Origin: an uncultured Candidatus Saccharibacteria bacterium
GTDB lineage: Bacteria > Patescibacteriota > Minisyncoccia > Phycocordibacterales > UBA9973
Assembly (NCBI GenBank): GCA_964500715.1
Contig: CAZCNC010000001.1
Coordinates: 1 to 43,569 of the forward strand
DNA: 43,569 nucleotides
Direction of reading: 5' to 3'
Shown here: piece by piece, positions 1 through 43,569 of the stretch
Position numbering within the stretch: the first letter of the stretch is position 1
Layout: each line of letters opens with the position of its first letter
Position numbers and translations under genes: made by a program
The notes under the pieces: model-generated
Database searches by the model: none
What the model was told of the DNA's origin: nothing
Seen by the model: only the letters and a program-made list of their open reading frames with translations

Positions 1-1
1 G

Positions 2-1972
2 GACCGTGAAGGAGAAGCAATTGCTTGGCATTTGGAAACACTGCTAAAAGAAGACAAAAAAATAAAAGGCAAAAGTATAAAGCGAGCAACATTTCATGAA
101 ATTACAGAATCTGCTGTTAATGAAGCATTGCTGCACCCACGTACAATAGACACAAACTTGCGTGAGGCTCAAGAAGCCCGCCGAGTATTAGACAGACTTG
201 TGGGGTATGACCTCTCTGGAATAATTTGGAAAAAGGTTCGCTATGGTTTGTCCGCCGGACGCGTGCAGTCACCTGCTTTGCGCATAATAATGGAAAGAGA
301 GCGTGAAATAAGAAATTTCATTCCAGAAAAATATTATGTTTTAGAAGCTGATCTGCAAACAAAATCTAAAGATGTTCTAACTGCGACTTGCAGCGTAGAA
401 CCAAAGACCACTAATGAAGCTGAAAAAATTCATAAAGCTGCACAAGAGGAAACTTGGAAAGTAGTAGATATAACAGAAAAAAACGAAAAGCGCAGTCCAC
501 GTGCGCCGTTTACTACTTCTACTTTGCAGCAAACTGCCAGTTCTCGTCTTGGTCTTTCACCTTCTCGAACAATGCAACTTGCTCAAAAATTATATGAAGC
601 TGGACACATTACATACATGCGTACAGATTCTACAACTTTAGGCAAAGAAGCCATTGGAGCAATACTTGGAACCATTACAAAAGAATATGGTAAAGGATTA
701 ATTCAACCAAGAGTATTCAAAACAAAATCTAAAAATGCTCAAGAAGCCCACGAAGCTATTCGCCCAACACACCCAGAAAAAACAATGGCGGGCAGTAACG
801 ACCAAGAAAAAAAATTATACGAACTTATTCGTTCTCGCACATTAGCTAGCCAAATGGCTGATGCTCAAATGGCACGTAACAGAATTGATGTCCTACCAAA
901 AGGAGCGAATGACATACCAGTTTACAAAATAAATGGTTCACGTGTTTTATTCCCTGGTTGGCTATTAGCTGACCCAGCAGCACGCGGCGAAGAAGTAGTC
1001 TTGCCAAAGCTTGCCGTGGGAGATGAATTAAAATTACTTGATGCTCGAAATATAGAAAAAGAAACTTTGCCTCCGGGACGCTATACAGAAGCTGGGCTAA
1101 TTAAAGAATTAGAAGAGCGTGGCATTGGCCGACCTTCAACTTATGCGTCTATAATGAAGACCATAGAAGAACGTGGCTATGTAGACAAAGTTGGTAAGAC
1201 ACTAATTCCAACAGACACTGGTGATGTTGTGTCTAGCTTTTTAGAAGAACATTTTGGTCAATACATTAGCGATACTTTTACAGCCGAAATGGAAGACAAG
1301 CTTGATGAAATTGCAAATGGCTCAAGAAAATATGTGGCAACTTTGAAAGAATTCTACACCCCATTTCTTAAAGATGTAAAAAGTAAAGACAAGTTAGACA
1401 AAGCTACAACAATGGAAGCTGCACCGGCAGATATTCTTTGCCCACTTTGTGGCAAAAGTATGGTTGTTAAGCTTGCTAGAAATGGTAAATTTTATTCTTG
1501 TAGTAATTACCCAGATTGTATGGGTGCTCGCAAAATCGATGGTTCTATAATGGAAGGGCCAAAAGAAATAGGGCGCATGTGTCCAAAATGCGGAGAAGTC
1601 AAAGGTAAAAATGGTGGAGGTAAACTAATGGAACGTGACGGCCGATTCGGAAAATTCATTGCATGTTCGAGATACCCAAAATGTAAATACATAGAACAAG
1701 ACGAGGAAGAGCTAAAAAAGAAAATGACAGACGTTGCCTGCCCAACTTGTAAGAATGGATTCATGACAGAAAGACGCGGCAGATTTGGAATATTTTATTC
1801 TTGTAGTAATTACCCAGATTGTAAAAATGCAATTAAATCCAAACCAACTGGCAACATTTGTAAAATGTGCGGTAGTCTAATGATGGAAGGCACAAAAACT
1901 ATTCCTGAGAGATGTAGTTTAAAGACTTGTCCAAATCACAGGCCAGATAAGCTAGAAAAGCCCAAAAAATAG
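2..1972 (+). CDS. topA: DNA topoisomerase I, 5'-truncated by the window edge
   Basis: The reading frame is open from nt 2 (DREGEAIAWHL precedes the tracked TTG at 32). The active-site motif GHITYMRTDS is present. The C-terminus carries Cys4 zinc ribbons (CPLCG..CSNYPDC, CPKCG..CSRYPKC, CPTCK..CSNYPDC, CKMCG...). Stop codon is TAG. Confidence 0.95.
   Translation, partial: DREGEAIAWHLETLLKEDKKIKGKSIKRATFHEITESAVNEALLHPRTIDTNLREAQEARRVLDRLVGYDLSGIIWKKVRYGLSAGRVQSPALRIIMEREREIRNFIPEKYYVLEADLQTKSKDVLTATCSVEPKTTNEAEKIHKAAQEETWKVVDITEKNEKRSPRAPFTTSTLQQTASSRLGLSPSRTMQLAQKLYEAGHITYMRTDSTTLGKEAIGAILGTITKEYGKGLIQPRVFKTKSKNAQEAHEAIRPTHPEKTMAGSNDQEKKLYELIRSRTLASQMADAQMARNRIDVLPKGANDIPVYKINGSRVLFPGWLLADPAARGEEVVLPKLAVGDELKLLDARNIEKETLPPGRYTEAGLIKELEERGIGRPSTYASIMKTIEERGYVDKVGKTLIPTDTGDVVSSFLEEHFGQYISDTFTAEMEDKLDEIANGSRKYVATLKEFYTPFLKDVKSKDKLDKATTMEAAPADILCPLCGKSMVVKLARNGKFYSCSNYPDCMGARKIDGSIMEGPKEIGRMCPKCGEVKGKNGGGKLMERDGRFGKFIACSRYPKCKYIEQDEEELKKKMTDVACPTCKNGFMTERRGRFGIFYSCSNYPDCKNAIKSKPTGNICKMCGSLMMEGTKTIPERCSLKTCPNHRPDKLEKPKK
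1489..1520 (+). repeat. 32-nt perfect direct repeat, copy 1 (copy 2 at 1792-1823), inside the topA zinc-ribbon region
   Basis: attttattcttgtagtaattacccagattgta occurs identically at 1489 and 1792. The offset is 303 nt and in frame. Both copies encode FYSCSNYPDC. Confidence 0.9.
1792..1823 (+). repeat. 32-nt perfect direct repeat, copy 2
   Basis: Identical to 1489-1520. Confidence 0.9.
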
Positions 1973-1982
1973 GTCAAAAAAA

Positions 1983-1994
1983 TTGTGCTATAAT
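1983..1994 (+). promoter_or_regulatory. Extended -10 promoter TTGTGCTATAAT, 6 nt upstream of the rel ATG (leaderless-type)
   Basis: The TGnTATAAT hexamer lies at 1989-1994, followed by agccct and the ATG at 2001. Confidence 0.6.
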
Positions 1995-2000
1995 AGCCCT

Positions 2001-3452
2001 ATGGCAAACATAGAGGCTATTTTTAATATAAAAAAATTCTCTAAAAAAGAGCGCGATTTAATCGAGCATGCTTATAATTTTGCAAAGGCTGCCCACCACG
2101 GCCAACTAAGAAAAAGCGGTGAACCCTACTTTAACCATGTATTTGCAACAGCAAAGAATTTGGCAGATTTAAACATGGACGGGGCGGTTGTGTCTGCTGG
2201 TTTTTTGCACGATGTGCTAGAAGACACAGACGTAAAAGAATCTGTTATGCGTAAAGAATTTGGTAACGACATTACAAATCTCGTACTGGGTGTTACCAAA
2301 CTTGGAACAGTTAAATACAAAGGAGTAGAACGTAACGTTGAAAATTTAAGAAAATTCTTTGTATCTATTGCAGAAGACATGCGGGTAGTTGTAATTAAAC
2401 TTGCTGACAGACTACACAACATAGAAACATTGTCCCATGTGCGGCCAGACAAACAAAAACGTATTGCTTTGGAAACTTTGGAAGTCTATGCCCCACTTGC
2501 TGACAGACTGTCTATGGGACGATTAAAAGGACGGTTAGAAGATGCGGCTTTTCCTTATGCATACCCTAAAGAATACGAGGAAGTAAAATTACTGCGCGCA
2601 TCACGAAAAGACGCAGCCCTGCCAGAACTTTTAAAAGTTGAACATCAAATAAAAAAAATACTAAAAGAATATTCTCTGTCTCCTGTTGAGATAGACCATC
2701 GTGAAAAACACTTATATTCTCTTTGGAAGAAACTTCAAAAATACAAGATGGACATTACACATGTTTACGACATTGTGGCTATGCGTATTATTGTAAAAAA
2801 TATAGAGGAATGTTATTTAGTACTGGGACTAATTCATGGTTCATTTAAGCCACTGCCGGGCCGTATAAAAGACTACATTGCCTTGCCAAAACCAAACGGT
2901 TATAGATCATTGCATACAACCATTATCACCGACACTGGAGCAATTATAGAAATCCAAATTCGTACAAAAGAAATGCACGATGAAGCTGAATACGGTTTAG
3001 CTGCACATTTTTCTTATAAAGAAAATGCAAATTTAGATGACGAAAGATTTGCTTGGGTAAAAGAATTACGTGACACTCAAAGCAGCGAAGAAAACATTGA
3101 TACCTTTTTGCAAAATTTAAAAACTGATTTTTTCCATGACCGAGTTTTTGCTTTTACTCCAAAGGGTGACATTATTAATTTGCCAGAAGATGGGTCGGTA
3201 TTAGATTTTGCATACAACGTGCATAGTGAAATTGGTATGCATGCCCAAGCTGGTGAAGTAAACGGTAAATACGTACCGCTGCACCACAAACTAATAAATG
3301 GAGATGTTGTAAAAGTTATCACATCCAAAAAAGTAAACCCTTCGGCTAAATGGCTGGAATTTACAAAAAGTAGTATCGCACGTAAACATATTGAAAAATA
3401 CTTGAAACAAAATTCTCTGCTATCTCGCCTGCTTTCATTTAAACAAAAATAA
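2001..3452 (+). CDS. rel: Bifunctional (p)ppGpp synthetase/hydrolase, RelA/SpoT homolog (HD + synthetase + TGS domains, short form)
   Basis: HD motif FLHDVLEDT, RelA_SpoT core (YRSLHTTI, EIQIRT..MH) and a C-terminal TGS-like segment. The start is placed at ATG 2001, because the tracked TTG at 1983 reads through the promoter. Confidence 0.9.
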   Translation: MANIEAIFNIKKFSKKERDLIEHAYNFAKAAHHGQLRKSGEPYFNHVFATAKNLADLNMDGAVVSAGFLHDVLEDTDVKESVMRKEFGNDITNLVLGVTKLGTVKYKGVERNVENLRKFFVSIAEDMRVVVIKLADRLHNIETLSHVRPDKQKRIALETLEVYAPLADRLSMGRLKGRLEDAAFPYAYPKEYEEVKLLRASRKDAALPELLKVEHQIKKILKEYSLSPVEIDHREKHLYSLWKKLQKYKMDITHVYDIVAMRIIVKNIEECYLVLGLIHGSFKPLPGRIKDYIALPKPNGYRSLHTTIITDTGAIIEIQIRTKEMHDEAEYGLAAHFSYKENANLDDERFAWVKELRDTQSSEENIDTFLQNLKTDFFHDRVFAFTPKGDIINLPEDGSVLDFAYNVHSEIGMHAQAGEVNGKYVPLHHKLINGDVVKVITSKKVNPSAKWLEFTKSSIARKHIEKYLKQNSLLSRLLSFKQK

Positions 3453-3455
3453 AAA

Positions 3456-3480
3456 CTGCACTCTTTCAAGTGCAGTTGTT
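3456..3480. terminator. Intrinsic terminator hairpin shared by convergent rel and ORF 3500-3964
   Basis: Stem ctgcact/agtgcag with loop ctttca, A-run on the left and T-rich on the right. Confidence 0.7.
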
Positions 3481-3499
3481 TCATATGGTAAACCCTTTT

Positions 3500-3964
3500 T
3501 TAAGGATACGCAGCATTAAGGCAAGCCTTGTTTAAGCCGGTAACCCTTCTGTGATCCTTTGCTTCTGTTGGGCTAAGGTACACGATCTTTTTCACGTTGT
3601 TGGAAATTCGGACATTGTCTCCGGACAATTCTTTACCAGTAAAGATATCAATCTGGTAAATTTTGTCACATCCTTCCTCTTCATACTCAATCGTTTTCAC
3701 GTAGTGCAGATCTGGCAGTTTGCGCGCTTTCGCACTTATTGCCAGCCTGGCACATTCCAACCGGTCCTGACCTGGCTTCTTCTTTTGTAAAATAAGTTGC
3801 AAGGTTCGGTGCGCGGTGCCTCTGGGGTCCTTCATTTCTTTCCAACGAAAAGGAATTCTTCCCTGGTCATTGGTCTGAGCAATAGCGATCATTTTCACAA
3901 CTTCTTTTTCTGCTTGTGCAGTAGTAGTAACAGCAGCTTTGGATTTTGAACTTCCTGTAGTCAT
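3500..3964 (-). CDS. Hypothetical protein (154 aa), no recognisable family, locally GC-richer than its neighbours
   Basis: Long ORF bounded by terminators on both sides. A TTGACA-N17-TATTTT promoter-like element lies about 45 nt upstream. I recognised no motif. Confidence 0.55.
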   Translation of the reverse strand: MTTGSSKSKAAVTTTAQAEKEVVKMIAIAQTNDQGRIPFRWKEMKDPRGTAHRTLQLILQKKKPGQDRLECARLAISAKARKLPDLHYVKTIEYEEEGCDKIYQIDIFTGKELSGDNVRISNNVKKIVYLSPTEAKDHRRVTGLNKACLNAAYP

Positions 3965-4035
3965 AATGGATTATTTGTTGTTTAGGGTTTAACGTTGAAT
4001 TTAAAAATACTCCTTTTTAAAAAATTTGTCAAATT

Positions 4036-4063
4036 AAAACCCCTTTGTTTTAAAGGGGTTTTA
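4036..4063 (-). terminator. Intrinsic terminator downstream of parB
   Basis: Hairpin aaaacccctt ... aaggggtttt immediately after the parB stop. Confidence 0.75.
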
Positions 4064-4064
4064 A

Positions 4065-5153
4065 TTAGATACTGAAGCTAGAAATATTGTACAAATCCGA
4101 GTTATCTTCTTCGTCTTTTTTATTCTCAACGATTATTTCTTCTTGTGGCAATATTGGGTTTTCAATTTCTTGACTTGAATCCAGTGGGATAGTCTCTACT
4201 ATAATTTCTCCATTTGGCATTTCGTTTATAACAACTTCTTCTTCCTGCGAGGTAGCTAAATTATCAGGTGGCAGAGCTACCTGTTTTTCTCTTTCGAACC
4301 GCTCTAACATTGTTTCTTCACGGGCTAATTCTTTAGATTTTAGAAGTGCCAAAATTTCTTCCAAGTCCGCATCTGAGAAAAAGTCTATTGTTATTTTGCC
4401 TCCGTCGGCTTTTCTTTGAATATGAACCCGGGTACCAAGATGGTCCCCTAGATCATCTTCTATACTCATAACGTTTGCGTCTGGTAATAATTCATGTTTA
4501 CGAACTCGGTCTACTGCAATACGACGCGCAATTCTTTCGGCTTCACGTACAGAAAGTTTTTTATAAACTATTTCTTTAAACAAAGTATTCTGCTCTTCGG
4601 GACGAGATGACAGCATCATTAGGGGGCGTGTGTGACCTTCCATAATTTGTCCAGCTTGCAATGCGTCCAAAATCTCTTGACCCATTTGAAGAATACGAAG
4701 TGAGTTTGAAACATATTCACGACTCTTACCCATTTTCCGTCCAACTTCAGCATGAGTAAATTTAAATTCATCAATAAGCCGCATAAATGCACGAGCCCGG
4801 TCTACAGCATTTAAGTCTTCACGTTGCAGGTTCTCTATTATTGCAAGCTCCAACTTCATTTTATTATCATCACCGTCGCGAATGATAACAGGTACTTGTT
4901 TTAACCCAGCAAGTTTTGATGCACGTAAACGTCTTTCTCCGGCAATAAGTTCGTATCTGGTTTCCATACCCAAACCATCGGCACGCTCAATTTCTGAACG
5001 TGATACAGTCAATGGCTGCAAAACCCCATACTGACGAATAGAGTCTGACAAATCTCTTAGTGGCGCGTCCTCAAATTCCTGACGCGGTTGGTAAGGATTT
5101 GGGTCGATTTTATCTACATCTATAAAAAAAATTGAATTGGCGTAAAGTGACAT
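4065..5153 (-). CDS. parB: ParB/Spo0J-family partition protein with a long acidic C-terminal tail
   Basis: ParB-box motifs (GVLQPLTV, AGERRLRASKLAG), an HTH region and a C-terminal dimerisation-like block, followed by an E/I/N-rich tail of about 70 aa. Confidence 0.9.
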   Translation of the reverse strand: MSLYANSIFFIDVDKIDPNPYQPRQEFEDAPLRDLSDSIRQYGVLQPLTVSRSEIERADGLGMETRYELIAGERRLRASKLAGLKQVPVIIRDGDDNKMKLELAIIENLQREDLNAVDRARAFMRLIDEFKFTHAEVGRKMGKSREYVSNSLRILQMGQEILDALQAGQIMEGHTRPLMMLSSRPEEQNTLFKEIVYKKLSVREAERIARRIAVDRVRKHELLPDANVMSIEDDLGDHLGTRVHIQRKADGGKITIDFFSDADLEEILALLKSKELAREETMLERFEREKQVALPPDNLATSQEEEVVINEMPNGEIIVETIPLDSSQEIENPILPQEEIIVENKKDEEDNSDLYNISSFSI

Positions 5154-5159
5154 AAAGAA

Positions 5160-5168
5160 ATTATATCA
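5160..5168 (-). promoter_or_regulatory. Extended -10 TGATATAAT, 6 nt upstream of the parB ATG
   Basis: The minus strand reads tgatataat-ttcttt-ATG. Confidence 0.55.
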
Positions 5169-5228
5169 TAGCAAGCATATATTTTAGATGTTGATAATAA
5201 GTTAATTTCAGTGTAAAGTACAAATATT

Positions 5229-5309
5229 GCCGAAGTGGCGGAATGGTAGACGCGCTCGACTCAAAATCGAGTTCCGCAAGGAGTGTGGGTTCGAGTCCCA
5301 CCTTCGGCA
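5229..5309 (+). tRNA. tRNA-Leu (anticodon CAA), type II with long variable arm
   Basis: Acceptor gccgaag/cttcggc, anticodon loop ctCAAaa, T-arm gtggg-ttcgagt-cccac. Discriminator A is followed by CAA, not CCA. Confidence 0.9.
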
Positions 5310-5322
5310 CAAATTAGTAAAA

Positions 5323-6333
5323 CTATACAAACTCGGGTTCGGTTTTTAACTCTATTCCGAACTTTTCTTTTACCGTATTTATTATTTGATTTTTGGCATT
5401 TACCACATCTTGGTATTGGGCATCACCATTGTTTATTATTACTAGTGCATTTTTTTCATATGTACCCACTGGTCCAAAGTTTACTCCTTTTAAACCAGAC
5501 TTTTCCAACAGCCAGCCAGCCGGAATTTTAACCCTGCCACCATCTAAAATGTAGGCTTTTATATCTGGATAATTTGATTTTAGAACTTCATAAAAATCTG
5601 CATCTACTATTGGGTTTTCAAAAAATGACCCACAATTACCGATCTCTTCTGGATGCGGCAATTTACTCCATCTTATTTCTATAATTGCATCTCGAATTTG
5701 ATTTAGGCTTGGATTTTGTATTTCATGTTCCTCGAAATAACTTTTTACGCCCGGGTAATCTGGCATAATAGGATCCTTTTTAGAGAGTTTTAGAACAATG
5801 TTTGTAATTATGTATTTACCTTTTTGGCTACTTTTAAAAATACTTTGTCTGTATGTAAAATTACAGTCTTCTTTTTGCAAAGTTACTAATTCTTTTTTTT
5901 GTATATCATATGCAGAAAGAGAGACAAATACATCCTTTATTTCTGCTCCATATGCCCCAACATTTTGTACGGGCGTTGCTCCAGCAGAACCTGGAATGGC
6001 TGACAATGCTTCTATACCAGAAAAACCGTTACTAACAGCCCACTCGACAACAGAGTCCCAATTTTCCCCAGCGCCAACTTTTATATAAATATCGTCCCCT
6101 TCTTCGCGAATAATTTCCTTGCCCATAATTTCAATCTTCAGGATATCTTTATTTGAAAGATCGGGAGATGCAATAATATTAGACCCTCCTCCAAGTACGA
6201 AAAATTCTTTATTGTTTTTTTGGAAATATTCGTACAAATCTAATTCGTTTTTTATACGAAAGACACTGACCGGACAGGCCAATTTGAAGGTTGTGATATT
6301 AGACAGGTTTAATAACACGCTGTGTAAATCCAT
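5323..6333 (-). CDS. murB: UDP-N-acetylenolpyruvoylglucosamine reductase
   Basis: FAD-binding N-terminal domain (VLGGGSNI), a MurB C-terminal domain and typical length (336 aa). Confidence 0.9.
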   Translation of the reverse strand: MDLHSVLLNLSNITTFKLACPVSVFRIKNELDLYEYFQKNNKEFFVLGGGSNIIASPDLSNKDILKIEIMGKEIIREEGDDIYIKVGAGENWDSVVEWAVSNGFSGIEALSAIPGSAGATPVQNVGAYGAEIKDVFVSLSAYDIQKKELVTLQKEDCNFTYRQSIFKSSQKGKYIITNIVLKLSKKDPIMPDYPGVKSYFEEHEIQNPSLNQIRDAIIEIRWSKLPHPEEIGNCGSFFENPIVDADFYEVLKSNYPDIKAYILDGGRVKIPAGWLLEKSGLKGVNFGPVGTYEKNALVIINNGDAQYQDVVNAKNQIINTVKEKFGIELKTEPEFV

Positions 6334-6340
6334 ATATTAT

Positions 6341-6364
6341 TAATATATCATATATGATATATTA
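6341..6364. promoter_or_regulatory. 24-bp perfect palindrome taatatatcatatatgatatatta holding two divergent TGATATATT extended -10 boxes; candidate operator
   Basis: I verified the reverse complement by hand. It occupies 24 of the 36 intergenic nt between the murB ATG (6333) and the HTH-murA ATG (6370). Confidence 0.7.
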
Positions 6365-6369
6365 TTTCT

Positions 6370-7896
6370 ATGGCAAAAAAGAAACCCCTACAAGGCTATA
6401 TAGGCTATTTAATAAAGACTATCCGCGAACGTGAAGGTTTGACTCAGTCAACATTCGCAAAGATGCTGGATACTTCCCAATCGGCAGTTGCCCGAATGGA
6501 AAAAGGTGACCAAAACTTTACAACCAAAGAGCTTGAGCGCATTGGCGAAACACTGGGCGAACGTCTTATTACACTTGCCCCACGAGTAGATGATTTTGAA
6601 GTTATTGGTGGCAAAAAATTGTCTGGGACTGTTGTAACCCATTATTCTAAAAATGGAGCTTTGGCTTTGATGGCAGCAAGTTTGTTAAACCAAAAATCCA
6701 CGACGCTTCATGGAATACCTCGAATTGAAGAGGTTTTTAGATTTATCGAAGTTTTAGAAAGTATAGACATTAAAGTAACCTGGATAGAAGACCATGCATT
6801 GCGTATTACACCACCAGAACATTTTGATATTGGAAATATTAATGAACGTGTAGCTGCGGGTATCCGAGTAAACTTATACCTTATCCCCCCGTTAGCACAT
6901 AGAATGAAAGAGTTTCGTCTACCTAACCCTGGCGGCTGCAAAATGGGAGAACGCACAATTTCTGCCCACCGTTATGCATTGGAAAAATTTGGTATAAAAA
7001 TTAAATCTGAAACAAAACATTATTTGGTAAAAAGTGGTAATTTAAAACATGCAGATATTACACTATATGAAGCGTCAGATATGGCAGCAATTAATGCTCT
7101 TATGGCTGCGGCACTTGTGCCAGGTAAAACTATAATCCGTTTTGCTCCACCAAATTACCAAGTCCAAGATGTATGTTTTTTCTTAAAGCATCTTGGTGTC
7201 AGAATTGAAGGAATTGGCACAACTACATTAACCGTTTATGGAGCGCCTTATATTAATGAAGAAGTAGAATGGTGGAATTCTGAAGACCCAATTGAAAGTA
7301 TGTTTTTCTTAGCAGCTGGAATTGTAACTGGTAGCTCTATTACAATAAAGCGTTGCCCAATAGAATTCTTACGTTTGGAAATGTTAAAGCTTGAAAAAAT
7401 GGGTTTGCATTACAGTATGTCAAAAATTTACAAAGGTAATAATGGCCATGTAGATTTAGTTGATATAACAATTAAAGAAAGCAAGCTTAAGGCTTTGCCG
7501 GACAAAATTCATGCATTGCCGTTTCCAGGAATTAATAATGACAACCTACCGTTTTTTGTACCAATTGCCGCCATTGCCCAAGGTACAACTTTAATCCACG
7601 ACTGGACATGGGAAAACCGCGCAATTTATTTTACCGAACTTAATCGTCTTGGGGCTAAAGTTTTACTGGCTGACCCTCATCGTGTTTATGTGGAAGGCCG
7701 TACAGAATTAATTGGGGCTCAAATAGTTTGTCCTCCGGCACTGCGCCCAGCTACAATTATTCTTATTGCCATGCTGGCAGCCGAAGGTAAATCAATATTG
7801 CGTAACGTTTATGCAATTAATCGTGGGTACGAAGGTTTAATTGAAAGACTGCATGATTTAGGTGCAGACGTAAAACAAATAAAAAGTTTAAGTTAG
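6370..7896 (+). CDS. murA: XRE-type helix-turn-helix domain fused in frame to UDP-N-acetylglucosamine 1-carboxyvinyltransferase
   Basis: Residues 10-65 (LIKTIREREGLTQSTFAKMLDTSQSAVARMEKGDQNFTTKELERIGETLG) fit the HTH_3/XRE pattern. From about residue 75 the protein is MurA-like, including the catalytic Cys context PNPGGCKMGERT. No stop and no good alternative start lies between the two parts. Confidence 0.85.
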   Translation: MAKKKPLQGYIGYLIKTIREREGLTQSTFAKMLDTSQSAVARMEKGDQNFTTKELERIGETLGERLITLAPRVDDFEVIGGKKLSGTVVTHYSKNGALALMAASLLNQKSTTLHGIPRIEEVFRFIEVLESIDIKVTWIEDHALRITPPEHFDIGNINERVAAGIRVNLYLIPPLAHRMKEFRLPNPGGCKMGERTISAHRYALEKFGIKIKSETKHYLVKSGNLKHADITLYEASDMAAINALMAAALVPGKTIIRFAPPNYQVQDVCFFLKHLGVRIEGIGTTTLTVYGAPYINEEVEWWNSEDPIESMFFLAAGIVTGSSITIKRCPIEFLRLEMLKLEKMGLHYSMSKIYKGNNGHVDLVDITIKESKLKALPDKIHALPFPGINNDNLPFFVPIAAIAQGTTLIHDWTWENRAIYFTELNRLGAKVLLADPHRVYVEGRTELIGAQIVCPPALRPATIILIAMLAAEGKSILRNVYAINRGYEGLIERLHDLGADVKQIKSLS

Positions 7897-7898
7897 CT

Positions 7899-8816
7899 AT
7901 GCAAAAATGCATTGTTATTTGTGGACAAACTGGAACTGGTAAAAGTGACTTAGCAGTGAACATTGCTTTGGCATTAAAAAAACGAGGGTTAGATGCAGAA
8001 ATAATTTCTGCAGATTCTCGCCAAGTCTATAATGGATTTGACAAAACATCCGCCAAAATAACATCCAAGGAAATGCATGGAATAAAGCACCATATGCTCT
8101 CTATTGCTAATCCTAAGAAAGACTACACTGTTGCTGAGTTTAAAAAAACTGGCACAAAAATAATAAAAGATATTTTAAAAAGAAATTCTGTACCAATAAT
8201 TTGCGGAGGCACCGGACTTTATATTGATAATTTAGTTTACAAAAAGACAATTCCAGAAGTTGCTCCAAACCCAAAACTGCGTGTTAAGTTGGAAAGATTA
8301 AGCTTGGTACAGTTACAAAATCTCTTAATTAAAAAAGACCCAAAACGTGCAAATAATATTGACTTAAAAAATCCACGCCGAATTATTCGTGCCCTGGAAA
8401 TTATAGAAGAACTTGGCTATGTTCCAGAATCTATAGAACCAGAACTACTATACAATACTTTTTTTATCGGGCTTACATTACCCAAGAAAGAATTAGAAAA
8501 GAAAATTGTATCACGCACAAATAAAAGAATGCGTATGGGCATGGTAAAAGAAATGAAAGATTTACATGAAAAGCAAAAACTAAGTTATGAAAGACTACAA
8601 AGCTTTGGTATGGAATACAAATGGCTATCAATGTATTTACGTGGCAATATTACAAAGGCTGAATGTATAGACGGTATAAACCGCGATACTATGGCCTATG
8701 CCAAGCGCCAAATGACTTGGTTTAAGAAAAATAAAGATATACATTGGTTTAGCACAGTAAATAAAACCCAAGCCTTTAAAGAGGCCAAAGTATTAATCTG
8801 TGATTTTCTAAAATAA
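7899..8816 (+). CDS. miaA: tRNA dimethylallyltransferase
   Basis: P-loop GQTGTGKS, the IPPT family pattern (ADSRQVY, GGTGLY), and a start 2 nt after the murA stop. Confidence 0.9.
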   Translation: MQKCIVICGQTGTGKSDLAVNIALALKKRGLDAEIISADSRQVYNGFDKTSAKITSKEMHGIKHHMLSIANPKKDYTVAEFKKTGTKIIKDILKRNSVPIICGGTGLYIDNLVYKKTIPEVAPNPKLRVKLERLSLVQLQNLLIKKDPKRANNIDLKNPRRIIRALEIIEELGYVPESIEPELLYNTFFIGLTLPKKELEKKIVSRTNKRMRMGMVKEMKDLHEKQKLSYERLQSFGMEYKWLSMYLRGNITKAECIDGINRDTMAYAKRQMTWFKKNKDIHWFSTVNKTQAFKEAKVLICDFLK

Positions 8817-8823
8817 ATTCCTG

Positions 8824-8894
8824 CGGGCGGTGGAAGAATCGAACTCCCGCCAGAGGTTTTGGAGACCCCTGTTCTGCCACTAAACTAACCGCCC
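8824..8894 (-). tRNA. tRNA-Trp (anticodon CCA)
   Basis: The minus strand reads gggcggt..ctCCAaa..gggag-ttcgatt-cttcc-accgccc-g. A 4-nt variable loop, with the discriminator followed by CA. Confidence 0.85.
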
Positions 8895-8924
8895 AGTTAT
8901 GTGAATATAACACGAAAAAACCAA

Positions 8925-8952
8925 ATAAAAAAGCCCCGCTTTGTTGCGGGGA
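8925..8952 (-). terminator. Intrinsic terminator downstream of the purA-like gene
   Basis: Stem ccccgc/gcgggg with a T-run on the minus strand. Confidence 0.7.
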
Positions 8953-8981
8953 CTTAGAAAAATTTTAATAAGATTTTGAAC

Positions 8982-10421
8982 TCAATAGAGTGTTGCTATG
9001 GCTTCTCTTTCAGGCCCGTAAGATACTGCGCAGATCTTTACTTTCCAACCAACTTCATTCGTGAGGTATTCCTCGATAAATGAAATATAGTCTTTAAAAG
9101 CCTGCGGTGCTGTATTAGGGCTAGCAAGGAAGTTTCTGGACTTCGTCTTCCAGGAAGGAAATTGTTTTACTTTGATTTTAAAATCCTGAGTAATGTCATG
9201 TGGTGCCATGGTGAGGAAGTTCCCTTTCTGGTCGGTATAACCAACACACAAGGGAATAAAATCTTCATCATCAAAAGCATCCACATAAGTCAATACAATT
9301 TCCTCGGTGCCTGTCATCATTACAGACCTAGCCAACAAAGGTAAATCGAAGATTCCTACTCTTCTTGGTCGACCGGTACTGCTACCGTACTCATTACACT
9401 TTTTTCTCCATCGAATACTTTCGCGGAGCCCTAAATTAGAGACCTTTTTTAAATCAAGGATCTCCTCTTCAGATCTTGTATGAGTTTGACACCACTTGTC
9501 GGAACGCCTGCCTCCCAACTCAGTTGGGAATGGACCATTGCCAACGCGAGAATCATAAGCTTTTACAACTCCGATTACGCGCATTTTGAATCGTGGTCCA
9601 ACACCACAGTTATAAAAGGCACCCGGACCAATATGCGACGATGTCACAAAAGGCTGATTCCCAAAAACTGGATCAAGGTGAACTCCTTGTGCTCCTTCTA
9701 ACAAGATTTTTTCGTTGTTACGAAGAGCCTTGTTAAAATAATCTGCTGCAGTGTCAACAAAAGTGTAAACGCCGTCAGATTCCAAACTCAAAACATCTTC
9801 TCTTGATTTAAACCAATCCGACTCGAGCTTTCTTAACTCTTTATCATAACCTGGATAGCCAGTAGCTTTTTGATAAGGCGCGATCCTTTTCTTTAACAGC
9901 TTGTATTTCTTTACATGATCACCAGAAAGAAAATCTCCAACTGAAATCTTTTTACGTAAAGGAACACTGCTGATTGTGTCAGAAACACCTCTACCTGTTG
10001 AACCGACTTTACCAGAACCAAGTGCATATTCATTGGTCCTGTCACCCATGATCCACAATGGAGTAACCATAGGGCAGTTTTTTGAAATAAACAACCTGCC
10101 TCTTACGTTAATACCGCGAGCCATGAAATCTGTAATTTCAGCAACATTACTGACACTGTTAAAACCACAACCATCGGCAATAAAGTTTTTGGTTGATGGA
10201 GTAAAGATTCCACTGGGTATTGAGTGTGTAACGTACTTTTGTCCGTTAAATTCAATGCTGTGACCAGCATTATCAATACCATTAAACCTGGCGTCGATAT
10301 CGAAATAAGGGGTTGCATAATCAGCAACTTTACCTTTACCTTCATCGCCCCATCTCAAACCAAGGATTATGGTAACGTCAGAATCATCTGTTTTACCGAA
10401 AACAACATTATTATTTATCAT
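8982..10421 (-). CDS. Adenylosuccinate synthetase-like protein, divergent and long (479 aa)
   Basis: PurA motifs are present but altered: WGDEGKGK, NAGHS, GSTGRGV, EGAQG..VTSS, GSSTGRPRRVG. It is preceded by the only canonical GGAGGA SD I found in the window. It has the only TGA stop among the roughly 40 CDS stop codons I read. Confidence 0.75.
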   Translation of the reverse strand: MINNNVVFGKTDDSDVTIILGLRWGDEGKGKVADYATPYFDIDARFNGIDNAGHSIEFNGQKYVTHSIPSGIFTPSTKNFIADGCGFNSVSNVAEITDFMARGINVRGRLFISKNCPMVTPLWIMGDRTNEYALGSGKVGSTGRGVSDTISSVPLRKKISVGDFLSGDHVKKYKLLKKRIAPYQKATGYPGYDKELRKLESDWFKSREDVLSLESDGVYTFVDTAADYFNKALRNNEKILLEGAQGVHLDPVFGNQPFVTSSHIGPGAFYNCGVGPRFKMRVIGVVKAYDSRVGNGPFPTELGGRRSDKWCQTHTRSEEEILDLKKVSNLGLRESIRWRKKCNEYGSSTGRPRRVGIFDLPLLARSVMMTGTEEIVLTYVDAFDDEDFIPLCVGYTDQKGNFLTMAPHDITQDFKIKVKQFPSWKTKSRNFLASPNTAPQAFKDYISFIEEYLTNEVGWKVKICAVSYGPEREAIATLY

Positions 10422-10436
10422 TTTTGTTTCCTCCTT

Positions 10437-11930
10437 TTATTTTGATGGTGAATAGTTTGGTGCTTCCTTGGTTATCTTCACATCATGCGGATGACTTTCG
10501 CGCAAACCAGCATTTGTGATTTTTCTGAATTGGGCAGTTTGCAAGGTCTTGATTTCTCTTGATCCTGCGTAACCCATACCAGCACGAAGCCCACCAACCA
10601 TTTGGTGAATGATTTCAGCAACAGGTCCTTTGTACGGAACATTTGCAACTACTCCTTCTGGAACCAATTTCTTGATTTCTTCATCAGGGTCTTGCAAGTA
10701 ACGATCCGCAGATCCTTTACCCATTGAGTCGGTCGAACCCATTCCGCGGTAAGTTTTAACTTTACGATTTTCGTAAGTTTCAATCTCACCTGGTGATTCG
10801 TCAGTTCCAGCAAACAGGCCGCCAGCCATAATAGTAGAAGCACCGGCAACCAAAGCCTTTACAATGTCTCCGGAGTTTTTAATACCTCCGTCAGCAATGA
10901 TTGGAATGCTACCATCAACACCTTTTACAGCCTCTATAATAGCCGTTAGCTGCGGGACTCCAATTCCAGCAATAATCCTTGTAGTACAGATTGATCCAGG
11001 GCCAATGCCAACTTTTACAGCGTCAGCTCCGGCTTCTGCTAAAAACTTTGCCCCTTCGGCAGTTGCAACATTCCCAGCAATAATCTGTAAATCAGAATAC
11101 TTGGCTTTTATTTCGGCGATTTGGTCAGCCACACCTTGAGTATGGCCATGAGCTGTATCAATTACGATTACGTCTACACCGGCTTTTACCAATGCATCCA
11201 CGCGTTCGTTTGTAGTACCAAATACGCCTACCGCAGCACCGCAAAGAAGTCTGCCTTTATTATCACGGACAGCAGCAGGATAAAGTTCGTTTTCCTGAAT
11301 ATCTTTCCATGTATAAAGACCAACTAATTTTTTGTCGCTGTTTAAAACCGGAAGCCATTTTACTTTGTTGTCTTCCATTACAACCATGGCATCTTCGTAA
11401 GTTGCTGAGCTTTCAATCGTAGTGCAATTTTTTTTCATCACACTAGAAACAAGCATCTTTGGGTTTTTATTTATTACAAAACCAATGTCATTGTGGGAAA
11501 TCAATCCAACAAAAACACCTTCTTCGTCTTCCACCCCAAAGTGGTGAACGTTTTTGGTTTCCATCTGGATTTTTACATCATCAATGGAATCGCTGATCTT
11601 GCAGCGAAGTGGTTTTGGAATAATCCCGCTGATCTGTTTCATCTTAACCTTTTTGACCTGCTTAGCTTGGTCGGCGATTGTCATATTTTTGTGAATTATG
11701 CCAATACCACCATTGCGAGCCATAGCAATTGCCATTTCGGATTCCGTAACGGTATCCATACTGGCTGAGATCAATGGGATGTTAATTTCAATGCTTCTTG
11801 TCAGCATTGTCTTGGTATTAACCTCTTTGGGTAATACGCTAGAATGTCTTGGTACAACCAAGACATCGTCAAAGGTCAACCCCTCATCAAGGAGTACCTT
11901 TGGGTTCTTAGGATCTGTAAAGTCCGTCAT
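10437..11930 (-). CDS. guaB: IMP dehydrogenase with CBS pair
   Basis: Catalytic loop [11 protein letters not shown], an IMPDH barrel motif, and a CBS insert around residues 95-215. Confidence 0.95.
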
Positions 11931-11973
11931 TTTATTTACTTTTTAAGTTTCTTTTTCATTTGAAATTGTAAAA

Positions 11974-12002
11974 ACTATACAGAAATAGGCCTTAAATGTC
12001 AA
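11974..12002 (-). promoter_or_regulatory. Sigma-70-type promoter TTGACA-N17-TGTATAGT for guaB
   Basis: The minus strand reads TTGACA tttaaggcctatttctg TATAGT, about 43 nt upstream of the guaB ATG. Confidence 0.65.
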
Positions 12003-12010
12003 ACAAATAA

Positions 12011-12030
12011 AAAGCCCCTTTCGGGGTTAT
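12011..12030 (-). terminator. Intrinsic terminator downstream of rpmG
   Basis: Hairpin aaccccgaaaggggtt followed by a T-run on the minus strand. Confidence 0.75.
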
Positions 12031-12032
12031 TT

Positions 12033-12188
12033 TTATTTCTTTACTTCTTTAAAGATAACGTGTTTACGAAGCTTTTTAGAGAATTTTTTGAATTCAAGCT
12101 TATTCGTAACAGTCTTTTTATTCTTACGAGTAAAATAAACTTCTTTGGTATCTTTATTCTGTAATTTAACAAGTGCTTTCTGTGCCAT
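12033..12188 (-). CDS. rpmG: 50S ribosomal protein L33 (51 aa, Cys-less form); absent from the ORF track
   Basis: My hand translation gives MAQKALVKLQNKDTKEVYFTRKNKKTVTNKLEFKKFSKKLRKHVIFKEVKK. This fits the L33 pattern (..T.KNK....KLE.KK....RKH..F.E.K). Confidence 0.8.
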   Translation of the reverse strand: MAQKALVKLQNKDTKEVYFTRKNKKTVTNKLEFKKFSKKLRKHVIFKEVKK

Positions 12189-12231
12189 ATATATGTTTTT
12201 ACGGGATTATGCTGCTATTATAGCATATTCT

Positions 12232-13356
12232 CTATTTTATTGCAATTCGTGGGATAAGAGCATTTATTCTGGTGACTATTTCGTAGTTAATTGTTGAAGC
12301 TATTTCAGCAACTTCTTCCGCAGAGATTTCTTGCGACTTTTGTTTACCAATAATTACAACGGGGTCCCCGGCTTTAACATTTGGAACGCTGCTAACATCA
12401 ATAACACACATGTTCATCATTACTCGACCCAAGATTTTACATTTCTTGCCACCACAAAGCATATGGCCTTTGCTGGAAAGTGTTCTTGGTAAGCCATCCC
12501 AATAACCAATTGGTAGTATCGCGATTTTTGTGGCTTTGGTTGCTTTAAAAGTAGCATCGTAAGCAACGGTTTTTCCAGCAGAAATAGTTTTTACCTGTTC
12601 TATCTTTGTCTTCCAAGAAAGAGCTGGATTAAGAGATAGTTTGTTTTTTGCTACATTTTTTACTTCTTGACTTGGCCACAAACCATACATTCCAATTCCG
12701 ATTCTTACCGCGTCATATGCTAATTCTTTCATTCTTAAAAACCCCGATGTCGCACTGGTATGAATAAGTGGGTAGAACCCATCCTCGTTAAGTCTATTTT
12801 GCCAAGCATTTAATTCTTTAATTTGGCTTTTTGTGTAACTATCAAACTTTTTATTTTCGGCACCAATTAAATGAGAGTAGATAGAAACAATGTTTATATC
12901 ACCTGCTTTATTTAATATTTTTACAGCTTCTTCTATCTCTGACATCATTAAACCTTGACGTGACAAACCCGTATCAATTTTAAGGTTAATTAGTAGGTTA
13001 GATTTATTTTTATAAGCTGCAACTTTTTTAAGAACCTCAAGAGATGAAACCGTAATATCGATTTTGTTTTTTAATGCGGTCTCAAGATCTTCCATGTCAA
13101 TTTGTTTTAGAACAAGTATTGGAATTTCTTTATGAGTTTTACGAAGTTCTACTGCATCGGCCATTTCAAAAACTGCTAAATAGTCTACTCCGGCTTTTAT
13201 AGCTGCGTTTGATGAAATTTCTAAATCATGACCATAAGCATTGGCTTTTACTACAGCCATTATCATTGTGTCTTGTGGTAATAATTTTTCGTAGTCTTTT
13301 AAATTCTTTACAATTGCGGATTCGCTTATTTCCACCCAGGTTCGATGATTATTCAT
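12232..13356 (-). CDS. alr: Alanine racemase
   Basis: PLP-lysine motif AVVKANAYGHD, a C-terminal beta domain, 374 aa. Confidence 0.9.
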   Translation of the reverse strand: MNNHRTWVEISESAIVKNLKDYEKLLPQDTMIMAVVKANAYGHDLEISSNAAIKAGVDYLAVFEMADAVELRKTHKEIPILVLKQIDMEDLETALKNKIDITVSSLEVLKKVAAYKNKSNLLINLKIDTGLSRQGLMMSEIEEAVKILNKAGDINIVSIYSHLIGAENKKFDSYTKSQIKELNAWQNRLNEDGFYPLIHTSATSGFLRMKELAYDAVRIGIGMYGLWPSQEVKNVAKNKLSLNPALSWKTKIEQVKTISAGKTVAYDATFKATKATKIAILPIGYWDGLPRTLSSKGHMLCGGKKCKILGRVMMNMCVIDVSSVPNVKAGDPVVIIGKQKSQEISAEEVAEIASTINYEIVTRINALIPRIAIK

Positions 13357-13377
13357 GTAGCTAGTTTAACATGGAAT

Positions 13378-13404
13378 AAAAAAACGGCCTAGAAAGCCGT
13401 TTAT
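13378..13404 (-). terminator. Intrinsic terminator downstream of tRNA-Tyr
   Basis: The minus strand reads aaacggctttctaggccgttttttt. Confidence 0.7.
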
Positions 13405-13408
13405 TTTG

Positions 13409-13491
13409 TGCGCCGGGTTGGATTCGAACCAACGAAGCCCAGGGGCGACAGATTTACAGTCTGTTGTAATTGACCACTCTACCACCGACGC
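13409..13491 (-). tRNA. tRNA-Tyr (anticodon GTA), long variable arm
   Basis: Acceptor gcgtcgg/ccggcgc, loop ctGTAaa, T-arm gttgg-ttcgaat-ccaac. Discriminator A is followed by CA. Confidence 0.85.
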
Positions 13492-13532
13492 GTAAGGCCA
13501 TTATACATAATTCACATAATTTTTCAATAATA

Positions 13533-13560
13533 AAAACCTCCTATCATAATAGGAGGTTTT
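13533..13560 (-). terminator. Intrinsic terminator downstream of clpB
   Basis: 12-bp stem aaaacctcctat/ataggaggtttt directly after the clpB stop. Confidence 0.8.
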
Positions 13561-13562
13561 TA

Positions 13563-16250
13563 TTATTTAGTCTTGTGTCTAGTAACAACTGTAGACTTAA
13601 CTCGTTTTTTGGTTTTATGTTCTACCGCTAATTCTCCATTTTTCTCAGTTACTTCTACCACTGTTCCTGGCTTAATTTCATGAGCAATAATATGTGTGGC
13701 AATTGGGTTTAAAATTTTTGTTTGAATAAGTCGGTTTAATGGACGAGCTCCATAGTGTGGATCGTATCCTTGTTTTGCCAAATAAGAATATGCCCCATCG
13801 GTGATTTGTAAATCAATGCCTTTTGTAAGAAGTCGGTCACGAACAGACTGTGTACGAAGTGTTACAATTTCTCGAATTGTTACAGGTGAAAGTACATCAA
13901 ACACAACTATTTCATCAAGCCGGTTTAGGAATTCTGGACGAAAATGGTTTTTTAATGAATCCATTACCTTTTCTTTTGCATCGTCATAAGCACTGGTTTC
14001 TGTATAAGACCCGAATCCAATAGATTCCATCTTATCGATAAACTGCGAACCAATGTTTGATGTAAGAATAATTATAGTGTTACGGAAATTAACCGGGCGG
14101 CCCTTGGCATCTGTCAGACGGCCTTCGTCTAATACTTGAAGTAAAATGTTAAAGACTTCGGGATGAGCTTTTTCAACTTCATCAAACAAAACTACAGAAT
14201 AAGGTCTATGCCGAACAGATTCTGTTAATTGCCCAGATTCATCATGCCCAACGTAACCAGGTGGTGAACCAACAAGTTTTGAAACACTGTGACGTTCCAT
14301 ATATTCAGACATGTCTACACGAATCAAAGCCCGTTCGTCATTAAACATAAATTCAGCCAAAGCTTTGGTTAATTCGGTCTTACCAACGCCAGTTGGCCCA
14401 AGGAAGATAAATGAACCAATAGGTTTATTTGGGTCTCCAATTCCAGCTCGACTGCGTCTTACAGTCTCTGCAACTTTCTTTACGGCATTGTCTTGACCAA
14501 CAACACGCTTCTTTAACTCATCTTCCATGCGAAGAAGTTTTTGCTTTTCTTCTTCTAGCATTCGCATCAAAGGTATTCCAGTCCAACGACTGACAACTTC
14601 GGCTATATCTTCTGCGGTAATTTCCTCTTTCAAGACGCGTCTGGTTTTCTGCATTTTTTTAAGTTTGACCATCTTTGCATCAAGTTCTTTTTTAAGAAGC
14701 GGGATTTCACCGTAGCGAATCTCCGCAGCGCGAGAAAGATCTTGCCTTAATTGTGCACTGTCGGCTTCGTGACGAAGAGCTTCTAGATCTTTTTTAATTT
14801 GGCGAATACCAATTACAATATCCTTTTCGTTATTCCAACGAACTTCCAAATCTTTAGTTTTGTTTCTATATACTCCAATTTCTTCTTCAATTGCCAAAAG
14901 TCTGTCTTTGATTTCTTTGTTTGATCTAGTATCTCCTTGTTTTTTAATATCTTTACGTAGTGCTTCTCTTTCAATTTCTAGACGCATTATTTTACGATGT
15001 GCATCTTCTAATTCTTGAGGTTTATTTTCCAATGCAATCTTTAGCGAACTTGATGCTTCGTCAATTAAATCTACTGCTTTATCTGGCAGAAAGCGATTTG
15101 TAATATAGCGAGTTGAAAGATTTACGGCTGCCAAAATCGCATCATCAGTAATGTGCACACCATGGAATATTTCATATTTGTCTTTCAACCCACGAAGTAT
15201 TGCAATAGCATCTTCTGGGTTTGGTTCTTCAATATAAACAGGTTGGAAACGACGTGCCAATGCTGGGTCTTTTTCAATATGTTTTTGATATTCTTTTATT
15301 GTTGTAGCACCAATTGCCCGAAGTTCCCCACGAGATAGTGCGGGTTTTAACATGTTTGATGCATCAAGCGACCCCTCAGATGCGCCAGCTCCAACTATAG
15401 TATGAAGTTCATCAATAAAAAGAATTATCTTGCCATCAGATTTTTCAACCTCCTTCATAATATTTCTTAGACGCTCTTCAAACTCGCCTCGATATTTTGT
15501 ACCGGCTAAAAGTAGGCCCAAATCAAGAGACACAATTTCTTTGTCTTTCAAAGTGTCTGGAATGTCGCCTTTTACAATACGATTAGCTAAACCTTCAACC
15601 ACAGCCGTTTTACCGGTTCCAGCTTCACCAATCAAAATTGGATTATTTTTTGTACGTCTAGAAAGTATTTGCATTATGCGCATTATTTCATTGTCACGCC
15701 CAATTACAGGGTCAAGTTTGTCTTCTTTTGCAAGATTATTTAAATTACGGGCGTACTTTTCTAAATTTTTAGCTTTTTTACTTGGAGAAGCATTTTCTAC
15801 ACCATCTTTTTGGGCATCATTTATTACCTGCAGTACAGATTCTTTGGTTATTTTAAAGCGCTCTAAAATATGTCTTGCTTCAGACTGTACGTCAAACAAA
15901 GCTAAGAACATATGTTCAACATCTACAAATTCACTTTTATTTGCAGCAGCAACTTTACTAGAATGTTCAATTACCTGAGCCAATTCTGGAGTTAAATAAA
16001 TTTGATACGATGGAGAAAGCGTAGTACCGCGTTCTGGAATTTCTATATGCTCAAGAATAACATCAACCAAATGGGTTGTGTCTACGTCAAGTCTTTCAAG
16101 AATTGGTAAAACCACTATATCGTCAGACGTAACAAGTGCCGCCAATAAATGCAATGGTGATACATGATTTTGGCCGCGCTCTATAACAAATTCATGGGCA
16201 CGGCGAATAACTTCTTTTGCTTTGGTTGTAAAATGATTAAATGGAGGCAT
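13563..16250 (-). CDS. clpB: ATP-dependent chaperone ClpB
   Basis: Clp N-domain, two AAA+ modules ([16 protein letters not shown]), a long coiled-coil middle domain, 895 aa. Confidence 0.95.
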
Positions 16251-16259
16251 ATGATCTTA

Positions 16260-17507
16260 TTATAACATACTGCGATATGTGCGTAATATGTCTTTGGTTG
16301 ATTTTATAAATTTAATAATGTCTTTTTGTTTTGTTTCCGAACCAAATGAAATTCTGATACTTCCATAAGATTTATACGTATCATTTTCGTCTTTCTTACG
16401 AAGTTCTGTTATGACGTACGATTCACCTTCTTCGTCGCTTTTACAAGCGCTTTTACTGGAAACCATTATTCCTCTGGCATCAAGCTCTATTGCCATATGG
16501 TCGCCCTTAAAATAAGCAAAGGAAATATTTACAATACTTGGTATTGAATAATTATTACTGTTTTCTATAAAAACAAATTTATACTCTTTGTCTATTTTAT
16601 TTAACTGTTCCAAGAGATATTTTTTTAGATTTTTGTATTTCTCTTCGTTTTCAGACAAATCCTTACTATTTTTTTTAGCAGCCACCGCAAAACCTGTAGC
16701 TAACAAAGGTGAAACTGTACCTGGGCGAAGTGACATTTCTTGATCCCCGCCAGCATAAGTTTTCTCTAGTAAAATACTTCTTTTTTTAAACAAAGCCCCA
16801 ACGCCAGATGGGCCACCAATTTTTATACTGTTGAATGTTATCAGGTCTACCCCTTTTCTAACAAGTGGCGAAAGATCAAGATGAGCATAAGCTTGGCAGG
16901 CGTCCAAATGTAAATAAGGGAAAAAAGATTTTGGAGTAAAATGCATACTTTTTATATTGTACTTTTCTTCTTTAATTTTATTTAATATTTTTATGTATTC
17001 TTCAACTGGCTGAATTACCCCGATTTCACTATTAACCATTGCAAGACTAACTATGACAGTATTTTCTTTAACTGCATTTTTTACTGATTGCGCTAAGATT
17101 ACTCCTGATTTATCATATGGTTCCAAAAAAGTAACTTCGGCCAAACCTCTGTTTTGAAGCATCTTACAAGTCTCAAGCACACTGCTATGTTCTATGGTTG
17201 ATGTAATTATATGCGGAATAGTGAATTGTTTTTTTGCTGAATATACCGTACCAATTAAAGCCAACGCAATACTTTCAGTTCCTGAACCAGTAAAGATAAT
17301 TTCGTCAGTATGTGAGCCAATTGTTTTAGCAATATCTTCTCGACTTGATTCAAGAATTTTTTTGGCCTTAAGGCCGCCAAAATGCATCGATGACGGGTTA
17401 GCTAAATTTTGATTTAAAAGCATTTTCATAACCAAAGACACCTCTTTGTGCATTTGAGCGCCAGAAGCGTAGTCTAGGTATGTTTTTGGGCTTTTAAAAA
17501 GACTCAT
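16260..17507 (-). CDS. Cysteine desulfurase / class V aminotransferase (NifS/IscS-like)
   Basis: PLP-lysine context NSIKIGGPSGVGALF and the active-site Cys loop SSKSACKS. Confidence 0.8.
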   Translation of the reverse strand: MSLFKSPKTYLDYASGAQMHKEVSLVMKMLLNQNLANPSSMHFGGLKAKKILESSREDIAKTIGSHTDEIIFTGSGTESIALALIGTVYSAKKQFTIPHIITSTIEHSSVLETCKMLQNRGLAEVTFLEPYDKSGVILAQSVKNAVKENTVIVSLAMVNSEIGVIQPVEEYIKILNKIKEEKYNIKSMHFTPKSFFPYLHLDACQAYAHLDLSPLVRKGVDLITFNSIKIGGPSGVGALFKKRSILLEKTYAGGDQEMSLRPGTVSPLLATGFAVAAKKNSKDLSENEEKYKNLKKYLLEQLNKIDKEYKFVFIENSNNYSIPSIVNISFAYFKGDHMAIELDARGIMVSSKSACKSDEEGESYVITELRKKDENDTYKSYGSIRISFGSETKQKDIIKFIKSTKDILRTYRSML

Positions 17508-17536
17508 AGATGCATCGTATCATACTTAAAAAATCC

Positions 17537-17564
17537 TTGCAAAATAAGCATTTTCATGTATAAT
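17537..17564 (+). promoter_or_regulatory. Promoter TTGCAA-N16-(TG)TATAAT, 7 nt upstream of the ATG at 17572
   Basis: Sequence ttgcaa aataagcattttcatg tataat tgtaacc ATG. Confidence 0.6.
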
Positions 17565-17571
17565 TGTAACC

Positions 17572-18030
17572 ATGTTTTCACCACTATTAATTGCAATTTT
17601 AGCCTTGTCTTTGGCGGTAATTATACTAATAATTCACTCTTTTCTGTTGGAAAGTAGAATGCGCAAATTAATGCAAGGTAAAAATGGCAAGTCTTTGGAA
17701 GATATCGTTATTGATATGCAAGCGAGAATTAATGCAAATAACGCTCATTCAATTAAAAATTCAGCTGAGATTGACACTTTGATGGCAAAAATGAAAAAGC
17801 GTATTCGAAATGTTTCTACCCTACGGTTTAAACCTTTTGAAGATGCTGGTAGTACTCAAAGTTTTGCTATTGCAATTGTTGATGACGAAAGTAATGGTGT
17901 GGTTCTCTCTTCACTTTATACACGTGAACGAATGAGCGTATTTGCAAAACCAGTAAAAAATGGCAAGTCCGAATACGAGCTAACAAATGAAGAAAAAAGT
18001 GTTTTAGAGTCGGCAAAACAAGAAGCTTAA
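17572..18030 (+). CDS. DUF4446-like membrane-anchored protein
   Basis: An N-terminal TM helix plus RFKPFEDAGSTQSFAIAIVDDESNGVVLSSLYTRE. From memory this resembles the DUF4446 family; I did not run an HMM. Confidence 0.6.
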   Translation: MFSPLLIAILALSLAVIILIIHSFLLESRMRKLMQGKNGKSLEDIVIDMQARINANNAHSIKNSAEIDTLMAKMKKRIRNVSTLRFKPFEDAGSTQSFAIAIVDDESNGVVLSSLYTRERMSVFAKPVKNGKSEYELTNEEKSVLESAKQEA

Positions 18031-18044
18031 AGAAAATTTATATT

Positions 18045-19541
18045 ATGACACCAAGAAGCAAAATAATTGCTAGGCCTCCCGTCGTATCAGTAATGGGACA
18101 CGTTGACCATGGCAAATCAACGCTTCTTGACTATGTTCGAAAATCAAACATTGTAGCTGGTGAATCTGGCGGAATTACTCAACATATTGCTGCCTATGAA
18201 GTGCTGCACGAAACAAAATCTGGAGATTTAAAAAAGATCACCTTCTTGGATACACCGGGACATGCTGCCTTTACTGCCATGCGTATTCGTGGGGCTTCGG
18301 CTGCGGACATTGCCATTCTTGTTGTTTCTGCAGAAGATGGAGTAAAAGCTCAGACTCTGGAAGCACTAAGCGCTATCAAGGAATCTGGTGTGCCATATAT
18401 TGTTGCAATAAATAAAATAGACAAACCAGGAGCAAACGTTGACCGCACAAAAAATACTTTGTTAGAAAACGGGATTTATCTTGAAAGTATGGGTGGTGAC
18501 GTGCCATGGATCGCCATCTCCGCAAAAACCGGAGAAGGAGTAGATGATTTGCTGGATTTAATACTGTTTGTTTCTGAATTTAACGACATGAAGGCAGACT
18601 TGGCTAAACCAGCAGAAGGAATAGTTCTAGAGTCTCACCGTGACCCTAAACGTGGGATTACAGCAACACTTATAATAAAAGATGGAACTTTAAAGAAGGG
18701 CTCTTTCATTGTAGCTGGTGAATCTATTGTAACAACACGTATTATGGAAAACTTTATGGGAAAAACCATAACAGAAAGTTATTGTTCTTCCCCTGTTAAT
18801 ATAGTTGGCTTTGACACTGTGCCTCCAGTTGGAGCAATTTTTGAAGTTTATGAAACAAAAAAAGAGGCAGAAAAAGCAGTAGAAGCCAATAGAGAAAAAT
18901 CTATAATTCATTCCAGACTTTCTGGTAAACAAAGTAGCTTCTCTATTCCTTTGATTATTAAAGCTGATGTTGTTGGCAGTATAGAAGCAATCGAAAAAGA
19001 AGTAGCCAAATTAAACAACGAAGAAAACGGTTTTCATGTAGTTTCTACTGGCGTAGGTAACGTTTCTGAAAATGATTTAAAGACAGCTATTGCTGACAAA
19101 GACACCATTATTGTTGGGTTCCATACAGGCATAGACCGTAAAGCAGAAGATGTGCGTGACCAAATGGGTGTTACTGTGATGCAGTTTGATATTATTTACA
19201 AACTTACAGAATGGTTAGAGACCGAACTTGAGAATCGTCGCCCACGTAAAGAAGTAGAAACAGTCAGTGGCCAAATGAAAATACTAAAATACTTTAGCCA
19301 AACAAAAGAGAAACAGGTTGTTGGTTGCCGTGTTGAAAGTGGTTCAATAAAACTTGGATCTAGTGTAAAAATACTTCGACGAGAAAATGAAATTGGTATG
19401 GGTAAAATTACAGAAATGCAACACAATAAAAGTAAAGCAAAGGAGGTTTTTGAAGGTGATGAATGTGGACTACAAATTGAAGCTAAAATTACTCTTGCCC
19501 CAGGAGATGTATTAATCGCTATCACAAAAGAGATAAAATAA
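18045..19541 (+). CDS. infB: Translation initiation factor IF-2, minimal form lacking the N-terminal region (498 aa)
   Basis: The protein begins essentially at the G domain ([29 protein letters not shown]), followed by domain II and the C1/C2 domains. Confidence 0.9.
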
Positions 19542-19542
19542 T

Positions 19543-19881
19543 ATGGCAGGCTTTAGAAATGACCAAGTATCCACACGAATTCGCGAAATTGTTTCCAAAT
19601 ATATAAGTCGGGAAACTAATGGTAAATCTTTAATTACCGTCACAACTGTGGACATGAATGACCGTGGTGATCATGCAAATATATTTTTTACAGTATTACC
19701 TGAAAGTGAAGAAAAGCCGGCATTAGATTTCTTAAAAAGAAAAAGAAGTGAGATAAGAAAAGAGATAATGAAAAACTTACCAATTGCCAGAATTCCTATT
19801 ATTGAAGTAATGATTGATAAAGGAGAAAAACTGGCTCGCAGAATTACTGAAATAGAGATACAAGAAAAAAACCAAGAATAA
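19543..19881 (+). CDS. rbfA: Ribosome-binding factor A
   Basis: Position directly after infB, size (112 aa) and the RbfA-like N-terminus R..RI.E.....I. Confidence 0.8.
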   Translation: MAGFRNDQVSTRIREIVSKYISRETNGKSLITVTTVDMNDRGDHANIFFTVLPESEEKPALDFLKRKRSEIRKEIMKNLPIARIPIIEVMIDKGEKLARRITEIEIQEKNQE

Positions 19882-19910
19882 ATCTTGTTTTTTTTCTTAA
19901 GTTTTATGGG

Positions 19911-19982
19911 AGGCCCAGGGCGGAATCGAACCGCCGTATAAGAGTTTTGCAGACTCTGACCTTACCACTTGGCGACTGGACC
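19911..19982 (-). tRNA. tRNA-Cys (anticodon GCA)
   Basis: Acceptor ggtccag/ctgggcc, loop ctGCAaa, T-arm ggcgg-ttcgatt-ccgcc, discriminator U, trailer CCCA. Confidence 0.85.
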
Positions 19983-19991
19983 AATATTGTG

Positions 19992-20074
19992 TGCCCAAGG
20001 TGGGACTCGAACCCACACGACCTTGCGATCTGAGGATTTTAAGTCCTCTATGTCTACCATTCCATCACTCGGGC
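19992..20074 (-). tRNA. tRNA-Leu (anticodon TAA)
   Basis: Acceptor gcccgag/cttgggc, loop ctTAAaa, long variable arm, T-arm gtggg-ttcgagt-cccac. Discriminator A is followed by CA. Confidence 0.85.
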
Positions 20075-20083
20075 AAAAGTGAC

Positions 20084-20168
20084 TGGTGCCGAGGAGAGGA
20101 CTTGAACCTCCATTCCTTGCGGAGCTGGTTCCTAAGACCAGTGCGTCTACCAATTTCGCCACCTCGGC
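20084..20168 (-). tRNA. tRNA-Leu (anticodon TAG), CCA encoded
   Basis: Acceptor gccgagg/cctcggc, loop ctTAGga, long variable arm, 3' end A-CCA. Confidence 0.85.
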
Positions 20169-20268
20169 ATAGAGATACTTTATACTATTTTCATAAAATA
20201 TTCAATAGCAGATTGATTTTTAAAGTTATTTATTATAAACTAGTTTAGTAAAATTTTTATTTTACTTT

Positions 20269-20291
20269 GCCCTGTTAGCTGTCTTGGTAGA
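20269..20291 (+). pseudogene. Degenerate copy of the first ~23 nt (acceptor 5' strand plus D-arm) of the downstream tRNA-Lys
   Basis: ttgccctgttagct is identical at 20267 and 20342, and tggtaga matches again 4 nt later (21 of 25 nt identical, offset 75 nt). No matching 3' acceptor strand follows. Confidence 0.6.
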
Positions 20292-20343
20292 TATACAGAT
20301 CAATGCAGAAGTACAGGTTAAAATATTTAGTGACATAGTTATT

Positions 20344-20416
20344 GCCCTGTTAGCTCAGCTGGTAGAGCAGCTCCCTCTTAAGGAGATGGTCGGGGGTTCG
20401 ATCCCCTCACGGGGCA
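20344..20416 (+). tRNA. tRNA-Lys (anticodon CTT)
   Basis: Acceptor gccctgt/acggggc, D-arm gctc-agctggta-gagc, loop ctCTTaa, T-arm ggggg-ttcgatc-ccctc. Discriminator A is followed by CA. Confidence 0.85.
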
Positions 20417-20424
20417 CAAAAATA

Positions 20425-20447
20425 AAAACCGCTTTAAAGCGGTTTTT
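20425..20447. terminator. Bidirectional intrinsic terminator between tRNA-Lys and the pilin-like array
   Basis: Hairpin aaaaaccgcttt/aaagcggttttt with A and T runs on both sides. Confidence 0.8.
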
Positions 20448-20454
20448 ATTTTGT

Positions 20455-20703
20455 CTAAGATCCAGCACGCAGGGTATCTATTAAAAAATTTAGAATACCG
20501 TATACTGCAAACATCACAAACAGTCCTATTAGACCCCACATCATGTGGCGAGTTCCCTTTTGTCTTGCTTCTTCACTAGAAGCATTCATAATCATTTCTA
20601 CAACACCCCAAACGAATATAAGTATAGCAACAATGAACATTAGCTTAATTAGCGGCTGTACAATGTTAGAAATAAGGGCACCAACGACACTGCCAGAAGT
20701 CAT
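20455..20703 (-). CDS. VirB2/TrbC-like two-helix hairpin protein P1 (82 aa from ATG 20703; start uncertain, TTG at 20748 possible)
   Basis: Core LIFVWGVVEMIMNASSEEARQKGTRHMMWGLIGLFVMFAVYGILNFL: hydrophobic helix, short charged loop, hydrophobic helix. It is paralogous to P2 and P4. Confidence 0.65.
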   Translation of the reverse strand: MTSGSVVGALISNIVQPLIKLMFIVAILIFVWGVVEMIMNASSEEARQKGTRHMMWGLIGLFVMFAVYGILNFLIDTLRAGS

Positions 20704-20717
20704 ATACAAAACGACTA

Positions 20718-21116
20718 TTAACAGTTTTGATCCTGTCCAGGAACACAAGGAAGAACAACAGAGTCAGATCCAGGTGTACCAGTACCAAGTGTACGACGTA
20801 CAATTCCGACCAATCCCCAAATTGTTGTAATAACAAACAAACCTAAGATACCATAAAGAATTGTGCCTTTTGCTTTTGACTTTGCTTCTTCAGATCCAGA
20901 AGCACCAGCCATAATAAATTGGACAACACCCCAAATGATCATTAGGATAGCAAGACCAACAAGCACGCGAATAACAAGGTTCATTAAACTTTGGCCAGTT
21001 GAAAGCACAGTAAACGCATTTTGGTTACCAGCATAAGCAGGACCAACGTTTACATTTTGAGCAAAAACTGCAACTGGAGCTAAGAAGCTAAATACTAGAG
21101 CAATAAATTTACGCAT
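20718..21116 (-). CDS. VirB2/TrbC-like pilin-type protein P2 (132 aa; signal peptide plus two-helix hairpin)
   Basis: Signal peptide MRKFIALVFSFLAPVAVFA|Q. Core LMIIWGVVQFIMAGASGSEEAKSKAKGTILYGILGLFVITTIWGLVG. The C-terminal tail has a Cys pair. The start is set at ATG 21116, because the tracked 21188 start adds a non-signal-like extension. Confidence 0.7.
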   Translation of the reverse strand: MRKFIALVFSFLAPVAVFAQNVNVGPAYAGNQNAFTVLSTGQSLMNLVIRVLVGLAILMIIWGVVQFIMAGASGSEEAKSKAKGTILYGILGLFVITTIWGLVGIVRRTLGTGTPGSDSVVLPCVPGQDQNC

Positions 21117-21152
21117 AATTAACAATAATTTGTTTCCTATTAATATGGATCC

Positions 21153-21182
21153 ATTATACCATAAGGCCAAAAATGGTGTAAA
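21153..21182 (-). promoter_or_regulatory. Internal promoter TTTACA-N18-(TGG)TATAAT ahead of P2/P1
   Basis: The minus strand reads tttaca ccatttttggccttatgg tataat, about 36 nt upstream of the P2 ATG. It lies in the only sizeable gap (about 90 nt) of the array. Confidence 0.5.
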
Positions 21183-21206
21183 GAACAAAAGGAATTCTGT
21201 GTATAA

Positions 21207-22172
21207 CTATTTGTTAGAAGCTCCCTCTTTTAGTGGAAAAGATTTTGTAATGTAATATTTGCCAGTATTTGAAGTAATGGAGTATTCTCCGGCACATTGA
21301 TAATTTACGCCTGAATCTGTGCCTATTTCTTTAGTTATAAGTTCATTGTTTAAAACACTTTTAATTTCTGTAAACCAACTAGTAGCACTGCCCCCGTGAC
21401 CATCTACACAGTGCATACCAACACCATCTACACCTGCAGTTGTTGTTAAATAATAGCTAATTAAACCTGGAGAAAAACTGTTAATTTTTAAAGTAATTTT
21501 TGAATTATCTAAAATATCAGTTGGGTTAATTGGATCACTTTCGTTTGGGTAAGAATTAAAACTTGAAGACCCACCGGTTGCGCCACCAGTGTTATTTGTA
21601 TTAGTCCCAGCTGTAGTATTCCCAGATGTCATGCCTCCGGTTGTTGTACCGGTTGTTGTGCCAGCAGAGCTAGAACCGCCCGTTGTACTGCCAGCAGTTA
21701 CGCTTCCAGCAGTGGTCGCCCCAGTAGAACTAGTCGTAGAAGTAGTTTTTTGCGTATTAACGCCGCTGTCTTTAGCAATGTTTGAAACAGTGTCTACTAA
21801 AACCGTAGCAATGAGTTGAGCTCCTAAAAGTATTGCTGCACCGATTAAAGTCCAAGTAAGAGTCTTGTGAGCTGTCTCAATGGCTTCTGGTCGCCCACGA
21901 GCTAATACATAAAGAAATCCAGAGTAAATTACCATCACTATAACAATAGGCAGTGCAATGTCTACTATAGTTTTTAGAATTGCGGACAGTATGTCTTTAA
22001 CATCCTTTTTACAATTTTGACCCTTTGAATCACAAAGTGGATTCTCAACAGCAACAGTTAATTCAAACTTATCTTGTGGAAGATCTTCAGCGTAAGCAAA
22101 GTTACTATTAAAAGCTAACCCGGGTGTTAAAACACTGGTGAACAGGAACAGAGTTAAAATAAGTTTCTTCAT
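21207..22172 (-). CDS. Pilin-hairpin fusion protein P3: signal peptide, Cys pair, two-helix hairpin, Thr/Gly/Ser-rich linker, ~115-aa Cys-bracketed C-terminal domain
   Basis: Signal peptide MKKLILTLFLFTSVLTPGLA, C47/C54, core LPIVIVMVIYSGFLYVLARGRPEAIETAHKTLTWTLIGAAILLG, linker at residues ~139-204, C255..NYQC293. Confidence 0.7.
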   Translation of the reverse strand: MKKLILTLFLFTSVLTPGLAFNSNFAYAEDLPQDKFELTVAVENPLCDSKGQNCKKDVKDILSAILKTIVDIALPIVIVMVIYSGFLYVLARGRPEAIETAHKTLTWTLIGAAILLGAQLIATVLVDTVSNIAKDSGVNTQKTTSTTSSTGATTAGSVTAGSTTGGSSSAGTTTGTTTGGMTSGNTTAGTNTNNTGGATGGSSSFNSYPNESDPINPTDILDNSKITLKINSFSPGLISYYLTTTAGVDGVGMHCVDGHGGSATSWFTEIKSVLNNELITKEIGTDSGVNYQCAGEYSITSNTGKYYITKSFPLKEGASNK

Positions 22173-22173
22173 A

Positions 22174-22734
22174 CTACTTCAAGTTTTGCACTTTTTCTTT
22201 TAATTGTACATATGGTGTTGTGTCATCTTTAAAATTAGACCCAAAACCGATTGTTCGACGAATAATTGCCACCAAGGCATAAACAGCAGTAATTGCAAAG
22301 AAACCGATTATACCCCAAAGTATAAAAGTTCGTCCTTTACTTTGAGCTTCTTCGCTGGCAGGATTACGCATCATTGTTGTGACTCCCCAAATAAATGAGA
22401 CTAAAGCCAAGGTGAAAATAAATGGCAGTACAGCTACACGAATACCACAACCAATGTAATCAACGTATCCATTTATGGTTTTACTTGCCAAATTACAAAC
22501 GCTGTTTGTGCTAGCATTTGAATTTACAGCCCCACTTACAGTGTATTGACCTTCGGTTCCCGATACCGCAGAACTATTTGTTATATTTGTATTTGAACTT
22601 CCGTCAAAACTGCTACTACCATTCCAGATAGTTGTGTTGCCCGTGGTTTCGTCTTGGTAGCCAGTAAATTGGGCATAACCAACAAATGGTACAATCATTA
22701 AACCTATAATTATAATTTTTGTTAAATATTTCAT
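22174..22734 (-). CDS. VirB2/TrbC-like pilin-type protein P4 with an S/T/N-rich N-terminal extension
   Basis: Signal peptide MKYLTKIIIIGLMIVPFVGYA|Q, an ~80-aa S/T/N/G-rich segment with a Cys pair, and core LVSFIWGVTTMMRNPASEEAQSKGRTFILWGIIGFFAITAVYALV. Confidence 0.7.
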   Translation of the reverse strand: MKYLTKIIIIGLMIVPFVGYAQFTGYQDETTGNTTIWNGSSSFDGSSNTNITNSSAVSGTEGQYTVSGAVNSNASTNSVCNLASKTINGYVDYIGCGIRVAVLPFIFTLALVSFIWGVTTMMRNPASEEAQSKGRTFILWGIIGFFAITAVYALVAIIRRTIGFGSNFKDDTTPYVQLKEKVQNLK

Positions 22735-22738
22735 AATA

Positions 22739-25036
22739 TTATGGGGTCGTTATAATAAATTGGAAGTTAACTTTTTGTTTTTGATATGTTGTACCGTTTA
22801 GTTCACAATTGTATTTTGTCCCCGGCTTTAGGCCTGGTATTGTGCTGGACACAGGAATAGCAATTGGCATTCTTATACCCAAAGCTTGAGGTGGCCAAAA
22901 CGCTTCTCCAGAATAATTACCAACAACATTTCTACAAGAATAATTAACACTGTTTTGTAATCTTGGAGAAGCCACAATTGTAAACGTTGCAAAACTACTA
23001 TTGGCAGATACATTTTCTGCAGCCAAGACAACAGGGCCAATATCTGTGGGGTCAATATAAATTGGTATACCCACAACAACAGAGCGAATTTGTGGAATTT
23101 TCTCTACAGTAAAGGCAGCGAAGCAGTTATATATTGAAGAGTGCATAAAACCAGATTTAGGATCTTGAGTTATAGGAATCGAAAAACCAGGACCAGCAGT
23201 GCCACCACGACCATTGTCTCCATAAACTTTTGACATACCGTTTATTGAACCAATTTCCCCGGAAACACTAACGGTTCTAACCCAGTTTGTTCCGGCTGCA
23301 ACGCCAGTAATACCACTACACGAAAGATTCATACGAGAATTATCCACAACGTCTCCGTTTGTTACTGGTATAAACATTGCATCAGGAATAAATTGTTTAA
23401 AGTTTGATGGTGAAAGATATGGGCCATTTGAATTTGGGTTTGTAGAGTTTAAAATTGGGTAGTTTGTATATACAATTCTTGGCGAACGTAGTGACACGTA
23501 GTAAGAAAGTTTTGATTCAGGGTTTTTAATTAGAGGTATAGGGTTAGTCGTAATATTAAAAATGGTTGATTGATTAGTAACAATTTGGGGTGGATATTCT
23601 GCCACTTGGGTCAATGTTTTACCACTAAGTCTACAAGAATAAAAAGAGTCCGGTCTTAACCCATAACCATTCCAAGCCACAGGCAACACTATGGGTGACG
23701 TAATTACCCCATTTGGATTTTGGTTTCTTTGAAAAGCCGTTGGGTCAAAAGAAACTTTTGCTCTAAAAATATGATTCGACCCATTTGAACTACACTCAAG
23801 AGTCAAATTAGGATCTATGTTTATACTACCGTTAAAATTAACAAGCACAGAAGTATTAGTATTAGTACTACCAACGCTAGCCATAAAAACAGTTGGGATA
23901 ATATTATTAGTATTTATGGCGGTAAAGATACCATTTATAGCAAAAATTTTTGGATTTATTTTTTGAGTAATTTTATCTACAGTATAAGCAGTAAACGTAC
24001 AATTGGCTTCAGTATTTTGTTTCAGACCAGCAAGAAAACCATTTGGAATTGCAAAATTTAGAACCTTTACCTCATTTGATTTTGAGCGATCAATGACTGC
24101 CCCCATTTCAGATAAAAGATAATTTTGTTTACCTTTTTCTTTACAATACAAAAAAACAGCGTCCGACCCCAGGGTTGATGCATTTTTATAATTAATAGTA
24201 ATAAAGTCTGTGCTAAATTTTGAAGAAACTACAGCAAAGTCCGGAGTTTCTGGAGAAATTCTTGGTGTGCGAAATTCCCCATCTGTTGCATCTGTAAGCT
24301 TGATTTGGCCTTCCATATTTTCCAGTGTACATTTGTAAGCAGTATCTTCGTCCAACTTTAAAACAATTGTTGTTACAGTGCTACCAGATGCAATAGAACC
24401 TTCTCCTTCTCTTCTGGTTTCTCCATCGTCAGTAAGACATGACATTCGAACTGCCATTTTGTATGGAGCCTTTGGGGTAATTGTAACTGTTGCCCGAGTA
24501 GCATCTGGTTTTTGAGAATTTACTACAATTGTTGCAGCATATTCGGTATGGGTAGTACTACTGCCTGCTCCACCAGATTGAGAAGTTGTATTTTGTGCAA
24601 TTACCACAGACCCAGCTGTGGCAGTATTAGCATTCCAGTTTAATGTTTTATCGGATAGACCTGCCCTGCCACGCGTAGTATCTACGCCTAGTGCTGTAAA
24701 AATAGTATAGACAATAAACCAAGCCCCCAGTATAAGAGCCAAGCCAATAAACATATTTTTAAATATTTTTTTTGCTTTAGATCGTCTTTCTTGATTGCCA
24801 CCACTGGTCATAAATAAAAAACCAGAATACGCAATTAGTAGTATCATGAATGGCAAAAGTATTGTCTGTAGAAAAAATTTAACTCCATTGTTAATTAAAA
24901 CAAATACATCATTAAACTTACACATTGCAGCACTTCCTTTGGCGCAAGGTATTCCAATTTCAGCAGAAACAGTTATTGGTAGTATGCTAACAACAAGAGC
25001 AAGAGTAATTAGTATGAGAAATTTTCTTAACTTCAT
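22739..25036 (-). CDS. Large surface protein P5: signal peptide, Cys pair, pilin-type hairpin, then a ~645-aa ectodomain of five Cys-bracketed FN3-like modules
   Basis: Signal peptide MKLRKFLILITLALVVSILPITVSA, C31/C39, core LLPFMILLIAYSGFLFMTSGGNQERRSKAKKIFKNMFIGLALILGAW. Cys pairs are 200/236, 298/346, 415/468, 573/638 and 701/744. FN3-like strings GLRPDSFYSCRLSGKT and GLKPGTKYNCELNGTT are present. Confidence 0.75.
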   Translation of the reverse strand: MKLRKFLILITLALVVSILPITVSAEIGIPCAKGSAAMCKFNDVFVLINNGVKFFLQTILLPFMILLIAYSGFLFMTSGGNQERRSKAKKIFKNMFIGLALILGAWFIVYTIFTALGVDTTRGRAGLSDKTLNWNANTATAGSVVIAQNTTSQSGGAGSSTTHTEYAATIVVNSQKPDATRATVTITPKAPYKMAVRMSCLTDDGETRREGEGSIASGSTVTTIVLKLDEDTAYKCTLENMEGQIKLTDATDGEFRTPRISPETPDFAVVSSKFSTDFITINYKNASTLGSDAVFLYCKEKGKQNYLLSEMGAVIDRSKSNEVKVLNFAIPNGFLAGLKQNTEANCTFTAYTVDKITQKINPKIFAINGIFTAINTNNIIPTVFMASVGSTNTNTSVLVNFNGSINIDPNLTLECSSNGSNHIFRAKVSFDPTAFQRNQNPNGVITSPIVLPVAWNGYGLRPDSFYSCRLSGKTLTQVAEYPPQIVTNQSTIFNITTNPIPLIKNPESKLSYYVSLRSPRIVYTNYPILNSTNPNSNGPYLSPSNFKQFIPDAMFIPVTNGDVVDNSRMNLSCSGITGVAAGTNWVRTVSVSGEIGSINGMSKVYGDNGRGGTAGPGFSIPITQDPKSGFMHSSIYNCFAAFTVEKIPQIRSVVVGIPIYIDPTDIGPVVLAAENVSANSSFATFTIVASPRLQNSVNYSCRNVVGNYSGEAFWPPQALGIRMPIAIPVSSTIPGLKPGTKYNCELNGTTYQKQKVNFQFIITTP

Positions 25037-25037
25037 A

Positions 25038-26402
25038 TTAGTTTCCTGTTGGAACTGTTACTGTAGTTTGCACTCCAGAATTTAAACTTTGATTTAATCT
25101 ATTTAAAAGAAATTCTAAATTCCCATTAGCTCTGTCGTATGCACCTTCTTCATCGGCCCCGCCAGCTAATATACTTTGAGTTAGTTCTCTAAATATTCCC
25201 AGTGTTTGTGTCTTATCTGGATCCAAAAATGAAACACTACGTAGTGCACCAGCTTGCAATGTACTTTGATATGCCAAAGATGGGTCAGCTGCCTGTTTTA
25301 AATCTGCGGCATAAACTGGTGGCAGCGATAATATTTTAGCAATTTGACCTGCGTGATATGGGCTAGCAACTGTTTGCATTGTTAAAATTGCTGTTATTTT
25401 ATTGGTTGAATATTTAGAAAGCGCTAAACCAGTAAGATGCGCGTATGTTTTTTTATTTGTGGCGCCGCGTGGTTGTGGTATATCAGTTTATGCTAAAGAA
25501 AGATTTGGGTTTCTTTCTCGAAGGTTAAACAGTTCGCTTGCGAAACCAGGATAAAAAACGATGCGTTCAGTTAAAAATGAACTTGTAGCATCTGGTAAGC
25601 TTTTGTTCCATGAATATACAAATGTATCAGGTGAAGCAAAGTCTGTAAAAAAAGTTGTAACCGCCGGCAAGGATAGACCAAGTGACGTTCTGTGTGATGC
25701 CAATGTGGAAACATAGTAGCCTTCGTTATTTATAGCAACAATTGGGTTTCCAACTTGAGCTAAAAGCAGTATTATTACATCTTTTGCATGACTATAATTT
25801 TCAAACCTTCCAAATGGAATTGTGCTTTGTAGAAATGCTCCAGTTGTGTCACGTTTTGTTAAAGTCTCAGCTAGTGTATTAAATTCATCCCAGTATTTTG
25901 GTGGAGTCGCAATACCATCGTTTGCTAAAAGTGTTTTGTTGTAATACAAAACCATTGGGTCAATTAAAAAAGGATAAGCAAGAACGCCTTTAGGTGATAG
26001 GAAAATAGAGAATGCTCCGGCGTAACTTTCTAAAAATGTTTTTTGAGGTAAAGTAGTATAACTGACTGGTTCAATTTGAGCACTAAAACGAAGTACATTT
26101 TCATTATCTACAAAGAATAAGTCTGGTGCAGTACCGTCAGCAAAAGCTTCTATTAATTCAGATTCGTAAGTTGATTTATCTTTGGCAATATAGCGAATAT
26201 GGAAATCCTGTATACCATCAGCCAAATCTGTCATGTAAGAAACAAAGTTTGGGTCACTAATTGTGCCCCAAATTACAACAGTTCCACTGCCTTTTACGCT
26301 ACTTTTACCAGACGGAGTTGGGATATAACCAGCAAAAACCATAACTGCTAAGATTGCTCCGACTCCAAATACTATTAACAAAATTGTTTGAAATTTTTTC
26401 AT
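25038..26402 (-). pseudogene. Family-1-type extracellular solute-binding protein gene interrupted by one in-frame TAA (25488-25490)
   Basis: ORFs 25488-26402 and 25038-25379 share a frame. The 36 codons between them are open. The join reads ..NLSLA*TDIPQPRGATNKKTYAHLTGLALSKYSTNKITAILTMQTV.., continuing the SBP fold pattern. The total is 455 codons. Confidence 0.8.
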
Positions 26403-26407
26403 AATTA

Positions 26408-26926
26408 TTATTCTTCAGAATGCAAAGGACATACACCTATAATACCATATTCATCCTGTTTCGTGTCAAAATTTTCACCCAAAAGAAAACCGGCGTGATC
26501 TAAATATTCAAGCATGTCATCAAACATTATTTTTGTATCAGAAGATGTTGCTACACCAAATGAATCATTCCGAGATTCTATAACAAGTAAAATGCCACCT
26601 GGTTTTAAAACTCGTTTACATTCTTTCAAACATGACTCTCTGTAAATTAAATGACGCAATGTATGTGACAAAACAACAGCATCAAAGCTAGATTCTCTAA
26701 AAGGTAAAGGTTTGCCATTGTCCACATTTACAGCTAAAGCTTTTATGTTTTTATTATGCAATGTCTTAACTTTTTCTTGGTTAAGCTCAACAGCAATTAC
26801 TTTACCGTTTGGAACTTTTAAAGATAAAAATTCAGCCAAACGCCCAACACCAGCACCAATGTCTAAAATCTTGGCGTCTTTTTTTACAGGCAGCGAATCT
26901 ATAATAAAAGAGACGCTTGTAAACAT
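26408..26926 (-). CDS. Class I SAM-dependent methyltransferase (172 aa)
   Basis: Motif I ILDIGAGVGRLAEFL and a post-I acidic residue (VIAVELN). The Methyltransf_11/25-like layout includes LKPGGILLV. Confidence 0.75.
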   Translation of the reverse strand: MFTSVSFIIDSLPVKKDAKILDIGAGVGRLAEFLSLKVPNGKVIAVELNQEKVKTLHNKNIKALAVNVDNGKPLPFRESSFDAVVLSHTLRHLIYRESCLKECKRVLKPGGILLVIESRNDSFGVATSSDTKIMFDDMLEYLDHAGFLLGENFDTKQDEYGIIGVCPLHSEE

Positions 26927-26930
26927 ATGA

Positions 26931-29402
26931 TTAGTTTAGTATTGCAAGCGATGCTAATGAATCCCCTGCACGAAGCTTCATAATAGTTACACCTTGTGTG
27001 GAACGGCCCAATACTGGAACAGAAGAAAGGTCTGTACGGATTGTTTGGCCTTTTTTAGAAATTGCGATTAGTTCGCCATCGTCCCCGGCAATACGTGCAG
27101 AAATTATTTCGCCAGTTTTTTCTGTAACTTTAGCAGTTAAAATTCCAGATCCACCACGCTTTTGAACTTTGCCTTCAGTCAGATTAGTACGCTTACCCAA
27201 GCCTTTCTCACTAATTGTAAACATGGTTAAATCTTTTGCATCTTTGGAGATTGAATTCACCCCAATGACAGCATCGCCTTTTTCTAGCTTCATCCCGATA
27301 ACCCCGGCAGCTGCGCGACCCATTTGGCGAATATCTGACTCTTTAAATCGAATTGACTGACCATCTTTGGTTACAAGCAAGACATCGTCGCCTTTTTCAA
27401 GTGCAAGAACAGAAATTAGCTCGTCGCCTTTTTCAAGTGTTATTGCAATTAACCCGCTACGACGTACATCTTTGAAAGATTCATAGGCAACCTTTTTAGC
27501 TGTACCATTTTTTGTAATAAGCATTAAAGATTCATAACGTGCTTTGTCGTTCTTACCAATTGGCAGTATTGAAGTTACGCGTTCATCGCCACCTAGTGAA
27601 AGAAAGTTATTTATTGATTTTCCTTTTGTTGCACGCTTACCTTCTGGAATATCAAACATTCTGATTTGATATGCGCGACCTTGATTAGTAAAGAATAATA
27701 GATCTGCATGAGTATTGGCATCTATTAACATTGTTACAAAATCTTCTTCTTTGGTTTCAATATCAATGGTTCCAACACCACCACGATTTTGTTTGCGATA
27801 CTCTGTTGGATCTGTACGTTTTACATAGCCACCAGCGGTGTAAACTAAAACAGATTCTTTTTCTGGGATTAGGTCTTCGTCGCTCATAGACTTTAGACCA
27901 CCTTTTACTATTTTTGTACGGCGATCATCTGCGTAAGATTTTTTTACACCTTCTAATTCATCAGTAATTATTTTCGTAACTTTTTTCGGAGTCTTTAGAA
28001 TGCTTTCAAATTCGGCAATTAAATCTTGTTTTTCTTTAAGTTCTGTTTCAACGGCCTTGCGTTCTAGGCCAGCAAGTTTTTGCAAACGCATTTCAAGAAT
28101 TGCAGTTGCTTGAAGGTCGCTGAATTTGAATCGTTTTATTAAAGCTTCTTTTGCGGCTGCCCCGTCTTTAGATGCACGAATGATTTTAATGACTTCATCA
28201 ATAAAATCTAATGCTTTTTTAAGACCAAGCAAAATATGCTCACGGTCACGGGCACGATTTAGATCAAACTGTGTACGACGTGTAATAACTTCACGACGAT
28301 GTTTAATAAATTCTTCAATAAAAGATTTTAGTGACAAAGTTTGCGGAATACCATCAACAAGAGCCACCAAGTTATAGTGGAAAACTGACTCTAATTGAGT
28401 ATGTTTGTATAAATAGTTTAAAACTTTTTGTGGATGAGCTCCGGTTTTAAGATCTATTACCACGCGCATGTCACGAGTAGATTCGTCACGTAGCCCGCGA
28501 ATACCGTCTATTTTTTTATCACGAACCAAGTCAGCAATTGATTCTACAAAGTTTGCTTTGACCACACGGTATGGCAATGATGTAACAATGATTTGGAATT
28601 GCCCACCTTTTTGCTCTGCTACTTCGGCTTCGCCACGCACAACCACGCCCCCGCGACCAGTTTGGTAAGCATGTAAAATATCTTTTTTATTATAAGCAAT
28701 AGCCCCTGTTGGAAAATCCGGTCCTTGAATAAATTCTAGTAAATCTTCTGTGGTTGCATCTGGATTATCGTTAAAATGTAAACACGCATCTATTACTTCA
28801 CCCAAATTATGTGGCGGTATGTTTGTTGCCATACCAACAGCAATACCCAGTGTACCGTTTAATAGTAGCCCTGGTACAACTGCAGGCAATACTGAAGGTT
28901 CTTTTTTTGTTTGATCGTAATTTGGACGAAAATTTACTGTTTCCTTTTCCAAGTCTTGCAAAAAGATGCTGGAAATTTTAGACATTTTAGCTTCGGTGTA
29001 ACGCATTGCAGCGGCATTGTCTCCATCTACTGAACCAAAGTTACCTTGGCCAAAAACCAAAGGATAGCGGTATGAGAAATCTTGCGCCATACCAACCATA
29101 GCATCGTACACCGAAGTATCACCGTGTGGATGGTATTTACCCAGTACTTCTCCCACTACAGCAGCAGATTTACGGAACCGTCCCCCAGATGTAAGACCCA
29201 TTTCATGCATCGCAAAAAGAATACGACGGTGTACTGGCTTTAGACCGTCACGAATATCCGGCAAGGCCCGAGATGTAATAACACTCATCGCGTAATCAAG
29301 ATATGATTCGCGCATTTCTGTAACAACTTCGCGTACGTTAATACGGTCAGTCACTACAACTGGCACTTCATTTGGTTCTTTATCTTTTGGTGTTTTTGCC
29401 AT
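26931..29402 (-). CDS. gyrA: DNA gyrase subunit A
   Basis: Active-site region [10 protein letters not shown], the QRDR-like segment [16 protein letters not shown], and C-terminal beta-pinwheel repeats. 823 aa. Confidence 0.95.
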
Positions 29403-29407
29403 ATTAA

Positions 29408-29647
29408 TTAATTATTCTTATTCAATGCGTCTTTTCCTTTTTCTAATTCTTGGGAAACATTTTGTTTGGTTTGTTTAAAAAATGACGATACAGGGTTAAT
29501 GTCTTCTTTTATACCATTAAATCTATAAAGTGATCCACCGGTTAGAATTAAATACATAATTGCGATTGTAGCAGTTGCAATTACTGCGCATAGAAACGCT
29601 TTTTTCTTTTTTGTATTTATATCTTGGTTAATCTCCTTTTCAAACAT
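29408..29647 (-). CDS. Small single-pass membrane protein (79 aa), hypothetical
   Basis: One hydrophobic helix ([21 protein letters not shown]), tightly packed between the MBL-like gene and gyrA. Confidence 0.5.
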
Positions 29648-29649
29648 AA

Positions 29650-30267
29650 CTATGCGTCAATTATAACAACTTCTCCTTCTTTGCCAGATAAATCTTTTTT
29701 CTTAACTGTTAATTTATCAATTCCTTTTACATCGTCCTGCCCAGCTTCTTTTAAGAAAGATTTAATTTTTGCTTTGTCAGACCCAACCGGTATTATCATT
29801 GCAGCATCCGAACCTACAGCGGTTTTGTAAGCCATTTGGTTTGTTAAGTCTGGTTGGTCTATTGGCACAAAGATAATATCACAAGTTCCAATTTTGCCAC
29901 GAAATTCTGGATTTAACATTTCGTCTGTAGCAAAACCTAGAAAAACCAAATTCATACCATCAAGGTTCATTCGGTAAACTGTATTTATATATTTATCTTT
30001 ACCCAGCGTTACTTCGCCGCCAATGCCTTCGATAGACAAACCGGTTATTTCATAGTTTCCAGGACCATCAATGACAAAAGGCACAGTTGTACCATATTCC
30101 ATATTCTCTGGGCCATTAGCATTATCTAAATGAGTAGAAACAAGTACAACATTAGCCCCAAATCTTGGGACCTTGCCATCTTTTACAGCTTTTGGTGGGT
30201 TATATGATAATGTAAAATCTCCGTACTGAATCTTTAAACAGCTTTCTCCTTGGTATGTAACAATCAT
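29650..30267 (-). CDS. MBL-fold (UPF0173-like) protein with a degenerate metal-binding motif
   Basis: The N-terminus MIVTYQGESCLKIQ resembles the UPF0173 metallo-hydrolase start. The position of HxHxDH reads STHLDNANG. Confidence 0.5.
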   Translation of the reverse strand: MIVTYQGESCLKIQYGDFTLSYNPPKAVKDGKVPRFGANVVLVSTHLDNANGPENMEYGTTVPFVIDGPGNYEITGLSIEGIGGEVTLGKDKYINTVYRMNLDGMNLVFLGFATDEMLNPEFRGKIGTCDIIFVPIDQPDLTNQMAYKTAVGSDAAMIIPVGSDKAKIKSFLKEAGQDDVKGIDKLTVKKKDLSGKEGEVVIIDA

Positions 30268-30275
30268 ATGGGGTA

Positions 30276-30281
30276 ATTATA
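30276..30281 (-). promoter_or_regulatory. -10 box TATAAT, 8 nt upstream of the ATG at 30267; candidate start of the 30267-to-20455 co-directional array
   Basis: The minus strand reads gctataat-taccccat-ATG. Confidence 0.45.
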
Positions 30282-30315
30282 GCTGAAATTAGCCTTATAG
30301 TAAACAAATTTTTCC

Positions 30316-30344
30316 TTGCCAAAGGTCAATTTCTATGCTAGTTT
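30316..30344 (+). promoter_or_regulatory. Candidate rpsA promoter TTGCCA-N17-(TGc)TAGTTT, giving a ~115-nt leader
   Basis: Sequence ttgcca aaggtcaatttctatgc tagttt. This is a weak call. Confidence 0.35.
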
Positions 30345-30465
30345 TAGAGCAGTCTTTAATTAATAGTAATAACTAATTAGCTGACCCTTTCTGGATCCCT
30401 TATAAAGTCAATCGACTGTAAATCCGGTACCAGAAATACTAATTAGCCACAAAAAGATATAATTT

Positions 30466-31542
30466 ATGAGTGATGAACTAACACTAAAGTCCATCATCGA
30501 GGATTCAGCCAATGCTCCGGCGGTTGAAGCTCTTGTTGAAGGACCTGTTATCGGCATCAAAAAGTCATCGGTCTATATTGACCTTGCACCTTTTGGAACC
30601 GGTATAATCTACGGCCGCGAATTTATTGCAGCCCGTGATATTATAAAAAAAGTAAGTATCGGCGACACTGTAAAAGCAAAGGTTGTTGATGCCAAAAATG
30701 AAGACGGATACGTAGAATTGTCTTTGAAAGAAGCTAAGCAAGCTCTAATTTGGAGCGAGGCAGAACGCCACATCAAAGCTAAAACAATTCTTGAAATTCC
30801 AGTTAAAGAAGCTAACAAAGGTGGTCTTATACTGGACTGGCAAGGTATTAGTGGATTTCTACCAGCTTCACAACTTCGTGCAGAGAACTACCCTCGCGTA
30901 AACGATTCTGACAAAGACAAAATCCTTGGCGAATTGAAAAAGCTTGTTGGTAAGAAACTTTCTGTAACAATTCTTACTGCTATTCCAAAAGAAGGTAAAC
31001 TAATCTTCTCTGAAAAAGAGAACAATCCAGAAGAACGTGCAGAAACTCTTTCAAAATACAATGTTGGTGACGAACTAGATTGTGAAGTTTCTGGAATTGT
31101 AGACTTTGGAGTATTCTTAAAAATTGAAGAAGGCTTAGAAGGATTAGTCCACATATCCGAACTTGACTGGGGGCTAGTGGAAGACCCACGCCAACTATTT
31201 AAACTGGGCGAATCTGTTCGTGCAAAAGTTATTGAAGTTAAAGAAGGTAAAATTTCTCTTTCTATCAAAGCTTTAAAGGAAAACCCTTGGGCAGAATTTG
31301 AAGGTAAAATTAAAAAGGGCGACATCGTAAGTGGTGTTGTAATAAAATTCAACAAACACGGTGCGCTTGTATCTATCAAACAAGGTGTGGCAGGACTATG
31401 TCACCATTCTACAATGGGTGGCGAAGACAAGCTTCGTGAAAAATTGTCACTTGGTAAAACATACAATTTCCAAGTAACATTGTTTGAACCAAAGAATCAA
31501 AGAATGACACTGGTACTAATGGAAGAAGGCACAAAAGCGTAA
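30466..31542 (+). CDS. rpsA: 30S ribosomal protein S1 (four S1 domains, 358 aa)
   Basis: Repeated S1/OB motifs (G..V.G.V..I....V.VDL, GLVHISEL). Confidence 0.9.
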   Translation: MSDELTLKSIIEDSANAPAVEALVEGPVIGIKKSSVYIDLAPFGTGIIYGREFIAARDIIKKVSIGDTVKAKVVDAKNEDGYVELSLKEAKQALIWSEAERHIKAKTILEIPVKEANKGGLILDWQGISGFLPASQLRAENYPRVNDSDKDKILGELKKLVGKKLSVTILTAIPKEGKLIFSEKENNPEERAETLSKYNVGDELDCEVSGIVDFGVFLKIEEGLEGLVHISELDWGLVEDPRQLFKLGESVRAKVIEVKEGKISLSIKALKENPWAEFEGKIKKGDIVSGVVIKFNKHGALVSIKQGVAGLCHHSTMGGEDKLREKLSLGKTYNFQVTLFEPKNQRMTLVLMEEGTKA

Positions 31543-31556
31543 TCCATAAAAATAAA

Positions 31557-31586
31557 AACACTCACCAATTCGGTGAGTGTTTTTAT
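31557..31586 (+). terminator. Intrinsic terminator downstream of rpsA
   Basis: Stem acactcacc/ggtgagtgt followed by ttttatttg. Confidence 0.8.
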
Positions 31587-31632
31587 TTGACTTTTGGTGA
31601 AATTGTTATACAATGCCTGAAACTCAAAACAC

Positions 31633-32268
31633 ATGTTACTTCTACAATGGACCTCGGCAATACTTGCCCTGGCAAATAAATTCTTAATCAATGCTTGGTT
31701 ATATAAATTTTCACGTTTACTGATAAACAAATTCCCTAAAAAATACACAACAAAGTCATTTGGTTGGCTGCTGGGAATCACTTCTTCTATATTCGGCGTA
31801 ACTTTTTTACTACTAAGACCCGAGAATTTTAAGATCTTTGTCGCTAATAATTTTGCGATGATTACTTTGATGCTTTATGCATATAGCGTGGCGCGAACAA
31901 AAGAAGAGCATCACTCTAAATGGAAGAACAAGTTAAAAGAATGGGATTTAAAAATAAAAATCTTTCTAATTGCCATCACAATTACTATTTCACTTTTTTT
32001 GATGCTCAAGGAAGAATCCAATCCAATAATCAAAGCTCAGTTTTATGCTGCAGCTGCTGGACTTATAGGAACCCTATTTCTTTCATTTCATAAACAAAAG
32101 GAAACAAGTATTGGTTGGGCACTGTATTTTGTTTCCCATACAGTAGCCGCATATGTTTTCTTTAAACGAGACATCCCGGTTATTGCTGGCTTTCAGACAT
32201 TCTCTGCATTAGTAGCTATTGGTGGAATATTTCACCAAGAAACAAAAGGCGATACCCCATTAGACTAA
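31633..32268 (+). CDS. Multi-pass membrane protein, possibly PnuC-like (weak)
   Basis: About six hydrophobic segments. The resemblance to the PnuC layout (W-containing helices, C-terminal GW..YF) is loose, and I made no firm motif call. Confidence 0.45.
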   Translation: MLLLQWTSAILALANKFLINAWLYKFSRLLINKFPKKYTTKSFGWLLGITSSIFGVTFLLLRPENFKIFVANNFAMITLMLYAYSVARTKEEHHSKWKNKLKEWDLKIKIFLIAITITISLFLMLKEESNPIIKAQFYAAAAGLIGTLFLSFHKQKETSIGWALYFVSHTVAAYVFFKRDIPVIAGFQTFSALVAIGGIFHQETKGDTPLD

Positions 32269-32283
32269 TTCTAATGGGCTTTT

Positions 32284-32847
32284 TTATTTTTGGTTTATAA
32301 CATTCGCGGCGGTTTCGTAGCCAAGAGTTACAATTTTATTTATTGCTTCTACGGCTTTAGGTAATGCAGTTTTTAAAATTTGTTCATCGGATTCGTCAAA
32401 TTCCCCTAAGACATTTGGTTTGAATAATTCACCATTCTCGCCTGTTTTAGAAATTCCAACTCTTACTCGCACATAATTTTTGCCACCAAAGAAATGATTA
32501 ATGGATTTAATACCGTTGTGCCCCCCATCTCCACGGTCATAATTAATTTTTACTGTGCCAATTGGTAAATCTATTTCATCGTGCACAACAATTATTTTAT
32601 TCACTGCATATGGGTCAATTCTTTTTATGCCGTCCAAAACTTTTCCAGATTCATTCATGAAAGTTTCTGGTTTTAATAGCGCCACTAACTCTTCACCAAT
32701 TTTAATAATGCATTTATTAGATAACAAATATTTATCATGCTCCCATGTGGACCCATCAGTAAGTAACCCTAAAACACGCCAGCCAACATTGTGGCGAGTA
32801 TTTGCATATTTCTCTCCGGGATTCCCTAAGCCAATTACTGGTATCAT
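32284..32847 (-). CDS. pth: Peptidyl-tRNA hydrolase
   Basis: MIPVIGLGNPGEKYANTRHNVG with the catalytic His context, and HDEIDLP. The start is set at ATG 32847. Confidence 0.9.
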   Translation of the reverse strand: MIPVIGLGNPGEKYANTRHNVGWRVLGLLTDGSTWEHDKYLLSNKCIIKIGEELVALLKPETFMNESGKVLDGIKRIDPYAVNKIIVVHDEIDLPIGTVKINYDRGDGGHNGIKSINHFFGGKNYVRVRVGISKTGENGELFKPNVLGEFDESDEQILKTALPKAVEAINKIVTLGYETAANVINQK

Positions 32848-32853
32848 GGCCAA

Positions 32854-32864
32854 ATTATAGCACA
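32854..32864 (-). promoter_or_regulatory. Extended -10 TTGTGCTATAAT, 6 nt upstream of the pth ATG
   Basis: The minus strand reads ttgtgctataat-ttggcc-ATG, the same 12-mer as the rel promoter. Confidence 0.6.
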
Positions 32865-32907
32865 AAATACTAAAAAATAAAAATGTTATTATGTCAAATA
32901 ATTTTCA

Positions 32908-32916
32908 TGCTATACT
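32908..32916 (+). promoter_or_regulatory. Extended -10 TGCTATACT, 6 nt upstream of the lepB ATG
   Basis: Sequence tgctatact-agcact-ATG. Confidence 0.55.
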
Positions 32917-32922
32917 AGCACT

Positions 32923-33555
32923 ATGCAAACAATAAAAAATGCTTTATCTAAAGGCTCTTCTCCCTTACCTTCTGGAGCTCCAAAGAAAAAAGAATCTATT
33001 TGGGACATTGTAAAATTTGTAGCCTTGGCTTTAGTAATAGTTATTCCGATTAGGCTGTTTATTGCTCAACCATTTTTAGTAAAAGGCCGATCTATGGACC
33101 CAACATTTAGTCAAAGCGACTATCTAATAGTCGATGAGCTAAGTTACCATTTACGTTCACCCAAGCGCGGTGAGGTTATAATCTTCCGCTTCCCTGGCGA
33201 TCCGAAAGAACATTTTATAAAACGAGTCATTGGTTTGCCTGGTGACACTTTGCAAATAATAAACGGTAAAGTCACTGTAATTACCAAAGAAGGTAAAACA
33301 TTAACACTGGACGAACCATACATTAAGAACCATTCTTACGAATCTCTGGAAGACATAGTTGTTCCTGAAGATAATTTATTTGTTATGGGTGACAATCGTG
33401 CAGAAAGTTACGATTCTAGAATGTGGAGATTCCTGCCAATTAAATTGGCAACTGGCCGCGCACTGGTAAGACTATATCCTTTTAAAGAAATAGATTTTCT
33501 TCCAGGTGAGCATCTTTTCCCAGAACTAAATATAGTAAAAGAAATTAATAAATAA
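32923..33555 (+). CDS. lepB: Signal peptidase I
   Basis: A TM anchor, the Ser box GRSMDPT, the Lys box IKRVIGLPGD, and GDNRAESYDSR. Confidence 0.9.
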   Translation: MQTIKNALSKGSSPLPSGAPKKKESIWDIVKFVALALVIVIPIRLFIAQPFLVKGRSMDPTFSQSDYLIVDELSYHLRSPKRGEVIIFRFPGDPKEHFIKRVIGLPGDTLQIINGKVTVITKEGKTLTLDEPYIKNHSYESLEDIVVPEDNLFVMGDNRAESYDSRMWRFLPIKLATGRALVRLYPFKEIDFLPGEHLFPELNIVKEINK

Positions 33556-33566
33556 TACAGACTAAT

Positions 33567-34859
33567 ATGGCAACAAACAAACCACGCAAAGAAGCATTCC
33601 AAAGCCCAAAAGGCATGCACGACATAATGGGCGACACATATTATGCGTATCAAGGATTTTTTGAAAAAGCTCAAGAAATCGCTGTTTACTATGGGTTTAA
33701 ACCAATTGCCACACCAATAGTAGAATCCCAAGAACTTTTTGAAACTACAATTGGTATTGGTACCGACATTGTAGACAAAGAAATGTACACATTAAAAACC
33801 AAAGGTGGTGACCAGCTAGCTCTCCGTCCAGAATTTACAGCTGGAGTAATGCGGTCTTATATTGAAAACGGAATGATAGCTGAACCTCAACCAATAATGC
33901 TGTATTCTTGTGGGCCAGTATTTCGTCACGACAAACCTCAACGTGGCCGATACCGCCAACTACACCAATTTAATCTAGAAGTTCTTGGAACAAAAAAAAG
34001 TATTGCCGATGCTCTGATTATAAAAACTACGGCTTTAATTTTAGAAGAAGCTGGTGCAAAAAATCTTGTAGTAGATATTAACAGTATTGGTGACAAAGAA
34101 TCACGCACTGTTTATTTGCGCGAGCTAACTAACTATTACAAAAAACATTTAAACCAAATGCCAGCAGAAGCTCGTGAGAGATTAAAGACTAACCCACTAA
34201 GACTTTTAGATTCTAAAGACCCTAAAATGATTGCCATTAATGAAGATGCCCCAGAATCTGTGGCATCACTAAATCCAGAATCTAAAAGACACCTTAAAGA
34301 GGTTTTAGAATATTTGGATGAAATGGGAATAATGTACAGATTAAATAAAAATCTTGTACGGGGCCTTTCTTATTACACACACACTGTTTTTGAAATGGTG
34401 GACGAAGGCGATGGAGAAACAGGCCCCCTGGCTGTTGCAGGCGGCGGCCGATACGATTATTTAGCTACAATGCTTGGATCTAAAAAAGAAGTTCCAGCAA
34501 TTGGTGCAGCAATTGGAATTGACCGCGTAATTGAAGCTCCCTGGTATGCAGGTCTGACACCAAAAATTCAAAAGAAACCGAAATGTTATTTCGTGCAACT
34601 TGGTTTTGATGCAAAGTTAAAAGCGCTGCCAATTATAGACTTACTTCGTAAAAATCATATTCCAGTATTACAATCTTTAACTAAAGATTCACTTTCTGCA
34701 CAGTTAGCCATTGCCGAACGTAGTGGTGTACAATTTACAATTATCTTTGGACAAAAAGAAGCCATAGAGAAAAGTGTAATTGTTAAAGACATGCAAAAGC
34801 ACTCACAAAAAACTGTAAAAATTGATAAGTTAATTGAATATTTGAAAGAATTAAAATAG
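33567..34859 (+). CDS. hisS: Histidine--tRNA ligase
   Basis: Class II motifs (LRPEFT, FRHDKPQRGRYRQLHQ, GGGRYD) and a C-terminal anticodon-binding domain. Confidence 0.95.
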   Translation: MATNKPRKEAFQSPKGMHDIMGDTYYAYQGFFEKAQEIAVYYGFKPIATPIVESQELFETTIGIGTDIVDKEMYTLKTKGGDQLALRPEFTAGVMRSYIENGMIAEPQPIMLYSCGPVFRHDKPQRGRYRQLHQFNLEVLGTKKSIADALIIKTTALILEEAGAKNLVVDINSIGDKESRTVYLRELTNYYKKHLNQMPAEARERLKTNPLRLLDSKDPKMIAINEDAPESVASLNPESKRHLKEVLEYLDEMGIMYRLNKNLVRGLSYYTHTVFEMVDEGDGETGPLAVAGGGRYDYLATMLGSKKEVPAIGAAIGIDRVIEAPWYAGLTPKIQKKPKCYFVQLGFDAKLKALPIIDLLRKNHIPVLQSLTKDSLSAQLAIAERSGVQFTIIFGQKEAIEKSVIVKDMQKHSQKTVKIDKLIEYLKELK

Positions 34860-34861
34860 CC

Positions 34862-35398
34862 ATGAAGCTAAAAATTCTACAAAACCCAAACGTTATTCTT
34901 CGAAAAACTTCTAAGCCAGTCGCAAAGAGCGAGTTTGGTGGTAAAGAGCTTTTAAAACTACTTAAAGACATGAGCGAAACTTTGTTAGTTGAAGGAGACG
35001 GTGTGGCTTTGGCTGCACCCCAAATTGGAGTAAACAAAAGAATTTTTGTAGTTTCTGGTAAAGTTTTTTTACAAAGTGATGTTCAAGAAGAAGTGCAAGA
35101 AGACATTGTTTTTATAAACCCGGAATTTGTAAAAATTTCCAAAGATAAAAAAGTAATGCACGAAGGCTGCTTGTCTGTAAGACCACTGTATGGTGACATT
35201 CGCCGTGCATCACGCGCTACAGTTAAAGCTCAAGACCCCAATGGTGACTGGTTTGAAATTTCTGGTTCAGGACTATTGGCAGAGATTTTTCAACATGAAA
35301 TAGACCATTTAAATGGCATACTTTTTATTGACAATGCGGTAAACATTCGTGACGGTGAACCTAGAAATCTAACAAAGAGCACACCTAAAAAGAAATAA
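34862..35398 (+). CDS. def: Peptide deformylase
   Basis: Motifs GVALAAPQIG, EGCLS and QHEIDHLNG. Confidence 0.95.
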   Translation: MKLKILQNPNVILRKTSKPVAKSEFGGKELLKLLKDMSETLLVEGDGVALAAPQIGVNKRIFVVSGKVFLQSDVQEEVQEDIVFINPEFVKISKDKKVMHEGCLSVRPLYGDIRRASRATVKAQDPNGDWFEISGSGLLAEIFQHEIDHLNGILFIDNAVNIRDGEPRNLTKSTPKKK

Positions 35399-35399
35399 T

Positions 35400-36221
35400 A
35401 TGTTGAAATACGTATATTTTGGAACACCTAAAATTTCAAAAGATGTTTTGCAAAATTTAGTAAAAAAATATGGCAAACCAGAATTAGTCGTAACCAGTTT
35501 AGATACAAAATCTGGACGTGGATTAAATGTTACCCCACCGCCGGTCAAAGAATATGCACTGCAAAATAAAATTGAATACCTACAACCAGAAAAACTAATA
35601 GAAATTAAACCCAACTTGGAAAATTTAAAAGCTGATGTTGGTGTACTTTTTGCATATGGAAAAATAATTCCACAATGGTTATTGGAGATATTCCCTTGTG
35701 GCATAATAAATGTTCACCCATCACTTTTACCACTTTATCGCGGAGCTAGCCCACTGACAGGCCCAATACTAAATGGAGATAACGTTACAGGAGTTACAAT
35801 AATGGACATGGACAAGTATTTGGACCATGGTGACATTTATGTACAAAATAAAATTGAGCTAAAGCCAAATACTAATAGGCTAGATTTGGAGCAATTCACT
35901 ATTGAAACTGCCCCAGAATTACTTGTGGAAACTTTAAATAAAATTGAAGAAGGTAATGTTGTAAAAACAAAACAAATCCACGAATTAGCTACTTATACCA
36001 AAAAAATTAAAAAGGAAGAAGGTGAAATAAAAGAATCTGATAGTGACGAAATAAAGTATCGAAAATACAAGGCCTTTATTGGTTGGCCGGGTGTTTATTT
36101 TTTTAACAAGAATAGTGAAAGAATCAAGATAACTGACGCAGAATTTACTGCTGGTAAGTTTATAATAAAAAAAGTTATCCCCGAAGGTGGCAAAGAAATT
36201 GACTACAAGCCTGAGTCTTAA
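35400..36221 (+). CDS. fmt: Methionyl-tRNA formyltransferase (short, 273 aa)
   Basis: NVHPSLLPLYRGASP, a formyltransferase N-domain and a reduced C-domain. Its stop overlaps the convergent VIT1 stop (TTAA at 36218-36221). Confidence 0.85.
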   Translation: MLKYVYFGTPKISKDVLQNLVKKYGKPELVVTSLDTKSGRGLNVTPPPVKEYALQNKIEYLQPEKLIEIKPNLENLKADVGVLFAYGKIIPQWLLEIFPCGIINVHPSLLPLYRGASPLTGPILNGDNVTGVTIMDMDKYLDHGDIYVQNKIELKPNTNRLDLEQFTIETAPELLVETLNKIEEGNVVKTKQIHELATYTKKIKKEEGEIKESDSDEIKYRKYKAFIGWPGVYFFNKNSERIKITDAEFTAGKFIIKKVIPEGGKEIDYKPES

Positions 36222-36730
36222 TTTATTACCCTTTCCAATGCAGCGCCTACAATATAGGCAACAGATGCTGCAACGCTTCCAATAAACACTGTTTCAAAGG
36301 CCGCATTTATGCGGTTAGTTTTTGTAATTTTACCACGAACTTGGCCAACAAAAATAAATGCAAAGGTTGTAAAAATAGCCGAGATCAAAAATTCTTGACC
36401 ACGCCAAATATTAAATACTGCAGAGATTACATATGCAATTAACGGCACAGACCCAACAATAATAAAAGACATGAATGTGGCCAAAGCTGTTCTCATTGGG
36501 CTATGAGTTGGAATAATCCCGCTTTGACTTTGATGAGATTTTTCTGAAAGATAATTACTAGACGCCATTGAAAAGCCGTCTGCGAAAACATTTGAAAAGC
36601 CAAGTATCAAAACAATACTTGGGTTTAAATTTGCTCCGGCAACTCCTGCTATAATTGCAAATGTAGTAACTGTTCCATCTAGCGCTCCATATACAAATTC
36701 CGGCAAATAGTTGTGTAGAAAATTCTTCAT
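36218..36730 (-). CDS. VIT1/CCC1-family membrane protein (putative Fe/Mn transporter)
   Basis: VYGALDGTVTTFAIIAG plus several TM helices. The start is set at ATG 36730, preceded by TGTTATTAT-N6. Confidence 0.75.
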   Translation of the reverse strand: MKNFLHNYLPEFVYGALDGTVTTFAIIAGVAGANLNPSIVLILGFSNVFADGFSMASSNYLSEKSHQSQSGIIPTHSPMRTALATFMSFIIVGSVPLIAYVISAVFNIWRGQEFLISAIFTTFAFIFVGQVRGKITKTNRINAAFETVFIGSVAASVAYIVGAALERVIN

Positions 36731-36749
36731 GTTCTTATAATAACACAAT

Positions 36750-37475
36750 TTATATAAGAACTTGTAAACGTTTTATATTATAAGCGCAAACCGGCAAACC
36801 AATTAATTCTCCTAACTCTTCACCCAAGGTTCTCATATAAGTTCCAGAAGAAACATGGGCCCTGATACGCAAAATTGGAAATTGCCTACTATCATCCATT
36901 GCTTCTGCCCAAGAAGCTACTATTTCTTTTTGTCTAAATTCACCATTTACAAGATTTGTAATTTCTATTGCCCTTTCTGATATGTCACTAACTTTTAAAT
37001 TATAGACCTCTAAAACTTCCAAAGATTTAATCGTTACTTCGTGATTGGCAACAATTTCTTTGCCTTCTTTAGCGTGTAGCCACATAGGCTTGCCATCAAT
37101 AACTTTACTAGAAAACTTATGAAAATTTTGATTGCGCGTACCACTTAGTTTTATCAAGGCAATTTTTATATCGTCTAAATCAAAAGCAATTTCTGCATCT
37201 AATGACATTTGTTTAATTAAACCCAGTAGATCTCCAGTGTCTGTACTAATGCCTAAGACATAATCAACCTCGTAGATTTTGTCTTTATTTAGGTAATTTT
37301 CTTTTTCTTTTATTGTCTCACCTGATAGAAAAACCATTTCGCCTTCTGCCGCTGGGTCTAACCGGCCAGCAAAAGTTACAGACACTTCCTTTGGGATACT
37401 GTTTTCAGAAACTACTCGATTTAAAGCTTCCAGTGGCGTTTCGCCTATTTTTTTGTATGTTTTATAAACTGCCAT
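36750..37475 (-). CDS. truB: tRNA pseudouridine(55) synthase TruB-like
   Basis: Catalytic Asp motif GRLDPAAEG, KIYEVDYVLGISTDTGD, and SSGTYMRTLGEELG. Confidence 0.8.
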   Translation of the reverse strand: MAVYKTYKKIGETPLEALNRVVSENSIPKEVSVTFAGRLDPAAEGEMVFLSGETIKEKENYLNKDKIYEVDYVLGISTDTGDLLGLIKQMSLDAEIAFDLDDIKIALIKLSGTRNQNFHKFSSKVIDGKPMWLHAKEGKEIVANHEVTIKSLEVLEVYNLKVSDISERAIEITNLVNGEFRQKEIVASWAEAMDDSRQFPILRIRAHVSSGTYMRTLGEELGELIGLPVCAYNIKRLQVLI

Positions 37476-37476
37476 A

Positions 37477-37905
37477 TTAATTTTCTTTAGACAATAAAGT
37501 TGTACTATAGATATTCTTTTTAAAAGGTTCCACGGTTACTATTTCTACATTACTTAAATTTAATTTTTGTAATTCATTTTTTAATTCATTTTGATCGTGG
37601 CCCAATGCAATAATATTTGGACTGAGCTTTTTAAATATTGACCATTCTCCTGGAACATTATCACCCTTGTGAATAATTATGCTTGGGAAAGCGGATTTCA
37701 AACCTTTTTGCCTATCATAATAAGAAAAATTTGGATTTTTGTTTTTGATTTCTTTTACAAATTCGTCGGTGGCCAAACATACATGGAGCTCTTCCCCTAA
37801 TTTTAAAGCTTCCATTAAAAAATACACGTGCCCTGGGTGTAGCATATCAAAAACTCCGAAGACAAGAACTGTTTTAGCTGAATCTTGGACCATATTAGAC
37901 ATCAT
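37477..37905 (-). CDS. Cytidylyltransferase-like (HxGH) nucleotidyltransferase, 142 aa
   Basis: The VLVFGVFDMLHPGHVYFL motif of the nucleotidylyl transferase superfamily. The substrate is unknown. Confidence 0.7.
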   Translation of the reverse strand: MMSNMVQDSAKTVLVFGVFDMLHPGHVYFLMEALKLGEELHVCLATDEFVKEIKNKNPNFSYYDRQKGLKSAFPSIIIHKGDNVPGEWSIFKKLSPNIIALGHDQNELKNELQKLNLSNVEIVTVEPFKKNIYSTTLLSKEN

Positions 37906-37908
37906 AGC

Positions 37909-37939
37909 AAAACCCCCGGTTTTTATAAACCGGGGGTTT
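37909..37939 (-). terminator. Intrinsic terminator downstream of the DoxX gene
   Basis: 13-bp stem aaacccccggttt/aaaccgggggttt. Confidence 0.8.
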
Positions 37940-37950
37940 AAATATATGTT

Positions 37951-38310
37951 TTAAATAAAAAGAAAGGCTAATGCGCCACCAATTAGTGCTATGTTTTTTG
38001 TAAAAGCAATATAGTCCCCAGCTTTAGCTGATGCATCTTTTTCTGCCCAGAAATTATGCATAACAAAACTTACTGGTACCAGGAACAATACAATTAAGAG
38101 CACTGCTAAATTAACTTCGGTCCAAAAAATAATACCCAGTCCCCCAAGAAGAATAAATAACCCGGAAACCAAAACTGCAACTTTTGGATTTGGGACTTTT
38201 TTTGATGAGGCATAACCAATGAGATGCTTACCATTCATAATATGGTTATAACCATTTAGTACAAAGAAGCCGCCAAACAAAACTCGAGCAATTACAAACA
38301 AAAAGTCCAT
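37951..38310 (-). CDS. DoxX-family membrane protein
   Basis: Four TM helices with the DoxX-like N-terminus RVLFGGFFVLNGYNH. Confidence 0.7.
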   Translation of the reverse strand: MDFLFVIARVLFGGFFVLNGYNHIMNGKHLIGYASSKKVPNPKVAVLVSGLFILLGGLGIIFWTEVNLAVLLIVLFLVPVSFVMHNFWAEKDASAKAGDYIAFTKNIALIGGALAFLFI

Positions 38311-38383
38311 ATAAATTACTACTTAACTAATACTTTTTAATTATACCATACACGGCATGTAGTTAAACAAACTACGAGCAAAT

Positions 38384-38767
38384 TTAATACTTTGATGTAA
38401 AAGGGTTTCTTTTAGAAATACCTTTTAACATTTTTTTGACACTACGCGCCCCACGAGTAAACAAGGTTTGCTTACGATCCTTTAAATGGGTTATTTCTCT
38501 CATGGCTTCTTCTTTTACGGCATCAATTGCAGCGTATAAATCTGTCTTTTCTGCTCCAGCAAAAATCTTTATACTGCCTGCTCGTAAATCCATTTCAGCT
38601 ATGTAATATTCACCATTTTTGTGATGCTGAGTTGTTTTACCAACTAGAATATTTATTTGTGCATTTTTTGCATCTATAAGTTTTTCTAGAGATTCTAGTT
38701 TTTTGTTAACGTAATCTGTGATTGCACTTGTTAATTCCATATTGGTTGCTTTGATGTTTGTGTTCAT
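38384..38767 (-). CDS. hpf: Ribosome hibernation promoting factor / RaiA family
   Basis: MNTNIKATNMELTSAITDYVNKKL..L, the typical sigma-54-modulation/S30EA N-terminus. Confidence 0.85.
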   Translation of the reverse strand: MNTNIKATNMELTSAITDYVNKKLESLEKLIDAKNAQINILVGKTTQHHKNGEYYIAEMDLRAGSIKIFAGAEKTDLYAAIDAVKEEAMREITHLKDRKQTLFTRGARSVKKMLKGISKRNPFTSKY

Positions 38768-38861
38768 AGGCTTTTTATAGATTACTCTTATATGACTATA
38801 TTATATCAAAAATTATAAACTATCCCAAAGCCCCAAGCTTGGCGTTATTAAATAAAACAAA

Positions 38862-38880
38862 AAGCCGAATTATTCGGCTT
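38862..38880 (-). terminator. Hairpin overlapping the stop of ORF 38870-39112
   Basis: Stem aagccgaat/attcggctt flanked by A/T runs. Confidence 0.6.
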
Positions 38881-39112
38881 TATTTAATCTTTCACATCTA
38901 ATTTTTGATATCCTCTTGAATTTAGCTAACCTTATATGATACTGGTTAATTGCATCTCTATAGTCGGAATGCTTTGGGTGCGGTGTTAAATCCACGACAA
39001 CACGTAAATTAATTTCGGTTAACATTAGGTTCCATAGAGAATTGTAATAAACTCTTTCTATAAGACTGTCATCGTAAACAGCCTTTTGCTTGTCCTTTTT
39101 CCTCTTTCTCAT
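38870..39112 (-). CDS. Hypothetical basic protein (80 aa)
   Basis: An ORF with a TAGTATAAT promoter-like box about 19 nt upstream and a terminator at its stop. I recognised no family. Confidence 0.45.
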   Translation of the reverse strand: MRKRKKDKQKAVYDDSLIERVYYNSLWNLMLTEINLRVVVDLTPHPKHSDYRDAINQYHIRLAKFKRISKIRCERLNKAE

Positions 39113-39180
39113 AAGCTGTTTAATTTAACTAATTATACTATGGCTTAAGCTAAATAGATAAGTTATACTATACTTACATT

Positions 39181-40068
39181 ATGAAGATTTTCCGTAGAAT
39201 TGCCAAATGGCTAGTAATGATTGTTTACTTTCTATGTTTAACCATCATACTTTTAGACAATAACCACTATGCCCATTTTTGGAACATTCCAGTTTGGATA
39301 GTACCAACTGTAGCGGCTTTAAGTATTATTTGTGCTGGTTATAGCTACATTATGATGTATCTAAAAGTTAACGTTTTAGAGTTTGAATTTACATCTATTG
39401 TTAACCATACATTTCGTACACCATTAACCAAAATAATCTGGGCCTTGAAAGAACTAAAGCCAATAGAAACCGATAATCAAAAGCAGCTATACCTACAAAA
39501 TATTGAAAACTCTGCAGACCGCATATTAGACATTGTAGATATTCTTGTTGGTATACAAGACGTAAACAATAGAGCTAGCTATTTCTTTAAACCAACATCT
39601 GTTAGACAAATATTGGAAAAATCTATTACGAAGTATCGTGAGATAATAGACCAAAAAAAGTTTAACTTTAAAATCGAGCTTTTTACAGACATTCCCCCAT
39701 TAACCACAGACTTGCGGAAAATGTCTTTTGTTTTTGATGCCATAATGGAAAATGCTTTGCACTATACCCCCGAAGGTGGCAATATAACAATTGGTACAAT
39801 TCCTGGAGATAAAAAGGTTACAATTTTTGCAAAAGATGATGGTATTGGAATGAGCTTTAGAGATAGACGTAGAATATTCTCTAAATTTTACCGCAGTAGC
39901 TCGGCCCGAGTAATGAACACAGATGGCATGGGATTGTCTCTTTATTTAGCTAAAAAAATCTTAGAAAAACATGATGGTAAGATTTATGTAAAGACAAATC
40001 CTCATAAAAAAGGCGTAACATTTTTTGTAGAACTTCCGGTAGACAAATCTAACCACCAGTTAAAATAA
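39181..40068 (+). CDS. Sensor histidine kinase (two N-terminal TM helices, HisKA, HATPase_c); no response regulator nearby
   Basis: H-box VNHTFRTPLT, N-box ENALHYTP, G-boxes DDGIGM and GMGLSLYL. Confidence 0.85.
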   Translation: MKIFRRIAKWLVMIVYFLCLTIILLDNNHYAHFWNIPVWIVPTVAALSIICAGYSYIMMYLKVNVLEFEFTSIVNHTFRTPLTKIIWALKELKPIETDNQKQLYLQNIENSADRILDIVDILVGIQDVNNRASYFFKPTSVRQILEKSITKYREIIDQKKFNFKIELFTDIPPLTTDLRKMSFVFDAIMENALHYTPEGGNITIGTIPGDKKVTIFAKDDGIGMSFRDRRRIFSKFYRSSSARVMNTDGMGLSLYLAKKILEKHDGKIYVKTNPHKKGVTFFVELPVDKSNHQLK

Positions 40069-40119
40069 GCTCAAAATATGCCTTGCGAAAGGCCTAAAAT
40101 GGTGCTAATATCTCTATAT

Positions 40120-40191
40120 TCCTCTGTAGCTCAGCGGTAGAGCAGTCGCCTGTTAAGCGATTGGTCGCAGGTTCGATCCCTGCCGGAGGAG
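40120..40191 (+). tRNA. tRNA-Asn (anticodon GTT)
   Basis: Acceptor tcctctg/cggagga, loop ctGTTaa, T-arm gcagg-ttcgatc-cctgc. Discriminator G is followed by CA. Confidence 0.9.
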
Positions 40192-40197
40192 CAAAAT

Positions 40198-40225
40198 AAA
40201 AAGGTGTCAGTAATGACGCTTTTTT
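40198..40225 (+). terminator. Intrinsic terminator downstream of tRNA-Asn
   Basis: Stem gtgtca/tgacgc (one G-U pair) followed by ttttttatttt. Confidence 0.65.
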
Positions 40226-40284
40226 ATTTTACTTTATGTTAAAATTAATCCATTAATGGATTATTAATACTTTAATTAAATACT

Positions 40285-40665
40285 ATGAAAACAAATAGTA
40301 CCAAATATGTAGATGGGTTTGTCATCCCAATCAAGAAAAAAGATGTAGCTGCTTATAAAAAGATGGCAGAATGGGGAGCGAAGATGTGGAAAAAGAACGG
40401 CGCCTTGGAGTATTTTGAATGTGTAGGAGATGATATAAAAATTAAAAAAGGCATGCCACAAAAAGGCTTTACTAAACTTGCTGGGCTTAAAGCCGATGAA
40501 ACTGTTGTGTTCTCCTGGATTGTATACAAATCCCGCGCCCACAGAGACCAAGTGAATAAAAAAGTAATGAATGACCCAAGTATGAAAAACTTCGATCCTT
40601 CGACCATGCCAGTTGATATGAAGCGTTTTGCATCTGGCGGATTTAAGCCGATAGTCGAGGCTTAA
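40285..40665 (+). CDS. DUF1428-family protein
   Basis: YVDGFVIPIKKKDVAAYKKMAEWGAKMWKKNGALEYFECVGDD matches my recollection of the DUF1428 signature. Confidence 0.7.
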   Translation: MKTNSTKYVDGFVIPIKKKDVAAYKKMAEWGAKMWKKNGALEYFECVGDDIKIKKGMPQKGFTKLAGLKADETVVFSWIVYKSRAHRDQVNKKVMNDPSMKNFDPSTMPVDMKRFASGGFKPIVEA

Positions 40666-40676
40666 TTTATTGTGTT

Positions 40677-40928
40677 TTATCTATGCGGACACCCTGCCCA
40701 GCAACATGGACGGCGTTTGCCACCGGCCAGTTCAGCACAGGCGCGTTTGATATGAAGCTCGCGTGTCTCTGGCTTTTTTACAGATGTAACCCAGCAAATC
40801 CATTCATTCTTAGCTAGCGGAGTAATGTCTTCCCAAGCATCTTGTGTCTTCGGAAAAGAAAGAAGGGCTTTTTTAAAATCCGCTGGCAATTTATGAGCCA
40901 TATCGGTAACCCTTGTTTTTTTAGTCAT
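40677..40928 (-). CDS. YdeI/OmpD-associated (OmdA-like) family protein
   Basis: P.DF..AL......AWE..TP....EWI.WV...KK.ETR..+I pattern. The C-terminal CCWAGCPH is unusual. Confidence 0.6.
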   Translation of the reverse strand: MTKKTRVTDMAHKLPADFKKALLSFPKTQDAWEDITPLAKNEWICWVTSVKKPETRELHIKRACAELAGGKRRPCCWAGCPHR

Positions 40929-41034
40929 AAGATTATTTTAACAAATAGAAACACCTCTGTTAACACTTGCAAAATTATCTATATTTACTGTTTTTATGTA
41001 TAATTAGACTATTATAAACAATAAAAATAAATCT

Positions 41035-41871
41035 ATGAAGAAGAAAACTTACAAAAGTTTCATATTAGCAGGTGTGCTTATGTCATTATTAGCAATTTCA
41101 CCAGCAGCTTTAGCTGTAGAAAAAACAAGTGAAACTATTATCATTCTAGGTAACACTACGAATACAGAAAATACACCTGGTTGGATGTTTGCTCGCGATC
41201 CTGGTAATGCAACACCCTTTGAATTTAATACAAACAAGGAAAGTATTGGCTTGGGTAGCTTATATGTAAAACCAATAGACGCAACAGCTGCACACAAATT
41301 TATTGGTGAGAATTTTATAAATACACCAGTTGCTAATGTTGCAAAAATTTCATACGACTTTTTAATTGGAAATGGTGGTGATAGTTCAGACAAAAACCAA
41401 TTCTATATGAACGTTTATGCTAACTTTGGGTCATCAAACGACTTAAAATTCTATGACTGTCGCTATGATGTTGTCGCAACTAGTGGTTCAAATTCTAGTT
41501 TTACAACTGTAACTTTTGACCCAAATCAGTCTTACCCAGTAACAACTCGTGGTGGTACAGACCCTTCTCCATACACTTGTCCTTCAATTCCCGCTAATAT
41601 GGATAATCTAAGCGCTGGCTCAAATATTAGAATGTTTTCACTAAATGTTGGTGATACTTCAGCAAATGATTCAGGTCTTGATGGCTATCTAGATAATGTT
41701 ATTGTTGAAACAACTAGTAACATAACAACATACGACTTTGAGCCATTTATCACCCCTGAAGCCAAAAACGATTGTAAAGATGATGGTTGGAAGACAATGA
41801 AGGATACAAATGGTAATTCTTTCAAAAACCAAGGTCAATGTGTTAGCTGGGTAAATCACCAAAGTAACTAA
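41035..41871 (+). CDS. Secreted hypothetical protein (278 aa), likely a beta-sandwich/lectin-like fold
   Basis: Signal peptide MKKKTYKSFILAGVLMSLLAISPAALA. It is S/T/N/G-rich, contains GLDGYLDNVIVE, and ends with a Cys pair. Confidence 0.55.
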   Translation: MKKKTYKSFILAGVLMSLLAISPAALAVEKTSETIIILGNTTNTENTPGWMFARDPGNATPFEFNTNKESIGLGSLYVKPIDATAAHKFIGENFINTPVANVAKISYDFLIGNGGDSSDKNQFYMNVYANFGSSNDLKFYDCRYDVVATSGSNSSFTTVTFDPNQSYPVTTRGGTDPSPYTCPSIPANMDNLSAGSNIRMFSLNVGDTSANDSGLDGYLDNVIVETTSNITTYDFEPFITPEAKNDCKDDGWKTMKDTNGNSFKNQGQCVSWVNHQSN

Positions 41872-41880
41872 ACCCAATAA

Positions 41881-41906
41881 AAAACCACCTTTTGGTGGTT
41901 TTTTAT
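41881..41906 (+). terminator. Intrinsic terminator
   Basis: Hairpin aaaaaccacc tttt ggtggttttt. Confidence 0.8.
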
Positions 41907-41961
41907 TATAAGTAAAGGACCCCTATTTTATTTACCATTTAATTTTTGCTATAATGAAAGC

Positions 41962-42171
41962 ATGAAAAAGACATCTACACGCATTTTTATTTATGCATCA
42001 ATTGCTTTTGGGATTATAGGAATAATGCTTGTTTTAGTTGGAGGACCAGATGGAAATAACCCATCAATTTGGAACCAAAGATTACACCAACTACTATTAA
42101 TAACTGTTTGTATTATCCTACCCTCTTTTGCTCTAAGTGTTGCCAGTAAATACCTGGATGATAAATCTTAA
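41962..42171 (+). CDS. Small two-TM membrane protein (69 aa), hypothetical
   Basis: TGCTATAAT-N6-ATG promoter architecture, two hydrophobic helices, and a terminator downstream. Confidence 0.5.
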   Translation: MKKTSTRIFIYASIAFGIIGIMLVLVGGPDGNNPSIWNQRLHQLLLITVCIILPSFALSVASKYLDDKS

Positions 42172-42192
42172 TACGAGAGTTGAACAAAATAA

Positions 42193-42216
42193 AAACCTCT
42201 AATAATTTAGAGGTTT
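42193..42216. terminator. Bidirectional terminator
   Basis: Stem aaacctct/agaggttt between convergent ORFs. Confidence 0.7.
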
Positions 42217-42221
42217 GTTTG

Positions 42222-42563
42222 TTAGTTTGGGTGATATGGTTGATACGCCAAATTTGTCATCTCAGAAGGAATTGGAATCCATTCCCCATCTTCGGTTTTA
42301 AAATTTTTCAAACTCACAATATATGTTATTTCTGTTTCCCCAACATTTGATTCGAGATGCGCTTGAAACTCGATACCGTAATAGTTACCAAGACCTTTTC
42401 TTAACCACTTGGTAGTGATAAGAGCCTCGAACTCAGAATTTTTTATACTCTTTTTACTTTTCTTTTCCCAGACCATTTCCCTGGCTGTTTCAAATAAAAG
42501 TGTTCGGCCATCGTCAGTCATCGGCAAGCCATTAAACATTAGGCAAAAGATATCATTTTTCAT
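42222..42563 (-). CDS. Hypothetical protein (113 aa from ATG 42563)
   Basis: An ORF with no recognised family. The longer tracked start at 42647 would overlap the divergent promoter. Confidence 0.4.
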   Translation of the reverse strand: MKNDIFCLMFNGLPMTDDGRTLLFETAREMVWEKKSKKSIKNSEFEALITTKWLRKGLGNYYGIEFQAHLESNVGETEITYIVSLKNFKTEDGEWIPIPSEMTNLAYQPYHPN

Positions 42564-42634
42564 TTTCGGTTTATTTCGATAAACTATAGCATATATTTTA
42601 TATTTGACAATATTAATAATTGATGTAGTATTTA

Positions 42635-42889
42635 ATGAAATCAACAACCATGAAAAAATATTTTAAATTCAGCACCAGATTTCGTAATCAAACTTACGAA
42701 TTTGTAGTAGAACACGCCAGTCACTTGAAAATGACAGGCTCAGATATTCAAAAGATAGTTTCAGAGAAATTCAAAACCACAATTCCCCAGACAGAAATTA
42801 GTTACAATGAGACCGAAATTTCCAGTTTGGAATATCAAAAGTCTAAATTGGACAAACACACACCGGAATTATCGGTTTCATTAGCTTAA
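42635..42889 (+). CDS. Hypothetical protein (84 aa)
   Basis: An ORF preceded by TTGACA-N16-(TG)TAGTAT. I recognised no family. Confidence 0.4.
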   Translation: MKSTTMKKYFKFSTRFRNQTYEFVVEHASHLKMTGSDIQKIVSEKFKTTIPQTEISYNETEISSLEYQKSKLDKHTPELSVSLA

Positions 42890-42907
42890 ACTTTTAAATA
42901 CCAAAAG

Positions 42908-43372
42908 ATGGAAATTCCAAGTGTGGTTGCAATATGTATATCTCCAACCGCTGGAGGTATGATGCAGCAAGTTCAAGAAGTTGAAGCTATTGCTGGCGCA
43001 GGGCTCAAAGGTGACCGTTACTGCACGAACCAGGGCAGCTATAATAAAAATGAACCTGGCACAAGACAAATTACATTGATTAATGCAATTTTCTTTAAAG
43101 ACAGCGGTTTTGAATATATTGATAGCCGTCGCAACCTTGTTATAAATGGGGCCGAACTAATGTGGTTAATTGGACGAGAGTTCCAAGCCGGAGAAGCAAT
43201 AATTAGAGGTATAAAGTATTGTGACCCTTGCCTTCGCCCAAACAGGCTTGCAGGTAAAGAAAAAAGCTTCAAGGAGACTTTTTTCGACCGCGGAGGTCTT
43301 GTTGGTGAAATAATCAAAGGTGGAATGATTAGAGTTGGCGATACTGTTATTCCCCCGCCAAAAGGATACTAA
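42908..43372 (+). CDS. MOSC domain-containing protein
   Basis: GLKGDRY, RQITLI, RRNLVI.G and C.PC, as in the MOSC beta-barrel. Confidence 0.75.
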   Translation: MEIPSVVAICISPTAGGMMQQVQEVEAIAGAGLKGDRYCTNQGSYNKNEPGTRQITLINAIFFKDSGFEYIDSRRNLVINGAELMWLIGREFQAGEAIIRGIKYCDPCLRPNRLAGKEKSFKETFFDRGGLVGEIIKGGMIRVGDTVIPPPKGY

Positions 43373-43421
43373 AACATTAGCCTAGTAGAGAAATCGAACG
43401 GCTTTTTTTATTGTAAAAAAA

Positions 43422-43550
43422 TTATAGCAGTCTAGATATTACCAAAACTAATGCTACTACTAAAAGAATATGCACCAAGTTCCCCCCAACATGAAATTGA
43501 TAGCCAAGAAGCCAAAGAATTACAAGAATAACAATTATAAAATTTAACAT
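43422..43550 (-). CDS. lmo0937-like small membrane protein (42 aa); absent from the ORF track
   Basis: My hand translation gives MLNFIIVILVILWLLGYQFHVGGNLVHILLVVALVLVISRLL. This fits the lmo0937/DUF-type small hydrophobic protein pattern (..ILWLLG......GG.LIHILLV.A). Confidence 0.6.
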   Translation of the reverse strand: MLNFIIVILVILWLLGYQFHVGGNLVHILLVVALVLVISRLL

Positions 43551-43569
43551 ATTATTTTTCTTGATTGTT

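Follow-up and report, generated by a model that had tools for sequence, protein, structure and literature searches.

A conserved chromosomal array of five VirB2-like pilin paralogues in Patescibacteria, one of them with a predicted FN3/Ig-like ectodomain

Classical conjugative pilins (VirB2, TrbC and TraA; PF04956) are small, single-domain and often cyclised proteins in which a signal peptide precedes a pair of hydrophobic helices joined by a short charged loop, and we know of none with a 650-aa C-terminal ectodomain. In bimodular type IV pilins (PilB/PilC of Streptococcus sanguinis) and with the tip adhesins VirB5 and PrgB, an adhesive module is either borne by the polymerising pilin module or placed on top as a cap, and low-copy minor subunits accompany abundant major ones. 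Once assembled, VirB2-type pili have their lumen lined by the loop and both termini outside, and the VirB2-like PrgF is used by a Gram-positive T4SS (bioRxiv 10.64898/2025.12.18.695078). PrgF (ter Beek et al. 2025 preprint) and Mbov_0395 of Mycoplasma ICEs are small two-helix, charged-loop proteins of monoderm T4SSs, single-copy and encoded inside conjugation operons next to virB6. The same family and phylum as studied here are represented by the published PF18895 arrays of Patescibacteria (McLean 2018, 10.1101/258137; Wang 2023, PMC10633639; Quinonero-Coronel 2025, PMC12102498). According to the accessible text of these papers, they are tandem groups of 2-11 sequence-divergent paralogues with signal peptides, chromosomal, often not adjacent to virB4, and described as small proteins. 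PMC12102498 counts 441 tandem arrays of VirB2-like pilin genes in 383 Patescibacteria assemblies, with an average identity of 25% between paralogues of an array; 1948 assemblies have both PF18895/VirB2-like genes and VirB4, and in Table S3 the family frequently adjoins VirB4, TrsD and PrgI. In the cultured species Southlakia epibionticum, pilin genes form part of the T4SS cluster, and their products are essential (PMC10633639). In the literature as far as accessible, there is no report of a visualised pilus for any Patescibacteria T4SS.

The window, i.e., the whole 43.5-kb stretch of DNA analysed here, is a single contig; the genome that it belongs to probably measures 0.5-1 Mb, as do Patescibacteria genomes in the accessible Table S1 of PMC12102498. 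Five neighbouring minus-strand ORFs of this ultra-small (Patescibacteria/CPR) bacterium, at 20455-25036, have a two-helix hairpin in common, as ORF coordinates, PF18895 matches and BLASTP confirm for what had been noticed from the sequence. NCBI protein records exist for all five products with the starts given below; longer versions of P1 and P2 that begin at TTG are mechanical artefacts. The features are as follows.

19909-20417: tRNAs Cys, Leu, Leu (minus) and Lys (plus)
20418-20454: symmetric intrinsic-terminator hairpin with A-run, GC stem and T-run
20455-20703, minus: P1, smallest pilin, 82 aa from ATG
20470-20676, minus: P1 hairpin, aa 10-78
20718-21116, minus: P2, small pilin, 132 aa from ATG; signal peptide aa 1-19
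20787-20993, minus: P2 hairpin, aa 42-110
21153-21182, minus: candidate sigma-70-type promoter with extended -10, TTTACA-18-TGGTATAAT, 11/12 matches plus TG
21207-22172, minus: P3, modular pilin, 321 aa
21210-21557, minus: P3 C-terminal module, about 115 aa (aa 206-321), Cys 255/293
21786-22001, minus: P3 hairpin, aa 58-129
22174-22734, minus: P4, pilin paralogue, 186 aa; signal peptide aa 1-21, then an S/T/N/G-rich N-terminal extension of about 75 aa that ends in the pair C80/C96
22240-22446, minus: P4 hairpin, aa 97-165
22739-25036, minus: P5, modular pilin, 765 aa
22742-24541, minus: P5, five predicted beta-sandwich domains, aa 166-765, one Cys pair in each
24542-24691, minus: P5 disordered S/T/N/G-rich linker, aa 116-165
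24692-24931, minus: P5 two-helix hairpin, aa 36-115
24962-25036, minus: P5 signal peptide, aa 1-25
25038-26402, minus: membrane-anchored solute-binding protein (SBP) gene, SBP_bac_8 and SBP_bac_1 (Pfam)

Tandem pilin arrays in Patescibacteria are already published, and the array as such is not new; it shares paralogue divergence, signal peptides, chromosomal location and distance from virB4 with the published ones. However, P5 and P3 carry ectodomains, and the array is embedded in a housekeeping region beside gyrA, whereas that of S. epibionticum lies inside the T4SS cluster. Pilin-ectodomain fusions, a fixed orthologous five-gene order and an internal promoter, here upstream of P2/P1, are not mentioned in the accessible text of 10.1101/258137, PMC10633639 and PMC12102498, and these features are to that extent new. 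Unlike PrgF and Mbov_0395, the window pilins are five specialised paralogues, with fused ectodomains and no conjugation genes nearby. With PilB/PilC and VirB5/PrgB there is analogy only, since families and assembly machines are unrelated.

Membership in the CPR T4SS_pilin family was examined with a Pfam scan. All of the five but P4 score above the curated (gathering) cut-off of PF18895 (26.6 bits): P1 with 44.0, P2 with 39.1, P5 with 38.5 and P3 with 33.0 bits. P4 scores only 12.2 bits, but is, judged by its sequence, a clear paralogue of the other array pilins: in BLASTP it matches P1 at 1e-17 and P2 at 2e-16, and it reaches 85 bits with a clade-specific iterated HMM that was seeded with the five window hairpins, P4's included. 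The remaining pairings (P1 with P2 at 4e-15, P3 with P5 at 1e-11) agree with the two hairpin subtypes, P1/P2/P4 and P3/P5, seen by eye. As to the likeness to VirB2/TrbC proposed in the sequence-only reading, the two-helix family stood, but direct homology to the classical proteins is marginal. None of the five passes the PF04956 cut-off of 27.9 bits in the Pfam scan (P3 comes to 25.2 bits, E = 1.9e-5), although a homologue, P0156, exceeds it with 29.0 bits; hhalign against six real alphaproteobacterial VirB2 proteins gave a probability of 4%, and neither a sequence search of the PDB nor Foldseek with the P1 model returned a pilin. All five also stay below the cut-off of 40 bits of NF045849 (NCBIfam Mbov_0395), at 15.5-34.1 bits. 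The window organisms are, in contrast to those of the classical pilins, monoderm.

Read from the sequence, the N-termini of P2 to P5 carry a run of K/R followed by a hydrophobic core, small residues occupy -3 and -1, and the putative cleavage sites are VFA|Q (P2), AYA|E (P3), GYA|Q (P4) and VSA|E (P5), whereas P1 has no cleavable signal peptide; the sequence-only reading likewise counted four. The Cys pairs that it placed before helix 1 are present in P5 (C31/C39), P4 (C80/C96) and P3 (C47/C54); they are kept in 9/9 orthologues for P5 and P4 and in only 2/9 for P3. We infer a topology with the extensions outside, which fits the signal peptides, the K/R-containing loops, the confinement of conserved Cys pairs to predicted extracytoplasmic parts and the FN3/Ig-like folds of P5. 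None of the three refuting outcomes named in the sequence-only reading was observed: a pilin model is matched, the extensions are predicted to face outward and no unrelated function is linked to the genes.

The AF2 model of P5 has two helices (36-76 and 82-115) followed by five all-beta domains with pLDDT of about 80-90, and shows the extension as five disulphide-bearing FN3/Ig-like beta-sandwich domains. Its Foldseek matches are tandem FN3/Ig-like proteins (best E = 3e-11) and include the S-layer proteins 7ptp and 8opr as well as 6xi3, the extending region of a large adhesion protein. Of the 12 Cys of P5, 11 are present in all nine orthologues and the last, C573, in 8/9; the ectodomain has a mean identity of 45% among orthologues. 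This ectodomain is limited to a very narrow clade, and the pilin hairpin precedes it in every case. An extension of ~645-650 aa would be sterically awkward on a subunit of a helical filament unless copy number is low. P3 has a signal peptide, its hairpin, a T/S/G-rich linker and a C-terminal module that is gained, lost or replaced from genome to genome; its shortest orthologue has 128 aa and its longest 448 aa, and four homologues have an SH3_3-like module that scores under Pfam's cut-off. The large, predicted extracellular domains of P5 and P3 look built for attachment. The C-terminal tail of P2 is short and contains a Cys pair that is kept in 8/9 orthologues, and the P1 model (pLDDT 85.6) consists of two long helices, 3-39 and 44-81.

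A survey of homologous neighbourhoods revealed the order P5-P4-P3-P2-P1 in at least nine related genomes, always after gyrA-methyltransferase-SBP; each position is an orthologous group of its own, and housekeeping genes surround the array in every related genome. A Nomurabacteria genome (GCA_001786995.1) has a three-gene version at the same place. Mean hairpin identity among orthologues is 82.6% for P2, 80.8% for P1, 74.2% for P3, 70.5% for P4 and 63.1% for P5. The promoter announced in the sequence-only reading sits in the 90-nt P3-P2 gap and is the best promoter-like match within 19800-30500; its TGnTATAAT motif recurs at the same position in 7/9 orthologous loci, several of them with a hairpin directly upstream. 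Transcription of P2 and P1 as a unit of their own probably starts from it. The bidirectional terminator beside the four tRNAs was also borne out: it separates the stop codon of P1 from the tRNA-Lys gene that converges on it, and folds with -17.9 kcal/mol (z = -7.0), equalled by 0/200 shuffles.

Pfam scans of the other 37 ORFs of the window agree that VirB4, VirB6, VirD4 and relaxase genes are absent from it. This lack of machinery is no anomaly: the accessible text of PMC12102498 places pilin genes near virB4 in only 1135/1948 Patescibacteria assemblies and away from it in ~42% of those that have both, and because the two are often apart, missing T4SS genes are expected in a 43.5-kb contig. 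The Nomurabacteria genome, the only syntenic one covered by that dataset, is listed there as VirB4 positive, and has no large unassigned ORF within 10 kb upstream of the array.

We lean slightly towards the view that the five VirB2-like pilins are specialised proteins of one conserved operon on the chromosome, with P2/P1 as major subunits, P5/P4/P3 as minor subunits that bear adhesin-like modules, and the machinery encoded elsewhere. In Patescibacteria, the PF18895 family is linked to a T4SS derived from monoderm-type (MPF-FATA) conjugation machinery. In our model, the proteins would be inserted in the cytoplasmic membrane with N- and C-termini outside and the charged loop inside, signal peptidase would cleave P2 to P5, and a VirB4/VirB6-type machine would pull the hairpins out of the membrane and build from them, by polymerisation, a short pilus or a conduit across the wall, loops lining the lumen and termini facing outward. 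Major structural subunits are probably P2 and P1, which are small, most conserved and equipped with a strong promoter of their own; P5, P4 and P3 may be co-transcribed from upstream and are likely low-copy subunits at the tip, at the base or sparsely along the filament, an assignment made from size, conservation and promoter position only. P5 would display its five FN3/Ig-like domains, P3 a C-terminal module that can be swapped and P4 a glycine/serine-rich N-terminal arm; these modules would supply reach and adhesion, as VirB5 or PrgB-type adhesins do elsewhere, and a filament with adhesin-bearing subunits is plausible.

A rather unlikely, though not negligible, alternative is a T4SS-independent surface scaffold, in which the hairpin is a two-pass membrane anchor, possibly oligomeric, and no filament is extruded; P5 and P3 would then serve as membrane-anchored stalks, S-layer-like proteins or adhesins, with the small paralogues as partners in a membrane platform. 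The lack of machinery nearby, the housekeeping surroundings, the P5 matches to S-layer and adhesion proteins and the statistically weak similarity to proven pilus-forming VirB2 proteins would suit such a scaffold, but in the accessible text of PMC12102498 and PMC10633639 the family often stands beside VirB4, TrsD and PrgI and is essential within a T4SS cluster. Furthermore, strong conservation of loop and helices in five distinct paralogues suggests specific packing beyond the needs of an anchor.

Variation by arrays has been proposed for the VirB2 arrays of Bartonella and Anaplasma and, tentatively, for Patescibacteria. That the five are interchangeable alternative major pilins that vary surface properties or host range seems improbable to us. 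Their identity to each other, just 18-41%, does match the published average (PMC12102498, accessible text), and the exposed P3 modules vary from one genome to another; however, each paralogue keeps its position in at least nine genomes with hairpin identities of 63-83%, and 45% in the P5 ectodomain, which argues for old specialised subunits rather than recent diversifying duplicates, and architectures from 82 to 765 aa are not interchangeable. Two-helix hairpins are generic, as weak matches to MatE and BacA (Pfam, NCBIfam) and to GPCR helices (PDB) illustrate, and small membrane proteins of unrelated kinds, e.g., phage holins or subunits of transporters, could share one by chance. We consider this very improbable, since the hits to PF18895 clear the threshold and are specific, synteny on the chromosome is conserved, phage or transporter context is absent and 0/5 proteins match any PHROG family; the PF18895 matches and the absence of PHROG matches effectively refute a holin or transporter identity.

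The SBP gene directly upstream of P5 is a conserved neighbour of the array. In the window, it is broken by one in-frame TAA (25488-25490), which a single in-frame tblastn HSP spans; its orthologues (450-454 aa) are uninterrupted and have M, V or L at this codon.

The five consecutive minus-strand open reading frames described in the sequence-only reading are present, and NCBI protein records exist for all five products with the same starts. The window corresponds to one entire NCBI contig of 43,569 bp. The array and its two small genes are located as follows.

20455-25036, minus strand: P5-P4-P3-P2-P1, array encoding five pilin-like proteins that share a two-helix hairpin
20455-20703, minus strand: P1, 82 aa
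20718-21116, minus strand: P2, 132 aa

The genes are spaced by 1 to 14 nt, except for a gap of 90 nt between P3 and P2. P1 (44.0 bits), P2 (39.1 bits), P5 (38.5 bits), and P3 (33.0 bits) all score above the gathering threshold (26.6 bits) of the Pfam family T4SS_pilin (PF18895). P4 on its own stays below it with 12.2 bits but is, judging from sequence, an unmistakable paralog despite this low score: BLASTP connects it to P1 (1e-17) and P2 (2e-16), and a clade-specific HMM seeded with the hairpins of the window gives it 85 bits. The Pfam scores and the paralogy of P4 thus support the assignment to PF18895, and the proposed division into two hairpin subtypes holds as well, with P3 and P5 forming the second one (BLASTP 1e-11). 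None of the five proteins reached the cutoff of 40 bits of NF045849, the NCBIfam model of the Mbov_0395 pilin-like conjugal transfer protein (P1, 34.1; P2, 28.4; P5, 22.9; P4, 18.1; P3, 15.5 bits), and the five are, by these scores, relatives but not members of this family of Mycoplasma ICEs. The best 120 matches to the hairpin profile were, every one, 73 to 122 aa long, and therefore, the long fusions of the array are atypical of the family. A phage holin or another small phage membrane protein was also considered and rejected, as none of the five proteins had a PHROG match (E ≤ 0.01); the surroundings of the array are housekeeping genes and not a phage context.

The sequence-only reading had further expected similarity to VirB2/TrbC or T4SS-pilin models. 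The T4SS-pilin part stands, while no protein of the window exceeded the cutoff of the Pfam TrbC/VirB2 family PF04956 (27.9 bits): P3 scored 25.2 bits (E = 1.9e-5), and P0156, a homolog from the searches, lies above the cutoff with 29.0 bits. In hhalign, two alignments made in this analysis (A3 and A4) were co-linear with six authentic plasmid VirB2 proteins of the Ti/Ri type at a probability of 4%; the narrow VirB2 set (Neff of 2.4) makes this a weak test. A search of PDB sequences with the hairpin profile gave only chance matches to helices of chemokine receptors (GPCRs). Foldseek with the confident model of P1 against the PDB returned generic helical hairpins (best E value, 0.49) and no pilin among the best 50 matches, but a two-helix hairpin is too simple and generic for such a fold search to discriminate. 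Homology to the proven pilus-forming VirB2 proteins therefore appears marginal. The grounds for the label "VirB2-like" are the Pfam family, the near-threshold TrbC matches, the architecture, and an association with T4SSs that published genomic and genetic work documents.

Tandem VirB2-like pilin arrays that lie apart from visible machinery are a known kind of locus in CPR genomes. Arrays of 4 to 6 small signal-peptide proteins related to VirB2 have been described in Saccharibacteria (2018 preprint, 10.1101/258137), and in Southlakia epibionticum, a series of predicted pilins encoded within the T4SS cluster is reported as essential (Wang et al. 2023, PMC10633639). According to the survey of Quinonero-Coronel et al. 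2025 (PMC12102498), in which 3,035 Patescibacteria genomes were screened with PF18895 and PF04956, VirB2-like genes occur in 1,948 VirB4-positive assemblies, of which only 1,135 have them close to virB4; 441 arrays of 2 to 11 pilin genes were counted, with a paralog identity of 25% on average and 54% at most. An array is defined there as 2 to 11 pilin genes, in tandem or with one nonpilin gene between them, of low paralog identity, and the locus of the window is such an array: its five genes are adjacent, and where the hairpin-containing regions align, the paralogs are 18 to 41% identical to P1. Pfam scans detected no VirB4, VirB6, VirD4, or relaxase within the 43.5-kb window, whose other sizeable open reading frames are all housekeeping genes (topA, relA/spoT, parB, murB, murA, miaA, purA, guaB, alr, clpB, infB, rbfA, gyrA, pth, lepB, hisS, def, fmt, and truB). 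This lack of secretion machinery had been regarded as an anomaly; it is accounted for by the published surveys, since the pilins are so often encoded apart from virB4. The residual novelty lies in modular pilins fused to adhesin-like domains, in the fixed operon of five paralogs, and in a conserved internal promoter. In the open-access literature searched, we found no description of VirB2-ectodomain fusions.

The organization of the array is conserved. A scan of contigs with P5 alone gave no relatives, and an alignment-based rescan gave 8 loci; full-length homologs of P5 number 12 and share 41 to 53% identity. In nine orthologous loci (L001 to L009), the order is invariably an MBL-fold gene, a small open reading frame, gyrA, a methyltransferase gene, the gene of a solute-binding protein (SBP), and then P5-P4-P3-P2-P1. 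One assembly with the operon is GCA_034680565.1, where it lies on a 314-kb contig. L003 to L009 are labeled as uncultured Candidatus Saccharibacteria, and the nearest named syntenic relative is a member of the Nomurabacteria (GTDB class Paceibacteria).

Orthologs of the five pilin-like proteins: length and mean identity of the hairpin
P5: 721-811 aa; 63.1%
P4: 182-199 aa; 70.5%
P3: 128-448 aa; 74.2%
P2: about 131-136 aa from ATG; 82.6%
P1: 80-82 aa; 80.8%

Outside the hairpin, P5 is less conserved among orthologs, with average identities of 45% in the ectodomain and 39% in the linker. Such conservation between orthologs, compared to 18 to 41% between paralogs, weakens the reading as antigenic variation found in the literature and is, at the level of sequence, the signature of five old, specialized subunits and not of recently diversifying copies.

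A second conserved feature is the promoter inside the array. The gap between P3 and P2 (21117-21206) contains the best promoter-like match of the region, TTTACA-18-TGGTATAAT, and the extended -10 element TGGTATAAT before P2 is kept at the same position in seven of the nine orthologous loci. In L002, L004, L005, and L006, a perfect inverted repeat that resembles a terminator after P3 is found directly upstream of the extended -10 element. With the conserved element before P2 and the hairpins upstream of it in several loci, P2-P1 look like a separate transcription unit, which is probably more strongly expressed. The fixed gene order and the separately promoted small subunits argue against the published idea that the paralogs serve mainly antigenic or host-range variation. 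Downstream of P1, the array ends at a strong symmetric terminator hairpin (-17.9 kcal/mol, z = -7), adjoined by a convergent tRNA-Lys gene with three further tRNA genes beyond it.

Closer inspection of P5 revealed a string of domains behind the hairpin. The AF2 model, built from a 12-sequence alignment, has a mean pLDDT of 71, with about 80 to 90 in the beta domains, and is divided as follows.

N-terminal: signal helix
H36-76 and H82-115: two helices of the pilin hairpin
117-163: disordered linker
166-256, 268-371, 384-496, about 520-656, and 671-763: five all-beta domains

Foldseek against the PDB matched the P5 model to strings of FN3/Ig-like domains, among them those of cytokine receptors (3e-11), S-layer proteins, and the extending region of a large bacterial adhesion protein, as well as the MG domains of complement C3/C5 and the FN3 repeats of contactin and fibronectin. 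BLASTP between the domains was significant for some pairs only (d3-d5, 2e-6; d2-d5, 3e-4), and the main basis of the five-domain reading is the AF2 model together with the spacing of the Cys pairs. Only eight proteins were found when 1.84 billion cluster representatives were searched exhaustively with the P5 ectodomain in HMMER. In seven of them, the match begins at about residue 146 to 250, which leaves enough room for a pilin hairpin at the N terminus. P0142 (203 aa) is the remaining one; it has no PF18895 match, and its ectodomain match begins at residue 31, so it may be a fragment. Two of the matches are short forms of 250 to 255 aa with the hairpin and one domain. The P5 orthologs (alignment A2) end invariantly in T-P after a conserved F-x-I-x, encoded at 22742-22760 in the window; an LPXTG motif is absent from the C terminus of P5, and the conserved ending could, from its pattern, be a processing or sorting signal.

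The fusions are modular beyond P5. The hairpin of P3 is nearly invariant, and its C-terminal part varies between genomes: in the window, this part consists of a Cys-pair domain, and four orthologs of 128 to 135 aa lack it. Four P3-type homologs (P0147, P0148, P0149, and P0151; related locus, L009 13056-14402) carry an SH3_3-like domain after the hairpin, scoring 18 to 25 bits at a cutoff of 27. Bacterial SH3 domains typically bind the cell wall. In P0156 (304 aa), an N-terminal extension of 220 aa precedes the pilin hairpin (aa 224 to 294; PF18895, 33.8 bits), and thus, large N-terminal fusions exist too. L010, a three-gene version of the array in Candidatus Nomurabacteria RIFCSPLOWO2_01_FULL_33_17 (9977-12745), has the same gyrA-methyltransferase-SBP synteny; its P5-type pilin is just 148 aa long and its P3-type pilin 595 aa, so that another paralog carries the large ectodomain in that lineage.

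Hydropathy, the positions of the Cys residues, and the AF2 models agree on an architecture of signal peptide, two transmembrane helices, and a short charged loop, with the hairpin of P1 at H3-39/H44-81. P5 has one Cys pair per beta domain, and 11 of its 12 Cys residues are kept in nine of nine orthologs and the remaining one in eight of nine. P5 and P4 also have a conserved pair in their N-terminal segments, and P2 has one in its C-terminal tail; in the ortholog alignments, helices and loop are free of conserved Cys pairs. Confined to the segments predicted to lie outside, the Cys pairs are compatible with an N-out/C-out topology as in classical pilins, which is thus the probable arrangement. 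Monoderm T4SSs use VirB2-like proteins, and once a pilus is assembled, its lumen is lined by the charged loops, and the two termini of each subunit point outward (2025 review and 2025 preprint).

Few systems have been shown to be indispensable for a cultured member of the Patescibacteria to live as an epibiont, and the T4SS together with its pilin array is one of them. Hairpins fused to FN3/Ig-like strings, or to SH3b-like modules in relatives, are candidates for the part that makes contact with the host, and the fixed order of five genes with separately promoted small subunits predicts a filament composed of both major and minor subunits. In our model, Sec/YidC would insert the pilins so that their termini lie outside, and a T4SS encoded elsewhere would polymerize them. 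The genome of the window presumably encodes such a system: the genome of the syntenic Nomurabacteria locus (GCA_001786995.1) is listed as VirB4-positive in Table S1 of the survey (PMC12102498), which detected no PrgB-type adhesin across the 3,035 Patescibacteria genomes. As for stoichiometry, P2 and P1 would be the major subunits, and P5, P4, and P3 the minor ones that display extracellular modules, possibly for adhesion. It is conceivable, and we propose it tentatively, that P5 and P3 are true minor pilins, incorporated at the tip or along the shaft of a T4SS pilus in Patescibacteria, and carry their own adhesins, which would replace the missing adhesins of the VirB5/PrgB type and decide to which host cell the epibiont attaches; the operon would then encode a hetero-oligomeric pilus. 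We know of no T4SS for which a hetero-oligomeric pilus has been described.

Alternatively, the hairpin might be an anchor for surface proteins that works independently of any T4SS. The marginal similarity to proven pilus-forming VirB2 in the PDB sequence search, Foldseek, and hhalign speaks for such an anchor, and for this reason, it keeps an appreciable probability, although we consider it rather unlikely. In that case, the PF18895 hairpin would have been reused as a general anchor of surface proteins in these cells.

Two neighboring genes deserve mention apart from the pilins. The SBP gene directly upstream of P5 (25038-26402, minus strand) is interrupted by a single in-frame TAA at 25488-25490, which rules out a frameshift as the cause. 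Its orthologs are uninterrupted (450 to 454 aa) and have M, V, or L at this codon. The part downstream of the stop is still well conserved, and therefore, the TAA either arose recently as a nonsense mutation or reflects a sequencing error. Elsewhere in the window, a MurA-like protein of the EPSP_synthase family (6370-7896, plus strand; 508 aa) has an N-terminal HTH_3/XRE DNA-binding domain (aa 15 to 65), an unusual fusion to a cell wall enzyme.
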